A stretch of DNA of 64,000 nucleotides from Oscillospiraceae bacterium (GCA_050950425.1 JBMNHO010000002.1:1360154-1424153), one strand, 5' to 3'. Shown: positions 1 to 64,000, counted from the first letter of the stretch. The notes: a model not told the origin generated them from the sequence alone. A program made the numbers and translations.

Positions 1-925
1 TTATTTGTCGGCGGATGAGTACAGCGCGTATGAGGCATCGGTCAACAATGCGTATGTGGGGATCGGGGTCACCATAGAGTCCGACATGGAAAAAGGCGGG
101 CTCCGAATCAGAAAGGTGCAGGCCGGCGGCCCGGCCCAAGAAGCCGGCCTGAAAGCAGGGGAGCAGATTATCGCGGCAGAGGGGAAACCCTTTGCGGGCT
201 TGACGCTGGCCCAGGCAAAAGCGCTGATCTCAGGAGAGGCGGGAACGAGCGTCATGGTGACGGTACGCAGCCAGGATGGCGGGCAGCGGGACGTGACCCT
301 GATCCGCAGGGAAATCGTGGTGGTTCCTGTGAACCATCAGATGCTGGAGCGGCAGATTGGCTACATCCAGATCCAAAATTTCGACAGTACAGCAAGCCAG
401 CATGCCAAGGCGGCGGTGAACAATCTGATGGAGCAGGGGGCGAAAAAGCTGGTTTTTGACCTGCGCAACAACCCCGGCGGTCTTTTGACAGAGCTGCTGG
501 ATCTTTTGGATTTTCTGTTGCCGGAAGGGGATACTTTTATCTCTGTGGACTACACAGGGGAGGAGCGGATTTACCACTCCGATGAGAGCTGCGTGGATTT
601 GCCCATCTCCATTTTGGTAAACGAAGAGACGTATAGCGCGGCGGAATTTTTCGCAGCCATTTTTCAGGAAATGGGGCGGGGCCGGGTGGTGGGTACCCAA
701 ACCAGCGGAAAGGGATATTCCCAAGTGCCCATCCGGCTTTCCGACGGATCCGCTGTTGTCTTATCAACGGCAAAATATTTCACGCCCAACCGGGTGAGTC
801 TCATCGGTAAGGGCGTGACGCCGGACGTGGCGCTGCCCATGACAGAGGAGCAAAACAAGGCTCTTCTGGACGAGATGCTGTCTCCCGGGGAGGACACGCA
901 GCTGCAAAAGGCCATCAGCGACTGA
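1..925 (+). CDS. S41 C-terminal processing (tail-specific) peptidase, 5-prime end cut by window edge
   Basis: PDZ-like segment (GLRIRKVQAGGPAQEAGLKAGEQI) followed by S41 core motifs (DLRNNPGG, ETYSAAEFFA, GTQTSGKG); frame open to base 1. Confidence 0.8.
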   Translation, partial: YLSADEYSAYEASVNNAYVGIGVTIESDMEKGGLRIRKVQAGGPAQEAGLKAGEQIIAAEGKPFAGLTLAQAKALISGEAGTSVMVTVRSQDGGQRDVTLIRREIVVVPVNHQMLERQIGYIQIQNFDSTASQHAKAAVNNLMEQGAKKLVFDLRNNPGGLLTELLDLLDFLLPEGDTFISVDYTGEERIYHSDESCVDLPISILVNEETYSAAEFFAAIFQEMGRGRVVGTQTSGKGYSQVPIRLSDGSAVVLSTAKYFTPNRVSLIGKGVTPDVALPMTEEQNKALLDEMLSPGEDTQLQKAISD

Positions 926-983
926 GAAAAGAACACGCATAAAGAACCGCCTCGCTGCATAAAACGAAGCAGGAGGCGAGAGC

Positions 984-1751
984 GTGATTGGATTATTGCA
1001 TGTGGAATACACGGCGGGGCGCTTTCCCCGCTCCGCTGTTTTTACACCTTGTGAGATAAAGGGCGGCGCATTTTGCGATGTCTGCATTCGGCTTCCTCTT
1101 TCCGGGCCCCCCAGAGCCCGCGACAGAAGGATCCGCCGCGCCGCACGAAAGATGGCCGCCTATGGAATCCGGCGTGTGGTGCCGCCCCGGGAGCTGTTTC
1201 CTTATTGGGAGACGCTGCTGGAATACAAGATTAGCCCTATTTCCATTCGGCCCCTTTTGCGGCAGATGGCGACGCCCATCGCCCTATTTTATTTGCACGA
1301 AACAGGGCGGGCACGAAGAAGCGAAGCGGTGGTGCTCCAGGCCCAGCGCATGGAAATGGAGCTTTTCAGAGTGGCGGAGCAGCTATGCCGAAAGGTACGC
1401 AACGTAGCGGTGCAGATTCCGGACAGCGAGGCGCTGGAAGATCGGCTCCAGACGGAATACGGGGTGCCGGCCATGGCGGGCAGGACGGGGTTTACAAAAG
1501 CAAACCTGGTTTTGCTGTTTTCCGTGGCGGAAAAAGGGGAAACAGTAGTGCCCGGACAGGGGGCGCTGTTTTATTTTGGGGAAGGGACGCCGCGCCTTCA
1601 AACAGACCGCCGGGTTCTGCAGTGGGCGGAGTTGGCCGTTCGAAACGGGGACGCGCCGTCCGGCCCGTGGGACCAAACCTCCCTCTTGGCGGCCCTGTGG
1701 GAGATGGGGCATATATCCGCCCGGGAACTGGAAATCATACAATTATCTTGA
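984..1751 (+). CDS. hypothetical protein (255 aa, GTG start)
   Basis: Long ORF in the co-directional gene block that fills the intergenic space; no motif recognised. Confidence 0.4.
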   Translation: MIGLLHVEYTAGRFPRSAVFTPCEIKGGAFCDVCIRLPLSGPPRARDRRIRRAARKMAAYGIRRVVPPRELFPYWETLLEYKISPISIRPLLRQMATPIALFYLHETGRARRSEAVVLQAQRMEMELFRVAEQLCRKVRNVAVQIPDSEALEDRLQTEYGVPAMAGRTGFTKANLVLLFSVAEKGETVVPGQGALFYFGEGTPRLQTDRRVLQWAELAVRNGDAPSGPWDQTSLLAALWEMGHISARELEIIQLS

Positions 1752-1777
1752 CAGTCGGGAGAGGGTTGCTATATAAT
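1748..1777 (+). promoter_or_regulatory. sigma-70-type promoter upstream of greA
   Basis: TTGACA (1748-1753), 18-nt spacer, TATAAT (1772-1777). Confidence 0.4.
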
Positions 1778-1937
1778 ATAGTACTGTACGCGGAGACATC
1801 CGCGTCATATGCATATTTAGATGTGATATTTGCATATTGCCGTGCAGTTCATGCTGGGATGGCGAAATCGATATAATATAATTTTCCGCGATAGGCGTGA
1901 TTATAAGGAGGGGTTTCGGTTGGCAAAAGAGTATAAA

Positions 1938-2393
1938 ATGAGCCAAGAACGACTCGATGAGCTGAAAAAAGAATTGATCTATTTAAAAACAGTACGAGAA
2001 AAGGAAGTTGCGGATCAGATCAAAGAAGCACGTTCCTTTGGGGATTTATCCGAGAATAGTGAATATGACGAGGCCAAAAACGAGCAGGGAAAGCTGTATT
2101 CCCGCATTGTGGAATTGGGCAATATTTTGGCACACGCCATTGTGATTGATGAAGACGATCTGACAACAGACGCAGTGGGCATCGGCAGCCGTGTGATGGT
2201 GGAGGCGATGGACAGCGGAAGCAAGGGCAGCTATCAAATTGTCGGCTCTCAGGAGGCCGATCCCATGAATGGTCGCATTTCCGAAGAATCCCCCTTTGGG
2301 CAGGCCCTTTTGGGGAAAAAATGCGGAGAAGAGGTGCTGGTGAGCGCGCCGGCGGGGACCATTCATTATCGGGTCATTGAAATACAAAAGTAA
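1938..2393 (+). CDS. greA: transcription elongation factor GreA
   Basis: MSQERLDELKKEL...FGDLSENSEYDEAKNEQ coiled-coil N-domain typical of GreA; internal ATG at 1938 chosen over the ORF-track start 1830. Confidence 0.9.
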   Translation: MSQERLDELKKELIYLKTVREKEVADQIKEARSFGDLSENSEYDEAKNEQGKLYSRIVELGNILAHAIVIDEDDLTTDAVGIGSRVMVEAMDSGSKGSYQIVGSQEADPMNGRISEESPFGQALLGKKCGEEVLVSAPAGTIHYRVIEIQK

Positions 2394-2432
2394 GAAATGG
2401 CGGTGTCTGGCACCGCCCGGGAGGCAGAAAAC

Positions 2433-3926
2433 ATGACAGAGAGAGAACAGCCGGCGGCACAGGAAGAGAGCCGCTCAGAGCTTTTGCAGATACGGCGGGA
2501 CAAGCTCAAGGAATTGCAGGCAGAGGGGAGAGACCCTTTTGCGGAAACCACGTACCGGTGCGATTCCAACAGCCAAGAGATCAAGGAACAATTTGATGCC
2601 ATGGAGGGCAAGCGTGTGTCCATCGCCGGGCGGCTGATGAGCAAACGGGGGATGGGCAAGGCCATTTTTTCCGACTTACAGGACGGGACAGGCCGAATTC
2701 AGCTGTATGTCCGCATTGACGAGATGGGGGAAGAGGCACTCAATCGATTTAAAAAATACGACATCGGCGATATCGTCGGCGTGACAGGGGAAGTGTTCCG
2801 CACCAAGCGAGGGGAAATCTCTGTGAAAACCGACGAAATCACGCTGCTGTCCAAGTCATTGAACCCCCTGCCGGAGAAGTTCCACGGGCTGACCAGCACC
2901 GAGCTGCGGTACCGGCAGCGGTATGTGGACTTGATCGTCAATCCGGGGGTGCGCCGCGCCTTTGAAATTCGCAGTAAGATCATCAAAACCATTCGGTCTT
3001 ATTTGGATGATTTGGGCTATATGGAAGTGGAAACGCCGGTGCTGAACACCATTTCCGGCGGCGCCAACGCCCGCCCGTTTGTGACCCATCACAATACATT
3101 GAATATTGATATGTACATGCGCATCGCCACAGAGCTGCACTTAAAGCGCCTGGTGGTGGGCGGGATTGAGCGGGTGTATGAAATCGGCCGGCTGTTCCGC
3201 AACGAGGGGATGGACCCGAAGCACAATCCGGAGTTTACCACGGTGGAGTTTTATGAAGCATATGCCGATTATCATGACATGATGGATCGCACGGAAGGCA
3301 TTTACGTGAAGGCCGCCCAAGACATTTTGGGCACCACCAAGCTGATGTACCAAGGCGCCGATCTGGATTTGACGCCGCCTTTTGCGAGGATGACCATGGC
3401 GGAAGCGGTCAAACAATATACGGGTGTGGACTTTATGTCTTTTCAGGCGGATGAGGACGCCCAAAAAGCCGCCGCTTCCATCGGCGTGAAGCTGGAAAAG
3501 GACGCGACTTGGGGCAATTTGCTTTATGCCTGCTTTGATGAAAAGGTGGAAAGCCAGCTGATGGCGCCTATCTTTATCCTGGACCATCCCGTGGAGGTTT
3601 CCCCCCTTGCCAAGCGGTGCAAGGAAGACCCCCGGCTGACCCAGCGGTTTGAGCTGTTTATGGCGGGAAGGGAAATGGCGAACGCCTTTTCCGAGCTGAA
3701 CGACCCTGTGGACCAAAAAGAGCGGTTCCAGCGCCAGGCGGCGTTGCGGGAAGCGGGAGACGAAGAAGCGGGCATGATGGATACCGACTATATCAATGCG
3801 TTGGAATATGGTTTGCCGCCCACAGGGGGCTGCGGTATCGGCATTGACCGGATGGTGATGCTGTATACAGACAGCGCCTCCATCCGCGATGTGATTTTAT
3901 TCCCGACCATGAAGCCTTTAGAGTAA
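2433..3926 (+). CDS. lysS: lysine--tRNA ligase (class II)
   Basis: OB-fold N-domain plus class II core (FRNEGMD..HNPEFT, GGCGIGIDRMVM); ATG 2433 has GGGAGG 8 nt upstream (ORF-track start is 2397). Confidence 0.93.
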   Translation: MTEREQPAAQEESRSELLQIRRDKLKELQAEGRDPFAETTYRCDSNSQEIKEQFDAMEGKRVSIAGRLMSKRGMGKAIFSDLQDGTGRIQLYVRIDEMGEEALNRFKKYDIGDIVGVTGEVFRTKRGEISVKTDEITLLSKSLNPLPEKFHGLTSTELRYRQRYVDLIVNPGVRRAFEIRSKIIKTIRSYLDDLGYMEVETPVLNTISGGANARPFVTHHNTLNIDMYMRIATELHLKRLVVGGIERVYEIGRLFRNEGMDPKHNPEFTTVEFYEAYADYHDMMDRTEGIYVKAAQDILGTTKLMYQGADLDLTPPFARMTMAEAVKQYTGVDFMSFQADEDAQKAAASIGVKLEKDATWGNLLYACFDEKVESQLMAPIFILDHPVEVSPLAKRCKEDPRLTQRFELFMAGREMANAFSELNDPVDQKERFQRQAALREAGDEEAGMMDTDYINALEYGLPPTGGCGIGIDRMVMLYTDSASIRDVILFPTMKPLE

Positions 3927-3933
3927 ACGATCC

Positions 3934-3961
3934 GGGGGCGGGCTTTGGCCTGCCCCTTGTT
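3934..3961 (+). terminator. intrinsic terminator after lysS
   Basis: 9-bp GC-rich stem GGGGCGGGC/GCCTGCCCC (one G-U pair), loop TTTG, then TTGTTT. Confidence 0.5.
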
Positions 3962-4060
3962 TCATATATACCATAGATATAAGAGATACAAGAGATACAA
4001 GGCTCCTGGATAAGCGGACAAACAGGATCGGGCAAGATCCCGAACAACAGGAAGTGAGAT

Positions 4061-4825
4061 ATGGAACAGATCAGAAGCAGAACCAACCCGCTGATCGCCC
4101 ATTTGCGCAAGCTGGGCCGCAGCGGGGCATATCGAAACAGCTGCGGCGCATTTTGCTGTGACGGGCCAAAGCTGCTGGAAGAAGCCCTTTTGTGGGGCGG
4201 AGTCGTCCAAACTGTACTGAAAACAGAGGCGGCCCTGCTGCCTTCTTCTTTGCCTGCCTCTGTGCGGGTGGTCACCGTGCCGGAGGAGCTGTTGGCCTTT
4301 GCTTCCCCCTTGACGGAGCCTCAGGGGATTTTGTTTGCCTGTGAAATGCCGGAGTCGGCTGCGCCCGAGAGGCTGACCGGAACCCGGTATGCCGTTTTGG
4401 ACGGGCTCCAGGACCCGGGAAACGTGGGGGCTATTTTACGAACGGCGGCGGCGTTCTCCTTTGACGGTGTGTTCCTCACGGGGCATTGCGCCGATCTTTG
4501 GAACCCCAAAACCATACGGGCGACCATGGGGGCCGTCTTTCGCATGGCGGTTTGGACGGCGTCTTACGAGCAGGTGTCTCTGCTTTTGCAGAAGGCGAAA
4601 ATCCCTTTGTATGGCGCGGCGTTGGGGCCGGGTTGCGTTTCTCTGGAAAAGGGTTCCCTAGAAGGGGCAGCCATCGCCATCGGAAGCGAGGGGAACGGCC
4701 TTTCTCAGGCGCTTTTGTCCCTCTGCGACGGGCGGGTGCAGATCCCGATGGATGCCAAATGCGAGTCGCTGAACGCCGCGGTGGCGGCGGGAATTTTGTT
4801 TTGGGAAATGAGCCGGGAGCGGTAA
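4061..4825 (+). CDS. TrmH/SpoU-family RNA 2-prime-O-methyltransferase
   Basis: SpoU motifs LDGLQDPGNVGAILRTA, IAIGSEGNGLS, IPMDAKCESLNAAVAAGI. Confidence 0.85.
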   Translation: MEQIRSRTNPLIAHLRKLGRSGAYRNSCGAFCCDGPKLLEEALLWGGVVQTVLKTEAALLPSSLPASVRVVTVPEELLAFASPLTEPQGILFACEMPESAAPERLTGTRYAVLDGLQDPGNVGAILRTAAAFSFDGVFLTGHCADLWNPKTIRATMGAVFRMAVWTASYEQVSLLLQKAKIPLYGAALGPGCVSLEKGSLEGAAIAIGSEGNGLSQALLSLCDGRVQIPMDAKCESLNAAVAAGILFWEMSRER

Positions 4826-4847
4826 AAACCAGCAGGAGGTAAGTGCT

Positions 4848-6071
4848 GTGTCAACCTTAAACTATTGGCTTTGGCTTGCCACCAAAGACGGGCTTCGAAG
4901 GGAGACGATTTACAGAGCGGTGGATTTTTTCGGCTCTCCCGAGGCGGTATATGAGGCGGATCAGGATGCTTACGAAGCCTTGGGGCTGCACAAGGAAGAG
5001 CAGCAGGCACTCTGCAATAAGGCCATGGCGAGGCCCAACAGCATTCTGGATACATGCGACCGCTTGGGCATCTGGCTGATGACGTATCAGGACGCGGACT
5101 ATCCCACGCGGCTGCGCAATATTTATGATCCCCCCTGTGTGCTATACGGGAAGGGGAAACGGATCCATTTTGACGAAACCCCGGCGGTTGCCATCGTGGG
5201 CACCCGGCGGTGCAGTCCCTATGGGAAAAAGGTGGCGGCCACCCTCGGGTTTCAGCTGGCCTATCGGGGGATGCTTGTGATTTCCGGTCTGGCAAAGGGC
5301 ATTGACACCGTTGCCATGACGGGGGCGCTGCGTGCAGGCGTTCCCGTGGTCGGGGTGCTGGGCTGCGGAATTGATGTGGTTTATCCCAGAGAAAACAGAG
5401 AAATTTACCGGGATGTGGCCTCTTCCGGCACCCTTCTCAGCGAATATCCCCCGGGAACCCAGCCGTTGGGGCCTCATTTTCCCGTGCGCAATCGCATCAT
5501 GAGCGGCCTTTCTCTGGGGGTCATCGTGGTGGAGGGTCCCATGAGAAGCGGGTCTCTCATTACGGCGCGACACGCCTTGGAGCAGGGGCGGGATGTGTTT
5601 GCCGTTCCCGGCAACATCGATTCCCCGTTAAGCTTGGGGCCCAACCGGTTGCTGCGGGACGGGGCGATCCCCGTTACCCATGCGGACGACGTCATTGGGG
5701 AATACATCCAGCAATACCCCACGAAGCTTCACCTTTCCCCCAAAACCATGGAAGATAGGATGCCAAACCGAGGGGAGCAAAGGCGCGTTTTGGCGGAGGG
5801 CCATCAGAGTTCGACAAAAAAAGAGGTTGACAAGTGGGAAGCGAAAGATTATATTGACCTCAATGACTCTGTAGAACCGTTTACGGAACAGGAGAAGGCA
5901 ATTTTGAAGGCTCTGGGAACCCAAAGCCCCACCCAGGCGGATGAGCTGGCCGCACGCACGGAGATCCCGCCGGGGCAGCTTTTGTCCGCGCTTACGGTGC
6001 TGGAGCTGCGGGGTGTTGTGTTGCAGACGCCCGGGAAATGCTTCCAAAGAAACGGTGACATTCGAGAATAA
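4848..6071 (+). CDS. dprA: DNA processing protein DprA (Smf)
   Basis: DprA Rossmann core (VAIVGTRRCSPYGK, GLAKGIDTVAMTGAL, GSLITARHALEQGRDVFAVPG) plus C-terminal winged-helix-like tail; GTG start. Confidence 0.9.
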   Translation: MSTLNYWLWLATKDGLRRETIYRAVDFFGSPEAVYEADQDAYEALGLHKEEQQALCNKAMARPNSILDTCDRLGIWLMTYQDADYPTRLRNIYDPPCVLYGKGKRIHFDETPAVAIVGTRRCSPYGKKVAATLGFQLAYRGMLVISGLAKGIDTVAMTGALRAGVPVVGVLGCGIDVVYPRENREIYRDVASSGTLLSEYPPGTQPLGPHFPVRNRIMSGLSLGVIVVEGPMRSGSLITARHALEQGRDVFAVPGNIDSPLSLGPNRLLRDGAIPVTHADDVIGEYIQQYPTKLHLSPKTMEDRMPNRGEQRRVLAEGHQSSTKKEVDKWEAKDYIDLNDSVEPFTEQEKAILKALGTQSPTQADELAARTEIPPGQLLSALTVLELRGVVLQTPGKCFQRNGDIRE

Positions 6072-6119
6072 ATGACTTCCGCCGCGTATTTCGCGCGGCT
6101 GGATGATTTGGAGGAATCC

Positions 6120-8513
6120 ATGGCAAAAACTAATTTGGTCATTGTAGAATCCCCTGCGAAAGCAAAGACCATTGGAAAATATTTGGGCAACGGGTTTCAG
6201 GTGAAAGCCTCCATGGGGCACGTGCGTGACTTGCCGAAAAGCAAGCTGGGTGTGGACGTGGAGCATCGGTTTGAACCTGTTTACCAGCCCATCAAAGGAA
6301 AAGAAGAGCTGATCGGCGAGCTGCAAAAGGCGGCGGCGAAAAGCGACAAAGTATATCTCGCAACGGACCCGGACCGGGAAGGAGAGGCCATTTCGTGGCA
6401 TTTGAAGGAGCTGCTCCATTTGCCGGACGAGAAAGCGCTGCGGGTGACATTTAATGAGATCACCAAACGGGTGGTGACAGAGAGCATTGCGGCGCCCAGG
6501 GCCATTGACCAAAACTTGGTGGACGCTCAGCAGGCCCGGCGTGTTTTAGACCGCATTGTGGGGTACCAATTGTCTCCCCTTTTGTGGCGTAAAATCAAAC
6601 GGGGTCTTTCCGCGGGGCGGGTGCAGTCTGTTGCCACCCGTTTGGTGGTGGAACGCGAGGAGGAAATCCGCGCCTTTGAACCCAAGGAATATTGGTCTTT
6701 GGACGCGGATCTGGAACGGATTGCGCCCCATATCGGCGCGTTTTCCGCCCACTTCCACGGGATCGGGAAAAAGAAAGTGGAGCTGGAAACGGAAGAAGCG
6801 GTGAATCAAGTGGTTGCGGCGGTGGAGCATGCCCCTTTTGTGGTGCAGTCTGTCAAGCGGACAGAGAAAAAACGCTCCCCCGCCCCGCCTTTTGTCACTT
6901 CCACTTTGCAGCAGGAGGCGTCCAGCAAGCTGGGGATGACGCCCCGGCGCACCATGTCCATCGCCCAGCAGCTTTATGAGGGCATTGACATTGAAGGAGA
7001 AGGAACCGTCGGCTTGATCACGTATATGAGAACCGACTCTCTCCGTATTTCTCAAGAGGCGGCAGACGCCGCAAAGCAGCTGATCGTTTCTCGTTACGGC
7101 AAGGCGTATTACCCGGACAGCCCCCGCAAATATAAATCCCGCTCCGGCGCCCAGGACGCCCACGAGGCCATCCGGCCCAGCGACGTGGCACTTACCCCGG
7201 AGCAGCTGAAAAAAGACTTGACAAACGACCAGTTTCGCCTGTATCGGCTGATCTGGAGCCGCTTTTTGGCCTCGCAGATGGTCAACGCCGTGTATGACGC
7301 GGTGACGGTGGAGCTGGATGCCGCGGACTACCGCTTTCGCACCAGCGGATCTACCATTAAGTTTGCGGGGTTCACCGCGGTATATGACGAAAGCCGGGAT
7401 GACGGAAAAGAGGAGAAGCAGGCGCTGATGCTGGACCTCCAGGAAGGGGAAGCCACCGGGCTGCGCAAGCTGACAAAAGAGCAGCATTTTACCCAGCCGC
7501 CGGCCAGGTATACAGAGGCGTCTTTGGTCCGCGCCATGGAAGAGCGGGGCATTGGAAGGCCATCTACCTATGCCCCCACCATCTCCACCATTACGGATCG
7601 GGAATATGTGGTCAAAGAGGGGAAAACCCTTCGCCCCACTCCCTTGGGTGAGGTGGTCACGGGGCTGATGCGGGATCACTTTTCCAAGGTGGTGGATGTG
7701 GACTTCACGGCAAACATGGAGCAGGCGCTGGACAGCGTGGAGGCCGGAAACAGAGAGTGGGAGAGCGTGCTGGAGGAGTTTTATGCCGATTTTTCCCATA
7801 CGCTGGAGCAGGCGGAAGCAAATCTGGACGGGGAGCGGATCAAGATCCCCGACGAGCCCAGCGACGAAGTTTGCGATGTGTGCGGAAAGCAGATGGTGAT
7901 CAAATCAGGGCGGTTCGGCCGGTTTTTGGCCTGCCCCGGCTATCCGGACTGTACGTTTACAAAGCCCCTTGTGGTGGAAATGCCGGGGAAATGCCCCCTT
8001 TGCGGCAGCCGTATTTTGAAAAAGACATCCAAGCGGGGCTTTACTTATTACGGCTGCGAAAAAAACCCCACTTGCTCTTTCATGTCCTGGGACGTGCCTG
8101 TGGCGGATGTGTGTTCCTCCTGCGGAAAAACCATGTTTAAAAAATCCGGCCGGGGAAACCAAAAGGCCTTTTGCATCAATGCAGATTGTCCCAATTTCCT
8201 GCCGGAGGATAAGCGGGGGTACCGGAAAAAGAAGCAGGCAGACGGCGAGACGGAGGCCAAAGGCGAGCAGCCGGCGGAGAAAGGCGAAGAAAAGCCGAAG
8301 CGAACCGCCGCAAAACAAGCAAAAAAGACAACCCCGGCGGCCAAGGCGAAACAGACAGCCAAGACAACCAAAGCAACGGCCAAGACAGCCAAAACAACAA
8401 AGGCCGCGACGACGGCAAAAACAGCCAAAACAACAAAGAAAACCCCGGCCAAAGGGGCGGCGAAGCAAAGCGGAGAAACGACGATGGAAGCCGTTGGCGA
8501 AGAGCTGGCATAA
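6120..8513 (+). CDS. topA: DNA topoisomerase I with three C4 zinc ribbons and a Lys/Ala/Thr-rich tail
   Basis: TOPRIM start MAKTNLVIVESPAKAKTIGKYL, DPDREGE, active-site region GLITYMRTDS; CxxC...CxxC ribbons; GGAGG upstream of ATG 6120. Confidence 0.95.
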   Translation: MAKTNLVIVESPAKAKTIGKYLGNGFQVKASMGHVRDLPKSKLGVDVEHRFEPVYQPIKGKEELIGELQKAAAKSDKVYLATDPDREGEAISWHLKELLHLPDEKALRVTFNEITKRVVTESIAAPRAIDQNLVDAQQARRVLDRIVGYQLSPLLWRKIKRGLSAGRVQSVATRLVVEREEEIRAFEPKEYWSLDADLERIAPHIGAFSAHFHGIGKKKVELETEEAVNQVVAAVEHAPFVVQSVKRTEKKRSPAPPFVTSTLQQEASSKLGMTPRRTMSIAQQLYEGIDIEGEGTVGLITYMRTDSLRISQEAADAAKQLIVSRYGKAYYPDSPRKYKSRSGAQDAHEAIRPSDVALTPEQLKKDLTNDQFRLYRLIWSRFLASQMVNAVYDAVTVELDAADYRFRTSGSTIKFAGFTAVYDESRDDGKEEKQALMLDLQEGEATGLRKLTKEQHFTQPPARYTEASLVRAMEERGIGRPSTYAPTISTITDREYVVKEGKTLRPTPLGEVVTGLMRDHFSKVVDVDFTANMEQALDSVEAGNREWESVLEEFYADFSHTLEQAEANLDGERIKIPDEPSDEVCDVCGKQMVIKSGRFGRFLACPGYPDCTFTKPLVVEMPGKCPLCGSRILKKTSKRGFTYYGCEKNPTCSFMSWDVPVADVCSSCGKTMFKKSGRGNQKAFCINADCPNFLPEDKRGYRKKKQADGETEAKGEQPAEKGEEKPKRTAAKQAKKTTPAAKAKQTAKTTKATAKTAKTTKAATTAKTAKTTKKTPAKGAAKQSGETTMEAVGEELA
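8330..8470 (+). repeat. imperfect in-frame tandem repeats encoding the AKT-rich TopA tail
   Basis: Reiterated gccaa(g/a)aca(a/g)cc... units translating to AKTTKATAKTAKTTKAATTAKTAKTTKK. Confidence 0.5.
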
Positions 8514-8552
8514 AAACCGGCGCACAGCGCTCCCGCAAAGAAGAAAGCAGAA

Positions 8553-9875
8553 ATGAGAGCAAAACAGATGGAACAAGTGACAGTCATCGGCGCGGGGCTG
8601 GCCGGCTGCGAGGCGGCCTTTCAGCTTGCGAGGCGGGGCATCCCCGTGCGCCTTTTGGAAATGAAACCCGGGAAAAAAACGCCTGCGCATCAGGAAAACG
8701 CGTTTGCGGAGCTGGTCTGTTCCAATTCCCTGCGGAGCGATCAGCTGGAAAATGCCGTGGGTCTGCTCAAGGAAGAGCTGCGCCGGATGGGCTCTCTCAT
8801 CATGGAAGCGGCAGACGGGACGCGGGTTGAGGCCGGCGGCGCCCTTGCGGTGGACCGCCAGGGGTTTTCCAGTCTGATTACGGAGCGCATCTTGCAAAAC
8901 CCGTACATCACGGTGATAGAGGAAGAGGCCACAGACATTCCGAAGGAAGGCCATGTCATCGTGGCGTCCGGCCCTTTGACCTCGGACGCGCTGGCGTCGT
9001 CCATTCAGTCTTTTTTCGGCCATGCGGATTATTTGTATTTTTACGATGCGGCGGCCCCCCTTGTGACCTTCGAGAGCATTGACATGGAGCGGGCCTATCT
9101 GGCCTCCCGGTACGACAAGGGAACGCCGGACTACATCAATTGCCCCATGACGGAAGAAGAGTATTTGGCGTTTTGGAACGCGCTGTGCGAAGCTCGGGAA
9201 GCACCGGTTCACGGGTTTGAGGATCAAAGCGTGTTTGAAGGCTGCATGCCCGTGGAGGTAATGGGCAGGCGGGGGCCGGACACCCTGCGCTTCGGCCCGC
9301 TAAAGCCAAAGGGGCTGCGGGACCCCCGCACGGGGGAAACGCCCCATGCGGTGGTGCAGCTGCGAAAGGACAACGCCGCCGGCAGCATTTATAACTTGGT
9401 GGGGTTCCAAACCCATCTGGTTTTTTCCGAGCAAAAGCGGGTGTTTTCCATGGTTCCGGCGCTGCGCGGCGCCCAATTTGTCAGATATGGGGTGATGCAC
9501 CGGAACACGTATCTGGACTCTCCCCGTCTGCTCAACCGATATTATCAGACGCGCAAAGAAGCGCGGGTGATGTTTGCCGGGCAAATGACAGGGGTGGAAG
9601 GATATGTGGAATCGGCCGCTTCCGGCGCCCTTTGCGGCATCGAGCTGGCCCGGCGGCTTTTGAGAGAGCCTCCGCTGAATTTGCCCAGAGAGACGGCAAC
9701 CGGAGCGCTGGCCGCTTACATCAGCAATGAAACAGTGACAGAGTTCCAGCCGATGAACATCAATTTCGGGTTAATCCCGCCGCTGGAATACCGGGTGCGA
9801 GGCAAGAAGGAGAAAAACACCGTCATAGCAAACAGGGCGCTTGCGGCTTTGGCCCAGTGTCTGCAAACGACATAA
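8553..9875 (+). CDS. trmFO: methylenetetrahydrofolate--tRNA-(uracil-5)-methyltransferase TrmFO
   Basis: FAD fold VTVIGAGLAGCEAAFQLARRG, LVCSNSLR, long TrmFO/Gid-type body of 440 aa. Confidence 0.9.
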   Translation: MRAKQMEQVTVIGAGLAGCEAAFQLARRGIPVRLLEMKPGKKTPAHQENAFAELVCSNSLRSDQLENAVGLLKEELRRMGSLIMEAADGTRVEAGGALAVDRQGFSSLITERILQNPYITVIEEEATDIPKEGHVIVASGPLTSDALASSIQSFFGHADYLYFYDAAAPLVTFESIDMERAYLASRYDKGTPDYINCPMTEEEYLAFWNALCEAREAPVHGFEDQSVFEGCMPVEVMGRRGPDTLRFGPLKPKGLRDPRTGETPHAVVQLRKDNAAGSIYNLVGFQTHLVFSEQKRVFSMVPALRGAQFVRYGVMHRNTYLDSPRLLNRYYQTRKEARVMFAGQMTGVEGYVESAASGALCGIELARRLLREPPLNLPRETATGALAAYISNETVTEFQPMNINFGLIPPLEYRVRGKKEKNTVIANRALAALAQCLQTT

Positions 9876-9944
9876 ACGGCGGCTTGCAGTTCTGGAAAGA
9901 AAAAGCGGCGAACGTGACCGATGGGAAACGAGGGGGGAAATGCC

Positions 9945-11000
9945 ATGAAGATTATCATAGACGCCATGGGTGGAGACAACGCGCCGGGGGAACTGGTGCG
10001 GGGCGCGCTGCAGGCGACCGAAGAGCGCGGATTGGAAGTTGTCCTTGTGGGACAGGGAGAGCTGCTCCTGAAGGTGTTGGAGGATGACGGGATCAAGTCC
10101 CTCCCGAAAGGGGTGGAGATTGCCCATGCCCAGCAGGTGATCACCATGCAGGACAACCCCGCAACCGCCTTTCGAGAAAAGAAGGACTCTTCTTTGACCG
10201 TGGCCCTGAACCTGCTGCGGGACGGAGAAGGGGACGCCGTTGTTTCGGCCGGCTCCACAGGGGCGCTTTTGTCGGCGGCCACGCTCATTGTCAAGCGTGT
10301 CAGGGGCATTCGAAGGGCGGCTCTTTCTCCCCTGGTGCCAAACGGGCAGGGGGGAATGGTTCTCATCGACTGCGGGGCAAATGTGGAATGCACGCCGGAA
10401 TATCTGCTGCAGTTTGCCTATTTGGGCAGCGCCTATGCGGAACGGGTGTTAAACCGGCCGGAGCCCCGGGTCGGGCTGCTGAACATCGGAACAGAGGCAA
10501 CCAAGGGAACGCCCCTGTACCAGGAGGCGTATGCCCTGCTGAAGGCGGCGGGGGACGCCGGTCGGCTGCATTTTGTTGGCAACGTGGAGGCCCGGGAGGC
10601 GGTGCTGGGCGCCGTTGATGTGCTGGTGGCAGACGGGTTTTCCGGCAATATCATGCTAAAGTCCATCGAAGGAACGGCTCTGTTTTTGGCGGAAGAGGTA
10701 AGAAAGATGTTTCAGAAAAACGCCAAATCAAAATTGGCGTATCTCGGCATCAAGGACGGCATAGCAGAGTTTAAAAAGCTGCTGGACTACAGAGAAGTGG
10801 GCGGAACGGCGCTGCTTGGCATCTCCAAGCCTGTGATCAAGGCCCATGGCTCCAGTGACGCGCTGGCCATCCGCAACGCCATATATCAGGCCGCCGCCTT
10901 GGCGGATTCCGATATGATTTCCGATGTGGCGGAAGGGATCCGCCATATGCGCCTGAGCGGGCCCCAGCTGCCGGAGCCGGAAAACGAAAAAAACTATTGA
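9945..11000 (+). CDS. plsX: phosphate acyltransferase PlsX
   Basis: MKIIIDAMGGDNAP start, SAGSTGAL, GLLNIGTE, ADGFSGNI; GAGGGGGG upstream of ATG 9945. Confidence 0.9.
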   Translation: MKIIIDAMGGDNAPGELVRGALQATEERGLEVVLVGQGELLLKVLEDDGIKSLPKGVEIAHAQQVITMQDNPATAFREKKDSSLTVALNLLRDGEGDAVVSAGSTGALLSAATLIVKRVRGIRRAALSPLVPNGQGGMVLIDCGANVECTPEYLLQFAYLGSAYAERVLNRPEPRVGLLNIGTEATKGTPLYQEAYALLKAAGDAGRLHFVGNVEAREAVLGAVDVLVADGFSGNIMLKSIEGTALFLAEEVRKMFQKNAKSKLAYLGIKDGIAEFKKLLDYREVGGTALLGISKPVIKAHGSSDALAIRNAIYQAAALADSDMISDVAEGIRHMRLSGPQLPEPENEKNY

Positions 11001-11025
11001 CACGATGATGGAATATGCATATTAT
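10997..11025 (+). promoter_or_regulatory. possible promoter upstream of acpP
   Basis: TTGACA (10997-11002), 17-nt spacer, TATTAT (11020-11025). Confidence 0.35.
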
Positions 11026-11083
11026 TTTAATGATTGATGAATGTTAGAAGTTTGATTTCAGAGTAAAGGGTGGGAATTTCAAA

Positions 11084-11317
11084 ATGATTTTTGAGAAAGT
11101 ATGCGGGCTCATTGCAGAGCAGTTTTCTGTGGACACCGGAACGATTACCATAGACACGTCGTTTGCGGAAGATTTGGGTGCGGATTCTCTCGACATTGTA
11201 GAACTGAGCATGGCGCTGGAAGAAGAATTTGACGTGGGAGAACTGGAAGACGAGGAACTGGCGTCCCTGTTGACCGTGGGTGACTTGGTGCGGTTTTTAA
11301 CCAGCCGGGTGGACTAG
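11084..11317 (+). CDS. acpP: acyl carrier protein
   Basis: 77 aa, acidic, phosphopantetheine site LGADSLDIVEL. Confidence 0.9.
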   Translation: MIFEKVCGLIAEQFSVDTGTITIDTSFAEDLGADSLDIVELSMALEEEFDVGELEDEELASLLTVGDLVRFLTSRVD

Positions 11318-11522
11318 CGCATAAAAGAAGCAGCCAAGCGGATGGAGGCGGCATCGCCCCTTCGTCCGTTGCATTGCTTCCCCCGACGGGCAAGAGGGGG
11401 GCAGAGTTACAATGGATGATTTCAGTGTGCAACGGAAGAAAAAGGCTGGTTTTGCGCTGAAATGATCCCATTGTTTGAGCCACGTCCCGCTGGGTTCCCA
11501 TGCAGTTGAAACGAGAAATATG

Positions 11523-11551
11523 GGCCGCCCTCGTGGCGGCCTGTTTTTATT
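11523..11551 (+). terminator. intrinsic terminator about 200 nt downstream of acpP
   Basis: GGCCGCC/GGCGGCC 7-bp stem, loop CTCGT, then TGTTTTTATT; lies inside the 5-prime extension of the ORF-track rnc ORF. Confidence 0.55.
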
Positions 11552-11583
11552 CCCATGGGTTTGGCAGACAAGGAGGAACAAAA

Positions 11584-12264
11584 ATGGATGCAATTGAAAA
11601 AGCGCTGGGATATGCTTTTCTGGACAAATCGCTGCTGGAACACGCGTTGACCCACAGCTCCTATGCCAACGAAAACCGGGGCCGAAGCCAGAGCAGCAAT
11701 GAGCGGCTGGAGTTTTTGGGGGACTCTGTCTTGGGCATGTTGGTGGCGGAATATTTGTACCGGGCGCACCCCAAGCTCCCGGAAGGGGAGCTGACAAGGC
11801 TGCGGGCCAACCTTGTGTGTGAGCAGAGCTTGGTGCTTGTGGCCCAAAAATGGAACTTGGGCGCACATTTAAAGCTGGGGCGCGGGGAGGAGAGCGGCGG
11901 CGGCCGGCGGCGGCCGTCTATCTTGGCTGATGCGGTGGAGGCTGTTCTTGCCGCCGTGTATCTGGACGGCGGTCTTGCCGAGGCAAGCCGGATCATTCAT
12001 GCCTTTGTGTTGGACAACGAAGCTCATGACGTGATTCGGGACTATAAAACCGCGCTTCAAGAGCTGGTGCAGGGAGAGAGCAAACAGGCCCTGGTGTATC
12101 ACTTGCAGGGAGAACATGGGCCGGACCACGCAAAGATCTTTTCCGTAGAAGTATGCATCGACGGCGTCTTTGCGGGAGAAGGGGAAGGGCGCAGCAAGAA
12201 AGAAGCCGAACAGGCGGCCGCCCGGGCCGCCATTGAGCATTATGGAAAGCAAACCCGGCTATAG
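11584..12264 (+). CDS. rnc: ribonuclease III
   Basis: RNase III signature ERLEFLGDSVLG plus C-terminal dsRBD; ATG 11584 preceded by AAGGAGG. Confidence 0.9.
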   Translation: MDAIEKALGYAFLDKSLLEHALTHSSYANENRGRSQSSNERLEFLGDSVLGMLVAEYLYRAHPKLPEGELTRLRANLVCEQSLVLVAQKWNLGAHLKLGRGEESGGGRRRPSILADAVEAVLAAVYLDGGLAEASRIIHAFVLDNEAHDVIRDYKTALQELVQGESKQALVYHLQGEHGPDHAKIFSVEVCIDGVFAGEGEGRSKKEAEQAAARAAIEHYGKQTRL

Positions 12265-12297
12265 GAACGGCTGTCCGCCAGTGAGGAGGTGCGTGTT

Positions 12298-15200
12298 TTG
12301 TATCTGAAGTCACTGGAGATGCAAGGATTCAAATCGTTTCCCGACAAAACGGTCATTTCGTTTGACCGGGGGATTTCCGCCGTTGTCGGACCCAATGGCA
12401 GCGGAAAGTCTAACTTGTCCGACGCTGTTTTGTGGGTTCTGGGGGAACAGAAATCCCGGGCGCTGCGGGGCGGGAAAATGGAAGATGTGATTTTTGGCGG
12501 AACCCAAACCCGAAAGGCTGTGGGCTTTGCCCAGGTGACCTTGATTTTGGACAACGAGGACGGCACCTTGCCCCTGCCGGAGCGGGAAGTGATGGTCGCC
12601 CGCCGATATTACCGCTCCGGGGAGAGCGTCTATTTGATCAACCGCGCCGCCGTTCGGCTGCGGGACGTGCAGGAGCTGTTTCTGGATACCGGGTTGGGGC
12701 AAGAAGGATACTCGGTCATCGGGCAGGGAAAAATCGATGAAATTTTATCCGCCAGGCCGGAAGAGCGAAGGGGCGTTTTGGAAGAGGCGGCGGGCATCTC
12801 TCGGTTTCGTTATCGAAAGGAAGAGGCGCAGCGCAAGCTGAGACGAACGGACGAAAATCTGCTGCGGATCACAGACAAGATCGCGGAACTGGAGCTTCAG
12901 GTTGTCCCCTTGCGGGAACAAGCGGCCCAGGCAAAGCAGTATCTATACCTGCGGGACGAACTGCGGGGGCTGGAGATTTCTCTCTGGCTGACCCGGCTGG
13001 AGTGCTTGAAAGAAAGCCGAAGAGAGAACGAAAGCAAGCTGGAAAACGCTTTGGCATACAGAGGGGCGCTGCAAACGGCGCTGGAAGGCTTGTATGACGA
13101 AGGAGAAAGGCTGCAGCAGGCCATGCGGGAACGGGACACGGCCCAAGATCAGATCAGGCAGGACCAGGCCGCGTGGAACGCCCGGCAAACAGAAGGGGAA
13201 AGCCGCCTTGCCGTGCTGGAATCCAGGGTTTCCGACCTGTCAGAGCGGATGCATGCTCTGGAACGGGAGAAGCCGGAACGAGACAGACGCATACGCCGCC
13301 TTTCCGGCCAAATAGAGGAAAAGAGCGCCCGTCTTTTGGAGATTGAAGCGCAGCAGGCAGACCAAACGCTTTGTTTGGAGGCGGATCAGCAGCGTGGGCT
13401 GGAGATTCAACGGGAGCTGGCCGCGCTGGATGCCGCCCGGGAAGCGGCCGCGCGTCAGGCGGCCGAGCAGCAGTCGAAAACGGAAAAGATGCGAGAGCGG
13501 CAAGCCGCCTTGCAGGCTGTGTTGGGCGAGCTTTTGGGGCAAATGAACCGGATAAAACAGGAAAAGGCCGCAAGCGACGACGGGGAACGGGAGATGCGCC
13601 GCACGCTGGACGAAGCCCAGCGTGAGACGCAAACGGCGCAGGCGGCGCTTGCGCAGGCCACAGAGCGTGTGCGCGGGGCCAAGGCCCAAGCGGAGCAACA
13701 GGAAGAGAAAACCAGAGCCGCCGCCCGGGAGAGAGAAGCGCTGGGCCGCCAGCTGGAGCAAGCAGCCGCGAAGGCGGAGATGCTAAAGGGGCTGGAGGAT
13801 CTGTACGAAGGATATTCAAGGGCGGTGCGTGTGCTGATGAAGGCGGGAGGAGCGCTTCCCGGCATCCGAGGGCCCGTTTCCGCCCATATTCAGGCGAGGC
13901 CCCCTTATGTCCTCGCCATTGAGGTGGCGCTGGGGGGCGCTCTGCAGCAGATCATCGTGGAGACAGACGAAGCAGGGAAGAAAGCCATCGCCTATCTCAA
14001 AGGGGAAAAGGCCGGGAGGGCGACGTTTCTGCCCATGAACACCGTGCGCGGCAAACCCATGGACGTGAGATCCATGGAGAGCGCGCCGGGCTTTTTGGGG
14101 GTTGCCAGCGATTTGGTTTCTTACAATGCGGAATATAACGGTATCATGGCCCACTTGCTGGGGCGCACCGTGGTGATGACGGACTTGGATCATGCCATCC
14201 CTTTGGCGAGGCAGTTTCGGCACCAGTTTCGCATTGTGACGCTGGACGGCCAAATGCTCCAGCGGGGCGGGGCCATGACAGGGGGAAGCGCCGGAGCAAA
14301 GGCCGGGATATTATCCCGCGCGGCGGAGCTTGACCAGATGAAGCGGCAGCAGAGAGAGTTGGAAGCCGCCGCCCTGGCCGGCGACAGGTCATTGGAGCAG
14401 GCGCAGAAGGAACGGGCCAAAGCGCGGGCCCAGCTGGAGGCGCAAGAGCAGACCCGCAAAAGGGCGGCGGAGCGGGCTGTCTCCTGTCAGTTGGCCAGCG
14501 AACAGTGCAAGGCCGGCTATGCCGCCCTTTTGGCCCAAAGACAGGCGCAAGAGGAGGCACACGGTCTTTTGCAGGGGCGGGTCGAACAAACGAAAAACGA
14601 AATGGACGGGTTGGCTCAACTGTTGCGGCAAGCGGACGGCACAAAAAGCGAACCGGACGGGGCGCCGGCCCGGGAAGAAGCGCGGCGAAACGCGCTTGAC
14701 AGAGAAAAAGAGGCGCTGTCCGCCCGGAACGCAAAAGGGCAGGCTCTTCTTTCCGCCTTGCAGTCAGAGCAGGCGGCCCTGACGGCCGGGCTGGAAGAGC
14801 TGACGGTTTTGTTCCAGGGAATGGAGGAGGACCGAAAGGCGCTGCAAACCCAGCAAAGGGAATGCGCCGCTTCCGCCCAGGGGCTTTTGCGGCAAATAGG
14901 AGATCAAAAGGCGACGATGCAGACGCTGGAACAGAAACAGGCGCAAACCCAAGCAGAACTGGAACGGCTGGCACAGGAGCGAATCCAACTAGAGGGCCGG
15001 CGGGTGCGGGCGGAAAAAGAGGCCCAAAAGACAAACCAATCCCTGTTGCAGACAGAGCGGGAGTGGGCCACCCTTGCCCAGAAGAAGCAGGAGTGGGATC
15101 TGGAGGAAACGGGAATTCTAGAAAAGCTGTGGGACACGTATGGCCTGTCGCACAGCGGGGCGCTCCCCCTTCGCCAGAAGCTCGCGGACGTCGGTGCGGC

Positions 15201-15861
15201 GTCCCGGCAGATCGGCACGCTGAAGCAGAAGATGCGGGCGCTTGGCACCCCCAATTTAGGAGCCATTGAAGCGTTTGAACAGGTGAACAGCCGATACGAG
15301 TATTTAAGCCGGGAACGGGAAGACATTACGAAAGCCAAAGAAGAGCTAAGCCGTATCATCGAGGCCATCACAGAGGAAATGAAAGAAGTGTTTCAAACAC
15401 AGTTTGACACGTTGAATCAGTTGTTTTCCGAGGTATTTCAGGCGCTGTTCGGCGGAGGGAAGGCCCATCTGGAGCTGGAAACGGGCGAGGACATTTTGGA
15501 GTGCAACATTGAAATCCGGGCCCAGCCGCCGGGCAAGTCTCTGAAAACCATTTCGCTGCTCTCCGGCGGAGAGAAGGCATTTGTGGCCATCGCCCTGTAC
15601 TTTGCCATTTTAAAGCTGCGGCCCACGCCCTTTTGCATGATGGACGAAATTGAAGCGGCGCTGGACGAGCAGAACGTGACGCGGTTTGCAAGGTATCTGC
15701 GTTCCATTTCAGATCAAACCCAGTTTGTCGTCATCACCCATCGCAGAGGCACCATGGAAGAAGCCGATATGCTATATGGCATTACCATGCAGGAGCAGGG
15801 CGTTTCCAAGGTGGTGACCCTGCGGCTGGATGAAGCATCGGATCTGTTGCAATTTTCATAA
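12298..15861 (+). CDS. smc: chromosome partition protein Smc
   Basis: Walker A GPNGSGKSN, long coiled coils, hinge, signature LSGGEKAFVAIAL, Walker B FCMMDEIEAALD; TTG 12298 has GAGGAGG 8 nt upstream (track start 12289). Confidence 0.95.
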   Translation: MYLKSLEMQGFKSFPDKTVISFDRGISAVVGPNGSGKSNLSDAVLWVLGEQKSRALRGGKMEDVIFGGTQTRKAVGFAQVTLILDNEDGTLPLPEREVMVARRYYRSGESVYLINRAAVRLRDVQELFLDTGLGQEGYSVIGQGKIDEILSARPEERRGVLEEAAGISRFRYRKEEAQRKLRRTDENLLRITDKIAELELQVVPLREQAAQAKQYLYLRDELRGLEISLWLTRLECLKESRRENESKLENALAYRGALQTALEGLYDEGERLQQAMRERDTAQDQIRQDQAAWNARQTEGESRLAVLESRVSDLSERMHALEREKPERDRRIRRLSGQIEEKSARLLEIEAQQADQTLCLEADQQRGLEIQRELAALDAAREAAARQAAEQQSKTEKMRERQAALQAVLGELLGQMNRIKQEKAASDDGEREMRRTLDEAQRETQTAQAALAQATERVRGAKAQAEQQEEKTRAAAREREALGRQLEQAAAKAEMLKGLEDLYEGYSRAVRVLMKAGGALPGIRGPVSAHIQARPPYVLAIEVALGGALQQIIVETDEAGKKAIAYLKGEKAGRATFLPMNTVRGKPMDVRSMESAPGFLGVASDLVSYNAEYNGIMAHLLGRTVVMTDLDHAIPLARQFRHQFRIVTLDGQMLQRGGAMTGGSAGAKAGILSRAAELDQMKRQQRELEAAALAGDRSLEQAQKERAKARAQLEAQEQTRKRAAERAVSCQLASEQCKAGYAALLAQRQAQEEAHGLLQGRVEQTKNEMDGLAQLLRQADGTKSEPDGAPAREEARRNALDREKEALSARNAKGQALLSALQSEQAALTAGLEELTVLFQGMEEDRKALQTQQRECAASAQGLLRQIGDQKATMQTLEQKQAQTQAELERLAQERIQLEGRRVRAEKEAQKTNQSLLQTEREWATLAQKKQEWDLEETGILEKLWDTYGLSHSGALPLRQKLADVGAASRQIGTLKQKMRALGTPNLGAIEAFEQVNSRYEYLSREREDITKAKEELSRIIEAITEEMKEVFQTQFDTLNQLFSEVFQALFGGGKAHLELETGEDILECNIEIRAQPPGKSLKTISLLSGGEKAFVAIALYFAILKLRPTPFCMMDEIEAALDEQNVTRFARYLRSISDQTQFVVITHRRGTMEEADMLYGITMQEQGVSKVVTLRLDEASDLLQFS

Positions 15862-15875
15862 AATGGAGAAGAAAT

Positions 15876-16781
15876 ATGAGTTTTTTCAATAAAATCAAAG
15901 AGAAGCTTACCAAGACCCAAAAAGCCATCGGCAGCTCTTTGGACGGCATTTTTTCCGGCTTTTCCTCGCTGAAGGATGATTTTTTTGACGAGTTGGAGGA
16001 AACCCTGATCTTAGCGGATATGGGCGTGGAGACCTCTGTGCGGGTGGTGGAAGCCCTGCGGGCCAAGATAAAGGAAGAGAAGATCAAAGAGCCGGAAGCG
16101 GCGAGAGAAGCCCTGCGCGGGATTTTAATTGAAATGCTGCAAGTGGGGGACACGAAGCTGCATCTGGAGACGAAGCCCTCTGTTATTTTGGTCATCGGCG
16201 TCAACGGCGTGGGGAAAACCACCACCATCGGCAAGCTTGGCGCCGCATGGAAGCAGGCGGGCAAGCGGGTGCTGCTGTGCGCCGGGGACACCTTCCGCGC
16301 CGCCGCGGCAGACCAGCTGCAGGTTTGGGCGGAGCGGGACGGCGTGGAGCTGGTTCGTCAAAAAGAAGGGGCAGACCCTGCCGCCGTGGTGTTTGACGCC
16401 ATCTCCGCCGCCAAAGCGAGGGGCAGCGACCTTGTGATCTGCGATACGGCGGGCCGGCTGCACAACAAGCAGAATTTGATGAACGAGCTGAGCAAGATCA
16501 GCCATATCATCGACCGGGAGCTGCCGGACGCCAGCCGGGAGACCCTTTTGGTGCTGGACGCCACAACAGGGCAGAACGGCCTGCTTCAGGCGATCCAGTT
16601 CAAAGAAGCGGCGGGGGTCACTGGGGTTGTGCTAACCAAGATGGACGGCACCGCCAAGGGAGGAATCGTCTTTGCTGTTTCCGATACGTTGGGCATCCCC
16701 GTCAAATACATCGGCGTGGGCGAGCAGGCGGACGACCTGGTGCCCTTTGACGCCGCGGAATTTGTCAGGGCGATGGTCTAG
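15876..16781 (+). CDS. ftsY: signal recognition particle receptor FtsY
   Basis: SRP GTPase motifs GVNGVGKTTTIGKL, DTAGRLH, TKMDGTAKGG. Confidence 0.95.
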   Translation: MSFFNKIKEKLTKTQKAIGSSLDGIFSGFSSLKDDFFDELEETLILADMGVETSVRVVEALRAKIKEEKIKEPEAAREALRGILIEMLQVGDTKLHLETKPSVILVIGVNGVGKTTTIGKLGAAWKQAGKRVLLCAGDTFRAAAADQLQVWAERDGVELVRQKEGADPAAVVFDAISAAKARGSDLVICDTAGRLHNKQNLMNELSKISHIIDRELPDASRETLLVLDATTGQNGLLQAIQFKEAAGVTGVVLTKMDGTAKGGIVFAVSDTLGIPVKYIGVGEQADDLVPFDAAEFVRAMV

Positions 16782-16797
16782 AAGGGGTGGGAACACG

Positions 16798-17403
16798 ATG
16801 AAATTGGTCTTGGCCTCGCAAAACCCCAAAAAACTGGGGGAAATGCAGGATATTTTATCCCATTTGGGTGTAGAAGTGGTGCTGCAGTCTGCCTTGGACG
16901 TTTATGTGGACGTGGAAGAAACGGGGAAAACCTTTGGGGAAAACGCAGAGATGAAAGCCCGCGCCGTGATGGAAGCAACGGGCCTTCCTGCCATTGGGGA
17001 CGACTCCGGCCTTGCGGTGGACGCTTTGGGGGGCAAGCCCGGTATCTACTCCGCCCGATACGGCGGGCCGGGGCTTAGCGACGCGGAACGGTACCGGTTG
17101 CTGCTGCAAAATATGCAGGGGGAAAAGGACAGGGCCTGCCGCTTTGTCTGCGCCATTGCGTGCTGCTTTCCGGACGGGCGGGTTCTGACGGCGGAGGGTA
17201 CCTGCGAGGGCGCCGTGGGAACGGAGCCCCGGGGGGAAGGCGGGTTTGGATATGACCCGGTTTTTTACCTGCCGGAGCAGGGGCGAACCATGGCGGAGCT
17301 GACGCCCTATGAAAAACACCAAATTTCCCATAGAGGGAAAGCCCTGCGCCAGTTTGCGCAGCAAATGGCGGCCGAGGCCGCGGAAACGAAACCGGAGAGA
17401 TAG
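16798..17403 (+). CDS. rdgB: dITP/XTP pyrophosphatase (RdgB/HAM1 family)
   Basis: MKLVLASQNPKKLGEM start, ETGKTFGENA, GDDSGL, FGYDPVF, SHRGKAL. Confidence 0.9.
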   Translation: MKLVLASQNPKKLGEMQDILSHLGVEVVLQSALDVYVDVEETGKTFGENAEMKARAVMEATGLPAIGDDSGLAVDALGGKPGIYSARYGGPGLSDAERYRLLLQNMQGEKDRACRFVCAIACCFPDGRVLTAEGTCEGAVGTEPRGEGGFGYDPVFYLPEQGRTMAELTPYEKHQISHRGKALRQFAQQMAAEAAETKPER

Positions 17404-17412
17404 GAGAATATC

Positions 17413-17721
17413 ATGGAACTAACCAGCAAACAAAGGGCTTACCTGCGAGGGGCAGCCAACGGAGCGGATACCATTTTGCATATTGGGAAAGATGGGATCA
17501 GCGACACGGTGATTGCCCAGGCAAACGACGCGCTGGAAGCAAGAGAGCTGATCAAATGCAGAGTACTGGAAAGCGCGGGTCTGACGGCGCGGGAGGTCTG
17601 CGACCTTTTGTCCCGGCAGACGCGCAGCGAGCAGGTGCAGGTCATCGGCTCTACATTTGTGCTGTATCGGAAAAGCCACAAAAAGGACATCAAACACATC
17701 ATGTTGCCTACGCAAAAATAA
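17413..17721 (+). CDS. yhbY: YhbY/YqeI-family CRM-domain RNA-binding protein
   Basis: LTSKQRAYLRG...ILHIGKDGISD...ELIKCRVL pattern of the CRS1/YhbY domain, 102 aa. Confidence 0.8.
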   Translation: MELTSKQRAYLRGAANGADTILHIGKDGISDTVIAQANDALEARELIKCRVLESAGLTAREVCDLLSRQTRSEQVQVIGSTFVLYRKSHKKDIKHIMLPTQK

Positions 17722-17760
17722 AGGGAGTTCTCACTTGAGAGATTGATCGGGAGGATCAGG

Positions 17761-18972
17761 ATGGATACGATGATTCAGCCAAAGAAGATTGGCATTTTTG
17801 GCGGGACGTTCAACCCGCCTCACGTGGGGCATATTTTGCCTGCCCATGGGGCGGCAGAAAAGCTTGGCGTAGATCTGCTGTTTTTTGTGCCTACGGGAAT
17901 CCCTCCGCATAAAGTCTTGCCGCAATGCACGCCCACGGCACAGGAGCGGCTGGAAATGCTGCATCTTGCGGTGGACAGCATTCCCAACGCAAGGGCGCTG
18001 GATTTGGAACTGAAACGGGAAGGGAAAAGCTACACCATTGACACCATCCGCATGCTGCAAACGGCATATCCGGACGCTGTGTTTTACTTTCTGATGGGGA
18101 CGGACATGTTTCAAACCCTGGAGACATGGCAGAACCACGAGGAGCTGCTTTCCATCATCCGCCCCGTTGTTCTGAACCGGGGAGAACAGGGGGAGAAAGA
18201 AAAAAACGCCAAACATGCGGCCAGTCTGAAAGGGAAATACGGAACCGAATGCATTTGTATCCACGGGGAGCCGGTCGTGATTTCGTCAACGGAACTTCGG
18301 CACGCCGCAGAAGACGGAACATGGAACAAATTCGTGTTCCCTTCTGTCTATGGTTATATCCTGCGCCATCAGCTGTACGGCGTCCAAAAGGATTTGAAGC
18401 GTTTGTCCATGGAGGAGCTGCGGGCCGTGGCTTGCAGCTTTTTGAAGGCAAAGCGCATTCCCCACGTGCTGGGGACAGAGCGGGCGGCCGTTGCCCTGGC
18501 GGGGCGCTGGGGCGCAGAGAAAAAAGAGGCCCAGATAGCCGCTCTGCTGCATGACTGCACCAAGCGGCTGGAGATGGAAGAACAGTTGAAATTATGCAGG
18601 AAATATGGTATTGTGTTAGACGAATTGGAGCAAAAGACGCTGAAATTGCTGCATGCCATCACCGGAGCGGAAGTGGGACGGGACGTGTTAGGTGTTTCGG
18701 ATGCCGTGTACGCCGCCATTCGATGGCATACAACCGGCAGAGCCAACATGAGCCTTTTGGAAAAGGTGATTTACCTGGCCGACTTCATTGAAGAAAATCG
18801 GGATTTTCCGGGGGTGGAAACCCTTCGCGCGCTGGCGTTTGAGGACTTGGACGAAGCGATGCTCCTGGGCCTTAATACGACCATTGGAGAGATGAAAAAG
18901 CGGGGGAACCCGGTTCACTTTCGTACTCTGGAAGCGAGGGATTGGCTGAAAGGAACCAAACATGAGTGCTAA
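17761..18972 (+). CDS. nadD: fusion of nicotinate-nucleotide adenylyltransferase (NadD) and YqeK-type HD-domain hydrolase
   Basis: N-half GIFGGTFNPPHVGH (NadD HxGH motif); C-half HVLGTERAAVALA...LLHDCTK...WHTTG (HD domain as in YqeK); ATG 17761 preceded by GGGAGGA. Confidence 0.85.
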   Translation: MDTMIQPKKIGIFGGTFNPPHVGHILPAHGAAEKLGVDLLFFVPTGIPPHKVLPQCTPTAQERLEMLHLAVDSIPNARALDLELKREGKSYTIDTIRMLQTAYPDAVFYFLMGTDMFQTLETWQNHEELLSIIRPVVLNRGEQGEKEKNAKHAASLKGKYGTECICIHGEPVVISSTELRHAAEDGTWNKFVFPSVYGYILRHQLYGVQKDLKRLSMEELRAVACSFLKAKRIPHVLGTERAAVALAGRWGAEKKEAQIAALLHDCTKRLEMEEQLKLCRKYGIVLDELEQKTLKLLHAITGAEVGRDVLGVSDAVYAAIRWHTTGRANMSLLEKVIYLADFIEENRDFPGVETLRALAFEDLDEAMLLGLNTTIGEMKKRGNPVHFRTLEARDWLKGTKHEC

Positions 18973-20350
18973 CAACAGAAACAAATCTTCCTCTGGCAGC
19001 CGGATCCAAGGCGGCAAAAGAGGGGGAAAATCCGGGTTTCGAAAATGGATGTTCGTCCCTCTGATCTTGGCGGTCATCGTGGTGGGCATATTTATTTCGT
19101 ACAAAATGATGGTGCGCCCACCCAGCGTAGGACAGGGTATTTTGCAGGAGGACGGCACCAAAGCAGAGCCGACCCGGGTGCAGGGAAGCGGCAGAAAGCA
19201 GGACTTTTACACCTTCCTGCTGTGTGGAACCGATGACGGAAACGGCGGAACCGACACCATTATGATTGCGGCTTATGATGTGAAAAACCAAAAGATGAAC
19301 GTGATGAGTATTCCGCGGGACACGATGGTCAACGTAAGCTGGAGTACGAAGAAGATCAACTCCACGTACAACGCGGGAGGCATCTCCCGGCTGGCCCGGG
19401 AAGCGGGCAACTTGATCGGGTTTCCCCTTGATTTTTATATCAAGATAGATCTGGAAGGGTTTGTCGAGCTGATTGACGCGCTGGACGGGGTGGATTTTGA
19501 GGTGCCTTGCAACATGAATTATGAGGACCCCACACAAAACTTGTCAATCCATGTGAAAAAAGGGATGCAGCACTTAAACGGCAAAGACGCCGTGGGTGTT
19601 GTGCGCTGGAGGAAGAACAACGACGGGACGGGCTACTCCTCTGGGGACATCGGGCGGATTCAAACCCAGCAGGCGTTTTTAAAGGCCGTTGGAAAGAAGT
19701 GTCTCAATTTGGGGAATATTACAAAGGTGAAGGAATTTGCTGAAATTTTCTCCAAATATGTGGAGACCAACTTATCCCTCGGCAATCTGATTTGGCTGGG
19801 ACAGCAAGGGCTTGGCCTAGATTTGGAAAGCATTCATTTTTTCACCATGCCGGGGAACTATGCCGCAACGCATCAGGGAGTCTCTTACGTAACGCCTGAT
19901 GCCCGTCAATTGGTGACGGCGGTCAACACATATTTAAACCCATACCTGGCGCAGGTGACAAGCGAAGATTTGGACGTGATGTCCATCACAAGCGGAGGCA
20001 AGCTGGTGTCCAGCAAGGGGCAGCTGGCAAGCGGCGTCACCGCTTCTTCGGGTACGCAGGGCAGCAGCGCCGGCAATGCCGCAGCAACGTCGGCGGGGAC
20101 AGCCGCCCCTTCGGCCGCGCCAAAGCAGAGCAAGGCGCCGGCCGCCCCGGCTTCCTCAAAGCCGTCGGCTGCGCCAAAACAATCTGCCGGGGCAACCCCG
20201 TCTGCTCAGCCGACACACGGGGCAACGGCCGCGCCCACCGCAAAACCCTCGAACACTCCCATACCGATTGAGACAAAAACGCCCGGCACCGCGGAACCGA
20301 CAGAAGTTATTCCCATTCCGACAGGGGCGTTGGAAGATGCTGCCGACTGA
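18962..20350 (+). CDS. LytR-CpsA-Psr (LCP) family protein with N-terminal TM helix and Ala/Pro/Ser-rich tail
   Basis: TM helix FVPLILAVIVVGIFI; LCP core LLCGTDDGNGGTDTIMIAAYD...MSIPRDT; low-complexity C-terminus. Confidence 0.85.
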   Translation: MSANNRNKSSSGSRIQGGKRGGKSGFRKWMFVPLILAVIVVGIFISYKMMVRPPSVGQGILQEDGTKAEPTRVQGSGRKQDFYTFLLCGTDDGNGGTDTIMIAAYDVKNQKMNVMSIPRDTMVNVSWSTKKINSTYNAGGISRLAREAGNLIGFPLDFYIKIDLEGFVELIDALDGVDFEVPCNMNYEDPTQNLSIHVKKGMQHLNGKDAVGVVRWRKNNDGTGYSSGDIGRIQTQQAFLKAVGKKCLNLGNITKVKEFAEIFSKYVETNLSLGNLIWLGQQGLGLDLESIHFFTMPGNYAATHQGVSYVTPDARQLVTAVNTYLNPYLAQVTSEDLDVMSITSGGKLVSSKGQLASGVTASSGTQGSSAGNAAATSAGTAAPSAAPKQSKAPAAPASSKPSAAPKQSAGATPSAQPTHGATAAPTAKPSNTPIPIETKTPGTAEPTEVIPIPTGALEDAAD

Positions 20351-20387
20351 CGGGCAGGACGACTTGATAAACGATGCTGAAAGGAGC

Positions 20388-20741
20388 ATGCTTGTGATAA
20401 CACCAAAGGAAATGGCTCAGACAGTGGCAAATGCACTGGACTCAAAAAAAGGACAAGATATTTGCGTGATGGAGACCACGGCGCTGACCACGCTTGCGGA
20501 CTATTTTGTGCTTTGTACCGCCGGCTCGACCACCCATTTGAAAACATTGTCCGATGAAACGGAAAAAGCGCTGAAGGAACTGGGGGAGACGCCCCACCAC
20601 ATTGAAGGATATCGCAGCGGGAGCTGGGTTTTGCTGGATTTTGGCTGTCTGGTTGTCCATTTGTTTTTGGAGGAAGCCCGGGAATTTTATGGGTTGGAGC
20701 ATTTGTGGAGCGATGCAAAACAGATCGATTTTTCAAACTAG
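20388..20741 (+). CDS. rsfS: ribosome silencing factor RsfS (iojap/YqeL)
   Basis: 117 aa; KKGQDICVM, ADYFVLCTAGSTTH, WVLLDFGCLVVHLF, YGLEHLW; AAGGAG upstream of ATG 20388. Confidence 0.9.
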   Translation: MLVITPKEMAQTVANALDSKKGQDICVMETTALTTLADYFVLCTAGSTTHLKTLSDETEKALKELGETPHHIEGYRSGSWVLLDFGCLVVHLFLEEAREFYGLEHLWSDAKQIDFSN

Positions 20742-20865
20742 GTGAAACGGCGCCGCATCGCCCCCCCGGCTCCCGCGTTTCGTGCGCGGCGAACCGGGGC
20801 TTTCCCATGAGAAAGGCATGCGGGCGCTTCATCTGTTTTTATGATACGGGAGGAAGCGAGTTACG

Positions 20866-23274
20866 ATGAAATACGAGTTTGACCGCATTGAAAAGAAATG
20901 GCGGGATCGGTGGGCGGCGGAGCAAACATATGCCGTTCAAACCGGGCATCCGGGGAAAAAATTTTACGCACTGGTCGAGTTTCCTTATCCGTCCGGCCAC
21001 GGGCTGCACGTGGGGCACGCAAGGCCCTATACCGCGATGGACGTGGTGGCCCGGAAGCACCGCATGCAGGGGGAGCACGTTTTGTTTCCCATTGGATGGG
21101 ATGCCTTTGGCCTGCCCACGGAAAATTACGCCATTGCCAACAAAATTCATCCTGTCAAGGTGACGGAAGAAAACGTAAAGGTCTTTAAAAGCCAGCTTCA
21201 GATGCTGGGCTACAGCTTTGACTGGGACCGGGAGGTGAACACCACAGACCCGGCCTACGTGAAATGGACCCAGTGGATTTTCTTAAAGCTGTATGAACAC
21301 GGGCTGGCTTATAAGGCGAAAATGCCGGTCAACTGGTGCACCTCCTGCAAATGCGTTCTGGCCAACGAGGAAGTGGTGGACAATGCCTGCGAGCGCTGCG
21401 GCAGCCCCGTGGTGCGAAAGGAAAAAAGCCAGTGGATGCTGAAAATTACGGAATATGCCCAGCGGCTTCTGGATGATCTGGAGGACGTGGATTTCATTGA
21501 GCGGGTCAAGATTCAGCAGCGCAACTGGATCGGCCGCAGCACCGGCGCCAACGTGAATTTTGAAACCACCGCCGGGGAGACCCTGCAAGTATACACCACC
21601 CGGCCGGACACGCTGTTTGGCGCCACCTATATGGTGATAGCGCCGGAGCACGACTATGTGCAAAAATGGGCCGGCCGCCTGCAAAACCGCGAAGAGGTGC
21701 AGGACTATTGCGAGCAGGCGGGCAAGAAGTCTGACTTTGAACGAACGGAAATGGTTCGGGAAAAGACGGGTGTGGAGCTGGAGGGCGTGCGCGCCATCAA
21801 CCCTGTGACAGGGGAGGAGATCCCCATTTTCATTTCCGATTATGTGCTGTCTACATACGGCACAGGCGCCATCATGGCGGTGCCGGGACACGACGAAAGA
21901 GACTGGGAATTTGCCAAAAAGTTTGGCCTTTCCATTATCGAGGTAGTGGCCGGCGGCAGCGTGGAGGAAGCGGCGTTTACAGACGTTGAAACCGGGAAGA
22001 TGGTGAACTCCGGCTTCTTAAACGGGCTGGAAGTGGCAGACGCGAAGAAAACCATTGTGGAATGGCTGGCTTCCAAACAATTGGGAGAAGCCACGGTGAA
22101 TTATAAGCTGAGAGACTGGGTCTTCTCCCGGCAGCGGTATTGGGGCGAGCCGATTCCGATGATCCATTGTCCCAAGTGCGGCTACGTCCCCCTGCCGGAG
22201 GACCAGCTGCCTCTGTTGCTGCCGGAGGTGGAATCTTACGAGCCGACGGATGACGGAGAATCTCCCATTGCGGCCATCCGCGGCTGGGTGGAAACCACAT
22301 GCCCCCATTGCGGCGGCCCGGCAGAGCGGGAAACAGACACGATGCCCCAGTGGGCCGGCTCCTCCTGGTATTTCCTGCGGTACATGGCCCCACACAATTC
22401 CGAGGCGCTGGCGTCCAAGGAAGCGCTGGATTATTGGAGCCCTGTGGATTGGTACAACGGCGGCATGGAGCATACCACGCTGCACCTCTTGTACTCCCGA
22501 TTCTGGCATAAATTTTTGTACGACATCGGCGTTGTACCCACAAAGGAGCCGTATCAAAAGCGAACCAGCCACGGGATGATTCTGGGTGAGGGCGGCGAGA
22601 AAATGTCCAAATCCCGGGGCAATGTGGTGAACCCCACGGATATCATCAGGCAGTACGGCGCGGACACCATGCGGATGTACATTATGTTCATCGGCGACTT
22701 TGAAAAAGCCGCGCCGTGGTCCTCGAAGGCCGTCAAAGGCTGCAAGCGTTTTCTGGACCGGGTTTGGAATTTGAGCGAATCTGTGGCGCCGGGAGAAACA
22801 TACAGCCCGGGCAACGAAAAGGCGATCCACAAAACCATTAAAAAGGTGACGGAAGACATTGAAGCCATGAAGTTTAACACGGCCATCGCGGCTTTGATGG
22901 CTTTGGTCAACGACTGTTCCGAAAGCGGCGTCAACAAGGCGGATATGCAAGCTTTGCTGCTGCTGCTGTCCCCCTTTGCCCCCCATATCGTGGAAGAAAT
23001 ATGGGAGCATTTGGGCTGTTCCGGCATGGCGTGCGTCCATCCTTGGCCCGCCTGGGACGAAGCAATGCTCACGGAAGACGTGGTGCAGATGGCCGTGCAG
23101 ATCAATGGGAAGTTCCGGGGGACGGTTTCCCTGCCGGCAGACAGCGGGGAGGAAGCGGCGGTCGCCGCCGCAACGGCGCTGGACAAGGTGGCACGGCAGC
23201 TGGAAGGGATGCAGATCGTGAAAACCATTCTGGTGAAAAACAAACTGCTGAACTTATTGATCCGCCCCGCATAA
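20866..23274 (+). CDS. leuS: leucine--tRNA ligase
   Basis: Class I motifs PYPSGHGLHVGH (HIGH) and KMSKSRGN (KMSKS), CP1 editing domain, 802 aa. Confidence 0.95.
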   Translation: MKYEFDRIEKKWRDRWAAEQTYAVQTGHPGKKFYALVEFPYPSGHGLHVGHARPYTAMDVVARKHRMQGEHVLFPIGWDAFGLPTENYAIANKIHPVKVTEENVKVFKSQLQMLGYSFDWDREVNTTDPAYVKWTQWIFLKLYEHGLAYKAKMPVNWCTSCKCVLANEEVVDNACERCGSPVVRKEKSQWMLKITEYAQRLLDDLEDVDFIERVKIQQRNWIGRSTGANVNFETTAGETLQVYTTRPDTLFGATYMVIAPEHDYVQKWAGRLQNREEVQDYCEQAGKKSDFERTEMVREKTGVELEGVRAINPVTGEEIPIFISDYVLSTYGTGAIMAVPGHDERDWEFAKKFGLSIIEVVAGGSVEEAAFTDVETGKMVNSGFLNGLEVADAKKTIVEWLASKQLGEATVNYKLRDWVFSRQRYWGEPIPMIHCPKCGYVPLPEDQLPLLLPEVESYEPTDDGESPIAAIRGWVETTCPHCGGPAERETDTMPQWAGSSWYFLRYMAPHNSEALASKEALDYWSPVDWYNGGMEHTTLHLLYSRFWHKFLYDIGVVPTKEPYQKRTSHGMILGEGGEKMSKSRGNVVNPTDIIRQYGADTMRMYIMFIGDFEKAAPWSSKAVKGCKRFLDRVWNLSESVAPGETYSPGNEKAIHKTIKKVTEDIEAMKFNTAIAALMALVNDCSESGVNKADMQALLLLLSPFAPHIVEEIWEHLGCSGMACVHPWPAWDEAMLTEDVVQMAVQINGKFRGTVSLPADSGEEAAVAAATALDKVARQLEGMQIVKTILVKNKLLNLLIRPA

Positions 23275-23316
23275 AAAAGCGCGAAAGTTGCGGTCTGAAA
23301 ATAAAAGCAGTTTCCC

Positions 23317-23345
23317 TTGACAATCCAAGGAAATTTGAATATAAT
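23317..23345 (+). promoter_or_regulatory. sigma-70-type promoter upstream of rpsU
   Basis: TTGACA (23317-23322), 17-nt spacer, TATAAT (23340-23345). Confidence 0.45.
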
Positions 23346-23422
23346 AATAGGACGTGAAAGCCATATATGCATGGCCCTCGATGCCTTGGTTGCTCCGAGG
23401 CATGGCGGAAGGAGGGATAACG

Positions 23423-23608
23423 ATGTCGGAAGTCCGAGTAAAAGAGAACGAATCTTTGGACAGCGCGCTGAAACGATTCAAGCGTAACTGCGCAAAAGCT
23501 GGCGTTCTCGCAGAAGTGCGGAAACGGGAACACTACGAAAGCCCCAGCGTGAAGCGCCGCAAAAAATCTGAAGCCGCAAGAAAGAATAAAAACAAGCGAG
23601 CTTATTGA
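23423..23608 (+). CDS. rpsU: 30S ribosomal protein S21
   Basis: [21 protein letters not shown]...[15 protein letters not shown], 61 aa, basic; GGAGGG upstream. Confidence 0.9.
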
Positions 23609-23620
23609 TGAAACAAAATT

Positions 23621-23660
23621 AAACAGACGCCGTAAACAATGTTTTACGGCGTCTGTTTTT
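23621..23660. terminator. bidirectional intrinsic terminator between convergent rpsU and 23660-24442 gene
   Basis: 16-bp perfect stem AAACAGACGCCGTAAA/TTTACGGCGTCTGTTT, 6-nt loop, A-run before and T-run after. Confidence 0.7.
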
Positions 23661-24442
23661 CATTGCTGGGAGGAGAGCAAGGCGTTGGCCCATTCGGCGA
23701 TTTCCGGGTAAAAAAACAGCATGGTTGAGATCCCCAAAGACGAGGCCAGCCGCATTTTTTTCTGCATGCTGCCCAGGTCGTCGAACATTACAAAATGAGC
23801 GCCGGAGGTGCTGTCCATATAGGTAAAGTAATGGCTGCACAGTTCGCTGGAAAAAAAGATGGAGGGCTGGTGAGTGTCTTGCAGCGCCTGGAGGGCTTCC
23901 AGGGTGAGAGGGTGGCCCTTCCCGTTGGGTGCCGGCAGAAAAAAATCGGCGCACACACGCTCTACGTCCAGCGCGATGCGAGACGCGCCATATTGGGAAG
24001 CGGCGTCTGTCAGGCGCTGCCGAAGGGATCCGCCGGAAAGGGCGGTGGAAACCAGCAGCTTTGTTTGCGCCGAGGCCTCGGCGTACGCTTCGGGGACATA
24101 AAGAGTGAGCGCTCGCTGGGAAAAAAACGAACCGAGCTGGGAGACAATGGAACGGGCGGGCGGAGTCGGCTCTTGGGCAAACTGTAAAATGGCACCGCTG
24201 AATCTACGCCCGGCGCATTCCTGCAGTACTTCTTTGCAGAAGGTGACAGGGTCACCCTCGCCGTCAAACTCAACGTCGTCGATCACCATCAGACCCCCCC
24301 GCATGGCCGAGGGCGAGGTGGTGCGAAACAAGTGGCCGCTTTGCCCCAGACGGTATGACATATGGGCGATGGTGGCGGCATAGGCGCCGCTGGGCGGAAG
24401 GGTGCCGGGCGCCGCTGCCAAGATAAAATGTGTTTTTTCCAT
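23660..24442 (-). CDS. hypothetical protein (260 aa from MEKTHFIL)
   Basis: Long ORF convergent with rpsU; internal ATG 24442 preceded by AAGGGGG; no motif recognised. Confidence 0.5.
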   Translation of the reverse strand: MEKTHFILAAAPGTLPPSGAYAATIAHMSYRLGQSGHLFRTTSPSAMRGGLMVIDDVEFDGEGDPVTFCKEVLQECAGRRFSGAILQFAQEPTPPARSIVSQLGSFFSQRALTLYVPEAYAEASAQTKLLVSTALSGGSLRQRLTDAASQYGASRIALDVERVCADFFLPAPNGKGHPLTLEALQALQDTHQPSIFFSSELCSHYFTYMDSTSGAHFVMFDDLGSMQKKMRLASSLGISTMLFFYPEIAEWANALLSSQQ

Positions 24443-24567
24443 ATACAGAAAACCCCCTTGTCCAGAGATGAAAAACGATGCTATAATGAAACACATCCTC
24501 TTGGCACTGTATGAAGCAGCGGGTGCAATCATGCATCCGGAACCAAAAAAGAAAGGCGGGGACGGTA

Positions 24568-25080
24568 TTGGCCTGTTCTCTTTTCCCCCACCAAATGTAC
24601 GATTCGATCCATCAGCTGGACCCGGCGGCGCTGGCGGCGGCCGGCGTTCGGCTGGTGCTGGCCGATTTGGATAACACCATCAGCCCCTACTCCGTTTCAG
24701 AGCCGACAGAAGAGGTGCTGGCGTGGAAGAGGGGCCTGGAGCGAAACGACATTGCCCTTTTTATCTTGTCCAACAACCGATCTGAAACAAGAGTCAAGGC
24801 GTATTGCCGGCTGCTGGATGTTCCGTTTATCGACCATGCGGGCAAGCCAAAGCGAGGGTCCTTTTTCCGGGCGATGGAGCAGATGGGCGTCTCGCCGGAG
24901 GAGACCATTATGGTCGGCGATCAAATTATGACAGATGTGCTGGGCGGCAATCGGGCGGGGATCCCTGTATATTTGGTGAAGCCCATCCGGATTCGGGATA
25001 ATATCCTGCGTATTTTGCGCCACGGCCTGGAGCAGCCGGTGATTTTCCTCGCGAAAATGCGCCGCCGCCGGGAAACATAA
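24568..25080 (+). CDS. YqeG-family HAD phosphatase (subfamily IIIA)
   Basis: HAD motif I LADLDNT, SNN motif, GKPKRG, MVGDQIMTDVLGGNRAG; probable TTG start 24568 (ORF-track start 24511). Confidence 0.8.
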   Translation: MACSLFPHQMYDSIHQLDPAALAAAGVRLVLADLDNTISPYSVSEPTEEVLAWKRGLERNDIALFILSNNRSETRVKAYCRLLDVPFIDHAGKPKRGSFFRAMEQMGVSPEETIMVGDQIMTDVLGGNRAGIPVYLVKPIRIRDNILRILRHGLEQPVIFLAKMRRRRET

Positions 25081-25132
25081 ATATGCAGAGGGCAAAAAGC
25101 CAGAAAAAAGCCAGATAGAAAGAAGGAGCAGA

Positions 25133-26203
25133 ATGAATCACCTGACACAAATCGCGGCGCAGCTGGATCGCTACGAAATCGACGCCGTTGTCTTGACCAG
25201 CAAGGCAAACCGATTTTATGCCACCGGCTTTCCCTCTTCTGACGGGATGGCGCTTGTGACGAAAAAAGAGAGCTATTTTTTAACGGACAGCCGATACACG
25301 GAAGCGGCAAAAAACACGATACAAAACGCGACGGTACAAGAGCTGCCCCGGGGGGAAACGTATGGGGAGGCATTGGCCCGGCTGGTGAGCCGGTGCGGCG
25401 TTCAAAGGCTGGGGTTTGAAGAAGCGTCGATGACTGTGCTGGAATATCAAAGGCTTACAAAGCAGGTTCCCTGCGCCTTTGTGCCGGCCCAGGCTCTGCT
25501 TGACGGGCTGCGGGCGGCAAAAGGAGAAGAGGAGCTTCGGCGGATGCGCAAGGCCCAGTGGATTGCCGAGCGGGGGCTGGAGGATGTTTTGCCCCAGATC
25601 AAGGTGGGCGTGTCGGAACTGGATCTGGCCGCAGAGCTGACTTATCGGATGATGCGCTGGGGCGGCGCCAAAAACTCCTTTGACCCCATTGTGGTATCGG
25701 GGCCGAACTCCAGCTTGCCCCACGGGGTGCCAACGGCACGAAAGATCCAAAAAGGTGATTTTGTCACCATGGATTTTGGCTGCATATATGAAGGATATTG
25801 TTCTGACATGACCCGCACCGTTGCGGTGGGCAGTGTAAGCGAAGAGATGAGGGCTGTGTATCAGCTGGTTTTGCGGGCGCAGGAGGCGGGCATTGCCGCC
25901 GCTCGGGCCGGCGTTCCGGGGAGAGATGTGGACCAAGCGGCCCGCGGCGTGATTGAACAGGCGGGGTACGGGGCATACTTTGGACACGGGTTTGGGCACA
26001 GTCTGGGGATTGAGGTGCACGAAGGGCCGAACTTCAACCACTCCGCTGTGACGCCGATGCCTGTGGGCGCTGTTGTTTCCGCCGAACCGGGCATTTATTT
26101 GCCGGGGCGGTTTGGGGTGCGCATTGAGGACGTTCTCTGCCTGCATGAAACAGGGTGCGAAAACTTAAGCCACGCCCCGAAAGAGCTTCGGGTGTTGGAC
26201 TGA
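25133..26203 (+). CDS. Xaa-Pro aminopeptidase/dipeptidase (M24B)
   Basis: Creatinase-like N-domain plus pita-bread fold metal ligands (DFGCIYEGYCSDMTR, HGFGHSLGIEVHE, EPGIY, RIED). Confidence 0.9.
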   Translation: MNHLTQIAAQLDRYEIDAVVLTSKANRFYATGFPSSDGMALVTKKESYFLTDSRYTEAAKNTIQNATVQELPRGETYGEALARLVSRCGVQRLGFEEASMTVLEYQRLTKQVPCAFVPAQALLDGLRAAKGEEELRRMRKAQWIAERGLEDVLPQIKVGVSELDLAAELTYRMMRWGGAKNSFDPIVVSGPNSSLPHGVPTARKIQKGDFVTMDFGCIYEGYCSDMTRTVAVGSVSEEMRAVYQLVLRAQEAGIAAARAGVPGRDVDQAARGVIEQAGYGAYFGHGFGHSLGIEVHEGPNFNHSAVTPMPVGAVVSAEPGIYLPGRFGVRIEDVLCLHETGCENLSHAPKELRVLD

Positions 26204-26237
26204 AACCGCAGCAAAAGACAAAAAATTTCAAAACCCT

Positions 26238-26265
26238 GTTGACAACTGGAAATGACGGAGTATAC
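26238..26265 (+). promoter_or_regulatory. possible promoter upstream of nifS
   Basis: TTGACA (26238-26243), 16-nt spacer, TATACT (26260-26265). Confidence 0.4.
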
Positions 26266-26333
26266 TATATCATAGTATTTTGATGGGTAATGGATATAAC
26301 TTGGAACAGGGAATCGGAAATGGAGTGAATTAT

Positions 26334-27503
26334 ATGGTATATGCAGATCATGCCGCAACGACGGCGGTTTCTGAAACGGCGTTAAAAGAGATGATACCAT
26401 ATTTGCGGGAGCAATATGGGAACCCCTCTGGTATTTATAAGGTCGGGCAGGCGGCAAGGCGAGCCATGGAAGCCGCCCGAGAAAAGGTGGCGAAGGCCAT
26501 TGGCGCCGCGCCTTCGGAGGTTTATTTCACAGGTAGCGGGAGCGAAGCGGACAACTGGGCGCTCAAAGGCGTGGCCGAGCTGAAACAAGGAAAAGGCCGC
26601 CACATGATTACCACACAAATAGAGCACCCCGCGATACTGAACACAGCGCGTTTTCTGGAAACCCGCGGGTTTGAAGTGACCTACCTTCCGGTGGACAAGC
26701 TGGGAAGGGTGTCTGTCGCGTCCGTGGCAGACGCCATTCGGGAGGACACGATTTTAATCTCTGTGATGATGGCAAACAATGAAATCGGAACCATTGAGCC
26801 CATCGAAGAGATCGGCAAGCCGGCCCATGCAAAAGGCATTTTGTTTCATACGGACGCGGTGCAGGCCGTGGGGAATATCCCTGTTGACGTAAAGACGCTG
26901 AACGTGGATCTGTTGTCTCTGTCCGGCCATAAGTTCGGCGGGCCGAAGGGCGTCGGCGCTCTTTATATGCGCAAAGGGCTGCGGTTGCCTCCGCTGGTTC
27001 ATGGCGGCGGCCAGGAGCAGGGCGTGCGGGGCGGAACAGAAAACGTTGCCGGGCTCGTCGGCATGGCGGCGGCGCTGGAAGAGTCCGTTGCCAATTTAGA
27101 GCAAAATATGAAAAAAGTGTCCGCGCTGCGGGACCGGCTGATCGAAGGGCTGCTTCAAATCCCCTATACCGCCTTGACGGGGGACAGGGACAACCGGGTG
27201 CCGGGCATTGCATCCTTTGCGTTTGAGTGCGTGGAGGGAGAATCCATGGTGCTGATGCTGGATCATGTCGGGATTTGCGGCTCTTCCGGTTCTGCCTGTT
27301 CTTCCGGTTCTTTGGATCCGTCCCATGTCCTGCTTGCCATCGGGCTGACCCATGAAGTGGCCCACGGCTCTTTGCGGCTGTCTCTGGGCGCGGAAAATAC
27401 AGAAAAAGACGTGGATTATATTCTGGAGCATCTCCCCGGCGTCATTGCCAATTTGCGGCGGATGTCTCCCTTGTGGGAAGAAAAACAAAAGGAGGTACAG
27501 TGA
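26334..27503 (+). CDS. nifS: cysteine desulfurase (NifS/IscS type)
   Basis: PLP-lysine motif SGHKFGGPKG, active-site loop SSGSACSSG; ATG 26334 (MVYADHAATT) is downstream of the predicted promoter. Confidence 0.9.
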   Translation: MVYADHAATTAVSETALKEMIPYLREQYGNPSGIYKVGQAARRAMEAAREKVAKAIGAAPSEVYFTGSGSEADNWALKGVAELKQGKGRHMITTQIEHPAILNTARFLETRGFEVTYLPVDKLGRVSVASVADAIREDTILISVMMANNEIGTIEPIEEIGKPAHAKGILFHTDAVQAVGNIPVDVKTLNVDLLSLSGHKFGGPKGVGALYMRKGLRLPPLVHGGGQEQGVRGGTENVAGLVGMAAALEESVANLEQNMKKVSALRDRLIEGLLQIPYTALTGDRDNRVPGIASFAFECVEGESMVLMLDHVGICGSSGSACSSGSLDPSHVLLAIGLTHEVAHGSLRLSLGAENTEKDVDYILEHLPGVIANLRRMSPLWEEKQKEVQ

Positions 27504-27937
27504 TGTATTCTGAAAAAGTGATGGATCATTTCAGCAACCCGCGGAACGTGGGCGAGATTGCAGACGCCAACGCCGTCGGCCAGGTGGGCAACGTCAAATG
27601 CGGCGATATTATGAAAATTTACATGAAGATTGACAAAGACGATATCATTCAGGACGTGAAATTTAAAACCTTCGGCTGCGGCGCCGCTGTGGCCACTTCT
27701 TCCATGGCCACGGAGTTGGTGAAAGGGAAGTCGGTGCAGGACGCCCTGGCTTTGACCAACAAGGCCGTGGTGGATGCGCTGGACGGGTTGCCCCCGGTGA
27801 AGATGCATTGCTCTGTTTTGGCGGAAGAGGCCATCAAAGCAGCCATTAGCGACTACTTTGTGAGGCAGGGGATCGACCCTGTACCCATTGTTGGATGCAG
27901 CATGGATTGCGAAGCATGTCATCACACCCATGAATGA
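27503..27937 (+). CDS. nifU: Fe-S cluster assembly scaffold (NifU N-terminal/IscU type)
   Basis: MDHFSNPRNVG, GNVKCGDIM, FGCGAAVATSS, MHCSVLAEEA; start overlaps nifS stop (TGATG). Confidence 0.9.
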   Translation: MYSEKVMDHFSNPRNVGEIADANAVGQVGNVKCGDIMKIYMKIDKDDIIQDVKFKTFGCGAAVATSSMATELVKGKSVQDALALTNKAVVDALDGLPPVKMHCSVLAEEAIKAAISDYFVRQGIDPVPIVGCSMDCEACHHTHE

Positions 27938-27980
27938 ACCAAAGCCAGGAAAACGTAGGGCAAAAGGCAGGTGAAAGCCG

Positions 27981-28424
27981 ATGAAAATATCCACAAAAGG
28001 ACGGTATGCCTTGCGCTTTATGGTCGATTTGGCGCTCCATCGTGGGAAGCAGTACATTCCGCTCAAAGAAATTGCCCAGCGTCAGGGGATATCAGAAAAA
28101 TACTTGGAGCAAATTGTGCCGGCGCTGAATAAGGCGGGCTATGTGCAAAGCACTAGGGGATCTCAGGGGGGATATCGGTTGAGCCATCCGCCGGAGACGT
28201 ACTCCGTTGGTATGATTGTCCGCTTGATGGAAGGGGAGCTGGCTCCCGCGCCGTGCGCAGGGCAGCCGGATCACAACAGCTGCCCCCGGGCGGACGAATG
28301 TGTGACAGTAGTCGTCTGGGAGAAAATCCGGGAAGCGGTGGACAATGTGGTAGACTGTATCACGCTGGACGACCTGGTGGCGGAATACCATGCAAAAACA
28401 GGGCAAGTACAATATGATATTTGA
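27981..28424 (+). CDS. Rrf2-family transcriptional regulator (IscR/CymR-like)
   Basis: MKISTKGRYALRFMVDLA winged helix, QGISEKYLEQI; Cys residues spaced C-x11-C-x5-C as a possible cluster site. Confidence 0.85.
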   Translation: MKISTKGRYALRFMVDLALHRGKQYIPLKEIAQRQGISEKYLEQIVPALNKAGYVQSTRGSQGGYRLSHPPETYSVGMIVRLMEGELAPAPCAGQPDHNSCPRADECVTVVVWEKIREAVDNVVDCITLDDLVAEYHAKTGQVQYDI

Positions 28425-28426
28425 AA

Positions 28427-28456
28427 AAGCAAGGGGATTTATCCCCTTGCTTTTTG
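28427..28456 (+). terminator. intrinsic terminator after rrf2 gene
   Basis: AAGCAAGGGGA/TCCCCTTGCTT 11-bp stem, loop TTTA, T-run. Confidence 0.7.
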
Positions 28457-28502
28457 ATTTATTGCGACAGGTTGGACTGTGAAAGATAAAAACAATCCGC
28501 AT

Positions 28503-28545
28503 AAAAAAGAAGGCCGCTGGCACGCCAGCGGCCTTCTTTGTTCTT
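28503..28545 (-). terminator. intrinsic terminator after serA (usable in both directions)
   Basis: AAGAAGGCCGCTGG/CCAGCGGCCTTCTT 14-bp stem, loop CACG, flanked by an A-run and a T-rich tract. Confidence 0.7.
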
Positions 28546-28558
28546 TTGTGATAAAAAG

Positions 28559-29725
28559 CTACCGGATGACCCGCACCCGCAAAACGCCGCCGATGGCGCG
28601 GACTTCGTCCACAACCCGGTCGTGCACCCGGCTGTTTAAATCCACCAAAGTATAAGCGTAGTTGCGCTTGGAGTGGTTCATCAAGTTTTCCACGTTGATG
28701 TCCTCTTTGGACAGAACGGACATAATGGATGCCAGCATATTTGGCACGTTTCGATGGATGATGCCCATGCGGATCATCCCGGAACGGTCCATAGATACGT
28801 TGGGCAGGTTCACGGAGTTTCGAATGTTCCCATTTTCCAAATAGTCCTTCAGCTGCTCCACAGCCATCACGGCGCAGTTTTCCTCGCTTTCCGGAGAGGA
28901 GGCGCCCAAATGGGGGATGGCCACCACGTTTTTGGCCGCCACAATCTTGTTGTTGGGGAAGTCGGTGATATAGCTTGCCACTTTTCCCTCTTCCAAAGCG
29001 GCAATGATGTCGTCGTCCACCACAAGCTCGCTGCGGGCCAGGTTCAAAATTCTCACGTGAGACTTCATCATCTGGATGGACTCGGCGTTGACCATCCCGT
29101 TTGTTTCCGGGGTCAGGGGCATATGCAGGGTGATATAATCACAATTTTTAAAAATGGTGTTCAGATCCATGGCGCGGTGGACAGAGCGGGAGAGGCGCAA
29201 AGCGGAATCTACGGACAAAAACGGGTCGTAGCCATAGACGGTCATGCCCAGCTTCGTGGCAATGTTCGCCACTTGCACGCCGACGGCGCCAAGGCCCAGG
29301 ACGCCCAAGGTCTTCCCGCTGATTTCCGGGCCGACAAAGGCGGATTTTCCTTTTTCCACGGCGGTGACAACGTCTGCCCCTTCTCTTGCCTGCTGGTGTA
29401 CCCACTCGGCGCCGCCCAAAATGTCTCGAGACGCCAGGAGCAAGGCGCAGACAGCCAGTTCCTTCACGGCATTGGCGTTGGCGCCGGGGGTGTTAAAGAC
29501 CACAATGCCCGACTCGGAGCATCGATCGATGGGAATGTTGTTGACGCCCACGCCTGCCCGCGCGATGGCCCGCAGGGAGGGTAAAAATGTGTAATTTTGC
29601 ATGTCAGTGGAACGAACCAAAATGCCATCGGGGTTTTCCAGGTCGTTGCCAATGGTGTATCTGCTTTTATCCAGCAGGGCAAGGCCTGTGGGGCTGATTT
29701 TATTCAGTGTTTGAATGCGATACAT
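28559..29725 (-). CDS. serA: D-3-phosphoglycerate dehydrogenase with C-terminal ACT domain
   Basis: 2-hydroxyacid dehydrogenase NAD motif GVLGLGAVGVQVA, catalytic ...HLGAS..E; ACT-like C-terminus. Confidence 0.9.
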   Translation of the reverse strand: MYRIQTLNKISPTGLALLDKSRYTIGNDLENPDGILVRSTDMQNYTFLPSLRAIARAGVGVNNIPIDRCSESGIVVFNTPGANANAVKELAVCALLLASRDILGGAEWVHQQAREGADVVTAVEKGKSAFVGPEISGKTLGVLGLGAVGVQVANIATKLGMTVYGYDPFLSVDSALRLSRSVHRAMDLNTIFKNCDYITLHMPLTPETNGMVNAESIQMMKSHVRILNLARSELVVDDDIIAALEEGKVASYITDFPNNKIVAAKNVVAIPHLGASSPESEENCAVMAVEQLKDYLENGNIRNSVNLPNVSMDRSGMIRMGIIHRNVPNMLASIMSVLSKEDINVENLMNHSKRNYAYTLVDLNSRVHDRVVDEVRAIGGVLRVRVIR

Positions 29726-29753
29726 GTGAATCCTCCAAATGCGATTTTATGGG

Positions 29754-30845
29754 TTATCTTTTATAATTCTGCTCAAAAACATGAATGAACTCCGCGAGGG
29801 CGGCAACCCCCTCCGGCGGCATGGCGTTGTATATGGAGGCGCGCATCCCGCCCACGGAACGGTGCCCCTTCAAGCTGGCAAATCCGGCCTGGGCGGCTTG
29901 GGCGGCAAACATTGCGTCCAGCTCCGGGTCCTCGCTGCGGAAGGTGACGTTCATGTTGGATCGGGAGCCCTTTTCCGGCACCACGCGGAACAAGGAGCTT
30001 TGATCCAGACAGTCGTACAGAAGCGCCGCCTTTTCTTCGTTTCGCGTTTGCATGGCCTCCAGGCCACCCAGCTTTTCCACCCAGTCCAGCACAAGGCCGA
30101 GGATATAAATATTATAGCAGGGCGGGGTGTTGTACATGGAGTCGTTTTTGATCATGGTGGCATAGTCCATCATAACAGGGGTATGGGGGAGCGCCCTCCC
30201 GGCCAGATCATTTCGGATGATGACAACTGTTAAGCCGGCCGGCGCCATGTTCTTTTGGGCGCCGGCGTAAATCACGCCGTACTTGGACACATCCACCGGC
30301 TTTGACAAAATGTTGGAAGACATATCGCACACCAGAGGAACGGCGCCCGTTTCGGGGACATAATCCCACTCTGTGCCGTAAATGGTGTTGTTGGAACAGT
30401 AATGAAAATAAGACGCGTCGGGACTCAATTTCAGCTCGTTCTGGCGTGGAATATAGGTGTGTTTTTTATCTTTCGAAGAAGCGGCAATGTTGATGGTGCC
30501 GTATTTCTTGGCTTCCTCCGCCGCTTTGCCGGAAAAGCTCCCGGTTACGGCATAATCAGCGCTGCCGGTTTTGCCGATCAAATTCATAGGCACTGTGGCA
30601 AATTGCAGCGTGGCGCCCCCCTGGAGGAAAAGCACTTTATAGCTGTTCGGAATATTCATGACCCGCCGAAAAGAGGTTTGGACGCTTTCGAACAGGCGTG
30701 CATAGATATCGCTGCGGTGGCTCATCTCCATGACAGACATGCCAGATCCCCTGTAATTGCTCATTTCCGCGCTTGCTTGGCTGAGAACTTCTTCCGGCAG
30801 CATGGAAGGGCCTGCCGAAAAGTTGAAAATACGTGCGGTTCCCAT
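29754..30845 (-). CDS. serC: phosphoserine aminotransferase
   Basis: IFNFSAGPSMLPEEVL start region, class V aminotransferase body, YAGAQKNMAPAGL (PLP lysine); ATG 30845 preferred over GTG 30869. Confidence 0.9.
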   Translation of the reverse strand: MGTARIFNFSAGPSMLPEEVLSQASAEMSNYRGSGMSVMEMSHRSDIYARLFESVQTSFRRVMNIPNSYKVLFLQGGATLQFATVPMNLIGKTGSADYAVTGSFSGKAAEEAKKYGTINIAASSKDKKHTYIPRQNELKLSPDASYFHYCSNNTIYGTEWDYVPETGAVPLVCDMSSNILSKPVDVSKYGVIYAGAQKNMAPAGLTVVIIRNDLAGRALPHTPVMMDYATMIKNDSMYNTPPCYNIYILGLVLDWVEKLGGLEAMQTRNEEKAALLYDCLDQSSLFRVVPEKGSRSNMNVTFRSEDPELDAMFAAQAAQAGFASLKGHRSVGGMRASIYNAMPPEGVAALAEFIHVFEQNYKR

Positions 30846-31050
30846 TGTAATCAAAGCCCCTTTTCTCACTCGGGTTCACCCCGGTTTTTTATGCCTTTTG
30901 TATATGGTTTCCGTTTCTCGTAAAATCCTTGCGCCCATCCCTGCCAGGTGGCGTGAAAGACGGGAGACACAGGGGATATCGTTCATGCAGTTTGTGTCCT
31001 GGAAAAATTTTTATGAGAAAGAAATCAAAAAACATTGCCGTTTCATCATA

Positions 31051-31080
31051 ATATTGTAATATTATATCGGAAAAGACGGC
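31051..31080 (-). promoter_or_regulatory. promoter for serC-serA (about 200-nt leader)
   Basis: On - strand TTGACA (31080-31075), 18-nt spacer, TATAAT (31056-31051). Confidence 0.45.
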
Positions 31081-31214
31081 GCACTGTCAATGTTGAACAC
31101 GACAAAAAGAGTTCCTTTCGAATCCCTTTCCTTGTGGAAGTTGAAAACCTTCTAAAGTTACCAAAAAATTTTTCAAAAATTTTAAAATTTGTTATTAACT
31201 TTTTGTGCAATGTG

Positions 31215-31223
31215 TGTTACAAT
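31215..31223 (+). promoter_or_regulatory. extended -10 element (TGTTACAAT) that could start the hydrogenase leader
   Basis: TGnTAcAAT match at 31215-31223 in an AT-rich divergent region; no good -35 element. Confidence 0.3.
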
Positions 31224-31229
31224 GGCCAT

Positions 31230-32080
31230 GTTGAGGGCTCATCTGTGAAAGGAAATCGTATATAAGGAGAAACAGGAACCTTGTCGCAGAAGGAAAAAAC
31301 CAAATGCGATGTTTTGCCCGAGGCTTTTCGCACCCCCTTTTCTTTCTATTTTGATCATAAGAATGCCCAGAAATATTTGTTTGTGCGTTGACACAAATGA
31401 GAAGGCAGCAGCATGAAACGGGGCGCATACGCGCCGCTACATCAATGTTGCTGCTATGTGGCTTGTCCGCAGGATGGCGCGGCGGGAAACCACCGTGCTT
31501 GTATGCGGAATGCCAGTGCCAAATTCGGCTGTTAAGAAAAAGCTGTTTTTGGCGTTTGGCGAGTGACAAAACAGGCGAAAAGCGGGCCGGGAAGACCGAG
31601 GGAAAGCGGCTACATAAACGGCATTGAAAGAACCGGGCTTCAAAGGCAGCGGTTCCGTCGAAGCCGGGAAAGCGAAGGACACTGTTTAGAACAGATGCGT
31701 GAGAGAGGCAGGGCCTGTTGGCACAGACAGCCAGCAGGACTTCAGCCACCTGTCGGCGTTGTCTGCTCCAGGAAAACAGCGCAACGCCAAAACAGACAGA
31801 AAACGGCAGCGTATATTGTTTCGGATAGAACGGCGCAATGTTTGCGAATAAGCGGCACTTTTTTGCAAAAACAGAGTGTGTTCTTGGGCGATCGAAACGA
31901 TGTCTCGCCGTTGTGGGAGACAGCGCCCGCCAATCCAAAACCTGTTTTGAAAGAACGCCAGTATCGCCGACCGCTTCAGGATGGCAGGGGGGATGATTCT
32001 GACGAAGACAGGACGGTACATCTAGGTACGCCATTGAAGAGACTCTTAAAGCAACCATAGAAGAATGAGGAGGAAAAAGC
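31230..32080 (+). ncRNA. about 850-nt leader without convincing ORFs upstream of the hydrogenase operon; candidate structured RNA or decayed gene
   Basis: Only Arg/Cys/Pro-rich ORFs without a ribosome-binding site (RBS) on either strand; alternating GC stems and A-rich linkers, e.g. 11-bp stem 31404-31414/31445-31455 enclosing hairpin 31422-31435. Confidence 0.3.
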
Positions 32081-32557
32081 TTGAACGAACTATTTGACTA
32101 CACGGTGGCCGACAAAGTCATCGAAACGTATGGTGCGAAGCCCAGCTCCACCATTGCGATCCTGCAAGGGATTCAGGAAGAATACCGTTATTTGCCCAAG
32201 GAGATTTTCCCATATGTTGCCAAGAAAGTAGGGTTGAGTGCCGCGAACCTTTATAGTGTTGCAACCTTCTACGAAAACTTCTCTTTAGAGCCAAAAGGAA
32301 AATATGTCATTAAAATATGTGACGGTACCGCCTGTCACGTGAGAAAATCCACACCAATCTTGACCAAACTGAGGGAGGAGCTGAACCTGTCGGAGGACAA
32401 ACACACCACAGACGACCTCCTTTTCACTGTGGAAACAGTGTCCTGTCTGGGTGCCTGCGGACTTGCTCCCGTGCTTACGGTAAATGATAAGGTGTACCCG
32501 GCTATGACTCCGGAAAAAGCTGAGGAACTTTTGAATCAATTGAAGGGGGAAGCATAA
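32081..32557 (+). CDS. NuoE/HydC-like [2Fe-2S] subunit of NADH-dependent [FeFe]-hydrogenase
   Basis: Thioredoxin-like [2Fe-2S] motif ICDGTACH...SCLGACGLAP; TTG start with AGGAGG 7 nt upstream. Confidence 0.9.
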   Translation: MNELFDYTVADKVIETYGAKPSSTIAILQGIQEEYRYLPKEIFPYVAKKVGLSAANLYSVATFYENFSLEPKGKYVIKICDGTACHVRKSTPILTKLREELNLSEDKHTTDDLLFTVETVSCLGACGLAPVLTVNDKVYPAMTPEKAEELLNQLKGEA

Positions 32558-34443
32558 TGCAGACACTGACAGGCAGAGATGGTTTAAAGAAGCTTCGCGA
32601 AGACAGCCGCATCGCCCTGGAGGCAGAGAAGAAAAAAGTTCTTGTCTGTGCCGGTACCGGTTGCGTTTCCGGCGGTTCTTTGGAAATTTACGATAAACTG
32701 ATCGAATTGATGAAAGCGCAGAACATTCCTTGTTCTGTTGAGTTGGATTACGAGGAAACAACCCACCACGACACCGTTGGCATGAAAAAGAGCGGCTGCC
32801 ACGGCTTCTGCGAAATGGGTCCTCTGGTACGGATTGAGCCCCAGGGCTGGCTGTACACAAAGGTTAAGCTGGAAGATTGCGAGGAAATCGTCGAAAAAAC
32901 CATCATGCAGGGCGAACACATCGAACGTCTGGCTTACCAAAAGGGCGGCATTGTACGTCCCAAGCAGGAAGAAATTCCGTTCTATGAAAAACAAACCCGT
33001 CTGGTGCTGGAACACTGCGGCCACATTGACGCAGACTCCATCATCGAATATATTGCCATCGGCGGTTATTCCGCGTTGGAAAAGGCTCTCTTTGAGATGT
33101 CCGCTGACGACATCATCGGGCAGATTTCCGACTCCAACCTGCGCGGCCGAGGCGGCGGCGGCTTCCTGGCCGGCACAAAATGGGCGCAGGTGAAGCGCCA
33201 AAAGGCAGAACATAAATACGTTGTCTGCAACGGTGACGAGGGTGACCCCGGCGCGTTCATGGACAGAAGCATCATGGAAGGCGACCCCCATCGTATGCTG
33301 GAAGGCATGATCATTGCCGGTCTGGCTTGCGGTGCGGATGAAGGATATATTTATGTCCGGGCGGAGTACCCCATGGCCATTGCGAGACTGCGCAACGCCA
33401 TCAGCCAGGCGGAAGAGCTTGGTATTTTGGGCGACAACATTTTGGGAACCGGATTTAATTTCCACATACACATCAACCGCGGCGCCGGCGCATTCGTTTG
33501 CGGCGAAGGCAGCGCGCTGACCGCTTCCATCGAAGGCAAGCGCGGCATGCCCCGCGTGAAGCCGCCCCGTACAGTGGAGCATGGTCTGTTCTATTCTCCC
33601 ACTGTACTGAACAACGTAGAAACGTTTGCAAACGTTGCGCATATCATCCTGAACGGCGCGGACTGGTACAAGAGCATCGGGCCGGAAAACAGCCCGGGCA
33701 CCAAGGCGTTCGCACTGACCGGAAACATTGAAAACACCGGTCTGATCGAAGTACCCATGGGTACGACCCTCCAAGAAGTTATCTTTGGGGTCGGCGGCGG
33801 CATCCGTGACGGCAAAGAATTTAAAGCCGTCCAGATCGGCGGACCCTCCGGCGGCTGCCTGACCAAGGAGCATTTTGACCTGCCCCTGGACTTTGACTCT
33901 TTGAAAAAAGTGGGCGCGATGGTCGGCTCCGGCGGCCTCGTTGTTATGGATGAAGAATCCTGCATGGTAGAAGTGGCTCGTTTCTTCATGAACTTTACGC
34001 AGAACGAGTCCTGCGGCAAATGCGTTCCCTGCCGGGAAGGCACAAAGCGCATGCTGGAAATCTTGGAGCGGATCGTCAGAGGCGAAGGCGAAGAGGGCGA
34101 CATTGAGCTGCTGGATGACCTGGCCGACACCATTTCCTCCACTGCTCTTTGCGGCTTGGGCAAAACGGCTCCGAACCCGGTTAAGAGCACCATCAAATAC
34201 TTCCGGGATGAATATGAAGCGCATATCTTCGATAAAACTTGTCCGGCTGGCGTGTGCCGTAAGCTGAAAAGGATTTATATCGATCCTGATCTGTGTAGAG
34301 GCTGTTCCAAGTGCACCAAGACGTGCCCGACCAACGCCATTTCCGGTAAACTCAAAGAACCGTTCAAGATTGATCCGGCTGTCTGCATTAAATGTGGGGC
34401 TTGTATCAATGTATGTCCGTTCAATGCGATTAAGGAGGCTTAA
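32557..34443 (+). CDS. NuoF/HydB-like flavoprotein subunit (FMN, NAD(H), Fe-S)
   Basis: GRGGGGF (FMN/NADH site), ESCGKCVPCREG ([4Fe-4S] N3 motif), C-terminal 2x CxxCxxCxxxCP ferredoxin domain; start overlaps upstream stop (TAATG). Confidence 0.9.
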   Translation: MQTLTGRDGLKKLREDSRIALEAEKKKVLVCAGTGCVSGGSLEIYDKLIELMKAQNIPCSVELDYEETTHHDTVGMKKSGCHGFCEMGPLVRIEPQGWLYTKVKLEDCEEIVEKTIMQGEHIERLAYQKGGIVRPKQEEIPFYEKQTRLVLEHCGHIDADSIIEYIAIGGYSALEKALFEMSADDIIGQISDSNLRGRGGGGFLAGTKWAQVKRQKAEHKYVVCNGDEGDPGAFMDRSIMEGDPHRMLEGMIIAGLACGADEGYIYVRAEYPMAIARLRNAISQAEELGILGDNILGTGFNFHIHINRGAGAFVCGEGSALTASIEGKRGMPRVKPPRTVEHGLFYSPTVLNNVETFANVAHIILNGADWYKSIGPENSPGTKAFALTGNIENTGLIEVPMGTTLQEVIFGVGGGIRDGKEFKAVQIGGPSGGCLTKEHFDLPLDFDSLKKVGAMVGSGGLVVMDEESCMVEVARFFMNFTQNESCGKCVPCREGTKRMLEILERIVRGEGEEGDIELLDDLADTISSTALCGLGKTAPNPVKSTIKYFRDEYEAHIFDKTCPAGVCRKLKRIYIDPDLCRGCSKCTKTCPTNAISGKLKEPFKIDPAVCIKCGACINVCPFNAIKEA

Positions 34444-34446
34444 ACT

Positions 34447-36198
34447 GTGGAAAACAAAGACTATATGATCATTGACGGTAAGCAGGTGCCCATTGAAGGC
34501 GAAAAAAATGTATTAGAAATAGTACGTAAGGCCGGTATTGAGTTGCCTACTTTCTGCTATCACCCTGAATTGTCCGTTTTCGGCGCTTGCCGGATGTGCG
34601 TTGTAGAGACCAGCAGAGGCGCAATGGAAGCTTCCTGTTCGGCAGTGCCAAAGGCTGGCATGGAGATCTACACCAACACCCCGCGCCTTAGAAAATATCG
34701 CCGCGTGATTCTGGAATTGCTGCTGTCCAACCACTGCCGTGACTGCACAGCCTGCCAGAAGAACGGCCATTGTAAATTACAGGACTACGCCATGCAGTAT
34801 GGCGTGAGAAACTTCCGGTTTAAGAACATGAGAACCGAGCATGACATTGATGATTCTTCCCCCTCGATCATCAAAGATCAGAGCAAATGTATCCTCTGCG
34901 GCGAGTGCGTCCGTATGTGCAACGAAGTGCAGACGGTGGGCGCCATTGACCTGAGCAACAGAAGCTCCAAAGCGTCTGTCAGCACTTTCTTTGAAGAGCC
35001 TTTGGCAGAGTCCGGCTGCATTGCCTGCGGCCAGTGTGTTGTTGTTTGCCCCACCGGCGCTTTGATGGAAAGAGACGACACAGACGAAGTTTGGGCGGCT
35101 TTGGCAGACCCCAAAAAACACGTGGTGGTTGGCCCCGCGCCTTCCGTTCGCGCCACTTTGGGCGAATGTTTTGACTATGACATCGGCACCAACGTGGAAG
35201 GCAAAATGGTTGCCGCGCTGCGCAAGCTGGGCTTTGACAAAGTGTTCGACGTGGACACCGCTGCCGACTTCACCATCATGGAAGAAGGCACCGAGTTCTT
35301 AAACCGCCTGCAAAACGGCGGAACCCTGCCCTTGCTGACCAGCTGCTCCCCCGGTTGGATTAACTTTGTGGAACAGTATTATCCCGAGATGCTGGATAAC
35401 GTGTCCTCCTGCCGCTCCCCTCAAGGCATGTTCGGCTCCCTTGTGAAATCCTACTATGCGGAGAAGGTCGGCATTGACCCCAAGGATATCGTTGTGGTCT
35501 CCATCATGCCCTGTACTGCCAAGAAGTATGAGTGCAAGAGAGAAGAGATGCGTCTCGCCAACGGCGTGATGCCGGTGGATATCTCCATCACCACACGTGA
35601 ATTGGGCCAGATGATTGATCAGGCCGGCATTGACTTTAGGAATCTGGAAGAAGAAACGTTTGATCCGATGCTGGGCATTTCCACCGGCGCGTCCGTTATC
35701 TTCGGCGCAACCGGCGGCGTCATGGAAGCCGCTCTGCGTACCGTGGTTGAAATCGTGACCGGCAAAACGCTGGACAGCGTTGACTTCAAGGAAGTCCGCG
35801 GCATGGACGGCATCAAGGAAGCCACCTACGAGCTGCCCGGCAAAACCGTTCGCGTGGCGGCTGTTTCCGGCATAGGCAACACCCGAAAGGTGCTGGAAGG
35901 CATTAAGTCCGGCGAGCTGGACTATGACTTCGTCGAAGTGATGGCCTGCCCCGGCGGCTGCGTCAACGGCGGCGGCCAGCCGTATCAGCCCACTGCCTTC
36001 ACTGCCGAGGAATACAGAAACAGACGAGAGAGCCGTGCGGAAGGTCTGTATAGTCAGGATGTCAGCATGTCTCTGCGTAAGAGCCATGAAAACCCCATTG
36101 TAGACACTGTTTACAAAGAATATTTGGGCGAAATCGGCGGCCACAAAGCACATGAGCTGCTGCACACCCACTATACCGCAAACCCCAGATATAAATAA
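34447..36198 (+). CDS. hydA: [FeFe]-hydrogenase catalytic subunit HydA (group A, multimeric type)
   Basis: N-terminal [2Fe-2S] and F-cluster Cys motifs; H-cluster motifs IMPCTAKKYE and EVMACPGGCVNGGGQP; L1 reads TSCSPGW; GTG start with GGAGG upstream. Confidence 0.9.
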   Translation: MENKDYMIIDGKQVPIEGEKNVLEIVRKAGIELPTFCYHPELSVFGACRMCVVETSRGAMEASCSAVPKAGMEIYTNTPRLRKYRRVILELLLSNHCRDCTACQKNGHCKLQDYAMQYGVRNFRFKNMRTEHDIDDSSPSIIKDQSKCILCGECVRMCNEVQTVGAIDLSNRSSKASVSTFFEEPLAESGCIACGQCVVVCPTGALMERDDTDEVWAALADPKKHVVVGPAPSVRATLGECFDYDIGTNVEGKMVAALRKLGFDKVFDVDTAADFTIMEEGTEFLNRLQNGGTLPLLTSCSPGWINFVEQYYPEMLDNVSSCRSPQGMFGSLVKSYYAEKVGIDPKDIVVVSIMPCTAKKYECKREEMRLANGVMPVDISITTRELGQMIDQAGIDFRNLEEETFDPMLGISTGASVIFGATGGVMEAALRTVVEIVTGKTLDSVDFKEVRGMDGIKEATYELPGKTVRVAAVSGIGNTRKVLEGIKSGELDYDFVEVMACPGGCVNGGGQPYQPTAFTAEEYRNRRESRAEGLYSQDVSMSLRKSHENPIVDTVYKEYLGEIGGHKAHELLHTHYTANPRYK

Positions 36199-36211
36199 GC
36201 CCATTTTCCTC

Positions 36212-36250
36212 GATAGCAGGCGTTTCCAAGGAAACGTCTGCTATCTTTTT
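36212..36250 (+). terminator. intrinsic terminator after hydA
   Basis: 16-bp stem GATAGCAGGCGTTTCC/GGAAACGTCTGCTATC (one G-U pair) followed by TTTTT. Confidence 0.75.
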
Positions 36251-36342
36251 ATGAAACGAGAGACAAAAGGGAGGAAATGTGATAAACTATCTGCCAGGGC
36301 AATCGAGACTGCCCGAAAGAAACCAACGAATGGGTGGGATGA

Positions 36343-37335
36343 TTGATGAATCGTTCTGTGCGGGCGAGAAGCGGCGGGATGCTGCTTTTGACGGCACTGA
36401 TTTGGGGCGTGGCCTTTGTGGCCCAAAGCGTCAGCATGGATTATATCAGCCCCTTTACCTTCAATGCCGTGCGCAGTTTGATCGGCGGTGCGGTGCTGCT
36501 TCCCGGCATTGCCCTTTTGGATCGGCTGAACCGCAAAAGACAGCCGGGTCAGCAAAATGCCGATACCCAGATCTCGGGACATGGCGGGAAAAAGCTGATT
36601 GTCGGCGGGGTCGCCTGCGGGGTGGTGCTGGCGGTGGCCAGCTCATTGCAGCAGTTTGGCATTATGCAGACAACGGTTGGCAAAGCGGGCTTTATTACGG
36701 CGCTTTATATTGTCATTGTGCCGGTTTTGGGGTTGTTCTTTAAAAGGCGAGTGCCTCCTTTGGTTTGGCTGGGCGTTCTCGTCGCCACGGGGGGGATGTA
36801 CCTTCTTTGCATCACAGAATCTTTTTCCGTCGGAACGGGGGATCTGCTGATGGTGGCATGTGCCGTTTGTTTTTCCGTTCATATTTTACTGATTGACCAT
36901 TTTTCCCCGTTTGTGGATTGTGTGCGCATGTCCTGCATCCAATTTTTTACCTGCGGTGTATTATGCGCGATTCCCATGTTTTTATGGGAACATCCGCAAA
37001 TGCAGGACCTTTTCGCCGCCTGGGTGCCTGTTTTGTATGCGGGCGTGCTCTCCTGCGGGGTGGCGTATACGCTACAGGTGGTGGGACAAAAACACACAAC
37101 CCCCGTGGTGGCGTCGTTGCTGCTGAGCTTGGAATCGGTGTTCTCTGTGCTGGCTGCCTGGGTCATTTTGAGGGAGTCTCTCTCTTTGCGGGAGTTCTTG
37201 GGGTGTCTGATGGTTTTCTGCGCGATCGTTTTGGCCCAAGCGCCGGATTTCAAGCGGAGGGGCAGCCCGGAGGGCAGAAAAACGCTGGAGGGGGGGGACG
37301 CCGTTCAAACACTGGCATCCCAGCAGGGACGATGA
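36343..37335 (+). CDS. DMT-superfamily (EamA-like) transporter
   Basis: About 10 predicted TM helices in two repeated halves, typical EamA organisation. Confidence 0.85.
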   Translation: MMNRSVRARSGGMLLLTALIWGVAFVAQSVSMDYISPFTFNAVRSLIGGAVLLPGIALLDRLNRKRQPGQQNADTQISGHGGKKLIVGGVACGVVLAVASSLQQFGIMQTTVGKAGFITALYIVIVPVLGLFFKRRVPPLVWLGVLVATGGMYLLCITESFSVGTGDLLMVACAVCFSVHILLIDHFSPFVDCVRMSCIQFFTCGVLCAIPMFLWEHPQMQDLFAAWVPVLYAGVLSCGVAYTLQVVGQKHTTPVVASLLLSLESVFSVLAAWVILRESLSLREFLGCLMVFCAIVLAQAPDFKRRGSPEGRKTLEGGDAVQTLASQQGR

Positions 37336-37382
37336 AAAAAGCCCCGCCTTTCCTTGAAAGGATACGTTTGTCCGTTGGTATA

Positions 37383-37419
37383 AAACAGAGCCTTGACTTC
37401 GGTCAGGGCTCTGTTTTTA
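37383..37419 (+). terminator. intrinsic terminator after DMT transporter gene
   Basis: AAACAGAGCCTTGAC/GTCAGGGCTCTGTTT stem (one wobble pair), loop TTCG, T-run. Confidence 0.7.
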
Positions 37420-37514
37420 TGCCAACCTACCACAATTAGTAGCTATTAAAAGCGAGGTCTCCTCTTTAAAATAGGAATTAGAATGGGAGGGATTGTCATG
37501 TAGCAGAAAACAGA

Positions 37515-39437
37515 ATGTCCCCCGAAAGCGGATGCCGTCGCATCATGGACGCCGCCGATTGCGCCGAGGAGAACCGGTCGCACATGGGCAGGCTCGACAC
37601 CTATCTCAAATATGAAGGCAACGACCCCTCGCCCCCAGACGAGCAGGCCTTTGCTCTGAAGATCACCGAGCTGGCCGTTGTGCCGTCACCGTCGCCCACG
37701 CCCACGCTCCGCACGGCCCCTATGATCGCCGAGGAAGAACATGAATATGCGTTTGAAAAGATTTCCGGCATCAGCGAGGTGAACATCCAGATCAGCGCGC
37801 CCGGAAGCGCGCCCATCACTTGGTCGCTGATGCCGACCGACCAGTACCCGCTCCCGGACGGAGTGACCATCGACCCGGAAACCGGAATCCTGACCATCCC
37901 GAGGTTCATCGCCCAAGGACGCCATTTCTTCACGATCCAGGCCGAAAACGACGTGGGCTCCGACACGCGAGAGTGTGCGCTGGAGGGGAAGACGCTTACG
38001 CCGATGGGTCCCAGTGGGTTGTCCTTCCCATCTAAGGGAGGCGGAGCTGGTGCCCTTGCTTATGCCGAAAACCACGTTTCCAAGCTTGCGTTTGTCTGGC
38101 CGATGGCCATCGATCTGCCCGCCGCGATAGACAGGCGTTCACAGTATGAGTTCTTTTTACAGGAAGACGAACCCGATGTTGACCCATACCTCTTTGAAAC
38201 GACAACGCCGTCCAACGCAGTGACCATTCGGTACGATGACCCGAGGGACGTCTATACCAACGGCCGGTGGACGGTGAACGGAGCGGCCTTTGTCCGCTGG
38301 CAATCCCGCCCCCATGTTTACACCCTTTGGAAGAACAACGTTTATGGGTGGTGGTGGGCAAAAGCCGGCGACATGCTGCTGGATACAAGCCCGCGATGCG
38401 ACAACTATCATTTCAGGGTGCCGAGCGATCTCGAGGCGTTCATCGCACAGCGAATCGAGGCGTATCATAAAAAAGAGATCGATCTTGATTGGATCCCCGG
38501 CGGAGGAGACAACGTAGTCACCATCCCGCCGCGGACGCAGAACGCCACCTATTTGGAATATGGCACACTGCTGAACAAAATCAACGCCCAAAAAGGTGGA
38601 TCGTTCCTGGTGGAGCTGGATCAAACCACCGGCGCGATGATCACGGGCAAGCATTTCGTTGGCCTAATGGGCAATGAGGGCGCGAGCCTATCCTTTGTCC
38701 AGGACGGTGCGGCCATCACCTTCGCCGGAAAAGATATAAGGGCCGCAAAGGAATATGAGTTCTTTGATTTTACTTATTACTCAGGTTCGTTCTATGAATC
38801 CGATATGCTTGCGAGCGTCGGTTCCGACGACAAAAACTTCATTTTTGGCTTCAGGCACCAAGGCGAGTTGCCTGGCAAGGCCGCCTTTGCCATCACCACC
38901 GGCATCACCGAAGGCACGAATGTGAACGTCTACGATTTTGACCTCGAAACGGGTGTATTTACCCTGATCGCGGCGGGCGTGGACGTGGGCAAAGACGGGG
39001 TTTTGACCTATGAGAAGAACACGATGGGCCAATATCTGGTGACGACGAAAACCCTTGAAGGCGCTTCAATGTCGGGTGTCGCCAGCCAGCATGGCTCCGG
39101 AAGTGGGAGTGTCTGGCTGTTCATCGCCGTCGGTTTTGCGGTGCTCCTGTGCGGTGCGGCAATCTGCATCGTTGTGCGCCGCCGGAAGTGGCCGGACTCT
39201 TCCGCAAAAAGTGCCGGCCAACGAACAACTACAGAGAGGATGAACACGAGAAGGATATGGCTGCTGTCTATGGCTCTTGTTATGCTGCTGCTTTGCGCAT
39301 ATGGCGCGCCCGCTGACGACAAGCGGGGCCAGAATGATGGAAGAAATAGAAAACGGGAACGCGCGTATGGCGCGCCCACTGACGACAGGCGGGCGCGCCT
39401 TCGGAAACGGAGGCCGCCCCCGTATCAGTTCCCCTGA
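37515..39437 (+). CDS. large uncharacterised protein with an Ig-like (He_PIG-type) segment and C-terminal TM helix; no signal peptide, start uncertain
   Basis: ITWSLMPTDQYPLPDGVTIDPETGILTIP...FTIQAENDVGS resembles the putative-Ig repeat; TM helix VWLFIAVGFAVLLCGAAICIVV followed by RRRKW; no convincing RBS at 37515. Confidence 0.55.
   Translation: MSPESGCRRIMDAADCAEENRSHMGRLDTYLKYEGNDPSPPDEQAFALKITELAVVPSPSPTPTLRTAPMIAEEEHEYAFEKISGISEVNIQISAPGSAPITWSLMPTDQYPLPDGVTIDPETGILTIPRFIAQGRHFFTIQAENDVGSDTRECALEGKTLTPMGPSGLSFPSKGGGAGALAYAENHVSKLAFVWPMAIDLPAAIDRRSQYEFFLQEDEPDVDPYLFETTTPSNAVTIRYDDPRDVYTNGRWTVNGAAFVRWQSRPHVYTLWKNNVYGWWWAKAGDMLLDTSPRCDNYHFRVPSDLEAFIAQRIEAYHKKEIDLDWIPGGGDNVVTIPPRTQNATYLEYGTLLNKINAQKGGSFLVELDQTTGAMITGKHFVGLMGNEGASLSFVQDGAAITFAGKDIRAAKEYEFFDFTYYSGSFYESDMLASVGSDDKNFIFGFRHQGELPGKAAFAITTGITEGTNVNVYDFDLETGVFTLIAAGVDVGKDGVLTYEKNTMGQYLVTTKTLEGASMSGVASQHGSGSGSVWLFIAVGFAVLLCGAAICIVVRRRKWPDSSAKSAGQRTTTERMNTRRIWLLSMALVMLLLCAYGAPADDKRGQNDGRNRKRERAYGAPTDDRRARLRKRRPPPYQFP
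39295..39394 (+). repeat. two 34-nt direct repeats 66 nt apart, each with an internal GC palindrome
   Basis: gcgcatatggcgcgcccgctgacgacaagcgggg (39295-39328) vs gcgcgtatggcgcgcccactgacgacaggcgggc (39361-39394), 30/34 identical. Confidence 0.6.
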
Positions 39438-39456
39438 AAAACGATTATTTTAGGAT

Positions 39457-39484
39457 CCCACCCGAAAAAGGTGGGGGCTTTTTC
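39457..39484 (+). terminator. possible intrinsic terminator
   Basis: CCCACC/GGTGGG stem, loop CGAAAAA, then GGCTTTTTC. Confidence 0.4.
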
Positions 39485-39577
39485 GTGCAGACTACCCGAT
39501 TGGGTGATTTTTATTACCCCATTTTTGCTATGCTGTTCTTAATGGGCAAAGTTTCGCCGGAAAAGGAGGGTCTTTCT

Positions 39578-40504
39578 ATGCATCACTATTGTTGGCACTG
39601 CGGCGCACAGCTAACACCCGGCAAAATGTTCTGCCGCAGCTGCGGAGCGCGGATACAGGCCGTCGCCCCGCCAAACACAGCCCCGCACAGCGCTCAGCCT
39701 GTCCCGTCCGGAGAGAGGTGGGGAAAGGCTGAACATCTGCAGCAGTTAGGGCTGGCCGCATACCTCAAGGCGGGTGTCGGTGCGGGGCTTGCGTCCTTCA
39801 GGCAGACGCTGAAAAACCCCAAACAGCTCATCCCCATGCTTGCGCTGGGCGCACTCTGGCTCGCGCTCTCCATCCTGCCCGCGCTGGGCATCAACCCCTT
39901 GCCGGTGCAGCTGCTCTCCTTTTTGACGTTTGCGCAGGGCGGCATGTACGGGGGCGTGTTGGGCGCAGTGGGCGGTGTGATGGGCAAGGCGGTGTTCGCC
40001 TACTTCGTAAGCGCCCTGCTGCTGCCGCTTTTTTCGGGCAAAAATCCGTTTCGCGGCATGGGCGGTGGTTTCAAGGCGTTTTTTTCAGGGCTGGCGGCGC
40101 AAAGCGCAAGCGCGGCCGCGTCGCTGCTGATGGGTCTTGGGTTGGCGCTGGTCTTATATAATTTCTTTACCGGCAACGCGGGCCTTGTCAGCAGCATGGC
40201 GGGCGTGTTCGGGTTCATACTGGCGCTCAAGTCGCTTTTGAGCAAAGGCGGGTTTGTTTGGGGGCTGCTGCTCACTGCGGCCAGCAAGTTCACCAAAGGC
40301 AGAACACCATCGCAAGAGGCCGCTAGGCACGCGGTGTCCGGCTACGCGGCAGGAAGCGCCGCAGGCATGGCGCTTTCCGTCTTATCTCGGCCCTATTTTC
40401 CTCTGACAGCGTATCTGCCTTACATGGCGGGCGCGGCCCTCCTCATCGCCGGGCTGAGCCTTGGCATTGCTGCAAAATCAAAAAAGAAGGTGGCGTCGGC
40501 ATGA
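39578..40504 (+). CDS. zinc-ribbon protein fused to a Gly/Ala/Leu-rich polytopic membrane domain
   Basis: N-terminal CWHCG-x10-CRSCG ribbon, then about 6 hydrophobic helices; AAGGAGGG upstream of ATG 39578. Confidence 0.6.
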   Translation: MHHYCWHCGAQLTPGKMFCRSCGARIQAVAPPNTAPHSAQPVPSGERWGKAEHLQQLGLAAYLKAGVGAGLASFRQTLKNPKQLIPMLALGALWLALSILPALGINPLPVQLLSFLTFAQGGMYGGVLGAVGGVMGKAVFAYFVSALLLPLFSGKNPFRGMGGGFKAFFSGLAAQSASAAASLLMGLGLALVLYNFFTGNAGLVSSMAGVFGFILALKSLLSKGGFVWGLLLTAASKFTKGRTPSQEAARHAVSGYAAGSAAGMALSVLSRPYFPLTAYLPYMAGAALLIAGLSLGIAAKSKKKVASA

Positions 40505-42300
40505 AAAAGAAGCTTTTGGCTTTCTTTGCGGTTCTTCTCCTGGTGCTGCCCGTCCTGTCGGTGACGGCGTCGGCCGAGCTGATGGATACGGAGACGGATC
40601 CCGCGCCGGTGGTATCGGGCGGCAGCTTCGAGGCCTCCTCCGGGACAAAGATGGAATTTAACGTTTCGGGCGGGACACTGACCGGAGCCAAATGGACGAC
40701 AAGGCCGCACCATGCGTCTTACAATCTGACCGGAACCTTCAAAGAGGGCGAAACCGTTTCGCTTTCGATTACCGGAACCGAGGCGCCGGGGCTTGCGGAG
40801 TCGACGACCAGCCATTTGGTGTGGAACGGTCTGAGCGGATACATCGACTATTACGCCGATGGCGGCTCAAGGATTGGCGAGACGCAGAGATACCAGTCGG
40901 AGTATGTAAAAAGTTCTCCCCTCTCCCACGCGTTCACAGCAACCATCCCGGCCGGCGCAAAAGAGATGGTTATCCAGGCCAATTTTGTTTGCCGCTGGTC
41001 AGTGGACTATTCCCTGGCGGTCGTGGAAGAATTTGTGGCCGTCAGTCTTAACCTGGAGGTGGAAAGGGAGGAATCCCCCGTGGTTATGCTGCCTGCGGAT
41101 CCGGAGCCTTCTAAAGGCCCCGGGCCGGACCCCTATTTCACACCGGATCAAATAACGCAGTGGGGGGAGGATTGTGACTGCGAAGGCCCCTGGACCCATG
41201 CCGGGCCGCTGGCTACCATCTTCATCGCCATTGTATCGGCGCTGGCCGCCATCTTTGGCGGAGGCATTGGCTCTGTTGCCGCGGCGGCGGGGGAAGCCGC
41301 CGGCGGTATGAGCGGCGGCTGGGATGCGGAATCCCCCCCCGAAAGAGATATGATCATCACCGACCCTGCGACGGGCGCGCAAACGCGTTTTGTACAGGAT
41401 CCGGCGACGGGGGAATGGGTTGACCCCGAAAGGGGAAGCATATTGGACCCGAGCCGGGTGCCGGGGTGGCAGCAGGAGCGCACATCCGAAAGGGAGTGGA
41501 TCGACCGCCAAAACGACTCGCTGCGAACGGGCGATAACGCCCTTGACAGGCATATAGCCGAAGACCGAGAGAGACAGGCCGCGGCTGAAGCGCTGAGTGA
41601 CGAGCTTCTGCGTATCGCCAAGCGGGCGCACGCGCAGCCGGCCAGTGAGCTAAACAACAACATAGCGAAAAATGCCCGCGAATTGGCCCACAAGCTGCTT
41701 TCGGGAAAGGAGCGGGATCTCGTTTCCGCCGACGACATCAACCGTGTAATGAAGGCTTTCTCCGGCTCGGCGACCGGCAGAATCATTGCGCACGGGCAGC
41801 TTCCCAAGGTACCGTCCGACATGTCCTTATACGGAAATGCCTTCTGGAATCAAATCGAGGAAATCTCGCGCAACGAAACGGCGTTCGCGGTGGTTTTTCG
41901 TACCGTGTTCGCCATCCCCACGGGCGGCGGATCCGAGCTCTTTTTTCAAACCCACAAGGGGTATCTGCGAATGCGTGATTACGTGGATGAGGGCGGCGAC
42001 AGCGTGATGGGCGGCGCGCTGACGGCTACGTGGGGAGCGGTAAAAGACTTTGCCGTGAGCAAAGCGTCCGACAAGCTCATGAAAGGCATAACACCGAAGG
42101 TGATGAAAAACAAGCCGATCGGCAAGGTCGACAAGTTTTTAAAAGACAGCTTTAAAGACCCCCGGAAATTGGATGTAGTCCATAAGATCATTTACAATCA
42201 GGTGAAACGTGCGCCAAGAGCAGCGATCAACAAAGGGGACGAATACACGCTCAATGTCGACGGAAATATACGGTCGGCTATCAAACGAATTTTTGATTGA
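40501..42300 (+). CDS. bitopic membrane protein: signal peptide, about 230-aa outer domain, one TM helix, about 330-aa cytoplasmic domain
   Basis: MKKKLLAFFAVLLLVLPVLSVTASA signal peptide; TM helix LATIFIAIVSALAAIFGGGIGSV; ATGA overlap with upstream gene. Confidence 0.65.
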   Translation: MKKKLLAFFAVLLLVLPVLSVTASAELMDTETDPAPVVSGGSFEASSGTKMEFNVSGGTLTGAKWTTRPHHASYNLTGTFKEGETVSLSITGTEAPGLAESTTSHLVWNGLSGYIDYYADGGSRIGETQRYQSEYVKSSPLSHAFTATIPAGAKEMVIQANFVCRWSVDYSLAVVEEFVAVSLNLEVEREESPVVMLPADPEPSKGPGPDPYFTPDQITQWGEDCDCEGPWTHAGPLATIFIAIVSALAAIFGGGIGSVAAAAGEAAGGMSGGWDAESPPERDMIITDPATGAQTRFVQDPATGEWVDPERGSILDPSRVPGWQQERTSEREWIDRQNDSLRTGDNALDRHIAEDRERQAAAEALSDELLRIAKRAHAQPASELNNNIAKNARELAHKLLSGKERDLVSADDINRVMKAFSGSATGRIIAHGQLPKVPSDMSLYGNAFWNQIEEISRNETAFAVVFRTVFAIPTGGGSELFFQTHKGYLRMRDYVDEGGDSVMGGALTATWGAVKDFAVSKASDKLMKGITPKVMKNKPIGKVDKFLKDSFKDPRKLDVVHKIIYNQVKRAPRAAINKGDEYTLNVDGNIRSAIKRIFD

Positions 42301-42317
42301 ATGGGAGGAAGTTGCCG

Positions 42318-43358
42318 ATGAACCCTGAAATCATGCATTTTACGGATGCACAGCTCAAGGCGTTGTCGCTGAAATATAAAATAAGACCCGGTCTGCTCTG
42401 TGCGCTGCCGCCCTTTTGCGCGGTGGAGCCGGCTTTGCCGCCCGTTTTGGACGAAGCACAGGAGGTGGCGCTCAACCTTGCGCTCAGGCCGTTGAACGTC
42501 ACAGACGCGGCCGTACTACTTGCAAACGACGGACTGATGTATATGCGGCTGAGCATGCGCGGCGAGCTCGGTGTATTGACAGGGCGCGAAGACGACGCCA
42601 ACGCGCTGCTGCCTTGTGAAGCGGGCGATTTCGCCACAACGGTGATGGCCCATCTGGCGCGGGGCGGTGAGCCGCTCAAGCGCGCGACGGCGCTTGACAT
42701 ATCGCCCAACGCCTTTTTGCTGCTGCTTGCCGCGGCCGACGCATATAAAATGCAATACCTTGAGGATCTGTTAAGCCATTCCGTGGCGGACGTGAAGCTG
42801 ACAACGGATGCGCTCGAACGCGCTGTGGGGGAGGCCTATGAAAACGCCGATCTCAGGTGGCTTTTGCCCTTCGCGCTGTTTCGGATGGAGCAGATACCCT
42901 GGCTGGACATTCAGTCGGCGCTTGATGAGCTTTCGGAGTTGGGCGTGCTTGAACCTGACAGCCTTACTTTTACGGGAGACGGCGAATTATTTGTGGACGA
43001 TTTGATGTTCCGTTCCGGAGTTGCGGACGTTTCCTCCGTTTATATGCAGGGGGAGGCGCTTGCCCGCTCGCATGTCCTGTTCATCCGCACCCTGAACACG
43101 CTTTGGGGCGTGCGGTTCGGCGACGGCGATGTCTCGATCCTCTCGCTGACCATAGACGAAGCGTGCGAGATGATGGCCGCCATGCTCACGCAGAAGGATG
43201 AACCAGGGGATAGGGAGGAGCCCGCAACGGAAACGGAACGGGAAGCGAAGGCGCAGCAAACAGTCGCGCGGCCAACCTCTAAGTTCTGTCACAACTGCGG
43301 CTCCAAACTCTCCGCCACCGCCGCGTTTTGCGGCAACTGCGGCACGAAATTGGGCTAA
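42318..43358 (+). CDS. soluble uncharacterised protein with C-terminal zinc ribbon
   Basis: C-terminal CHNCG-x10-CGNCG; GGGAGGAAG 7 nt upstream of ATG 42318; abuts stop of upstream gene. Confidence 0.6.
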   Translation: MNPEIMHFTDAQLKALSLKYKIRPGLLCALPPFCAVEPALPPVLDEAQEVALNLALRPLNVTDAAVLLANDGLMYMRLSMRGELGVLTGREDDANALLPCEAGDFATTVMAHLARGGEPLKRATALDISPNAFLLLLAAADAYKMQYLEDLLSHSVADVKLTTDALERAVGEAYENADLRWLLPFALFRMEQIPWLDIQSALDELSELGVLEPDSLTFTGDGELFVDDLMFRSGVADVSSVYMQGEALARSHVLFIRTLNTLWGVRFGDGDVSILSLTIDEACEMMAAMLTQKDEPGDREEPATETEREAKAQQTVARPTSKFCHNCGSKLSATAAFCGNCGTKLG

Positions 43359-43488
43359 TGCCCATATTTTTCAGATGTTGCGGGGCCCGGCCCCCGGCTG
43401 GCTCCGTAATGTTGGGGATGAGCGTCCTGCTGTTTGCGTGGAGTTTCGGCGGCTATTATCAAAGCAGTTGTAGAAAAGAGGGATGACG

Positions 43489-44058
43489 ATGGAAAAGATA
43501 CAGTGGCGGATCAGCGTGCCTATATTCAGAAACACGGTGATTTTGAAGCAGCTTGGGCTTGCCATCGGCATCCCCTTTGGTCTTGTCGCGCTGGTGATCG
43601 GGCTTGCATCGGGCAAGAGCGTCTACACGCTTTATGGGCTAGGGCTTATCGCCGCGCTGCTGCTTTTGTCATGGCTTTTTATCATGGTGATCCATCGGGG
43701 AAAGTATGAAGCCGAATTTCTGCTGGATCAAAAAGGCGTACTCTGCCGCACACAGGAAAAGCAGGCGAAAAAGAACCGAATCGTCAATGGTATGACGGTC
43801 GCATTCGGGGTTTTATCCGGCAAACCTGCCGCCGCGGGCGCGGGGATGCTGGCGCAGTCGCGGCAGGAGGTTTTTCTTCGGTGGGCCCACGTCGCAAAGG
43901 TGAAATACAGGCCGAAAAACCGCACCATCCTTTTACGAGGTGGTTTTTCAGAACAGATTGCGCTGTTCTGCACGGCAGAGAATTATCCGCAGATTGCGCA
44001 TGAAGTCGCGCTCCACACAACGCGCTTCAAAAAGGGGCGCCCAGAATCAGGAAGATGA
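43489..44058 (+). CDS. small membrane protein: two TM helices plus about 110-aa soluble domain (bacterial PH-like topology, inferred)
   Basis: Two hydrophobic helices (LGLAIGIPFGLVALVIGL, LGLIAALLLLSWLFIMVI) followed by a basic soluble domain. Confidence 0.5.
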   Translation: MEKIQWRISVPIFRNTVILKQLGLAIGIPFGLVALVIGLASGKSVYTLYGLGLIAALLLLSWLFIMVIHRGKYEAEFLLDQKGVLCRTQEKQAKKNRIVNGMTVAFGVLSGKPAAAGAGMLAQSRQEVFLRWAHVAKVKYRPKNRTILLRGGFSEQIALFCTAENYPQIAHEVALHTTRFKKGRPESGR

Positions 44059-44201
44059 TACGGTTGATTGCGATCATGTGGTTGACGGCGTTTTTGCTGT
44101 CTACCTGTACGCTGTTTCCGCCGGCGCCCGGCAACAAACAGGATATTGGGGCGATAACGGCGTCCAACAATGCGCAGGAAGAACCACCGGCCCGAATGTA
44201 G
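44055..44201 (+). CDS. 48-aa ORF with lipoprotein-like signal peptide (possibly the stump of a longer gene)
   Basis: MIRLIAIMWLTAFLLSTC...; ATGA overlap with stop of preceding gene; ends just before the scar region. Confidence 0.25.
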   Translation: MIRLIAIMWLTAFLLSTCTLFPPAPGNKQDIGAITASNNAQEEPPARM

Positions 44202-44275
44202 CGATTATCAGCTGCAACGATGGTCTGCACCCAGTTATCTTTAAAGTTGAGGTTGAAAGTTGAGGCGATATCGAT

Positions 44276-44420
44276 ATGAAATCTGTTTTTGACAAGACGG
44301 AGCTTCGCCATTTACAGCTGAAAAACCGCCTTGTCCGCTCCGGAATCTGGGGGGGCACTGGCAAACCTGGACGACAGTCCCACGGCAGAGCAGCTTGCCA
44401 TTTATGAGCAAGTCTCCAGT
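44276..44420 (+). pseudogene. N-terminal fragment of an Old-Yellow-Enzyme-type NADH:flavin oxidoreductase, frameshifted
   Basis: MKSVFDKTELRHLQLKNRLVRSGIW then, after a G7 run (44349-44355), continues in another frame as LANLDDSPTAEQLAIYEQV; only about 50 codons present. Confidence 0.5.
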
Positions 44421-44688
44421 TCCATTGGCGCAGGACACCACAAAAACCAAGTCGAGTATGAGGACACTTCCGCTTGTGGCTGTATTCAAAGAAAAGCTGC
44501 CGACCTTAAAGGAACAGCAGACGGAGTATAAACGGCTTTGCGGCAAGTGCTATGACAAACAGTATCTGGACTACATTTGTGTAGATGAAATGGGAACGCT
44601 TGTATCTCCGCATTATGTGATATCGGCATTTCCAAAGCTGCTTGACAAGCACAGTTTGCGGAAGATACGCTTTCACGACCTCAGACAC
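44420..44688 (+). pseudogene. internal fragment of a Tn916-type tyrosine recombinase (integrase), lacking both ends
   Basis: TKTKSSMRTLPL...VDEMGTLVSP...FPKLLDKHSLRKIRFHDLRH (box I/II region); similarity stops right after HDLRH, and the catalytic Tyr region is absent. Confidence 0.6.
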
Positions 44689-44705
44689 CCGTATGTCAAG
44701 CCCAG

Positions 44706-44748
44706 ACTAAAAAAGCTAATGGATAATTCCTTAAAATCCATTAGCTTT
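44706..44748 (-). terminator. intrinsic terminator closing the 5-gene cassette
   Basis: 13-bp perfect stem AAAGCTAATGGAT/ATCCATTAGCTTT, 11-nt loop, T6 on the - strand; 13 nt past stop codon 44762-44764. Confidence 0.7.
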
Positions 44749-44761
44749 ATCTTTGATTATA

Positions 44762-45703
44762 TTAGAGGTCACCCTGTATTGAAAAGCCATCTATGATACC
44801 TGTAGGAGTAACGTCTACAGCTTCGAAATGATTGCTATTTCTTGCAACATGCAAACATGTAACTCCATTTTTGTTTAACAGGTCAGGAACAAGAGATATT
44901 GCGAAAATCAATGGCTTCGGGCCATCCGGTACTAAAATAACATCTCCAGTTGACAGCAGTTCATGAGACAAATCACAAAGCTTTGATACCATAAATGAAA
45001 AATCGTCCAGCTGCAATGCTACCGACATTGCTGCCTTAGAGAGGAAGCTCGCATTCACTTGCTTGATATTTTCTGCAAAGAATTCGCGTTTTGGATTGTA
45101 TGCATAGCATGCGACAAGGTAATCAGGATCTGTTATTGATATAATTGCCTGAGTTCTTATTGTGTCATACCCAAGAGCTAAGATGTGCACTCTGTTCTTT
45201 TCGATTTCCAAAGAGGGTCTCCCTGAGTAGAACGAAAATGCGTCTATGCCTGCACTGGGGTATTCTTCGTATGAATTTGGGTATTCTCCTTCAGAGTACC
45301 AGAAATAAACGATGTCGGTTTCTCTGAGCACACTTTGCAATAGCATTGGAAGTTTGCAGTACCATCCTCTCGGCATAGATGAATAGTCGATATGGACAGT
45401 CAACCTATCGCTACTAGTAGTCATTTTTTTTACTGTTTCAAGAATCTTTTTATGCACGGCTCGGCTGTCTGAATACTTTTGAATAATTATTTGCTGGTGA
45501 GATTCAATGGATTTTATTTTATCTTTTGAATGAGGATGGTTTTCATAGTCATCAAATGCAAATAGCATCATATTCGGCAAATGTTCAAACTCGGATACCT
45601 TATCCAGCAAATGAGAAGAACGCTGCTCATAGCCAATTGAAAAAACACAAAGACAGTTTCCTTGGAATAGTTCCTTATCAAATTCCGCATTCTTAATGAT
45701 CAT
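44762..45703 (-). CDS. uncharacterised 313-aa protein, last gene of cassette
   Basis: AAGGAGG 7 nt upstream; start overlaps ATPase stop (TAATG); AT-rich codon usage matches neighbours; no motif recognised. Confidence 0.7.
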   Translation of the reverse strand: MIIKNAEFDKELFQGNCLCVFSIGYEQRSSHLLDKVSEFEHLPNMMLFAFDDYENHPHSKDKIKSIESHQQIIIQKYSDSRAVHKKILETVKKMTTSSDRLTVHIDYSSMPRGWYCKLPMLLQSVLRETDIVYFWYSEGEYPNSYEEYPSAGIDAFSFYSGRPSLEIEKNRVHILALGYDTIRTQAIISITDPDYLVACYAYNPKREFFAENIKQVNASFLSKAAMSVALQLDDFSFMVSKLCDLSHELLSTGDVILVPDGPKPLIFAISLVPDLLNKNGVTCLHVARNSNHFEAVDVTPTGIIDGFSIQGDL

Positions 45704-47490
45704 TAGTCACCCTCCTTAAACAGCGATATTTGGTCAAACTCGGGCTGCTTAATGATGCTTTTAGGGTTTTTAACTGTATAAGTTTGAACTTGATTATCAA
45801 TTATCGATATTTTTTTCGGTGCAACATCAGGCCGCATTGGTAACCAGTATTTTGCAGCATATGCATTGGCAAGTAGGTATTCTGTTTCTTTTGAGATTCC
45901 ATTTTTGAGAGTATCCTCATCAACAATAATTCTTGAATAGGCAATAGCTAGCTCTAGCCATCCTTTCGCATTGACAAAAGAGTCATCCTCCCTGAATCCC
46001 AAGACAAAATTACATCCAGCCGATACTAAATACGAACCATGCACATGATTCTGCAAAGTTTCAGCGATTTTATCTAACTCCCGATAAATGAGCGGACCAT
46101 AAGTCTCGAGCGCTTGTGTGGATTCGCAAAAGCTCTGTACATATTCAAAAATAACGCCATGTTGAGCTTTTGGTGTCAACACAGATGTTCTTGCTTTTTC
46201 AAACAGTATATTCATTATCTGTATAAAAGCCCGTGGATTGCCCTGAGATATTTTTCGTATCATAGGGCTACCTGCATACCATCCCGGTTTTCTGTTTCCT
46301 TCTTTCGATAAAGCATACATTTGCCTTACAAAGAAAATAGGTGCAGATTTATCATAAACTGTTTTTCTTTTATTAGAATAGTTATTGGCATTTTTTCTCT
46401 CGGAGAAGCTATTAATGATTTTTTGCTCGATTACTTCGTATGTCGATTCTTCCGCACCGCATTCCTCACGATAATAATCTATTTGATCGTCATTTCCGCA
46501 AACTCCAACAAAATCCTCAAGAGTTTCAATGACTAAACTAGGATCAAACCGGCTCTTCATGCGATGGGAGCAAAGCATGTTTGTTAAGTTTCGAAAATCT
46601 TGACTTGCAAAATCCATGTCCACAACACGATAATTGAAGTCATTTCCAGAGGAAACCGAAATCTTTTCTTCCAACGTTTCTAAGGTTTTGTGATAATATG
46701 GTAGGGTTGCGACTTTCAATGCTATTCGATTAGAGTCCGATCGAAAAACATTATTGATGCACTTCTGCATGGGTTCGGTTAAAAATTCAGCCTCGTCTAT
46801 ACATATTATCCATGTTGGTTCTTCGGCAAAATCTAAGCCTTTGGATATTAATCCTTTGACAGCTAATAGCGACGCTCCGATTGGGCGCTTGAACACAGGT
46901 GGAACGTTATCCAAACAATTTGTTTTCACATCGAAGTTGTAAAAAAGTTTCTTGAGTTTCATCGAGAGAGAAAATAAATCCGAAATATCGTCAGCATCAT
47001 CATCGAACCACATATTGTTTAGATCATTGGTAAGAGTGAAATTTTTCGTTGCACGCTTTAGCTTGTCATACTCTTCGGCCAACATTTCTTCAAGCTCTGT
47101 TAATAGTGATTGAGCAAGTAGACAATTGAAAGCAAATTGGAACAGTGCTATTTGTTCTTGCTCCGTGGTATCCGTACTTGTTAAATGGGTTACAAATTCC
47201 AAGTACATCGGCACATATAATGCAAGATACTCTTTATTATCTAATAATTCTTTTGCGCGTGGATCTTGTACGCGCTTAAGCATTGAATAACGCATCATTT
47301 TTAATAAAAATGTTTTTCCACTACCACGTGTTCCCAGAAGGACTTCATGCTGATCGTTGAAAAGAGACCAATAGTTGGATATTGGGTAAAATTCATTTAT
47401 TACCTTTGTATCAGAAAAGTTTCGTGCCTGACTATCGCTAAAGGGATTTTGCATACTGGAGCCTTTAATACAATCAGCAACTCTATCCAT
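45703..47490 (-). CDS. P-loop NTPase (AAA/ORC-Cdc6-like), 595 aa
   Basis: Walker A GTRGSGKT (47311-47334), Walker B TWIICIDEAE (46786-46815); ATG 47490 has GGAGG 7 nt upstream and overlaps the end of the upstream gene by 8 nt. Confidence 0.8.
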   Translation of the reverse strand: MDRVADCIKGSSMQNPFSDSQARNFSDTKVINEFYPISNYWSLFNDQHEVLLGTRGSGKTFLLKMMRYSMLKRVQDPRAKELLDNKEYLALYVPMYLEFVTHLTSTDTTEQEQIALFQFAFNCLLAQSLLTELEEMLAEEYDKLKRATKNFTLTNDLNNMWFDDDADDISDLFSLSMKLKKLFYNFDVKTNCLDNVPPVFKRPIGASLLAVKGLISKGLDFAEEPTWIICIDEAEFLTEPMQKCINNVFRSDSNRIALKVATLPYYHKTLETLEEKISVSSGNDFNYRVVDMDFASQDFRNLTNMLCSHRMKSRFDPSLVIETLEDFVGVCGNDDQIDYYREECGAEESTYEVIEQKIINSFSERKNANNYSNKRKTVYDKSAPIFFVRQMYALSKEGNRKPGWYAGSPMIRKISQGNPRAFIQIMNILFEKARTSVLTPKAQHGVIFEYVQSFCESTQALETYGPLIYRELDKIAETLQNHVHGSYLVSAGCNFVLGFREDDSFVNAKGWLELAIAYSRIIVDEDTLKNGISKETEYLLANAYAAKYWLPMRPDVAPKKISIIDNQVQTYTVKNPKSIIKQPEFDQISLFKEGD

Positions 47491-48712
47491 GATTAGCCTC
47501 CTTCCTAATAAGTACAACATCATTTGGAAAGCTTCCGATCATCTTGTGTGTATTTGAAAGCTGTTCCGTTATCTGCTGATTAAGCTTGTCAACCGGAAGG
47601 AAACGAAGGCTTTCATCTAAACTTTCCCAAGTAACTTCATAAACCATCTCAGCTGGCTCTGATAAATCTTTTATTGCTTGAATTCTTTTGTCTGCATCAA
47701 AAATTTTCCCAAGCAACATTTTATGATCAATAGGCGTTTCCGGACAATTGCTTTTAATCGGAATCCATCCGAGTGCAGATGAAAACTGATAACTATAGAG
47801 TTCCAACACACCGACCTCATCAGAAAGATCAATAATATGTAGTGTATTGGGGATCTCACCATGCCTATGAGCTGCGTTGACCGCGAGGCTACCTGCACAA
47901 ATAAATGTTATTGGATAATTCCAACCATTTTTTTGGTCGGTTTCTGCTCTTGGATGATGACGATGACCGTGCAGTACTAAGCGAATACCATTTTGACCCG
48001 CAATTTCAAGAAACCTACTTCCTTCTTCAAGCGTTGATATATCCGGCCCTGGTATAGGGAAGCTATAATTAAAAGGGTGATGGTGCATCATTACGATTTT
48101 CCATCTTGAATCTGCACTATACTCTTTAGCGATAGACTCAAACCATTCCAGTTGTTTTGCATCAAGTTTTCCCCTAGGAAAAGATTGATCGCGGGTACTG
48201 TAACAACCTGTGTTTAGGACAAACATTACAAAGTCTTTATTTTCTATAATTCCGGTATACGGGGCAGGTCCAGTTTTATTTAGTGGAGGTATATTTTCTA
48301 TATTTATTAGCGCAGCCTGAGCAGCCATTTCCCGGTATTTTTCCCTTACTAAATCATGGGGAAAATCAGGGGGCATTTTCTCGAAGTTTGAATATAAGTC
48401 AGATATTTTCCAATCAATATCATGGTTTCCCAATCCAAGTATGACATTATCACGTGGAATTTCGGCTCTATCTGCTATATCCAGTAACGCTTTTTCGCAG
48501 TTAAAAAATTCTTGGGGACTTCCTAGAGAAGTTAAATCTCCAGCTATACAAAGATATTGCGTATTGGTTTTTTTGAGTACTGAAATCAGACTCTCGGTTA
48601 ACGATATCCCTCCAGCATTTTCATCTTTGATAGGCTCCCCTGGGACAGAAAGTTCTGCTGTCCTTGAGAATCGCCCAAAATGAATATCGCTAATCAACGC
48701 AATACGAACCAT
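47483..48712 (-). CDS. calcineurin-like metallophosphoesterase with about 130-aa C-terminal extension
   Basis: All five MPE motifs in order: ISDIHFG, IAGDLTSLG, LGNHDIDW, MMHHHP, VLHGHRHHP; GAGGAG upstream of ATG 48712. Confidence 0.85.
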   Translation of the reverse strand: MVRIALISDIHFGRFSRTAELSVPGEPIKDENAGGISLTESLISVLKKTNTQYLCIAGDLTSLGSPQEFFNCEKALLDIADRAEIPRDNVILGLGNHDIDWKISDLYSNFEKMPPDFPHDLVREKYREMAAQAALINIENIPPLNKTGPAPYTGIIENKDFVMFVLNTGCYSTRDQSFPRGKLDAKQLEWFESIAKEYSADSRWKIVMMHHHPFNYSFPIPGPDISTLEEGSRFLEIAGQNGIRLVLHGHRHHPRAETDQKNGWNYPITFICAGSLAVNAAHRHGEIPNTLHIIDLSDEVGVLELYSYQFSSALGWIPIKSNCPETPIDHKMLLGKIFDADKRIQAIKDLSEPAEMVYEVTWESLDESLRFLPVDKLNQQITEQLSNTHKMIGSFPNDVVLIRKEANHG

Positions 48713-48759
48713 GCCATTATCTCCTCAAAAAAGTAATCGTCATAATCTAATCCGTACAT

Positions 48760-49584
48760 TTATTGTTGATCTTCTAGCAATTGGATTGGATATGAGGATA
48801 CTAATAATTCTTCTTGTGAGCCACGTCCTTCAGCCAGTCCTGATATTGAACTAAATCTGCGCAATGCCTGAGTGTAGAAATTGTTTTGCTCGTACATTTG
48901 TTGTATATCAGGATAGTATGCATTAGTAGCCAACACTATCGCGCCTCGATCACGTGCCCGTGTTAATGCATTTAGCAGACGTTTTTGGTCTTTCCAAGAG
49001 AATAATCTCTCGTTATATTTAATAAAAGCGTTTTGGTTATGTGCTATGGTGTAGGGGGGATCAGCGAAAATGAGATCCCCCTGCATCGCTGCACGTATTG
49101 TATCAACAAAATCCTGCTTTCGTATGTGAACATTATGTAGCACCTCTGAATACGCTTCAAAACGTGCCACATCATCAACGAACTGTTGTTTTGTGCCAAT
49201 CGGTACGTTGAACTCTCCTAACCGATTGACGCGATACATACCGTTAAAGCATGTCCTGTTCAAATAGAGAAATCTGGCAGCCCGCTCAATAGCGTTATCA
49301 GGTACGTTCGCTCTGACTGCATAATAGTGATCTGCGCAATGATTTTCTTGGTGTTGGATCAATTGCTCCCTGAGTTGCGCTGGATTTCTTGCCATCACTT
49401 TATATACATTTATCAATTCACCATTTATATCGGAAATGGTGGCTTTCGCGGGAAGTAAAGAAAAGAAAGCAGAGCCGCCACCGAGAAACGGTTCAAAATA
49501 GTGGTTATATTCTGCTGGGAAGATGTAACGATAGTTTGCAATTAGCCATCGTTTCCCGCCCGGCCATTTTAGAAAAGGATGCAC
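48760..49584 (-). CDS. Dam-family (D12 class, alpha group) N6-adenine DNA methyltransferase
   Basis: FLKWPGGKRWL, SAM motif FEPFLGGGSAF, catalytic FADPPY (49051-49068); GTG start 4 nt after the upstream stop. Confidence 0.9.
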   Translation of the reverse strand: MHPFLKWPGGKRWLIANYRYIFPAEYNHYFEPFLGGGSAFFSLLPAKATISDINGELINVYKVMARNPAQLREQLIQHQENHCADHYYAVRANVPDNAIERAARFLYLNRTCFNGMYRVNRLGEFNVPIGTKQQFVDDVARFEAYSEVLHNVHIRKQDFVDTIRAAMQGDLIFADPPYTIAHNQNAFIKYNERLFSWKDQKRLLNALTRARDRGAIVLATNAYYPDIQQMYEQNNFYTQALRRFSSISGLAEGRGSQEELLVSSYPIQLLEDQQ

Positions 49585-49588
49585 GTGG

Positions 49589-49783
49589 TTAGTTCACATC
49601 CTCTCTACGGGATTTCACGCCTTTTCTTCTCGCATCTAAAGGCTTTTTTGCATCTTTTGGTATCGCCCATGATTTCCCCAGACGAGCGATTTTCTCGATA
49701 CGGCCTTGTTCACAAAGGACTTGCACTCTACGCTCTGATATGCCCCATTTTTCAGCGGCGTCTTTTGCAGTCATATATTCCAT
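49589..49783 (-). CDS. small helix-turn-helix DNA-binding protein (excisionase/MerR-like HTH), 64 aa
   Basis: MTAKDAAEKWGISERRVQVLCEQGRI HTH; ATG 49783 lies downstream of the predicted promoter, GAGG upstream. Confidence 0.7.
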   Translation of the reverse strand: MEYMTAKDAAEKWGISERRVQVLCEQGRIEKIARLGKSWAIPKDAKKPLDARRKGVKSRREDVN

Positions 49784-49824
49784 ATCATCAAACCTCGTAA
49801 CTGGATAATCAAGCACATATAGAC

Positions 49825-49853
49825 ATTGTATACGGAACGGCGAATAAAATCAA
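49825..49853 (-). promoter_or_regulatory. promoter of the cassette
   Basis: On - strand TTGATT (49853-49848), 17-nt spacer, TACAAT (49830-49825), about 40 nt upstream of the HTH start. Confidence 0.4.
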
Positions 49854-49917
49854 CAAAATCTGCGCCATTTCGCCAAGATAAGATGGACTGTGTTGTAAAG
49901 CCCGGTGCCGAGCCATC

Positions 49918-51441
49918 TTAAACAAAATCCGAAATCGCCCAATCTATTTCAATCCGATTATCAGGGTACACATAAACCCTGTTCACAAGCAGCTCCGCGA
50001 GAGTGCGTGTGAGCTTACCGGCTCCGGTGACATCCTTTGCGATGCCCCGGATTTTTTTGTTGCCCTCAGATGATAACTGCATCCGTTTCACCTCAGATTC
50101 CAGCCGCTTGAATATCTGCTCAATCTTCCGTAGGTCACTATCAACAACGGACTTTGCCGCCTTGTAATTGTCAAGGCTGATTTCCTCCATCAAATACTGC
50201 TCATACAAGCGGCGCTTATCATCTTTCAGGGCATTAACTTTTTCCTCATATACGGCCTTTTCTTCAAGGCGAATGTCCAGTTTGCTAACATCGCTCAGAC
50301 TGTCAGCACCGAGGATGATCCTTGCTTTTTGTTCCGAAAGCGTATAGATGAGGGCTTCCAAATCGCTCTCCAAAATCTCCTGCAAACGGCATTCCATGTG
50401 TTCGTAATGCCTTGAGTAATTACAGATAAAAGCCGGATTCTTCTTCAAGCGGGACATTGCGTGTTTACAGCAACCGCAAAACACCATGCCCCGCAGCGCG
50501 TATTCATGCCGATTTTTCTTAACGCTGCTGCCCTTCGGAAATATCGCCTGAACCTGTTCAAACACATCCATAGAAATAATCGCGGGATGAAAGTCGGGGA
50601 TTTTGAACCACTTGCTTTCATCATTGCGGCGAACGTGATTGCCGCCCACTTGGGTGACAGCAGTTTTGCCGTAGATGTACGTCCCGGCATAGCGCTCATC
50701 ACGAAGGAAACGCAGAACAATGGTGGGATGCCAGATATTATTTGAGCGTGATACATCATGGGTCTTATCACCGCGAGCCACCTTATATTCGCCGGGGGTG
50801 GGAATATTCAAGTCAAATAGCTGCTTGGCGATTTTGGGGGCGCTCATGCCCTCCAGCGCCAGATCAAAAATTGTTCTGACCACCGGCGCAGTCTGCTCAT
50901 CAATAACAAAGTGTTTATCTTCGCCGGGGAGATAGCCGTAAGGAGTGCGCTTGTCATGGTATTCACCGCGCCGCATGAGGGCGTACTTAGCGCTTTTATA
51001 TTTGCGGGAAAGGTCATGGCTGTATTGCTCATGGATGAGATAGCGGAACGCAACATCCATGCCGCCGGTGTCGTTTTTATACTTATTGGTGTCGAAGTTA
51101 TCATTGATGGAGATAAAACGCACCTTAAACAGCGGAAATACTTGCTCAATGAAATAGCCGGATTCAAGGCTGTTGCGCCCGAAGCGCGAAAAGTCTTTGA
51201 CGATGATACAGTTAATCTGGAGGGTGCGAACCTTTTCGAGCATTTCCTGCATCGCTGGGCGCTCAAAATTCGTGCCTGTATAACCGTTGTCAACAAACTC
51301 AAGCACCTCGGCGCTGTCACCCTCCGGCATGGAATCCACATATTTATGGAGGGCAAGCTGCTGATTGCGGATGCTCATGCTATCTACCTTCGCATCCTCC
51401 AGTGACAAACGGATATAGAGCGCGATAACATATTTGCTCAC
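49918..51441 (-). CDS. large serine recombinase (1 of 3)
   Basis: Resolvase N-domain ALYIRLSLED (catalytic Ser), VKDFSRFGRN; recombinase domain, Cys zinc ribbon, coiled coil. Confidence 0.9.
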   Translation of the reverse strand: MSKYVIALYIRLSLEDAKVDSMSIRNQQLALHKYVDSMPEGDSAEVLEFVDNGYTGTNFERPAMQEMLEKVRTLQINCIIVKDFSRFGRNSLESGYFIEQVFPLFKVRFISINDNFDTNKYKNDTGGMDVAFRYLIHEQYSHDLSRKYKSAKYALMRRGEYHDKRTPYGYLPGEDKHFVIDEQTAPVVRTIFDLALEGMSAPKIAKQLFDLNIPTPGEYKVARGDKTHDVSRSNNIWHPTIVLRFLRDERYAGTYIYGKTAVTQVGGNHVRRNDESKWFKIPDFHPAIISMDVFEQVQAIFPKGSSVKKNRHEYALRGMVFCGCCKHAMSRLKKNPAFICNYSRHYEHMECRLQEILESDLEALIYTLSEQKARIILGADSLSDVSKLDIRLEEKAVYEEKVNALKDDKRRLYEQYLMEEISLDNYKAAKSVVDSDLRKIEQIFKRLESEVKRMQLSSEGNKKIRGIAKDVTGAGKLTRTLAELLVNRVYVYPDNRIEIDWAISDFV

Positions 51442-53075
51442 GATAATACCCCCTCACTCAGCCCGGATACTGAAAAACGGCAAGTGATAGAAACGCGCCT
51501 GTCCTCAAAAAGCTCTATGCGCTCTATGAGACGGTCAATCAACTCGGCGGTCAGTTGCGGATTGCGCTCAAGCTCCTGCGCATCCAATATGATTTTCTTT
51601 GCCTGAACCTCTTGTGCCTTTAGGTCGGAAAGCTCCTGCTCAAGCGCTGCTATACGGTGCTCTGCCGCCGCCGATTTTGTTTCATAATCACTTTTCATAG
51701 AGAAATACTCATCCTGTGTAATCGTACCGCTCACAAGGTTTTCGTACAGGCTGCGGACGATATAAAGGCTTTTATCCTTATCCTGCCGGAGAGCGGCAAT
51801 TTCTTTTGTGATGTTCGATTTTTCCTCGCTCTGGGCAGAGGTGTCTTTGCGAATTCGTATTGCATCATCCAGCGCGAGGTTAAGCTGGCGGCTCAAATAG
51901 GACAGTACAACCTCGGTCAATTCCTTTTCAGGGATGGATACCACCCTGCAAGCGCCTTTTCCCATGCGGCTTTGGGTGATGCAATGAAGATAATAGACAT
52001 GAGAGTGGACACGATTATGCCGCTGGCGGTGAAGCGGTCTGCCGCAATACCCACAGAAGATTTTACCCTTCCAAATGTTCGGGGTATATTCTGCTTTGGC
52101 CCTGTTGCTGCTATCCTTTGCAACTTGCTCTCGCAGGCGTTGAACAACATCATACATTTCATGGGTGATAATCGGCTCATGGGTATTGCGAACGACGATC
52201 CACTCCTCGTGCGAAACAGGGATTTGCTTGCGGTCAATAGATTTGGTCTTGCCTTGCACCATATCCCCGGTATAAACTTCATCCTCCAAGAGCTTAGAGA
52301 CGGTGCGGGTCTGCCATTTCCCCTCGCCAAGCAGATTTTCATGGGATATAAGCCCCTTCTGTTTCTTGTAATGGCTGGGCGGTAGGATATTACCCTCATT
52401 GAGCTTTTTTACGATGGTATTCAGACCATCACCGCCATGCGCCCACTCAAATATCTGCGCTACAACCGGAGCGGTCTCTGGGTCGATAATGAGCTTATGA
52501 CAATCATCGGGATGCTTCATATATCCGTAGGGCGAGCGTGCGCCGATAAAACCGCCCTCGCTCATACACTGGTGCTGCTGTGCCTTGATTTTGCGGCTGA
52601 TGTCCTTTGAATAGGCTTCATTTATCATGTTTTTCAGAGGGAGCATGATGCCGCTGTGGATGCTCTCGGTGTCGGCGCTGTCATAACAATCATTGACTGC
52701 TATGAAGCGAACATTGTATTTAGGGAAGTAGCGTTCAATATAATAGCCAGTGTCAATCACGTTGCGCCCAAGGCGGGAAAGGTCTTTGACCAGAACGCAG
52801 TCAATCAGGCCGTTTGCGATATCGCCCAGCATGGTCTGAAAACCCTCGCGCTGAAAGGTAGTGCCGGAAACGCCGTTATCGGTATAAACGCCGACAATTT
52901 GGAAATCCGGCTTATCCTCAAGATATTGCTCCAAAATCATGCGCTGGGTTTCAAGGGAGTTTCCCCGGTTGTTATTGTCCTCCACCGACAGCCTGATATA
53001 AAATGCACTACGGATATAGAGCGCTGCGGCAACCTTTGGGGCATCCGCAAGATATTTTCTACTTTTTCTGGCCAT
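51438..53075 (-). CDS. large serine recombinase (2 of 3)
   Basis: FYIRLSVEDN, VKDLSRLGRN, recombinase and zinc-ribbon domains; 4-nt overlap with downstream recombinase. Confidence 0.9.
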   Translation of the reverse strand: MARKSRKYLADAPKVAAALYIRSAFYIRLSVEDNNNRGNSLETQRMILEQYLEDKPDFQIVGVYTDNGVSGTTFQREGFQTMLGDIANGLIDCVLVKDLSRLGRNVIDTGYYIERYFPKYNVRFIAVNDCYDSADTESIHSGIMLPLKNMINEAYSKDISRKIKAQQHQCMSEGGFIGARSPYGYMKHPDDCHKLIIDPETAPVVAQIFEWAHGGDGLNTIVKKLNEGNILPPSHYKKQKGLISHENLLGEGKWQTRTVSKLLEDEVYTGDMVQGKTKSIDRKQIPVSHEEWIVVRNTHEPIITHEMYDVVQRLREQVAKDSSNRAKAEYTPNIWKGKIFCGYCGRPLHRQRHNRVHSHVYYLHCITQSRMGKGACRVVSIPEKELTEVVLSYLSRQLNLALDDAIRIRKDTSAQSEEKSNITKEIAALRQDKDKSLYIVRSLYENLVSGTITQDEYFSMKSDYETKSAAAEHRIAALEQELSDLKAQEVQAKKIILDAQELERNPQLTAELIDRLIERIELFEDRRVSITCRFSVSGLSEGVLS

Positions 53076-54733
53076 TATCCTGCCCTCCTTTGTTCTGTAC
53101 GCTCCGCTTGCAGAACCGCAAGTGCCGTTTCATACTCAAGCTGAAAGTTGAAGTCAATCTCAATCTGCGTTTTGCTGACAATGCGGATATTGCTTACAAG
53201 CTGTACGAGTGCCATGCGGTCAAGGGATTGCATGGTCTCATATTTGCGGAAATGAGCAATCCACTTGCGGCGATTGGAGGTGTTATTCAGCACGCTTTCA
53301 AGCTCGGCTTCCAGCGTCGCGTTCGCTTGCTCAAGGGTGGAAATCTCATCCGCATACATCTTTTTATTATGCTGGTAATCATCCTTGCTCAAAACACCGC
53401 AGATAAGATTTTCATAGAGCCGAGCTTTAAAGTTTTTCAAAGTATTCATCTTCTCGTTGTTGTCAGCAAGCTGGCGCTGGTACTTCTCAACCAGCTTACG
53501 GTTGATGCGTTCCTCGTTTATGCTGGCAAGCAGCTCATCAAGGGCAACGACATTATCAATATGTGCTTTTACGATGGCCAGCGCCAAATCATTCAGGTCA
53601 TCCTCTTTAATCTGCGGAGTGGTGCAGCCGTTTTTCTTTCCGGTAGGGCAGGCATAATAGAAATACTTTTTATCCTTATAGGGAACGGTTTTCCGTACCA
53701 TGCGTTCCCCGCAGCAACGGCAGACCAATAAGCCGGAGAAAAGATGCACCGATTTCCCATCCGGCGCTGTTCGCGTATCCAGGTGGCGGATACGCTGAAC
53801 AAGGTCAAAATCATGCTTGCGGATAATCAGCTCATGGGCATCTTCAATCCGCACCCATTCATCGTCGGGAAGGAAAGCCTTGTCTTTGAGCTTATAGTTG
53901 GAAGTGCATTGCCGCCCTTGAACCAATGTGCCAGTGTAGGTCTCATCCTGCAAAATACGGGTGATGGTGTTGGGAGACCATTTAGCGTTTTCACTGTCGG
54001 CAAAGCCGCCGCTTGGACAGGGTAAACCCTGCTGCCTTTTATACATAAGGGGCGAGAGGATGCCCCGCCCATTGAGGATTTCAGCAATGCGGTAGGCGCT
54101 CATGCCCTCCAATCTCATGTGGTAGATATCGCGCACAACCTCAGAGGCATACTCGTCGATGACAAGCTGATTCTTGTTTTCCTCAGATTTCAGATAGCCA
54201 TATACGGCGGTTGCGCCTACAAAATCGCCGTTGCGCCGCTTAACGGCAAGTGCGCTGCGGGTTTTGATGGAGATATCGCGGCAATAGGCTTCGTTTATGA
54301 TATTTTTTACCGATACAGTTAGCTCCTCGCCGTTATTATCGGCGACAGTGTCGATACCATCGGTAATGGCAATGAAACGGACACCGTAGGCGGGGAATAC
54401 CCGGCGCAGATAGCGGCCGGTCTCAATATACTCGCGCCCAAGCCGGGAGAGGTCTTTGACGATAACGCAGTTAATCTTGCCATCCTCAATATCTCGCATC
54501 ATCTGTTGAAAATCCGGTCTGTCGAACGCAAGCCCCGAATAACCGTCATCTATATACTCGGCTTCAAGGGAGATTTCAGGATGGTGGCTGAGATAATCAT
54601 TGATGAGCTTCTTCTGATTCGCCACGCTGCCACTCTCGGTGGACTTATCATCCGTATAAGATATGCGGATGTATTTAGCTGCCCGGTATTTCGGCAACGT
54701 AATTGCTTGTGCTTGTTTTGGTATTTTAGTCAT
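53075..54733 (-). CDS. large serine recombinase (3 of 3)
   Basis: AKYIRISYTDD...SVANQ, VKDLSRLGRE, CRCCGERM zinc ribbon; ATG 54733 has AAGGAG upstream (track start 54826); 1-nt overlap downstream. Confidence 0.9.
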   Translation of the reverse strand: MTKIPKQAQAITLPKYRAAKYIRISYTDDKSTESGSVANQKKLINDYLSHHPEISLEAEYIDDGYSGLAFDRPDFQQMMRDIEDGKINCVIVKDLSRLGREYIETGRYLRRVFPAYGVRFIAITDGIDTVADNNGEELTVSVKNIINEAYCRDISIKTRSALAVKRRNGDFVGATAVYGYLKSEENKNQLVIDEYASEVVRDIYHMRLEGMSAYRIAEILNGRGILSPLMYKRQQGLPCPSGGFADSENAKWSPNTITRILQDETYTGTLVQGRQCTSNYKLKDKAFLPDDEWVRIEDAHELIIRKHDFDLVQRIRHLDTRTAPDGKSVHLFSGLLVCRCCGERMVRKTVPYKDKKYFYYACPTGKKNGCTTPQIKEDDLNDLALAIVKAHIDNVVALDELLASINEERINRKLVEKYQRQLADNNEKMNTLKNFKARLYENLICGVLSKDDYQHNKKMYADEISTLEQANATLEAELESVLNNTSNRRKWIAHFRKYETMQSLDRMALVQLVSNIRIVSKTQIEIDFNFQLEYETALAVLQAERTEQRRAG

Positions 54734-54859
54734 GAAAAAACACACTCCTTTAGATGATTTACGCAGAAAACCGCAAATCAAGGGAGCGTGTTGGTCGCTA
54801 TTATTTTCATCCTTTTCCATGACCATAGTACCATGTTTTGCGGATGGCAGTCAATCTTG

Positions 54860-55108
54860 TCAAGCGATAATTCCTTTCAGACAATCTTCAAGAGAAGAAC
54901 CGCTTTGGGAAAAGTTTGCCTTGACGATGTACTTCCCGCAGCGAAAGCAATAGGGATTGCCGATCTGCCGCAGAAACTCAGCAATTCGAGCATCGCGGGG
55001 CAAGGTTTTATCAACCTTTATATTGCGAATGTCGGTCAGCTCTCCCGGCTCGACACTTTGAATGTCTACCGCCTGCAACTGAGCCAAGCTATGTGTGCCA
55101 GCGTTCAT
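54860..55108 (-). CDS. small conserved hypothetical protein (82 aa) upstream of recombinases
   Basis: MNAGTHSLAQLQAVDIQ...NPYCFRCGKYIVKANF; part of the longer 207-aa track ORF, the rest of which overlaps the next gene. Confidence 0.55.
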   Translation of the reverse strand: MNAGTHSLAQLQAVDIQSVEPGELTDIRNIKVDKTLPRDARIAEFLRQIGNPYCFRCGKYIVKANFSQSGSSLEDCLKGIIA

Positions 55109-55121
55109 ATTCGTTCCCTCC

Positions 55122-55496
55122 TTATGGGTTTTGAAAGCTCTCAGGATAGAGCAGCTTAATGGCTTCAAAGAAATACAGTGCTTTCCCATCGCAGAACAGC
55201 TCATATGGGGTGTAGTATCCGGCCAATTCTCCGCCAGATTCACCATTCCAGCCGTTGTAGAGATTGAATGCCAATCGGGTGATACGCAAAGTTCCGGATG
55301 TCTGCCAGCACTTATACAGCCCCTCAGTTTCAATGCCCTTCTCAGCAAAGTCATAGAGGTCGGCAATATTGCGTCGGGTATCATCGGACAGTCCCAGCGT
55401 ATAAAACAGGGCGAGGTGGTATGGATCATTCTGTGAGTGGGTGCGCTCCATAATCTTGCGGAAAAAGTCATTGTGCGCTTCATCTAAGAAAATCAT
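55122..55496 (-). CDS. conserved hypothetical protein (about 124 aa)
   Basis: MIFLDEAHNDFFRKIMERT...; AGGGGA 8 nt upstream of ATG 55496. Confidence 0.55.
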   Translation of the reverse strand: MIFLDEAHNDFFRKIMERTHSQNDPYHLALFYTLGLSDDTRRNIADLYDFAEKGIETEGLYKCWQTSGTLRITRLAFNLYNGWNGESGGELAGYYTPYELFCDGKALYFFEAIKLLYPESFQNP

Positions 55497-55974
55497 ACAC
55501 ATTTCCCCTTTATCATAAATTTGACTTTCAAAGCCAGAAGAACAGGCAGATTGCACTTGTGGGCGCAATCTGCCCGTGGTTTCCGGTTTTGAAAACTGCC
55601 GTATTTGCCACGCTCCCCGGCAAGGGAACACACTCAGGCTGCCCTTGGCAGGGCATCATAGCTCCACTTTATGGTTGCTGTGCCAAAGCTGACCTATATC
55701 GCAGAGACTCCACCTCAAGTCCGTGGGTGGTCGTGAGAAAGTATCGTTAGCACCCGGTGCATCCTCGCGTTCCGCTTGCCAAGGCGGATTTGAAAGATTG
55801 CGTTTATCGTCAAGCGCCGCTCTTCCCTCGCTCTGCTACCGGGATATGTACCTGAGTGCCGTATATGACCGAGGGTGACCCGGTGTTTTTCAAGCTGCGG
55901 CGAAAGGCTGTCCGCTAACGGACAAAGCACCTTTCATTATTCATTTCATTTTCGAGCCAAAACCGCAGCCTGAA

Positions 55975-56401
55975 TTAAAAAGAATCTTCCAAAAAAACAG
56001 CCATGTGATGCAATGCCCGGCTGATGGACTGGCGAATGGCACTCTCGTTCACATTCTCAGCTCTCGCAATGGCGGCTTTACTCATGCCCATGATGAAGTG
56101 GGCATACCACCCGCTTGGCCTGCTTGTCCGGCAAACTGGCGAGTGCGGCATAGAGTTGCTCCATAGTCAGCCTGCGTTCCAAAATCTCGTGTGGAGTCTG
56201 GGTGAGGAGGAGCGCTTCACGCTCAATCTGATCTCCGCAGTCCAGCGAATAATATGCCTTGTTCCTGTATGTACGTAGGCGGCAGGCCGCTTCACAGAGC
56301 CTAAACTCATGCAGTGCAGTTGCTACTTCATCGGGTACAGAAATTTCACAATCAGAGCTGTATAGCTCCGGATAATATTTTCTAAGGTTGATAATAGTCA
56401 T
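55975..56401 (-). pseudogene. sigma-70 region-4-like / Tn916 orf7-like regulator carrying a +1 frameshift
   Basis: Track ORF ends ...DKQAKRVVCPLHHGHE*; shifting one base at about 56106-56112 restores YAHFIMGMSKAAIARAENVNESAIRQSISRALHHM... (HTH), open to a TAA at 55975. Confidence 0.6.
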
Positions 56402-56495
56402 TGGATTTCCTCCGTTTTCGATTTTTAGGGATGGCGAATCGAAAGATGGAGGGAGGATCCCGGCAACCTACGCTGCCAAAGGTATATAAATACAA

Positions 56496-56537
56496 AAAGG
56501 CACACAGGCAGGTATAGAAACCTGCTTGTGTGCCTTT
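56496..56537. terminator. strong hairpin in the divergent intergenic region
   Basis: 17-bp stem AAAGGCACACAGGCAGG/CCTGCTTGTGTGCCTTT (one G-U pair), 8-nt loop. Confidence 0.45.
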
Positions 56538-56581
56538 GTTAGGTTTAATGTCTTTTAATAGTTGAGTGATGTAGGGAATAC

Positions 56582-56626
56582 ATAAGGCGAGCTTCGACTC
56601 ACCGTGTGAATTGAAGCTCGCCTTAT
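56582..56626. terminator. second strong hairpin
   Basis: 14-bp perfect stem ATAAGGCGAGCTTC/GAAGCTCGCCTTAT with 17-nt loop. Confidence 0.4.
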
Positions 56627-56829
56627 ATGCTAAATGATTTATTTTTGCATGGCAGACAATACGATATTTTTCTGCCTCTAATCTCCTTCTCGCCTTCGCT
56701 TATTTTCAATTAACTCCATTGATTGGCACCTCCATATAAGATTAGTGATTCTAAGATTACCCCAGGTGATCCATGGGGTAATTTATGTAAACCATTCAGG
56801 GCATTAGAATGGTTATGGGGTGATCTTCA

Positions 56830-57162
56830 ATGAACAATCCATTTATTTCATTTGGAATAGCTGTCCGGGCAGAACGGACAAAACGAGAATTAACACAAGT
56901 ACAGTTAGCCGAAAAATTGGGGATGAGTAAACGAACGATAATACAAGCCGAACGCGGTCAAAGCAACCCCAAGTTTGAAACGGTCATCCTTTTGGCGCAG
57001 GAGCTAGAGATTAGCCTGGATGCCATTGTTTTCCCCGATACGGCTTCGCCGAATAATGTCCCGAAATGTGTGCATGATTTTTTTAGGGATAAAAGTGAAC
57101 TGGAATCCCAGAAATATATTGGTATATGCCTTGGTGCAGAATCTCTTGGCGATAACAAATAG
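56830..57162 (+). CDS. XRE-family helix-turn-helix transcriptional regulator
   Basis: RTKRELTQVQLAEKLGMSKRTIIQAERGQSNPKFETVILLAQEL, a classic Cro/C1 HTH. Confidence 0.85.
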   Translation: MNNPFISFGIAVRAERTKRELTQVQLAEKLGMSKRTIIQAERGQSNPKFETVILLAQELEISLDAIVFPDTASPNNVPKCVHDFFRDKSELESQKYIGICLGAESLGDNK

Positions 57163-57217
57163 TCATTTCTCCGTATCAAGAGAAAAAAGAGCCGATAACT
57201 GTGAGATATACTCACGG

Positions 57218-57403
57218 TTATCGGCTCTGCGTCTTTGCGGCTGGCACTGTGATAACTTGTATTTTCATTTCTGCGGCGTTGATTAATGTGATTATTTTGC
57301 ATTTTGGACAGTGCAAAGGGAAATTCTCCAGTTTCGTATCTCTTCGAATTCTCACTCTGGTCTTGCTCTGGCAGACTGGGCAATAAACGAAATCATCATT
57401 CAT
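57218..57403 (-). CDS. cysteine-rich KTR-type zinc-ribbon protein (61 aa)
   Basis: CPVCQSKTRVRI...LHCPKCK (CxxC...CxxC). Confidence 0.7.
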   Translation of the reverse strand: MNDDFVYCPVCQSKTRVRIRRDTKLENFPLHCPKCKIITLINAAEMKIQVITVPAAKTQSR

Positions 57404-57600
57404 TCATAAATTATCTCCTTTCTGAAAAGACTGTTTGCGCAGGATAGCCACAGCTGTATTAAACCAGACAACACAGATACAATAACTAAAATCATCAATC
57501 CCATATTGAAATCAGCGGATTGTAATTAAATACCGCAGTTATCTCTTTTGCAACAAAATAGGGGCAATGATTATAAAAGCACCTAAATGTTTTCAAAGCT

Positions 57601-57711
57601 TTATGCACTATTTTCTCGTCCGATAAAATAGAAGATGAGTCCTAAAATTACTATGATAGCCGCGATAATTGCAATGAAAATCGGATAATTTGCTTTCAAC
57701 CTCTCAATCAT
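57601..57711 (-). CDS. 36-aa hydrophobic peptide (below the ORF-track size cutoff)
   Basis: MIERLKANYPIFIAIIAAIIVILGLIFYFIGRENSA; AAGGAG 8 nt upstream of ATG 57711. Confidence 0.35.
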   Translation of the reverse strand: MIERLKANYPIFIAIIAAIIVILGLIFYFIGRENSA

Positions 57712-57840
57712 GCCTATGTCTCCTTTATGTATCTGCATTCTTACTCTTGCTTTTTGCGGGAGGCGAGAGTCCTTTTAAGCTACATCATTCATTCCGCAGT
57801 GTTTCACGGTGTGCGGTTTTTAGTAATATAACGTTACCGC

Positions 57841-58677
57841 TTAAAAGGCAACTATCAATCCGCCGCGTTCGGCATAATAACTACAAAGGCCGCGAGTTGG
57901 TAAGATTTTAATCTCTGCTGTTTGCCAAAGTTTCTTAACCTTTTCGCGTAGCTTTTCAGCAAGACAAGCATTGTAGCAATGGCTAATTGCCATGGCACCA
58001 CCCATGAACCCCCGCTCAACCATATCGTCTATTAAAGCAGATAGCACTCTGCTTGAACCACGGACTTTCGTTTTTATTTGAATCTTACCTTCATCACTTG
58101 CAATACCGACTCCCCATATACTCAGCTTTCCCGCTAAAATACCTGCAAGTTTGCTCATACGACCATTTTTGATAAGATTGTTAAATGAGGACAGCGCAAA
58201 GACAGAACGCTGGGTTGCGATGAAGCCCTGTATTTGTGAAACCACCTCTTCAAAGCAAAGCTGTTTTTCGATTAATTCATAAAGTCTTTCTACAACCAAA
58301 ACGAGAGCAGGGCCAGCGGAATAAGAATCTAGGATAGCGATTTTCTTTGAAGGTTCTTTTTCCAGCATCATCTTTTTTGCCACATTTGCACTGTTATAAC
58401 TGCCTGATAACTGACTGGATATGGTAATCGCAATGCACTGTTCAGCTTTTTCAAATTGTTCATACCACGAATAGGGCGATGGGCAAGCTGTTTGGCTGGC
58501 GTGAGTACAATTTTCCGTTGCTATTATCATGATGTTTGTATCCAGGGTTTCATCATCGACATAGCTGTCAGCACCGATATTTATTATAAATGGAACGGTG
58601 GAAAATCTAATATTGTCACATATCCGCGTGATATTCTTTAAGTCGCAACTCGAATCTGCAATGATATTCCATTTCAT
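57841..58677 (-). CDS. DegV-family fatty-acid-binding protein
   Basis: MKWNIIADSSCDL start typical of DegV; about 278 aa; GGAGGAG upstream of ATG 58677. Confidence 0.85.
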   Translation of the reverse strand: MKWNIIADSSCDLKNITRICDNIRFSTVPFIINIGADSYVDDETLDTNIMIIATENCTHASQTACPSPYSWYEQFEKAEQCIAITISSQLSGSYNSANVAKKMMLEKEPSKKIAILDSYSAGPALVLVVERLYELIEKQLCFEEVVSQIQGFIATQRSVFALSSFNNLIKNGRMSKLAGILAGKLSIWGVGIASDEGKIQIKTKVRGSSRVLSALIDDMVERGFMGGAMAISHCYNACLAEKLREKVKKLWQTAEIKILPTRGLCSYYAERGGLIVAF

Positions 58678-58805
58678 AAAAAGTCTCCTCCACATCTAAT
58701 TAAGTCTATCATCTCACGGCATTGTTTATCAGTTTCCCGATCTTTATTAATGAAATGTTAATCGAAAAAAACACATATCGGACGAAAGAATAGTCTCATC
58801 TGCAA

Positions 58806-59510
58806 TCAATACCCAAAAACATACAGGTAGACGCAGACGCAATGCAGGACACTACCCAAAATGCAGAAAATATGAAAGATTGAGTGCATCCACTTTTTGC
58901 TTTTGCCAACTACTTTGTTTTTGCCGCCCAATCCATAAAAAATAGCGCCAACGCCATATACAATTCCCCCGGTGATAAAGAGGGTGAAGCCTTCAATAGT
59001 AAGTGCGTTTATTATGATATCTGAGCCGATCAATACGCTTCCTCCCATTAGGAAGTATCCTATCATGGTGAAGGTTTTGAAGCGATCCAGATCAATTATA
59101 TTCAATGCAATTATTATACAAGCAATGATGCAGATAACCCCCATTAGCTTCCATCCCATACCGGGTTTTGCAGGTTCCATAATGCACAGCGCTAAGGGAA
59201 TATAAGTGCCGATAATTAATATGGGAATAGAACAATGGTCAACCACTTGAAAGTCTTTCTTATCTTTCAGCCCTGCGCCTTTTGGGGAAAGACCGTGATA
59301 AGTACACGACATAGCGTACAAAAAAACAAGGGATAGCCCGAACAGAATACCGGAGACAAGTTGTGTAATATTCTGATGATACAAGTAAATGGTGATAATC
59401 ATACCGATTCCCAAAAGCACTCCAAAAGCATGCGAAGCCACATGAAAGGTTTCTTCTCCTTCAGAATAAAAGGGCAGGCTGCATTTCTTAGTGACTATTT
59501 CAGCATTCAT
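58806..59510 (-). CDS. hemolysin-III / PAQR-family membrane protein
   Basis: Seven TM helices, conserved His residues (HAFGVLLG, YHGL, VDHCSIP, HIFCILGSVLH). Confidence 0.85.
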   Translation of the reverse strand: MNAEIVTKKCSLPFYSEGEETFHVASHAFGVLLGIGMIITIYLYHQNITQLVSGILFGLSLVFLYAMSCTYHGLSPKGAGLKDKKDFQVVDHCSIPILIIGTYIPLALCIMEPAKPGMGWKLMGVICIIACIIIALNIIDLDRFKTFTMIGYFLMGGSVLIGSDIIINALTIEGFTLFITGGIVYGVGAIFYGLGGKNKVVGKSKKWMHSIFHIFCILGSVLHCVCVYLYVFGY

Positions 59511-60802
59511 GCAATCAACTCCAATCGAGCGTTTCTATGTGTTAGGATTTTTTTAAGTATTTGAAGAACCCTTGGCTCTAAGAGCGGTTCTCTTATGCTC
59601 CTAGTCAGAGTTAGCGTCAAATCGTTTCCAACAGAAACCATGCCACAGCTATACGGCGTTGATGGTTTTGGACTAAACACCATACTGCACCTCTGGACAT
59701 ACGGCTTCATATTATCCGGAATCCTCCATATACCTAGATTGGAAAAAGTCATGCAATTCCCCCCCTTAGATATTGAAAAAAACGTCTGTATTACCCATCT
59801 TTTGAAAAATAACGGCAAGGCAGCAATCGCTTTGCTTTTCGCCATTTTTACATAAGAGGTTGCCAAAGCCGACAAGTTTTCTTTGCATACATTCATTTTT
59901 AGCTGCTTATCAAATGATCGACACAATGCGGAAACATGCATTCCATCCCCCAATTTTCCTGCGTAGATCGTGGTGGGAAGCGTGAAATTACGCAGTGTGC
60001 CGCTGCTAAAGCGTTTTCTTAAATCAATAGGTATGGAAAGCCGGATTTCCCGTTGTTCTCTGTTCTCACGCTGCTGTAAATCGAATAGCGCTGCTGTTAA
60101 TACACCTGACAACAGGGCAGTAAGGGTTACGCCACATTCACTTGCACAGTTCAAAAGATCATCCGTTTTGAAAGAAAGTTCCGTGATGTTTGCTTTTTTA
60201 TCTTTGCTGCCCTTTAATGAATAAGCCTCTGACATATCCTTCAATTTACTTGAGGCCCCGGTTATTTCCTGATATGCATCTTTAATTTCGTTGTAATTTG
60301 GTGCTCCATTTGCGCTGAGAACATCCGAACAGTAAGGAACAGATACTGCATATCGGATATGCAAATATTCTGCAATCAGCGATTTTAAAAATACGCTGCC
60401 CCCATGTCCATCCGAAACCGCATGGGAATATTCAAGGGCGATACGGTTTTCTGATACAATAATCCGAAATGCGCATCTGCTAAGGTTATCAAGCGTCATG
60501 AAAAGCGGTTCATCTGCTTCAGCCTCTTCCAGAATAATTGGTGCGCAATCCAGACTTTCAAAAAAATATCGGCACTGATCATGGCTCAACCGCACAAAGA
60601 AGGAGGGGAATCGTGTTACTAGACGATTAAGCGCCGTTTGCAATTTATCTCTATCAACACTTTCGCTCATAGTGACCGTTAAGCGGATGAGCGCCCTGTG
60701 ACTGTCACAAAAAGCCAGTGTAAACATCGTAGCCGCCGTATCCAGCTCCAATCGGCTATCTGATGTGGGTATCATATTTTCATTGCACTTTTGTTTTACC
60801 AT
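59507..60802 (-). CDS. HxxxD-type acyltransferase (condensation / alcohol acetyltransferase-like)
   Basis: Catalytic-type motif YSHAVSDGHGG; 431 aa; 4-nt overlap with downstream gene. Confidence 0.6.
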   Translation of the reverse strand: MVKQKCNENMIPTSDSRLELDTAATMFTLAFCDSHRALIRLTVTMSESVDRDKLQTALNRLVTRFPSFFVRLSHDQCRYFFESLDCAPIILEEAEADEPLFMTLDNLSRCAFRIIVSENRIALEYSHAVSDGHGGSVFLKSLIAEYLHIRYAVSVPYCSDVLSANGAPNYNEIKDAYQEITGASSKLKDMSEAYSLKGSKDKKANITELSFKTDDLLNCASECGVTLTALLSGVLTAALFDLQQRENREQREIRLSIPIDLRKRFSSGTLRNFTLPTTIYAGKLGDGMHVSALCRSFDKQLKMNVCKENLSALATSYVKMAKSKAIAALPLFFKRWVIQTFFSISKGGNCMTFSNLGIWRIPDNMKPYVQRCSMVFSPKPSTPYSCGMVSVGNDLTLTLTRSIREPLLEPRVLQILKKILTHRNARLELIA

Positions 60803-60967
60803 TGAATATTACCTCTCAGGAGTTAATCATCAACAAAGTATCCGTTCTCATCTACGATAAATGCCCCCCACGAGCCAGCTGTACTCAAAAATATGCCTTG
60901 CAACAAAGCAATAATTACTCGCGCCAATAGACAAGGCTCCCTCTTTACCTTCATAGCAAGCCTCCAT

Positions 60968-62047
60968 CTATACTGTTGCACTTGCAGCAGGGACGGGCAG
61001 ACAGCCGCACAATTCATCCAGTAGTTTCTTAACAGTGGTTAGGCTCTTTAGTTTTGAAGCACTGCTGCCACAAAAAATCACACCATTGGAGACATTGCCC
61101 TTTACCGAGTTTATCAATGCCTCTGTAATACAGTATGGTGCTTTGTCAATATGGCAGGATTTTAGACAGAGGCTACATCGTTTGATCTTTTCTTTCTTTT
61201 TTTCTATGCGTCTAATAAAGGCATTTCGGATTGCACGTCCCGGCATCCCAACCGGACTTTTGATGATTTCAATATCATCTTCTTCTGCGTCAATATATGC
61301 TTGTTTAAATTCCGGAGCCGCATCACATTCTTCTGTAACTACAAATCTTGTGGCAACTTGAACACCTGCCGCACCCAGTTTGATAAAGCGTGAAACATCA
61401 TCACCGGTGAATATGCCGCCAGCAGCAACCACGGGGATTTTTACACCAAATTCTTGCTCCGCTTCCTTGGTAGCAGCAAGAACATCAAGAACGATCTCCT
61501 CCAGACTCTGCGGGTGGTCGGCTAGCTCATCGTAGCTAAAGCCAAGATGACCACCCGCCAACGGACCTTCTATGATAACTAAATCAGGGATATATTCGTA
61601 TCGCTTAACCCAGCCTTTGAGAATGAGCCGAAAAGCGCGGACCGAGGAAACAATAGGTGCGATTTTCGTCTTTGAGCCTTTTACAAGCTCCGGCAGCTTC
61701 ATGGGCAGGCCGGCACCTGAAATAATAATGTCGATTTTATTTGCCACACATTCACGCACAATATCCTCGTATTGTTGAGCGGCTACCATGATATTCACGC
61801 CCAGGATTCCTCCGTTGGCAATTTCGCGTGCCAGCGCAATTTCCTTTTTAATTGCACGCAGATTGGCTTCTTGTGGAGTCATGTCAAAGTCAGGTTCTTG
61901 GAATCCAATATCCGCAGTCGATATTATTCCGATCCCGCCCTCTTTTGCAACTGTGCCTGCCAGACGATGAAGTGATACACCAACGCCCATTCCACCTTGG
62001 ATGATGGGAAGTCGGGATGTTTTGTTTCCGATTTTTATACCAGTCAT
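60968..62047 (-). CDS. NMO-family FMN oxidoreductase (FabK-like enoyl-ACP reductase / nitronate monooxygenase) with Cys-rich C-terminus
   Basis: PIIQGGMGVGVS, GAGLPMKLPE, IIEGPLAGGHLG, VVAAGGI TIM-barrel motifs; C-terminal CSLCLKSC...C segment. Confidence 0.8.
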   Translation of the reverse strand: MTGIKIGNKTSRLPIIQGGMGVGVSLHRLAGTVAKEGGIGIISTADIGFQEPDFDMTPQEANLRAIKKEIALAREIANGGILGVNIMVAAQQYEDIVRECVANKIDIIISGAGLPMKLPELVKGSKTKIAPIVSSVRAFRLILKGWVKRYEYIPDLVIIEGPLAGGHLGFSYDELADHPQSLEEIVLDVLAATKEAEQEFGVKIPVVAAGGIFTGDDVSRFIKLGAAGVQVATRFVVTEECDAAPEFKQAYIDAEEDDIEIIKSPVGMPGRAIRNAFIRRIEKKKEKIKRCSLCLKSCHIDKAPYCITEALINSVKGNVSNGVIFCGSSASKLKSLTTVKKLLDELCGCLPVPAASATV

Positions 62048-62094
62048 TATTTCATTCCTCCTGAATCAAGTATTAGAACGCCCAATCGCTTGCA

Positions 62095-62664
62095 TCATTG
62101 GTTGTTGGGAAGATTCGTATAGAACCGTATATACATCACAAGCGATAGAACCGTGAAACCGATAGCGATCATTGAAAGAGTCCATGATACCGTCTCCGAA
62201 AGAAATGGGATGAGAATATGGACCACTATTACAATGAACAAAATTACCGTACATAGTTTTCCGTACCATTGAGCGCTGTTAATACTCTTTTTCCGCGCCG
62301 CAAGGTAAGTAAGCAAAAGAATTATCAATTCCTTTATAATAAGAGTCACCATGAGAACCCGCATCGGCACAAACTGAATGGACAAGCAAAACACAATGGC
62401 AATCTGAGTCAGTTTGTCTGCCACCGGGTCGAGAAGTTTGCCCGGATCTGTAATCATGTTAAACTTCCGCGCGATAATACCATCTAAAATGTCCGTTAAC
62501 CCCGAAATACCGATAACAATAGCGGCTAACCAATACGCCTGTCGGAAGCAATACAACCAGATAATAACCGGTACTAGGCAAATCCTGATGAGCGACAGAA
62601 TATTTGGTATTGTCCATGTTTTGTGTGTATCAATCTGTTTTTTGTCTTTATGTTCAGTATTCAA
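62095..62664 (-). CDS. CDP-alcohol phosphatidyltransferase (PgsA-like)
   Basis: Signature DGIIARKFNMITDPGKLLDPVADKL (D-x2-DG-x2-AR...G-x3-D-x3-D); multi-TM. Confidence 0.85.
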   Translation of the reverse strand: MNTEHKDKKQIDTHKTWTIPNILSLIRICLVPVIIWLYCFRQAYWLAAIVIGISGLTDILDGIIARKFNMITDPGKLLDPVADKLTQIAIVFCLSIQFVPMRVLMVTLIIKELIILLLTYLAARKKSINSAQWYGKLCTVILFIVIVVHILIPFLSETVSWTLSMIAIGFTVLSLVMYIRFYTNLPNNQ

Positions 62665-63571
62665 ATCTGACTACTCTTTCTGCGGTATCTAATTCTTGCC
62701 GCTGAAATGCCACTCGTCCCATCGTTAAACCGCCGATACCAAAACCACCGGGGCCACCATGGGTAGATATGACACAACCTGCGGCAAACCACAAAATTCG
62801 CTTTATATGGTAATCTCTACGGCACTTTGCTTCGATTCTTGCACAAATTTCTTTGGAAAGTCTATGGGTATAAACCAGATAGATTTCATCTGTATCAATG
62901 TCTGCGGAGTTGAAAAAACCTTCCACCACTTTTTCACATACCCGCTCCATCTTTCCTCTATATCTCCGGGCAGCAACCAACAAACCGTTCTTCATTTCGA
63001 TCAACGGTTTTATGCCCAATATCTGCGCCACCAAATATTGGGTATTGGAGCAGCGTCCTCCAGCTTTCAAATAACGCATATCCTGCACAACGAAATGGAA
63101 TTTCATGTACTTGCCAATTTCTTTGATCTTATCAATCAGCTCCGAAGGCTCTATATCTGGATATGCCCACAAGTATCTAGCGGCTAGAATTGCTACTGCG
63201 CCCAAACCGGCGCTTACATGCTCGCTGTCAACATGATAGATATTTTCAAACCCTTCATCTGCTATGACCGCATTCTGGTAGGAACAAGTAGTCTGGGCTG
63301 AATATCCTATATGGATTATAATAGAATCCGGAGCCTCGCGGCGGATTTTGCGATACATTAACTCAAAGTCTGCGGGACTAGGTGCAGAGGTCGTGGGAAA
63401 TACGCCATTTTTATCGGAATAATTAAAGGCTTCCTCTGGGGAAATGTCGCCATCGGCATACGTTTTTCCGTCGAGTTGAACATACATGGGAATTATTTTG
63501 ATCCCATATTCTTTTGCCATCTCCAAAGAAAGGTCAGAGCCGCTCTCAGTTAATAAAACATAATTTTTCAT
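62654..63571 (-). CDS. DegV-family fatty-acid-binding protein (second copy)
   Basis: MKNYVLLTESGSDLS start, 305 aa, DegV-like; overlaps downstream gene by 11 nt. Confidence 0.85.
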   Translation of the reverse strand: MKNYVLLTESGSDLSLEMAKEYGIKIIPMYVQLDGKTYADGDISPEEAFNYSDKNGVFPTTSAPSPADFELMYRKIRREAPDSIIIHIGYSAQTTCSYQNAVIADEGFENIYHVDSEHVSAGLGAVAILAARYLWAYPDIEPSELIDKIKEIGKYMKFHFVVQDMRYLKAGGRCSNTQYLVAQILGIKPLIEMKNGLLVAARRYRGKMERVCEKVVEGFFNSADIDTDEIYLVYTHRLSKEICARIEAKCRRDYHIKRILWFAAGCVISTHGGPGGFGIGGLTMGRVAFQRQELDTAERVVRFEY

Positions 63572-63616
63572 TGTAACTCTCCTTTCATAATACCAATTCC
63601 CGCCGCTGAAACGATC

Positions 63617-63910
63617 CTATCTAAAGAATTTGATACGGCTTATAATCGAAATGTGATGCTCAGCATCCAAGATTGCCCCTAAGAGGCTATATGACCAGCC
63701 TATTGCTAATAAAAAACCCATTAGGCCTTGTGCGTAAAAAACAAAAGGCAGTGGTATGTATCCGATTATGATAATCAATAGTGCTGCCAAGTATATAGCT
63801 GCACATTGATTTATATAAAACGTACAATTATCCCAATTACAGGAGAATAGGGCAACTGCTAATCCCGGCAAGGCGCAATGGGCTGATATATTAATTGCTC
63901 TCTCGCTCAT
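63617..63910 (-). CDS. small membrane protein, function unknown
   Basis: 97 aa with about 3 hydrophobic helices; co-directional with the lipid cluster. Confidence 0.4.
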   Translation of the reverse strand: MSERAINISAHCALPGLAVALFSCNWDNCTFYINQCAAIYLAALLIIIIGYIPLPFVFYAQGLMGFLLAIGWSYSLLGAILDAEHHISIISRIKFFR

Positions 63911-64000
63911 TGAACATTCTCCTTTTTACCCACCCATGCGCCCAAACGTAAGGTTATCAATTTGCACCTATTATGTCTTCATAGACAATTGCTTCTCTTG

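Follow-up and report, generated by a model that had tools for sequence, protein, structure and literature searches.

A widespread set of four genes joining a Dam-type methylase to a calcineurin-like phosphoesterase, an ORC/Cdc6-like ATPase, and a CARF-like protein: a candidate anti-phage system

Within the window (the whole stretch of 64,000 nucleotides of Oscillospiraceae DNA analysed here), ORF calls delineate a cassette of five co-directional genes, all on the minus strand and running from promoter to terminator. These are a helix-turn-helix (HTH) gene (49783..49589; 64 aa from an ATG also used in a related locus, L001, with the mechanical ORF beginning at a GTG at 49816), a DNA methyltransferase (MTase) gene (49584..48760; 274 aa, GTG start), a metallophosphoesterase (MPE) gene (48712..47483; 409 aa), an ATPase gene (47490..45703; 595 aa), and a gene for a CARF6-family protein (45703..44762; 313 aa). 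The ORFs, strands, and coordinates are as a first-pass annotation of this DNA had given them, and its tight junctions were found again: a 4-nt gap from the HTH stop to the MTase GTG, a 47-nt gap between MTase and MPE, an 8-nt overlap of MPE and ATPase (ATGGATAG), and a TAATG overlap of the ATPase and the last gene. The same annotation reported a strong Shine-Dalgarno sequence at every start, which holds for four starts (GAGG, GAGGAG, or AGGAGG 6-9 nt upstream) but not for the MTase GTG, where the closest candidate is a GAGGA 14 nt upstream; translation of the MTase is probably coupled to the HTH stop. The cassette is AT-rich, as had been noted, with a GC content of 0.38-0.39 compared to 0.55-0.61 for 1-44 kb of the window.

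A sigma-70-type promoter, TTGATT-17-TACAAT, is present at 49825..49853 on the minus strand, as first described. The consensus match alone is at chance level (15 promoter-type sites found vs 15.9 expected in shuffles), but both hexamers and the region following the -10 element are kept in L001 and in a second relative, L003. The previously described intrinsic terminator (44706..44748, minus strand) has a perfect 13-bp stem (44712-44724/44736-44748, inverted repeat I9) with an 11-nt loop, running into T6; its folding energy is -17.8 kcal/mol (z = -3.4, with 0/200 shuffles equally stable), and both relatives have a hairpin at the matching position with changed stem bases. DNA homology to L001 and L003 starts just upstream of the promoter (49877/49865) and continues down to 44683/44692, thus spanning promoter to terminator, so the cassette boundaries are real. 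At the cassette end is an 18-mer, CTTGACATACGGGTGTCT (44683..44700, minus strand), which occurs once in the window and is also found 3' of the terminator in both relatives. Read on the plus strand, it gives the codons ...RHPYVK that close a truncated tyrosine-integrase remnant (about 44395-44699, plus strand), and the integrase pieces of the window and L001 both end at HDLRH/PYVK. The three serine recombinases and integrase remnant initially described beside the cassette are real.

The HTH gene encodes an HTH_17 (excisionase/MerR-like) DNA-binding protein (49589..49783; PF12728, E 1.9e-8) with a marginal PADLOC match to mad1 (E 0.0026). Among 20 MTase-upstream regions compared, a homologue was found in L001 only, so the unit comprises four genes; the HTH gene, which had been counted as a component of the cassette, is by this comparison a lineage-specific accessory or local add-on outside the core.

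The MTase is a Dam-family N6-adenine DNA methyltransferase, scoring 225 bits against TIGR00571 (dam; curated cut-off 114.85, NCBIfam) and E 1e-45 against PF02086, which bears out its original assignment to the Dam/D12 type. Its DPPY and FxGxG motifs can be read directly in the sequence, and all protein motifs listed in the first-pass annotation (FEPFLGGGSAF and FADPPY here, five metallophosphoesterase motifs, and GTRGSGKT and IICIDEAE in the ATPase) were located. The nearest solved structure is that of DpnM (180 bits). Equivalents of E. coli Dam K9, R124, N126, and P134, which we take to be the DNA-contact residues of the E. coli Dam-DNA structure, are retained in 52/52 system-linked MTases. 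Going by these residues and matches, the MTase is probably GATC-specific in the manner of DpnM and Dam, and specificity looks constant among the linked MTases, as would be expected if a single methylated product were required.

The MPE is a calcineurin-like metallophosphoesterase (PF00149, E 2e-16) with a catalytic domain at approximately residues 1-290, where motif I is reached already at residue 9, followed by a conserved C-terminal domain without an assigned fold. The metal-ligand motifs are all invariant across homologues. The initial assignment to the calcineurin-like phosphoesterases thus stands with all five motifs, but the accompanying likeness to Mre11/SbcD does not: for 20/20 MPE orthologues the best NCBIfam match is the DS9_1 anti-phage phosphoesterase model, spanning its whole Cal domain (best E 2e-30), and the same orthologues match DS8 (16), CpdA (17), and SpdA (14), with only 2-3 matching SbcD/Mre11. 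The MPE of the window scores 78 bits against DS9_1, far under that model's equivalog cut-off of 420. A profile search of the PDB retrieved Lmo2642 (3e-8), Rv0805 (6e-5), and SbcD (2e-3), and the SbcD/Mre11 matches are weak and limited to motifs I-III (E 2e-3 to 0.09). By sequence, the MPE falls among the validated anti-phage metallophosphatases (DS-9A, DS-8) and the cyclic-nucleotide phosphodiesterases and apart from Mre11/SbcD, and it is a candidate effector; metallophosphoesterase homology cannot reveal the substrate. No PUA domain was matched in the MPE by Pfam or NCBIfam. An Mre11/SbcD-Rad50/SbcC complex was considered and rejected, given the few SbcD/Mre11 matches and a partner ATPase that is AAA+, not ABC/SMC.

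This partner is an ORC/Cdc6-like AAA+ ATPase, matching PF24389 (ORC-CDC6-like) over 564/571 profile positions (E 5.3e-110, 369 bits, cut-off 27), and its Walker A (GxRGxGKT) and Walker B (DEAE) motifs are invariant in 38 homologues; the P-loop ATPase of the first-pass annotation is accordingly an AAA+ protein over its full length. No match to PF10923 was obtained in Pfam, and none to the ATPase in plasmid and phage collections. Its defence-related PADLOC matches are all weak, among them that of the P-loop region to MADS mad8 (E 2.4e-6), and Foldseek of the AF2 model (pLDDT 79) returned only non-significant ORC, RuvBL, and RFC matches. Pairwise identities of the ATPase follow those of the MPE (Spearman 0.93). 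We regard the ATPase as a candidate switch or scaffold, and a DNA-acting function could be hidden in its unassigned C-terminal half.

In the last protein, no motif had been recognised at first. It is nevertheless a CARF6-family protein with two Rossmann-like lobes, CARF/SAVED-like by both profile and predicted structure. The PADLOC profile PDLC01921 'CARF6' (Makarova 2020 set as carried by PADLOC-DB) matches residues 2-309 on positions 3-298 of 298 (E 2.8e-115), and four more CARF6 profiles match more weakly (E < 1e-3). Foldseek of the AF2 model (pLDDT 91.4) against the PDB retrieved the CARF domains of Cam1, Csa3, and Can2 at probability 1.00, Csm6 at about 0.99, and the SAVED domain of Cap4 at 0.90 over 317 columns. 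A profile comparison of the N- and C-terminal halves is not significant, its alignment pairing GYE-RS with GYD-IRT. The family comprises 768 representative clusters, nearly all stand-alone proteins of ~310 aa, with 47 invariant columns in 38 homologues and no match in viral contigs. Profile and fold together point to a nucleotide-derived ligand, for which classical restriction has no need, and the modelled protein is a candidate nucleotide-ligand sensor. To our knowledge, this receptor class has so far been known only for cyclic-oligonucleotide second messengers, and we know of no CARF or SAVED domain that binds m6-dAMP or methylated oligonucleotides.

The four-gene set seen in the cassette is self-contained, conserved, and widespread, and this locus holds one of its copies. 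The MPE, ATPase, and CARF genes (hereafter the triad) are collinear, overlapping or nearly abutting, in 22/24 genome loci from seven phyla (sampled from Bacillota, Bacteroidota, Desulfobacterota, Nitrospinota, Planctomycetota, Verrucomicrobiota, and Acholeplasmataceae), as well as in every sufficiently long locus among 80 distant metagenome loci (25-30% identity). Co-occurrence beyond this locus, which the first-pass annotation had asked to see, is therefore strongly evident. A Dam-type MTase adjoins the triad in most loci, although its place varies (upstream, downstream, or on the opposite strand), and it co-diversifies with the triad (Mantel r 0.81, 0/2000 permutations); no other consistently linked gene was found in the triad flanks inspected. 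As had been proposed, the MTase is not an orphan, nor does it form one half of a textbook type II pair. It is frameshifted in two loci and IS-interrupted in one, the triad being intact in all three, and a linked Dam-type MTase is absent in about 8/34 distant triads, several of which are flanked by defence genes. The frameshifts could reflect assembly errors, polarity of the IS insertion could shut off the triad downstream of it, and hosts of MTase-less triads may hold Dam elsewhere.

The self-marking for restriction that was originally suggested is one reading of this linkage, but not the sole one and likely not the top one, since triads occur with a broken MTase gene or with no linked one. 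Spelled out, it would be a restriction- or BREX-like exclusion in which Dam marks self GATC, the ATPase and CARF-like protein recognise unmethylated incoming DNA, and the phosphoesterase cleaves it or, as in BREX, blocks its replication. The close linkage and co-diversification of the MTase are consistent with this, as is the way its position shifts around a fixed triad, similar to R-M systems, which the module often adjoins. ORC/Cdc6-type ATPases are DNA-binding proteins, this one is weakly similar to mad8 of the methylation-associated MADS, and Mre11 and SbcD, both nucleases, share the metallophosphoesterase fold, albeit as weak matches here. However, none of the MPE, ATPase, and CARF-like protein matches a restriction-endonuclease family (PADLOC, Pfam, NCBIfam), the MPE is consistently nearer to nucleotide phosphodiesterases and DS-9A/DS-8 than to nucleases, and no known R-M or BREX system employs a ligand-sensing CARF/SAVED protein. 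Additionally, true restriction should kill hosts whose triads are intact but whose MTase is broken or missing, unless such hosts have a further Dam; one promoter serves all genes, with no controller-type delay for establishment; and MTase specificity shows no apparent diversification. We consider exclusion of this kind rather unlikely, though it is the strongest competitor of the reading we prefer (below).

As had been anticipated, many relatives lie in a defence-island or mobile-element setting. Their defence neighbours include Abi_alpha, type I and type III R-M, AbiEii, IetAS, AriA, PDC candidates, BrxC/D, McrBC, helicase-PLD, and RT, and some copies of the module stand alone among housekeeping genes. 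Neither a cyclase (Cas10, CD-NTase) nor cas/CRISPR genes were found in the inspected neighbourhoods, and no HAD family was found among the cassette genes (Pfam) or the recurrent flank families. A role outside immunity, either in maintenance of or addiction to a mobile element, or in epigenetic, repair, or replication control with Dam methylation and the ORC/Cdc6-like ATPase regulating DNA transactions of element or host, would suit the copies among housekeeping genes and the serine recombinases and integrase remnant that the cassette adjoins in the window and L001. It also has a precedent in Dam, SeqA, and DnaA-type regulation, where methylation works together with AAA+ initiators. We nevertheless find such a role improbable: flanks vary from locus to locus with no constant mobile-element function, the distribution across phyla is patchy, as is usual for defence genes, the candidate effector has homologues among validated anti-phage phosphatases, and the ATPase and CARF-like protein are unmatched in plasmid/phage collections and viral contigs, respectively.

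The module could also be an accessory arm of type III CRISPR or CBASS, with the CARF-like protein sensing cOA or a cyclic di- or trinucleotide that those systems produce elsewhere in the cell and the phosphoesterase acting as effector or as a ring-nuclease-type off switch. CARF and SAVED domains are canonical receptors of cyclic-oligonucleotide signals (PMC9704534), and the MPE resembles the cyclic-nucleotide phosphodiesterases CpdA, SpdA, Rv0805, and Lmo2642. This reading is very improbable in our estimation, as it leaves the constant Dam methylase partner unexplained, the inspected neighbourhoods hold no cyclase, Cas10, or cas genes, and the module occurs alone between housekeeping genes. 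Membership in a type III CRISPR/CBASS module was rejected for the lack of Cas10 and CD-NTase in those neighbourhoods.

The gene set, its conservation, its domain identities, and its defence-type contexts are shown by the analysis, and the four genes most likely form an anti-phage system making unusual use of adenine methylation. The reading that we prefer, at a probability of roughly 40%, is an alarm for abortive infection, set off by methylated nucleotides and acting by depletion of nucleotide pools. The Dam-type MTase would write G(m6A)TC on the host chromosome as a barcode, not as protection from a nuclease, and degradation of host DNA by a phage or other insult would yield methylated (deoxy)adenine nucleotides or short m6A oligonucleotides. 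The stand-alone CARF/SAVED-like protein would bind such a ligand and signal to the ATPase, which would serve as an NTP-driven switch or scaffold and may also perform an NTP-to-NDP step. The ATPase would then release the tightly coupled phosphoesterase to hydrolyse free nucleotides, such that pools would drop, replication would halt, and infection would abort. Four points here are inferred: which ligand is bound, which way the signal runs, what the phosphoesterase hydrolyses, and that the infection aborts. The alarm reading is favoured by the conserved triad, the DS-9A/DS-8-type effector, the candidate CARF-like sensor, the seemingly constant MTase specificity, the tolerance of triads without an MTase, and the defence neighbours; it is disfavoured by the missing PUA and HAD, by the DS9_1 score of 78 vs 420 bits, by the want of a significant structural match for the ATPase, and by the fact that the sole methylation-linked match of the ATPase, mad8, fits exclusion. 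We suggest only tentatively, and think it rather doubtful, that the alarm is a self-sufficient 'barcode-and-alarm' immunity with its own Dam m6A barcode, a CARF/SAVED receptor detecting methylated nucleotides or oligonucleotides that an attacked chromosome releases, and an AAA+-gated calcineurin-type effector depleting nucleotides. If true, methylome-derived danger sensing would reach beyond PUA domains, and CARF ligands beyond enzyme-made messengers.

The gene set is so far unnamed. As the first-pass annotation held, no named system matches it: it has no system model in PADLOC or NCBIfam, and no description was found in the searchable literature. BREX and MADS, both multi-gene systems based on methylation, likewise combine a methylase, a large AAA+-type ATPase, and a phosphatase-fold protein without a recognisable restriction endonuclease, but the module lacks PglZ, PglX, BrxA/B/C/L, and other mad genes, has a small Dam-type methylase in place of PglX, comprises only four genes, and includes a CARF-like sensor. 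BREX/Pgl was rejected because no Brx or Pgl model matches at E <= 0.1 (PADLOC) and PF10923 is not matched by the ATPase, and the mad1-mad8 set of MADS because its only matches are the marginal ones to mad1 (HTH) and mad8 (ATPase). DpnII/MboI-type GATC R-M systems share the DpnM-like Dam methylase; in contrast, the cassette has no R.DpnII-like or other endonuclease, carries three unrelated partner genes instead, and its triad is tolerated without the methylase. Type II R-M was rejected, with no cognate restriction endonuclease beside the MTase (PADLOC, Pfam, NCBIfam). The CARF/SAVED effectors of type III CRISPR/CBASS (Cam1, Csm6, Csa3, Can2, Cap4) have their fold in common with the 313-aa protein, which differs in standing alone without a fused effector domain, in having no cyclase or CRISPR linkage, and in its constant partners, a Dam methylase, an AAA+ ATPase, and a phosphoesterase.

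The closest comparisons are with DS-8 and DS-9, both validated as anti-phage and both requiring their metallophosphatase catalytic residues (PMC13092281). DS-8 is a single protein, a NACHT P-loop NTPase fused to a metallophosphatase (PMC13092281). The cassette similarly pairs a P-loop NTPase with a related metallophosphatase (the DS-8 model being matched by 16/20 MPE orthologues), though from overlapping genes and with a separate ORC/Cdc6-like AAA+ protein in place of the fused NACHT; DS-8 has neither a methylase nor a CARF-like partner. DS-9 (PUA-Cal-HAD) senses Dam-derived m6-dAMP from phage-induced chromosome degradation and depletes dNTPs, and its relatives reportedly neighbour N6-adenine methylases but no restriction enzymes (DefensePredictor, PMC13092281; Zhang et al. 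2026, 10.64898/2026.01.15.699771). Membership of the cassette in PUA-Cal-HAD/DS-9 was rejected, as the PUA domain and the HAD phosphatase are both missing; a separate CARF/SAVED-like protein stands in the place of the former, an ORC/Cdc6-like AAA+ ATPase is added, and the module usually brings its own Dam gene. Nevertheless, the calcineurin-CE-type phosphoesterase of DS-9 is the closest characterised relative of the MPE (20/20 orthologues; 78 vs 420 bits), both systems are tied to Dam N6-adenine methylation (functionally so in DS-9), and in both a dedicated nucleotide-binding sensor, in the cassette the candidate CARF-like protein, would control the effector.

An ORF check of the cassette (window 44706-49853) found all five co-directional ORFs described in the first-pass annotation, on the minus strand: an HTH gene (49783..49589), a Dam-type methyltransferase (MTase) gene (49584..48760), a calcineurin-like metallophosphoesterase (MPE) gene (48712..47483), a P-loop ATPase gene (47490..45703), and a gene for a 313-aa protein (45703..44762). 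The junctions were also as claimed (gaps of 4 and 47 nt, then overlaps of 8 nt and of TAATG), and the 13-bp stem of the terminator is perfect and leads into the T6 (z-score of -3.4 versus shuffles). A strong Shine-Dalgarno sequence at every start could not be upheld, as the GTG start of the MTase has no proper one; translation of the MTase is probably coupled to the HTH stop. Consensus promoter matches in the window number 15 versus 15.9 expected, and the cassette promoter match is not an above-chance hit; both of its hexamers are kept in two relatives. DNA homology to these two relatives runs from 49877/49865 to 44683/44692, coinciding exactly with the promoter-to-terminator span, which makes the cassette a real evolutionary unit. 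The AT-rich composition was borne out, with a GC content of 0.38-0.39 in the cassette versus 0.55-0.61 to its left. A search around the cassette retrieved no att-like flanking repeats, and a second copy of the 18-mer conserved at the cassette end was sought in the window, where this sequence proved to be single-copy.

The 313-aa protein, in which no motif had been recognised, gives a full-length match (E 2.8e-115) to PADLOC profile PDLC01921 "CARF6"; its family already figures in a published CARF profile set. Its structural model (pLDDT 91) matches the CARF domains of Cam1, Csa3, Can2, and Csm6, as well as the SAVED domain of Cap4 across 317 columns; the protein is CARF/SAVED-like, stands alone, and has two Rossmann-like lobes. 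An internal duplication was not detected by aligning the N-terminal to the C-terminal half with hhalign (probability 1.5%, not significant), in a run that paired both GY[ED]-x-R motifs of the halves. The family comprises 768 clusters at 50% identity, nearly all about 310 aa long and unfused, and an identical 313-aa protein is recorded in an Oscillospiraceae MAG. Single-sequence searches of the PDB with the CARF-like protein, the MPE, or the ATPase yielded nothing meaningful. The CARF-like model retrieved only generic Rossmann folds from the BFVD viral structure library, and viral contigs scanned with the CARF alignment yielded no CARF-like relative.

Homologue co-occurrence, which the first-pass annotation had left to be checked, was found both in genomes and in distant metagenome relatives. 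An earlier pattern scan of genome contigs using the 313-aa protein as a single sequence gave no match. When genomes, one per species, were searched with the CARF-like alignment, 24 loci came back, from Oscillospiraceae, Lachnospiraceae, Ruminococcus, Ruminiclostridium, Acholeplasmataceae, Marinilabiliaceae, Plebeiibacterium, Desulfobacterota, Nitrospinia, Planctomycetota, and Verrucomicrobiota. The MPE, ATPase, and CARF-like genes (the triad) are collinear in 22 of these, the remaining two being truncated, and they overlap or nearly abut. Environmental-metagenome CARF6 relatives at 25-30% identity have the same triad wherever the contig is long enough. A Dam-type MTase lies at most 3 kb from the triad in all genome loci with enough flank; most Bacillota have it upstream of the triad and other phyla downstream, and two loci carry it on the opposite strand. 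Pairwise identities of the MTase track those of the ATPase (Mantel r 0.81, 0/2000 permutations), and Spearman correlations of pairwise identities within the triad are 0.80-0.93. No further consistently linked gene was found in the locus flanks. The HTH protein (HTH_17, excisionase/MerR-like) has a homologue among the relatives' loci only in Ruminiclostridium sufflavum DSM 19573 (L001), per a search of 20 MTase-upstream regions, and is for that reason placed outside the core; a five-gene unit was accordingly rejected. The resulting four-gene module (triad plus MTase) occurs in seven or more phyla and in metagenomes of gut, rumen, soil, peat, and marine origin, and R. sufflavum, a cultured isolate, carries a close copy of the whole cassette, HTH included.

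The cassette MTase scores 225 bits on TIGR00571 "dam", and its nearest solved relative is DpnM, from the DpnII GATC system. Residues that we take to contact DNA, following the E. coli Dam-DNA structure, are kept in 52 of 52 triad-linked MTases. Unlike that of R-M systems, the specificity of the linked MTases seems not to diversify. The MTase is frameshifted in two relatives' loci (L005 6061-6943 and L056 570-1398) and split in a third by a 1.7-kb insertion with a transposase-like ORF (L055 101-2707); in all three, the downstream MPE, ATPase, and CARF-like genes are full length. Among 34 distant triads with at least 1.2 kb on each side, a Dam-type MTase was detected by profile in 25 and a divergent D12 MTase in one more, leaving about a quarter with no linked MTase. 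Triads without a linked Dam-type MTase (metagenome loci L049, L059, L062, L063, L064, L084, L111, and L112) stand beside other defence or mobile genes, per a Pfam check of the neighbours in six of them: BrxC/D and a DEAD helicase in L059, McrB-like and McrC proteins in L063, a helicase-PLD protein in L084, a reverse transcriptase in L049, a tyrosine integrase in L062, and an MFS transporter in L112.

The MPE carries all metal-ligand motifs. It had been likened to the Mre11/SbcD nucleases; in a profile search of the PDB, Lmo2642 (3e-8), Rv0805, and Icc rank above SbcD (2e-3) and Mre11 (0.09). Among the NCBIfam models, that for DS-9A "anti-phage phosphoesterase" (the phosphoesterase of the published anti-phage system DS-9) is the best match for 20 of 20 MPE orthologues, with DS-8, CpdA, and SpdA models matched by 16, 17, and 14 of them and SbcD or Mre11 models by only two or three. 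A reading as an SbcCD/Mre11-like nuclease was rejected on these weaker matches, and the MPE is not nuclease-like.

The ATPase belongs to Pfam PF24389 "ORC-CDC6-like" (full-length match, E 5e-110), with Walker A and B motifs invariant among homologues. Foldseek with its AlphaFold model (pLDDT 79) found no significant neighbour, the best being ORC (E 1.1), and gave no assignment for the C-terminal half; tblastn against plasmid and phage collections gave no match. About 50 residues N-terminal of Walker A (within residues 1-58 of the protein encoded at window 45703-47490) are near-invariant across 38 homologues, with the pattern NPFSDSQARNFSD..K..NEFYP...FWSLFNDQHE, and large parts of this region (residues 20-24 and 38-58) have AlphaFold pLDDT values under 50. 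The segment could be a partner- or ligand-binding one that folds only within a complex.

That the module excludes unmethylated GATC DNA in the manner of R-M or BREX would fit the tight, positionally free linkage of the MTase and the weak similarity of the ATPase to mad8 of MADS. We consider this the main rival, somewhat less likely than the mechanism favoured below; it explains neither the CARF-like sensor nor the phosphodiesterase-like nature of the MPE. That the module serves cOA or CBASS signalling as an arm acting in trans is very improbable, given that no cyclase was found near it and that its partner is constantly Dam.

The surroundings of the relatives vary. They include a site flanked by Abi_alpha on one side and a type I R-M system on the other; other relatives neighbour type III R-M, AbiEii, IetAS, AriA, PDC candidates, and serine recombinases or transposases, and some stand alone amid housekeeping genes. 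Such scattered occurrence, often next to defence genes or mobile elements, is the pattern of defence genes. A function outside immunity, in maintaining the element or controlling replication, is improbable, since the flanks vary and the effector is homologous to anti-phage phosphatases.

In the window, the three large serine recombinases reported upstream are present in tandem (507, 545, and 583 aa; 49918-54826), with Resolvase, Recombinase, and Zn_ribbon_recom domains; their genes overlap at the junctions and lie immediately before the cassette promoter. L001 likewise has an upstream serine recombinase, but only 28% identical. Beyond them, window 54860-63571 is still low-GC and encodes DUF6870 and DUF6075 proteins and an XRE-type HTH, then lipid-type cargo (two DegV, HlyIII, an NMO/FabK-like reductase, a CDP-alcohol phosphatidyltransferase, and a PapA_C-like acyltransferase), the far end of the element being outside the window. 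GATC is scarce in window 49854-64000 (26 observed versus 66 expected, O/E 0.39), compared with O/E values of 0.99 in window 1-44000 and 0.71 in the cassette, and the element adjoining this GATC-methylase cassette looks, by its site counts, to have been shaped by GATC-directed restriction. The destroyed integrase at the other end corresponds to a tyrosine-integrase remnant (44395-44700, plus strand) cut right after its HDLRH box, the next codons, PYVK, coming from the conserved cassette end (the 18-mer at 44683-44700). The identical truncation point, HDLRH/PYVK, occurs beside the L001 cassette (L001 7461-8660). Between the window and L001, the integrase pieces are only 39% identical, yet the cassette proteins 62-72%; either an old shared junction has since decayed, or integrase genes could be the target of a site-specific insertion. 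No second half of the integrase was found when the window was scanned for its motifs. Upstream high-GC genes at window 39485-43358 encode zinc-ribbon plus membrane or low-complexity proteins that received no further family assignment (339 and 353 aa, Zn_Ribbon_1; 599 aa, no Pfam match).

As the only recognisable enzymes in the module are the MTase, the MPE, and the ATPase, the MPE is the candidate effector, with the AAA+ protein and the CARF-like protein as candidate switch and sensor. We favour, at a probability of roughly 0.4, a "barcode and alarm" mechanism, in which the Dam methylase would label host DNA, the CARF-like protein would read DNA breakdown products or another nucleotide ligand, and the AAA+ protein would gate or assist the phosphoesterase, such that nucleotide pools collapse and infection aborts. 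The constancy of the Dam DNA-contact residues, the intact triads beside frameshifted or IS-disrupted MTases, and the distant triads lacking a linked MTase each support this mechanism, and each could be explained away, by an assembly error, by polarity, or by a Dam gene at another genomic site.

Neither the PADLOC 2.0 nor the NCBIfam (June 2026) system models include the four-gene module, in line with the initial statement that it matched none of the named systems considered; should it act in defence, it would be a widespread system. The literature searched holds no description of the gene set, and Makarova et al. 2020 and Nicastro et al. 2023 may mention parts. The parts are of known kinds, namely a Dam methylase, a CARF6 protein, an ORC-CDC6-like ATPase, and a calcineurin-type effector. 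The module unites subjects that tend to be investigated separately (DNA methylation, CARF/SAVED nucleotide sensing, and nucleotide-targeting phosphoesterases), could bring to light a ligand type new to CARF domains, and poses the question of whether methylation shields the cell's own DNA or marks it so that its breakdown can be sensed; the R. sufflavum copy offers a starting point for study.

Two published systems are the closest comparison. In DS-8 a NACHT domain is fused to a metallophosphatase, and in DS-9 a metallophosphatase acts with a HAD protein; both are validated as anti-phage, and neither works without the catalytic residues of its phosphatase (PMC13092281). In DS-9, which is the PUA-Cal-HAD system, the PUA domain senses m6-dAMP freed from Dam-methylated host DNA during phage-induced degradation, and the HAD protein and the calcineurin domain convert dNTP to dNDP to dNMP; its relatives are, per the authors, linked to N6-adenine methylases without restriction enzymes (10.64898/2026.01.15.699771). 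Our preference for "barcode and alarm" rests on the module sharing with DS-9 its kind of effector and its tie to Dam, and on the pairing of that effector with a P-loop NTPase, as in DS-8; the nucleotide sensor of the module is of a different fold.

What the first reader, a model, noticed from the sequence alone, without database searches (positions are those of the whole stretch)
45703..48712. Translationally coupled phosphoesterase-ATPase pair resembles the BREX/Pgl component logic with different folds
**Seen.** The metallophosphoesterase stop (TAG 47485-47483) lies inside the ATPase start region (ATG 47490-47488). The ATPase Shine-Dalgarno sequence (GGAGG) is encoded in the last phosphoesterase codons. 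This suggests 1:1 co-translation and a physical complex.

**Established knowledge.**
- BREX and Pgl combine an adenine MTase (PglX), a large P-loop ATPase (BrxC/PglY) and a phosphatase-superfamily protein (PglZ, alkaline-phosphatase fold).
- Mre11/SbcD-type phosphoesterases work with SMC-like ATPases (Rad50/SbcC).

**Inference.** Here the same three activities appear in about 4 kb, but with a Dam-type MTase, a calcineurin-fold esterase and a non-SMC ATPase that has no long coiled coil. This could be an independent, minimal solution to the same task. Alternatively it could be an ATP-gated nuclease kept in check by methylation.
Basis: partly seen in the sequence, partly recalled or inferred. Interest (0 to 1): 0.6.

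Follow-up and report, generated by a model that had tools for sequence, protein, structure and literature searches.

The report
Methylase-phosphoesterase-ATPase-CARF candidate phage-defence cassette
The overlapping phosphoesterase and ATPase genes are real, and they form the core of a four-gene cassette (DNA adenine methylase, nucleotide-type phosphoesterase, ORC/Cdc6-like ATPase, double-CARF sensor) found in many bacterial phyla; it is probably an untested anti-phage system that destroys nucleotides rather than a BREX look-alike or a repair nuclease.

Summary
On the minus strand the phosphoesterase stop (TAG 47485-47483) overlaps the ATPase start (ATG 47490-47488), with AGGAGG 6 nt upstream. 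The same tight junction occurs in all 27 related loci examined, from at least six phyla.

The 313-aa protein (44762-45703) starts on the last base of the ATPase stop and is a tandem CARF-like sensor (PADLOC CARF6 model, E 3e-115; AlphaFold pLDDT 92.7; Foldseek hits to Cam1, Csa3, Csm6 and Can2).

- **ATPase:** Pfam ORC-CDC6-like (PF24389, E 5e-110). This is the same AAA+ clade that a 2026 survey assigns to BrxC, so it is not a different fold.
- **Phosphoesterase:** closest to Calcineurin-CE nucleotide-degrading effectors (DS-9/PUA-Cal) and to cyclic-nucleotide phosphodiesterases, not to SbcD/Mre11.
- **Sister cassettes:** they keep the ATPase and CARF6 but put a PRTase-CE enzyme in the phosphoesterase slot.
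- **Methylase:** a Dam-family gene accompanies the trio in 22 of 27 loci. It is missing in two truncated contigs and in three enterobacterial loci, and those three genomes carry chromosomal Dam.

Best reading: a horizontally acquired defence cassette of a computationally catalogued but untested class. The scan has noted sister cassettes on other DNA. The trigger is unknown; a methylome-derived nucleotide is an attractive possibility.

The parts
48760..49584 (-). Dam-family (D12 class) N6-adenine DNA methyltransferase, 274 aa
   Evidence: PF02086 E 1e-45; TIGR00571 'dam' 225 bits against a cut-off of 115; PADLOC MTase_II E 8e-85. A D12 MTase lies within 7 kb of the trio in 22 of 27 related loci, at variable positions.
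47483..48712 (-). Metallophosphoesterase, 409 aa; Calcineurin-CE-like predicted effector with all metal-binding motifs intact (D9/H11, D59, N96-H97, H210-212, H248/H250/H252)
   Evidence: PF00149 E 2e-16. Best NCBIfam match is DS9_1 anti-phage phosphoesterase, E 7e-22 over model positions 197-480 (homologues reach 1.5e-30). Profile against PDB: Lmo2642 9e-13, Rv0805 4e-7, SbcD 2e-4, Mre11 about 0.01-0.02. Invariant residues.
47483..47502 (-). Coupling junction: AGGAGG (47502-47497), ATG (47490-47488) and TAG (47485-47483), with an 8-nt overlap
45703..47490 (-). ORC/Cdc6-like AAA+ ATPase, 595 aa; Walker A GTRGSGKT (53-60), Walker B IICIDEAE (228-235); helical insert at about residues 110-185; alpha/beta C-terminal region compatible with a winged helix
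   Evidence: PF24389 E 5e-110 over residues 15-553. AlphaFold pLDDT 81.4. Foldseek gives only weak AAA+ hits (RFC, Cdc6 1fnn, ORC; E above 0.2). Invariant residues.
44762..45703 (-). Tandem CARF-like (CARF6) predicted nucleotide sensor, 313 aa; the start ATG shares base 45703 with the ATPase stop
   Evidence: PADLOC PDLC01921 'CARF6' E 2.8e-115. AlphaFold pLDDT 92.7 and pTM 0.92, two alpha/beta domains. Foldseek probability 0.96-1.0 to Cam1 8t64/8t66, Csa3 6wxq, Csm6 5fsh/8jbb and Can2 8bao. Invariant D106-x-S108-x3-R112. Homologue P0234 weakly matches HFX_2341_N and Csa3_N at residues 172-272.
49589..49816 (-). Small HTH_17 protein just upstream of the MTase; excisionase-like or regulator; membership in the cassette uncertain
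   Evidence: PF12728 E 1.9e-8.

Best explanation
The region 44762-49584 is a horizontally acquired four-gene conflict (most likely anti-phage) cassette. It rides as cargo next to three serine recombinase genes.

Shown:
- The three genes phosphoesterase -> ORC/Cdc6-like AAA+ ATPase -> tandem-CARF protein are translationally coupled and keep this order in at least six phyla.
- A Dam-family methylase is linked wherever the contig is complete, except in Enterobacterales, and those three genomes carry chromosomal Dam.
- In sister cassettes the ATPase-CARF6 pair is kept while the upstream enzyme is replaced by PRTase-CE.

Inferred mechanism:
- The phosphoesterase is the effector. It is a Calcineurin-CE-type enzyme that hydrolyses free nucleotides (dNDP/dNTP, NAD+ or similar) and so stops phage replication or the cell.
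- The ATPase is the STAND-like switch or scaffold that keeps the effector off and oligomerises when triggered.
- The tandem CARF protein is the ligand sensor.
- The methylase writes m6A (probably at GATC) on the host chromosome, and the system depends on that mark.

My preferred trigger, less certain, is a methylated adenine nucleotide released when a phage degrades host DNA. It would be read by the CARF pocket, by analogy with PUA-Cal-HAD. The alternative is that the ATPase reads unmethylated foreign DNA.
For: - Conserved order and coupling in 27 loci.
- Family assignments: PF24389, CARF6 and PF00149. CARF fold from the AlphaFold model and Foldseek.
- The phosphoesterase aligns over the whole Calcineurin-CE domain of the DS9_1 model. 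Its nearest solved relatives are cyclic-nucleotide phosphodiesterases, not SbcD/Mre11.
- DS-9/PUA-Cal-HAD and DS-8 (metallophosphatase fused to a NACHT NTPase) are experimentally validated defences. Calcineurin-CE there degrades dNDP and NAD+, and activation needs Dam-derived m6-dAMP (PMC13092281; bioRxiv 10.64898/2026.01.15.699771).
- Effector swap: L063 reads N6_N4 MTase - PRTase-CE - ORC-CDC6-like - CARF6, and L065 reads PRTase-CE - ORC-CDC6-like - CARF6.
- Fusion evidence for ATPase-CARF6 contact: the PADLOC model 'CARF6--CARF_STK_AAA' matches both proteins.
- Neighbours in other genomes include DndB, McrBC, type III R-M, toxin-antitoxin pairs and integrases.
- Sporadic distribution: PF24389 is over its cut-off in 9 of 401 genomes of the phylum (this genome included), and in none of those searched from the same family or order. 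The cassette is 36-41% GC against 46-50% in the recombinase genes and 50-63% at 41.0-44.4 kb.
- The three MTase-less enterobacterial genomes each encode an equivalog-level Dam elsewhere.
- No Cas10 (Csm1 or Cmr2) was found in this 98%-complete genome, and no cyclase lies in the cassette.
Against: - No experiment exists for this cassette or for any ORC-CDC6-like/CARF6 system that I could find.
- The phosphoesterase scores far below the DS9_1 and DS8 equivalog cut-offs and lacks both the PUA domain and a HAD partner, so its substrate is only extrapolated.
- SbcD-like similarity, though weak, is not zero (TIGR00619 4e-6 in one homologue), so a nuclease activity is not excluded.
- The CARF ligand is unknown. 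A SMODS cyclase elsewhere in the genome could supply a cyclic nucleotide.
- In some loci the MTase sits next to a DndB-like gene and may partner with it instead.
- The MTase target site was not determined.
- The complex was not modelled.
Confidence: 0.55

Rival explanations
1. Restriction-like model: the ORC/Cdc6-like ATPase, through its C-terminal winged-helix-like region, loads on DNA and reads methylation. Unmethylated foreign DNA switches on the phosphoesterase, as a nucleotide depleter or a nuclease, while the cassette methylase protects self. The CARF protein only tunes the response.
For: The methylase is linked in 22 of 27 loci with interchangeable positions and, in sister cassettes, classes. 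ORC/Cdc6-clade ATPases bind DNA and are proposed DNA sensors in related systems (bioRxiv 10.64898/2026.10.19.760177). BrxC is of the same clade. Host Dam could protect self in the MTase-less enterobacterial loci.
Against: Effectors in this slot (Calcineurin-CE-like, PRTase-CE) do not look DNA-directed. The model gives no role to a strictly conserved CARF sensor. The winged helix is only suggested by secondary structure.
Confidence: 0.25
2. One reading: an ATP-gated Mre11/SbcD-like nuclease held in check by methylation, that is, an unusual R-M system.
For: The metallophosphoesterase fold is shared with SbcD/Mre11. There are weak N-terminal matches (SbcD 7dog 2e-4; TIGR00619 4e-6 and PdeM 5e-6 in L033; PADLOC 'Effector Endonuclease' 2e-9).
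Against: The nuclease matches cover only the N-terminal part of the metal-binding domain. Full-domain best matches are DS9_1 and cyclic-nucleotide phosphodiesterases. The ATPase is not SMC, Rad50 or ABC. The homologous slot is filled by PRTase-CE in sister cassettes.
Confidence: 0.1
3. A minimal, independently evolved BREX/Pgl analogue (methylase + ATPase + phosphatase) that blocks phage DNA replication without nucleotide depletion.
For: The same three activity classes are present. The ATPase clade is shared with BrxC/BrxD.
Against: No PglZ, PglX, BrxC, BrxA, BrxB or BrxL profile matches. The survey of BREX-related systems (PMC12839542) has no occurrence of 'calcineurin' or 'metallophosphoesterase' and no calcineurin-fold member in the passages read. 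The obligatory CARF partner has no BREX counterpart.
Confidence: 0.05
4. The CARF protein senses a cyclic oligonucleotide made by an unlinked cyclase (CBASS or type III CRISPR), so the cassette is a stand-alone ancillary effector module. The methylase would be an unrelated neighbour.
For: The fold is CARF. Solved relatives bind cA4 or cA6. One SMODS-domain gene lies on another contig.
Against: No Cas10 was found. No cyclase lies in any of the examined loci next to the trio. The methylase linkage is too consistent to be incidental.
Confidence: 0.05

Closest known systems
Effector + ORC-CDC6-like ATPase (Pfam PF24389) + CARF6 cassettes, usually with a DNA methylase (computationally catalogued, untested). 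The effector families Calcineurin-CE, HD-CE and PRTase-CE were named by Nicastro et al., NAR 2023 (gkad879, not readable here). The CARF6 profiles are, from memory, those of the Makarova et al. 2020 CARF census, as carried in PADLOC-DB.
   Same: The ATPase is over the PF24389 cut-off. The 313-aa protein matches CARF6 profiles end to end. Gene order is the same, and a methylase is linked. The PRTase-CE version was verified here in L063 and L065.
   Different: Here the effector slot holds a metallophosphoesterase and the methylase is Dam/D12 class. I could not read the source papers, so I cannot say whether this exact four-gene version is described there.
PUA-Calcineurin-CE-HAD (DS-9) and DS-8 (metallophosphatase-NACHT), both validated E. 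coli defence systems
   Same: A homologous Calcineurin-CE-type catalytic domain with all metal ligands. The logic is a sensor plus an NTPase or oligomeric switch plus a nucleotide-degrading effector. DS-9 depends on Dam methylation of host DNA.
   Different: There is no PUA domain and no HAD partner. The NTPase is a separate ORC/Cdc6-like protein, not a fused NACHT. The sensor is a tandem CARF. Scores are far below the NCBIfam equivalog cut-offs (78 against 420 bits; 25 against 790 bits).
BREX / Pgl
   Same: A methylase plus an ORC/Cdc6-clade AAA+ ATPase plus a phosphoesterase-type enzyme.
   Different: The folds of the esterase (calcineurin against alkaline phosphatase PglZ) and of the methylase (D12 against PglX) differ. 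The ATPase is 595 aa without BrxC's C-terminal domains. There is no BrxA, BrxB or BrxL. A CARF partner is present.
SbcCD / Mre11-Rad50
   Same: A metallophosphoesterase gene translationally coupled to an ATPase gene.
   Different: The ATPase is AAA+, not an ABC/SMC protein with a coiled coil. The esterase resembles SbcD only weakly, in the N-terminal part of the metal-binding domain. The context is a mobile island, not a housekeeping locus.
Type III CRISPR CARF ancillary effectors (Csm6, Can2, Cam1, Csa3)
   Same: CARF fold and signature motif. A sensor coupled to a cell-arresting effector.
   Different: There are no cas genes or Cas10. Two CARF-like domains sit in one chain with no fused effector. 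The protein is coupled to an AAA+ ATPase.

Membership tests
ORC-CDC6-like ATPase / CARF6 / effector cassette class | ATPase belongs to Pfam PF24389 | tested here: met
   369 bits against a cut-off of 27, covering 1-564 of 571 model positions.
ORC-CDC6-like ATPase / CARF6 / effector cassette class | A CARF6-type protein is encoded immediately downstream of the ATPase | tested here: met
   PDLC01921 E 2.8e-115. The fold is confirmed. It is adjacent and overlapping in every one of the 26 loci whose contig extends past the ATPase gene.
ORC-CDC6-like ATPase / CARF6 / effector cassette class | A variable enzymatic effector is encoded immediately upstream of the ATPase | tested here: met
   A metallophosphoesterase here, and PRTase-CE in L063 and L065.
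ORC-CDC6-like ATPase / CARF6 / effector cassette class | A DNA methyltransferase is linked | tested here: met
   22 of 27 loci. The exceptions are two truncated contigs and three loci in Dam-positive Enterobacterales.
Calcineurin-CE effector family | Specific sequence relationship to characterised Calcineurin-CE domains, with intact metal ligands | tested here: inconclusive
   The best NCBIfam hit is DS9_1 over the whole catalytic domain (7e-22; 1.5e-30 in homologues), and the ligands are invariant. No dedicated Calcineurin-CE profile was available, and the score is below the equivalog cut-off.
PUA-Cal-HAD (DS-9) | N-terminal PUA-like sensor domain and a HAD phosphatase partner | tested here: not met
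   The catalytic domain starts at residue 3. No gene of the cassette (44762-49816) matches a HAD family.
BREX / Pgl | PglZ alkaline-phosphatase-fold protein, PglX-type methylase and BrxC/PglY ATPase | tested here: not met
   No Brx or Pgl profile in PADLOC matches any cassette protein at E 0.01 or better. The esterase is PF00149 and the methylase is PF02086.
SbcCD / Mre11-Rad50 | ABC/SMC ATPase with a long coiled coil and zinc hook | tested here: not met
   Pfam gives only PF24389. The model has no long coiled coil. Fold hits are AAA+ proteins.
Type III CRISPR CARF ancillary module | Cas10 cyclase in the genome or locus | tested here: not met
   No Csm1 or Cmr2 match in the 98%-complete genome.
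Anti-phage defence system (functional class) | Protects against phage when expressed | not testable with these tools
   Only context is available: defence-island neighbours and a mobile element.

The most novel reading that the evidence does not exclude
The cassette is a self-contained 'methylome alarm'. Its own Dam-type methylase barcodes the host chromosome. When a phage nuclease degrades host DNA, methylated adenine (deoxy)nucleotides are released and bind the asymmetric pocket of the tandem CARF protein. This drives the ORC/Cdc6-like ATPase to assemble and unleash the phosphoesterase on dNTP or NAD+ pools. It would make CARF a reader of a non-cyclic, methylome-derived ligand in a system with no signal synthase. 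It would also explain why methylases travel with non-nuclease effectors across this whole cassette class.
Probability: 0.2. Interest if true: 0.8.

Novelty: new member of a known kind. Interest (0 to 1): 0.45.

Why it matters
No member of the ORC-CDC6-like/CARF6 cassette class has been tested, as far as the searchable literature shows. These cassettes pair a DNA methylase with effectors that do not cut DNA, which classical restriction-modification logic does not explain. The 2026 finding that a related Calcineurin-CE effector is triggered by Dam-derived m6-dAMP gives a concrete hypothesis. The MTase-less trios in Dam-positive Enterobacterales make that hypothesis directly testable in E. coli dam+ and dam- strains. 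A positive result would add a new CARF ligand class and a second route by which the host methylome serves as a danger signal.

Tried and rejected
- Sequence searches of PDB with the single proteins found nothing useful. Profile searches helped only for the phosphoesterase.
- Foldseek of the ATPase model gave no hit better than E 0.26, so no finer placement than AAA+ ORC/Cdc6/clamp-loader-like was possible.
- Literature searches for CARF6, CARF + Cdc6 + metallophosphoesterase, and CARF + metallophosphatase found nothing relevant.
- Two papers could not be read: Makarova 2020 (PMC7498327) and Nicastro 2023 (PMC10681802).
- The enterobacterial trio has no DNA match in complete E. coli genomes. 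The ATPase has no tblastn match in the plasmid or phage collections.
- My subfamily HMMs did not detect the divergent sister cassettes; Pfam and PADLOC did.
- hhalign of the two halves of the CARF protein gave only E 0.021. An internal duplication therefore rests on the structure model, not on sequence.
- The promoter/terminator scan was uninformative, at shuffle level.
- The BREX-analogue and SbcCD readings were considered and rejected, as set out under the membership tests.


Full report
**Observation.** On the minus strand the sequence reads GGAAGGAGGCTAATCATGGATAG.
- The 409-aa phosphoesterase ORF (47483-48712) ends with TAG at 47485-47483.
- The ATPase ATG lies at 47490-47488, with AGGAGG 6 nt upstream, inside the phosphoesterase coding sequence.
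- The mechanical ORF list gives a longer 606-aa frame from 47523, and a public gene call starts 12 codons later (P0001). An alignment of 48 homologues begins at the 47490 column and is followed by an invariant NPF-D-Q-R motif, so 47490 is the supported start.

**Identity of the proteins.**
- The ATPase matches Pfam PF24389 'ORC-CDC6-like' almost end to end (E 5e-110). It has intact Walker A (GTRGSGKT) and Walker B (IICIDEAE) motifs.
- Its AlphaFold model (pLDDT 81) has a helical insert but no SMC-type coiled coil. Foldseek returns only weak AAA+ hits (RFC, Cdc6, ORC, RuvB-like; best E 0.26).
- The phosphoesterase is PF00149 with every metal ligand invariant.
- Its best curated match is the NCBIfam model for DS-9A, across the whole catalytic domain (7e-22; 1.5e-30 and 4e-30 in homologues). 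Weaker matches are DS-8, CpdA/SpdA cyclic-nucleotide phosphodiesterases and, in one homologue, SbcD.
- A profile of 27 orthologues finds Lmo2642 (9e-13) and Rv0805 (4e-7) in PDB. SbcD (2e-4) and Mre11 (about 0.01-0.02) match only in the N-terminal part of the domain.
- The 313-aa protein has no Pfam or NCBIfam hit, but it matches PADLOC's 'CARF6' model at E 2.8e-115.
- Its AlphaFold model is confident (pLDDT 92.7, pTM 0.92) and shows two alpha/beta domains. Foldseek gives probability 0.96-1.0 matches to the CARF domains of Cam1, Csa3, Csm6 and Can2, and to tandem Rossmann-like proteins.
- The invariant D106-x-S108-x3-R112 fits the CARF signature as I remember it (from memory, not checked against a source). 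One homologue weakly hits Csa3_N and HFX_2341_N in its C-terminal half.
- The upstream gene (48760-49584) is a Dam-family D12 methylase.

**Conservation.**
- A scan of species-representative genomes returned 27 distinct loci. They come from Clostridia, an Acholeplasmataceae MAG, Bacteroidota, Desulfobacterota, Nitrospinia, Fibrobacterota and Enterobacterales.
- In every one the order phosphoesterase -> ATPase -> CARF6 is kept; L029 stops inside the ATPase gene, so CARF6 cannot be seen there.
- Junction distances are -35 to +15 nt for the first junction. For the second they are -20 to +7 nt in all but one of the 26 loci that hold it; L028 gives +49 from an uncertain start call.
- A D12 methylase lies within 7 kb in 22 loci. 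Its position varies: upstream, downstream, on the opposite strand, or separated by a DndB-like or HerA-like gene.
- The five exceptions are two truncated contigs and three enterobacterial loci. The nearest neighbours checked at those three loci are an integrase, a primase-helicase, a SymE toxin, an IS transposase and a DUF3800 protein, not a methylase. Each of the three genomes encodes an equivalog-level Dam elsewhere (506-544 bits against a cut-off of 441).
- Neighbours in other loci include DndB, McrBC, a type III R-M system and ParE/Phd.
- PF24389 is over its cut-off in 9 of 401 genomes sampled from the phylum (this genome included), and in none of the same family or order.
- The cassette is 36-41% GC, against 46-50% in the adjacent recombinase genes and 50-63% at 41.0-44.4 kb.
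- The CARF6 profile finds 800 cluster representatives at 50% identity among 1.84 billion (97 at E 1e-30 or better), so the family is small but real.

**Modularity.**
- I checked other PF24389 loci in the same phylum. L063 reads N6_N4 methylase - PRTase-CE (PF24390) - ORC-CDC6-like - CARF6 - ThyX. L065 reads PRTase-CE - ORC-CDC6-like - CARF6. L064 reads ORC-CDC6-like - CARF6 - PfkB.
- The ATPase-CARF6 pair is therefore the constant core. The upstream enzyme is a swappable effector, and the methylase class also varies.
- PADLOC holds a fused 'CARF6--CARF_STK_AAA' model that weakly matches both the CARF protein and the ATPase of orthologous loci. This is Rosetta-stone support for contact between the ATPase and CARF6.
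- Earlier notes of this scan describe PRTase, TIR, kinase and ParA versions of the same class on other genomes. I treated these as leads and verified only the PRTase version.

**Literature.**
- DefensePredictor validated DS-8 (metallophosphatase fused to NACHT) and DS-9 (metallophosphatase plus HAD) as anti-phage systems that need the phosphatase active site (PMC13092281).
- A 2026 preprint shows that the same two-gene architecture, PUA-Calcineurin-CE-HAD, senses Dam-derived m6-dAMP released by phage-induced chromosome degradation. It then depletes dNTPs, with Calcineurin-CE converting dNDP to dNMP and also cleaving NAD+ in vitro. Defence against phage Bas38 is abolished, and against T2 markedly reduced, in dam- cells.
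- That preprint credits Nicastro et al. 2023 with defining Calcineurin-CE as a nucleotide-targeting 'conflict effector'. I could not read that paper or the 2020 CARF census.
- The 2026 BREX survey classes BrxC and BrxD as ORC-Cdc6 AAA+ ATPases. It has no occurrence of 'calcineurin' or 'metallophosphoesterase', and the passages read describe no calcineurin-fold member.

**Interpretation.**
- The pair is neither a housekeeping SbcCD-like nuclease nor a BREX variant. It is the effector and switch of a four-gene cassette of a catalogued but untested class.
- Shown: coupling, conservation, family assignments, effector swapping, methylase linkage and its replacement in trans by host Dam.
- Inferred: the phosphoesterase attacks nucleotides, the ATPase gates it, CARF6 senses a ligand, and the system needs m6A.
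- Two triggers remain open. One is a methylated nucleotide read by CARF6 (preferred, because no cyclase is present). The other is unmethylated DNA read by the ATPase. A dam+ versus dam- experiment with the enterobacterial trio separates them.
- The claim of a 1:1 physical complex was not tested.

**Verdict.** This is a new member of a known, predicted kind, with moderate interest.

Noticed in passing
window 49918-54826 (-): Three tandem, overlapping large serine recombinase genes (507, 545 and 583 aa; Resolvase + Recombinase + Zn_ribbon_recom each), followed by a DUF6870 protein at 54860-55483. The defence cassette appears to be cargo at one end of this element.
   Followed up: partly
window 49589-49816 (-): The small protein upstream of the methylase is HTH_17 (PF12728, E 2e-8). 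That family, as I remember it, includes excisionase-like proteins, so it may serve the recombinases rather than act as an R-M controller.
   Followed up: partly
L066 (G390:C1:2406000-2419500), ORFs 5348-6973 and 3538-5256 (-): A weakly ORC-CDC6-like ATPase is followed by a 572-aa alkaline-phosphatase-superfamily 'Phosphodiest' protein (PF01663, E 3e-43). This ATPase + phosphodiesterase pair is built with the PglZ-type fold class instead of the calcineurin fold.
   Followed up: no
own genome G000:C2:362334-363111 (-): A second D12-class methylase match is split over two frames (254-aa and 122-aa ORFs). It may be a frameshifted or decayed Dam-like gene.
   Followed up: no
own genome G000:C1:64143-64610 (+): A SMODS (CD-NTase-like) domain lies in a 517-aa ORF on another contig. 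This may be a CBASS-type cyclase, unlinked to the cassette.
   Followed up: no
L001 1349-2413; L019 3395-5767; L018 9753-12026: DndB-like (PF14072) genes sit next to the Dam-type methylase in several orthologous loci. In those genomes the methylase may be shared with, or belong to, a second DndB-type module.
   Followed up: no
window 45703-47523 (-): Start-codon ambiguity. The longest ORF starts at 47523, homologues support 47490, and a public gene call (P0001, 583 aa) starts at codon 13, which would remove the overlap with the phosphoesterase gene.
   Followed up: yes
window 39485-44058 (+): A high-GC block (50-63% over 41.0-44.4 kb, the part measured) of zinc-ribbon and membrane proteins with no family assignment lies directly next to the low-GC cassette. 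The window is compositionally mosaic.
   Followed up: no
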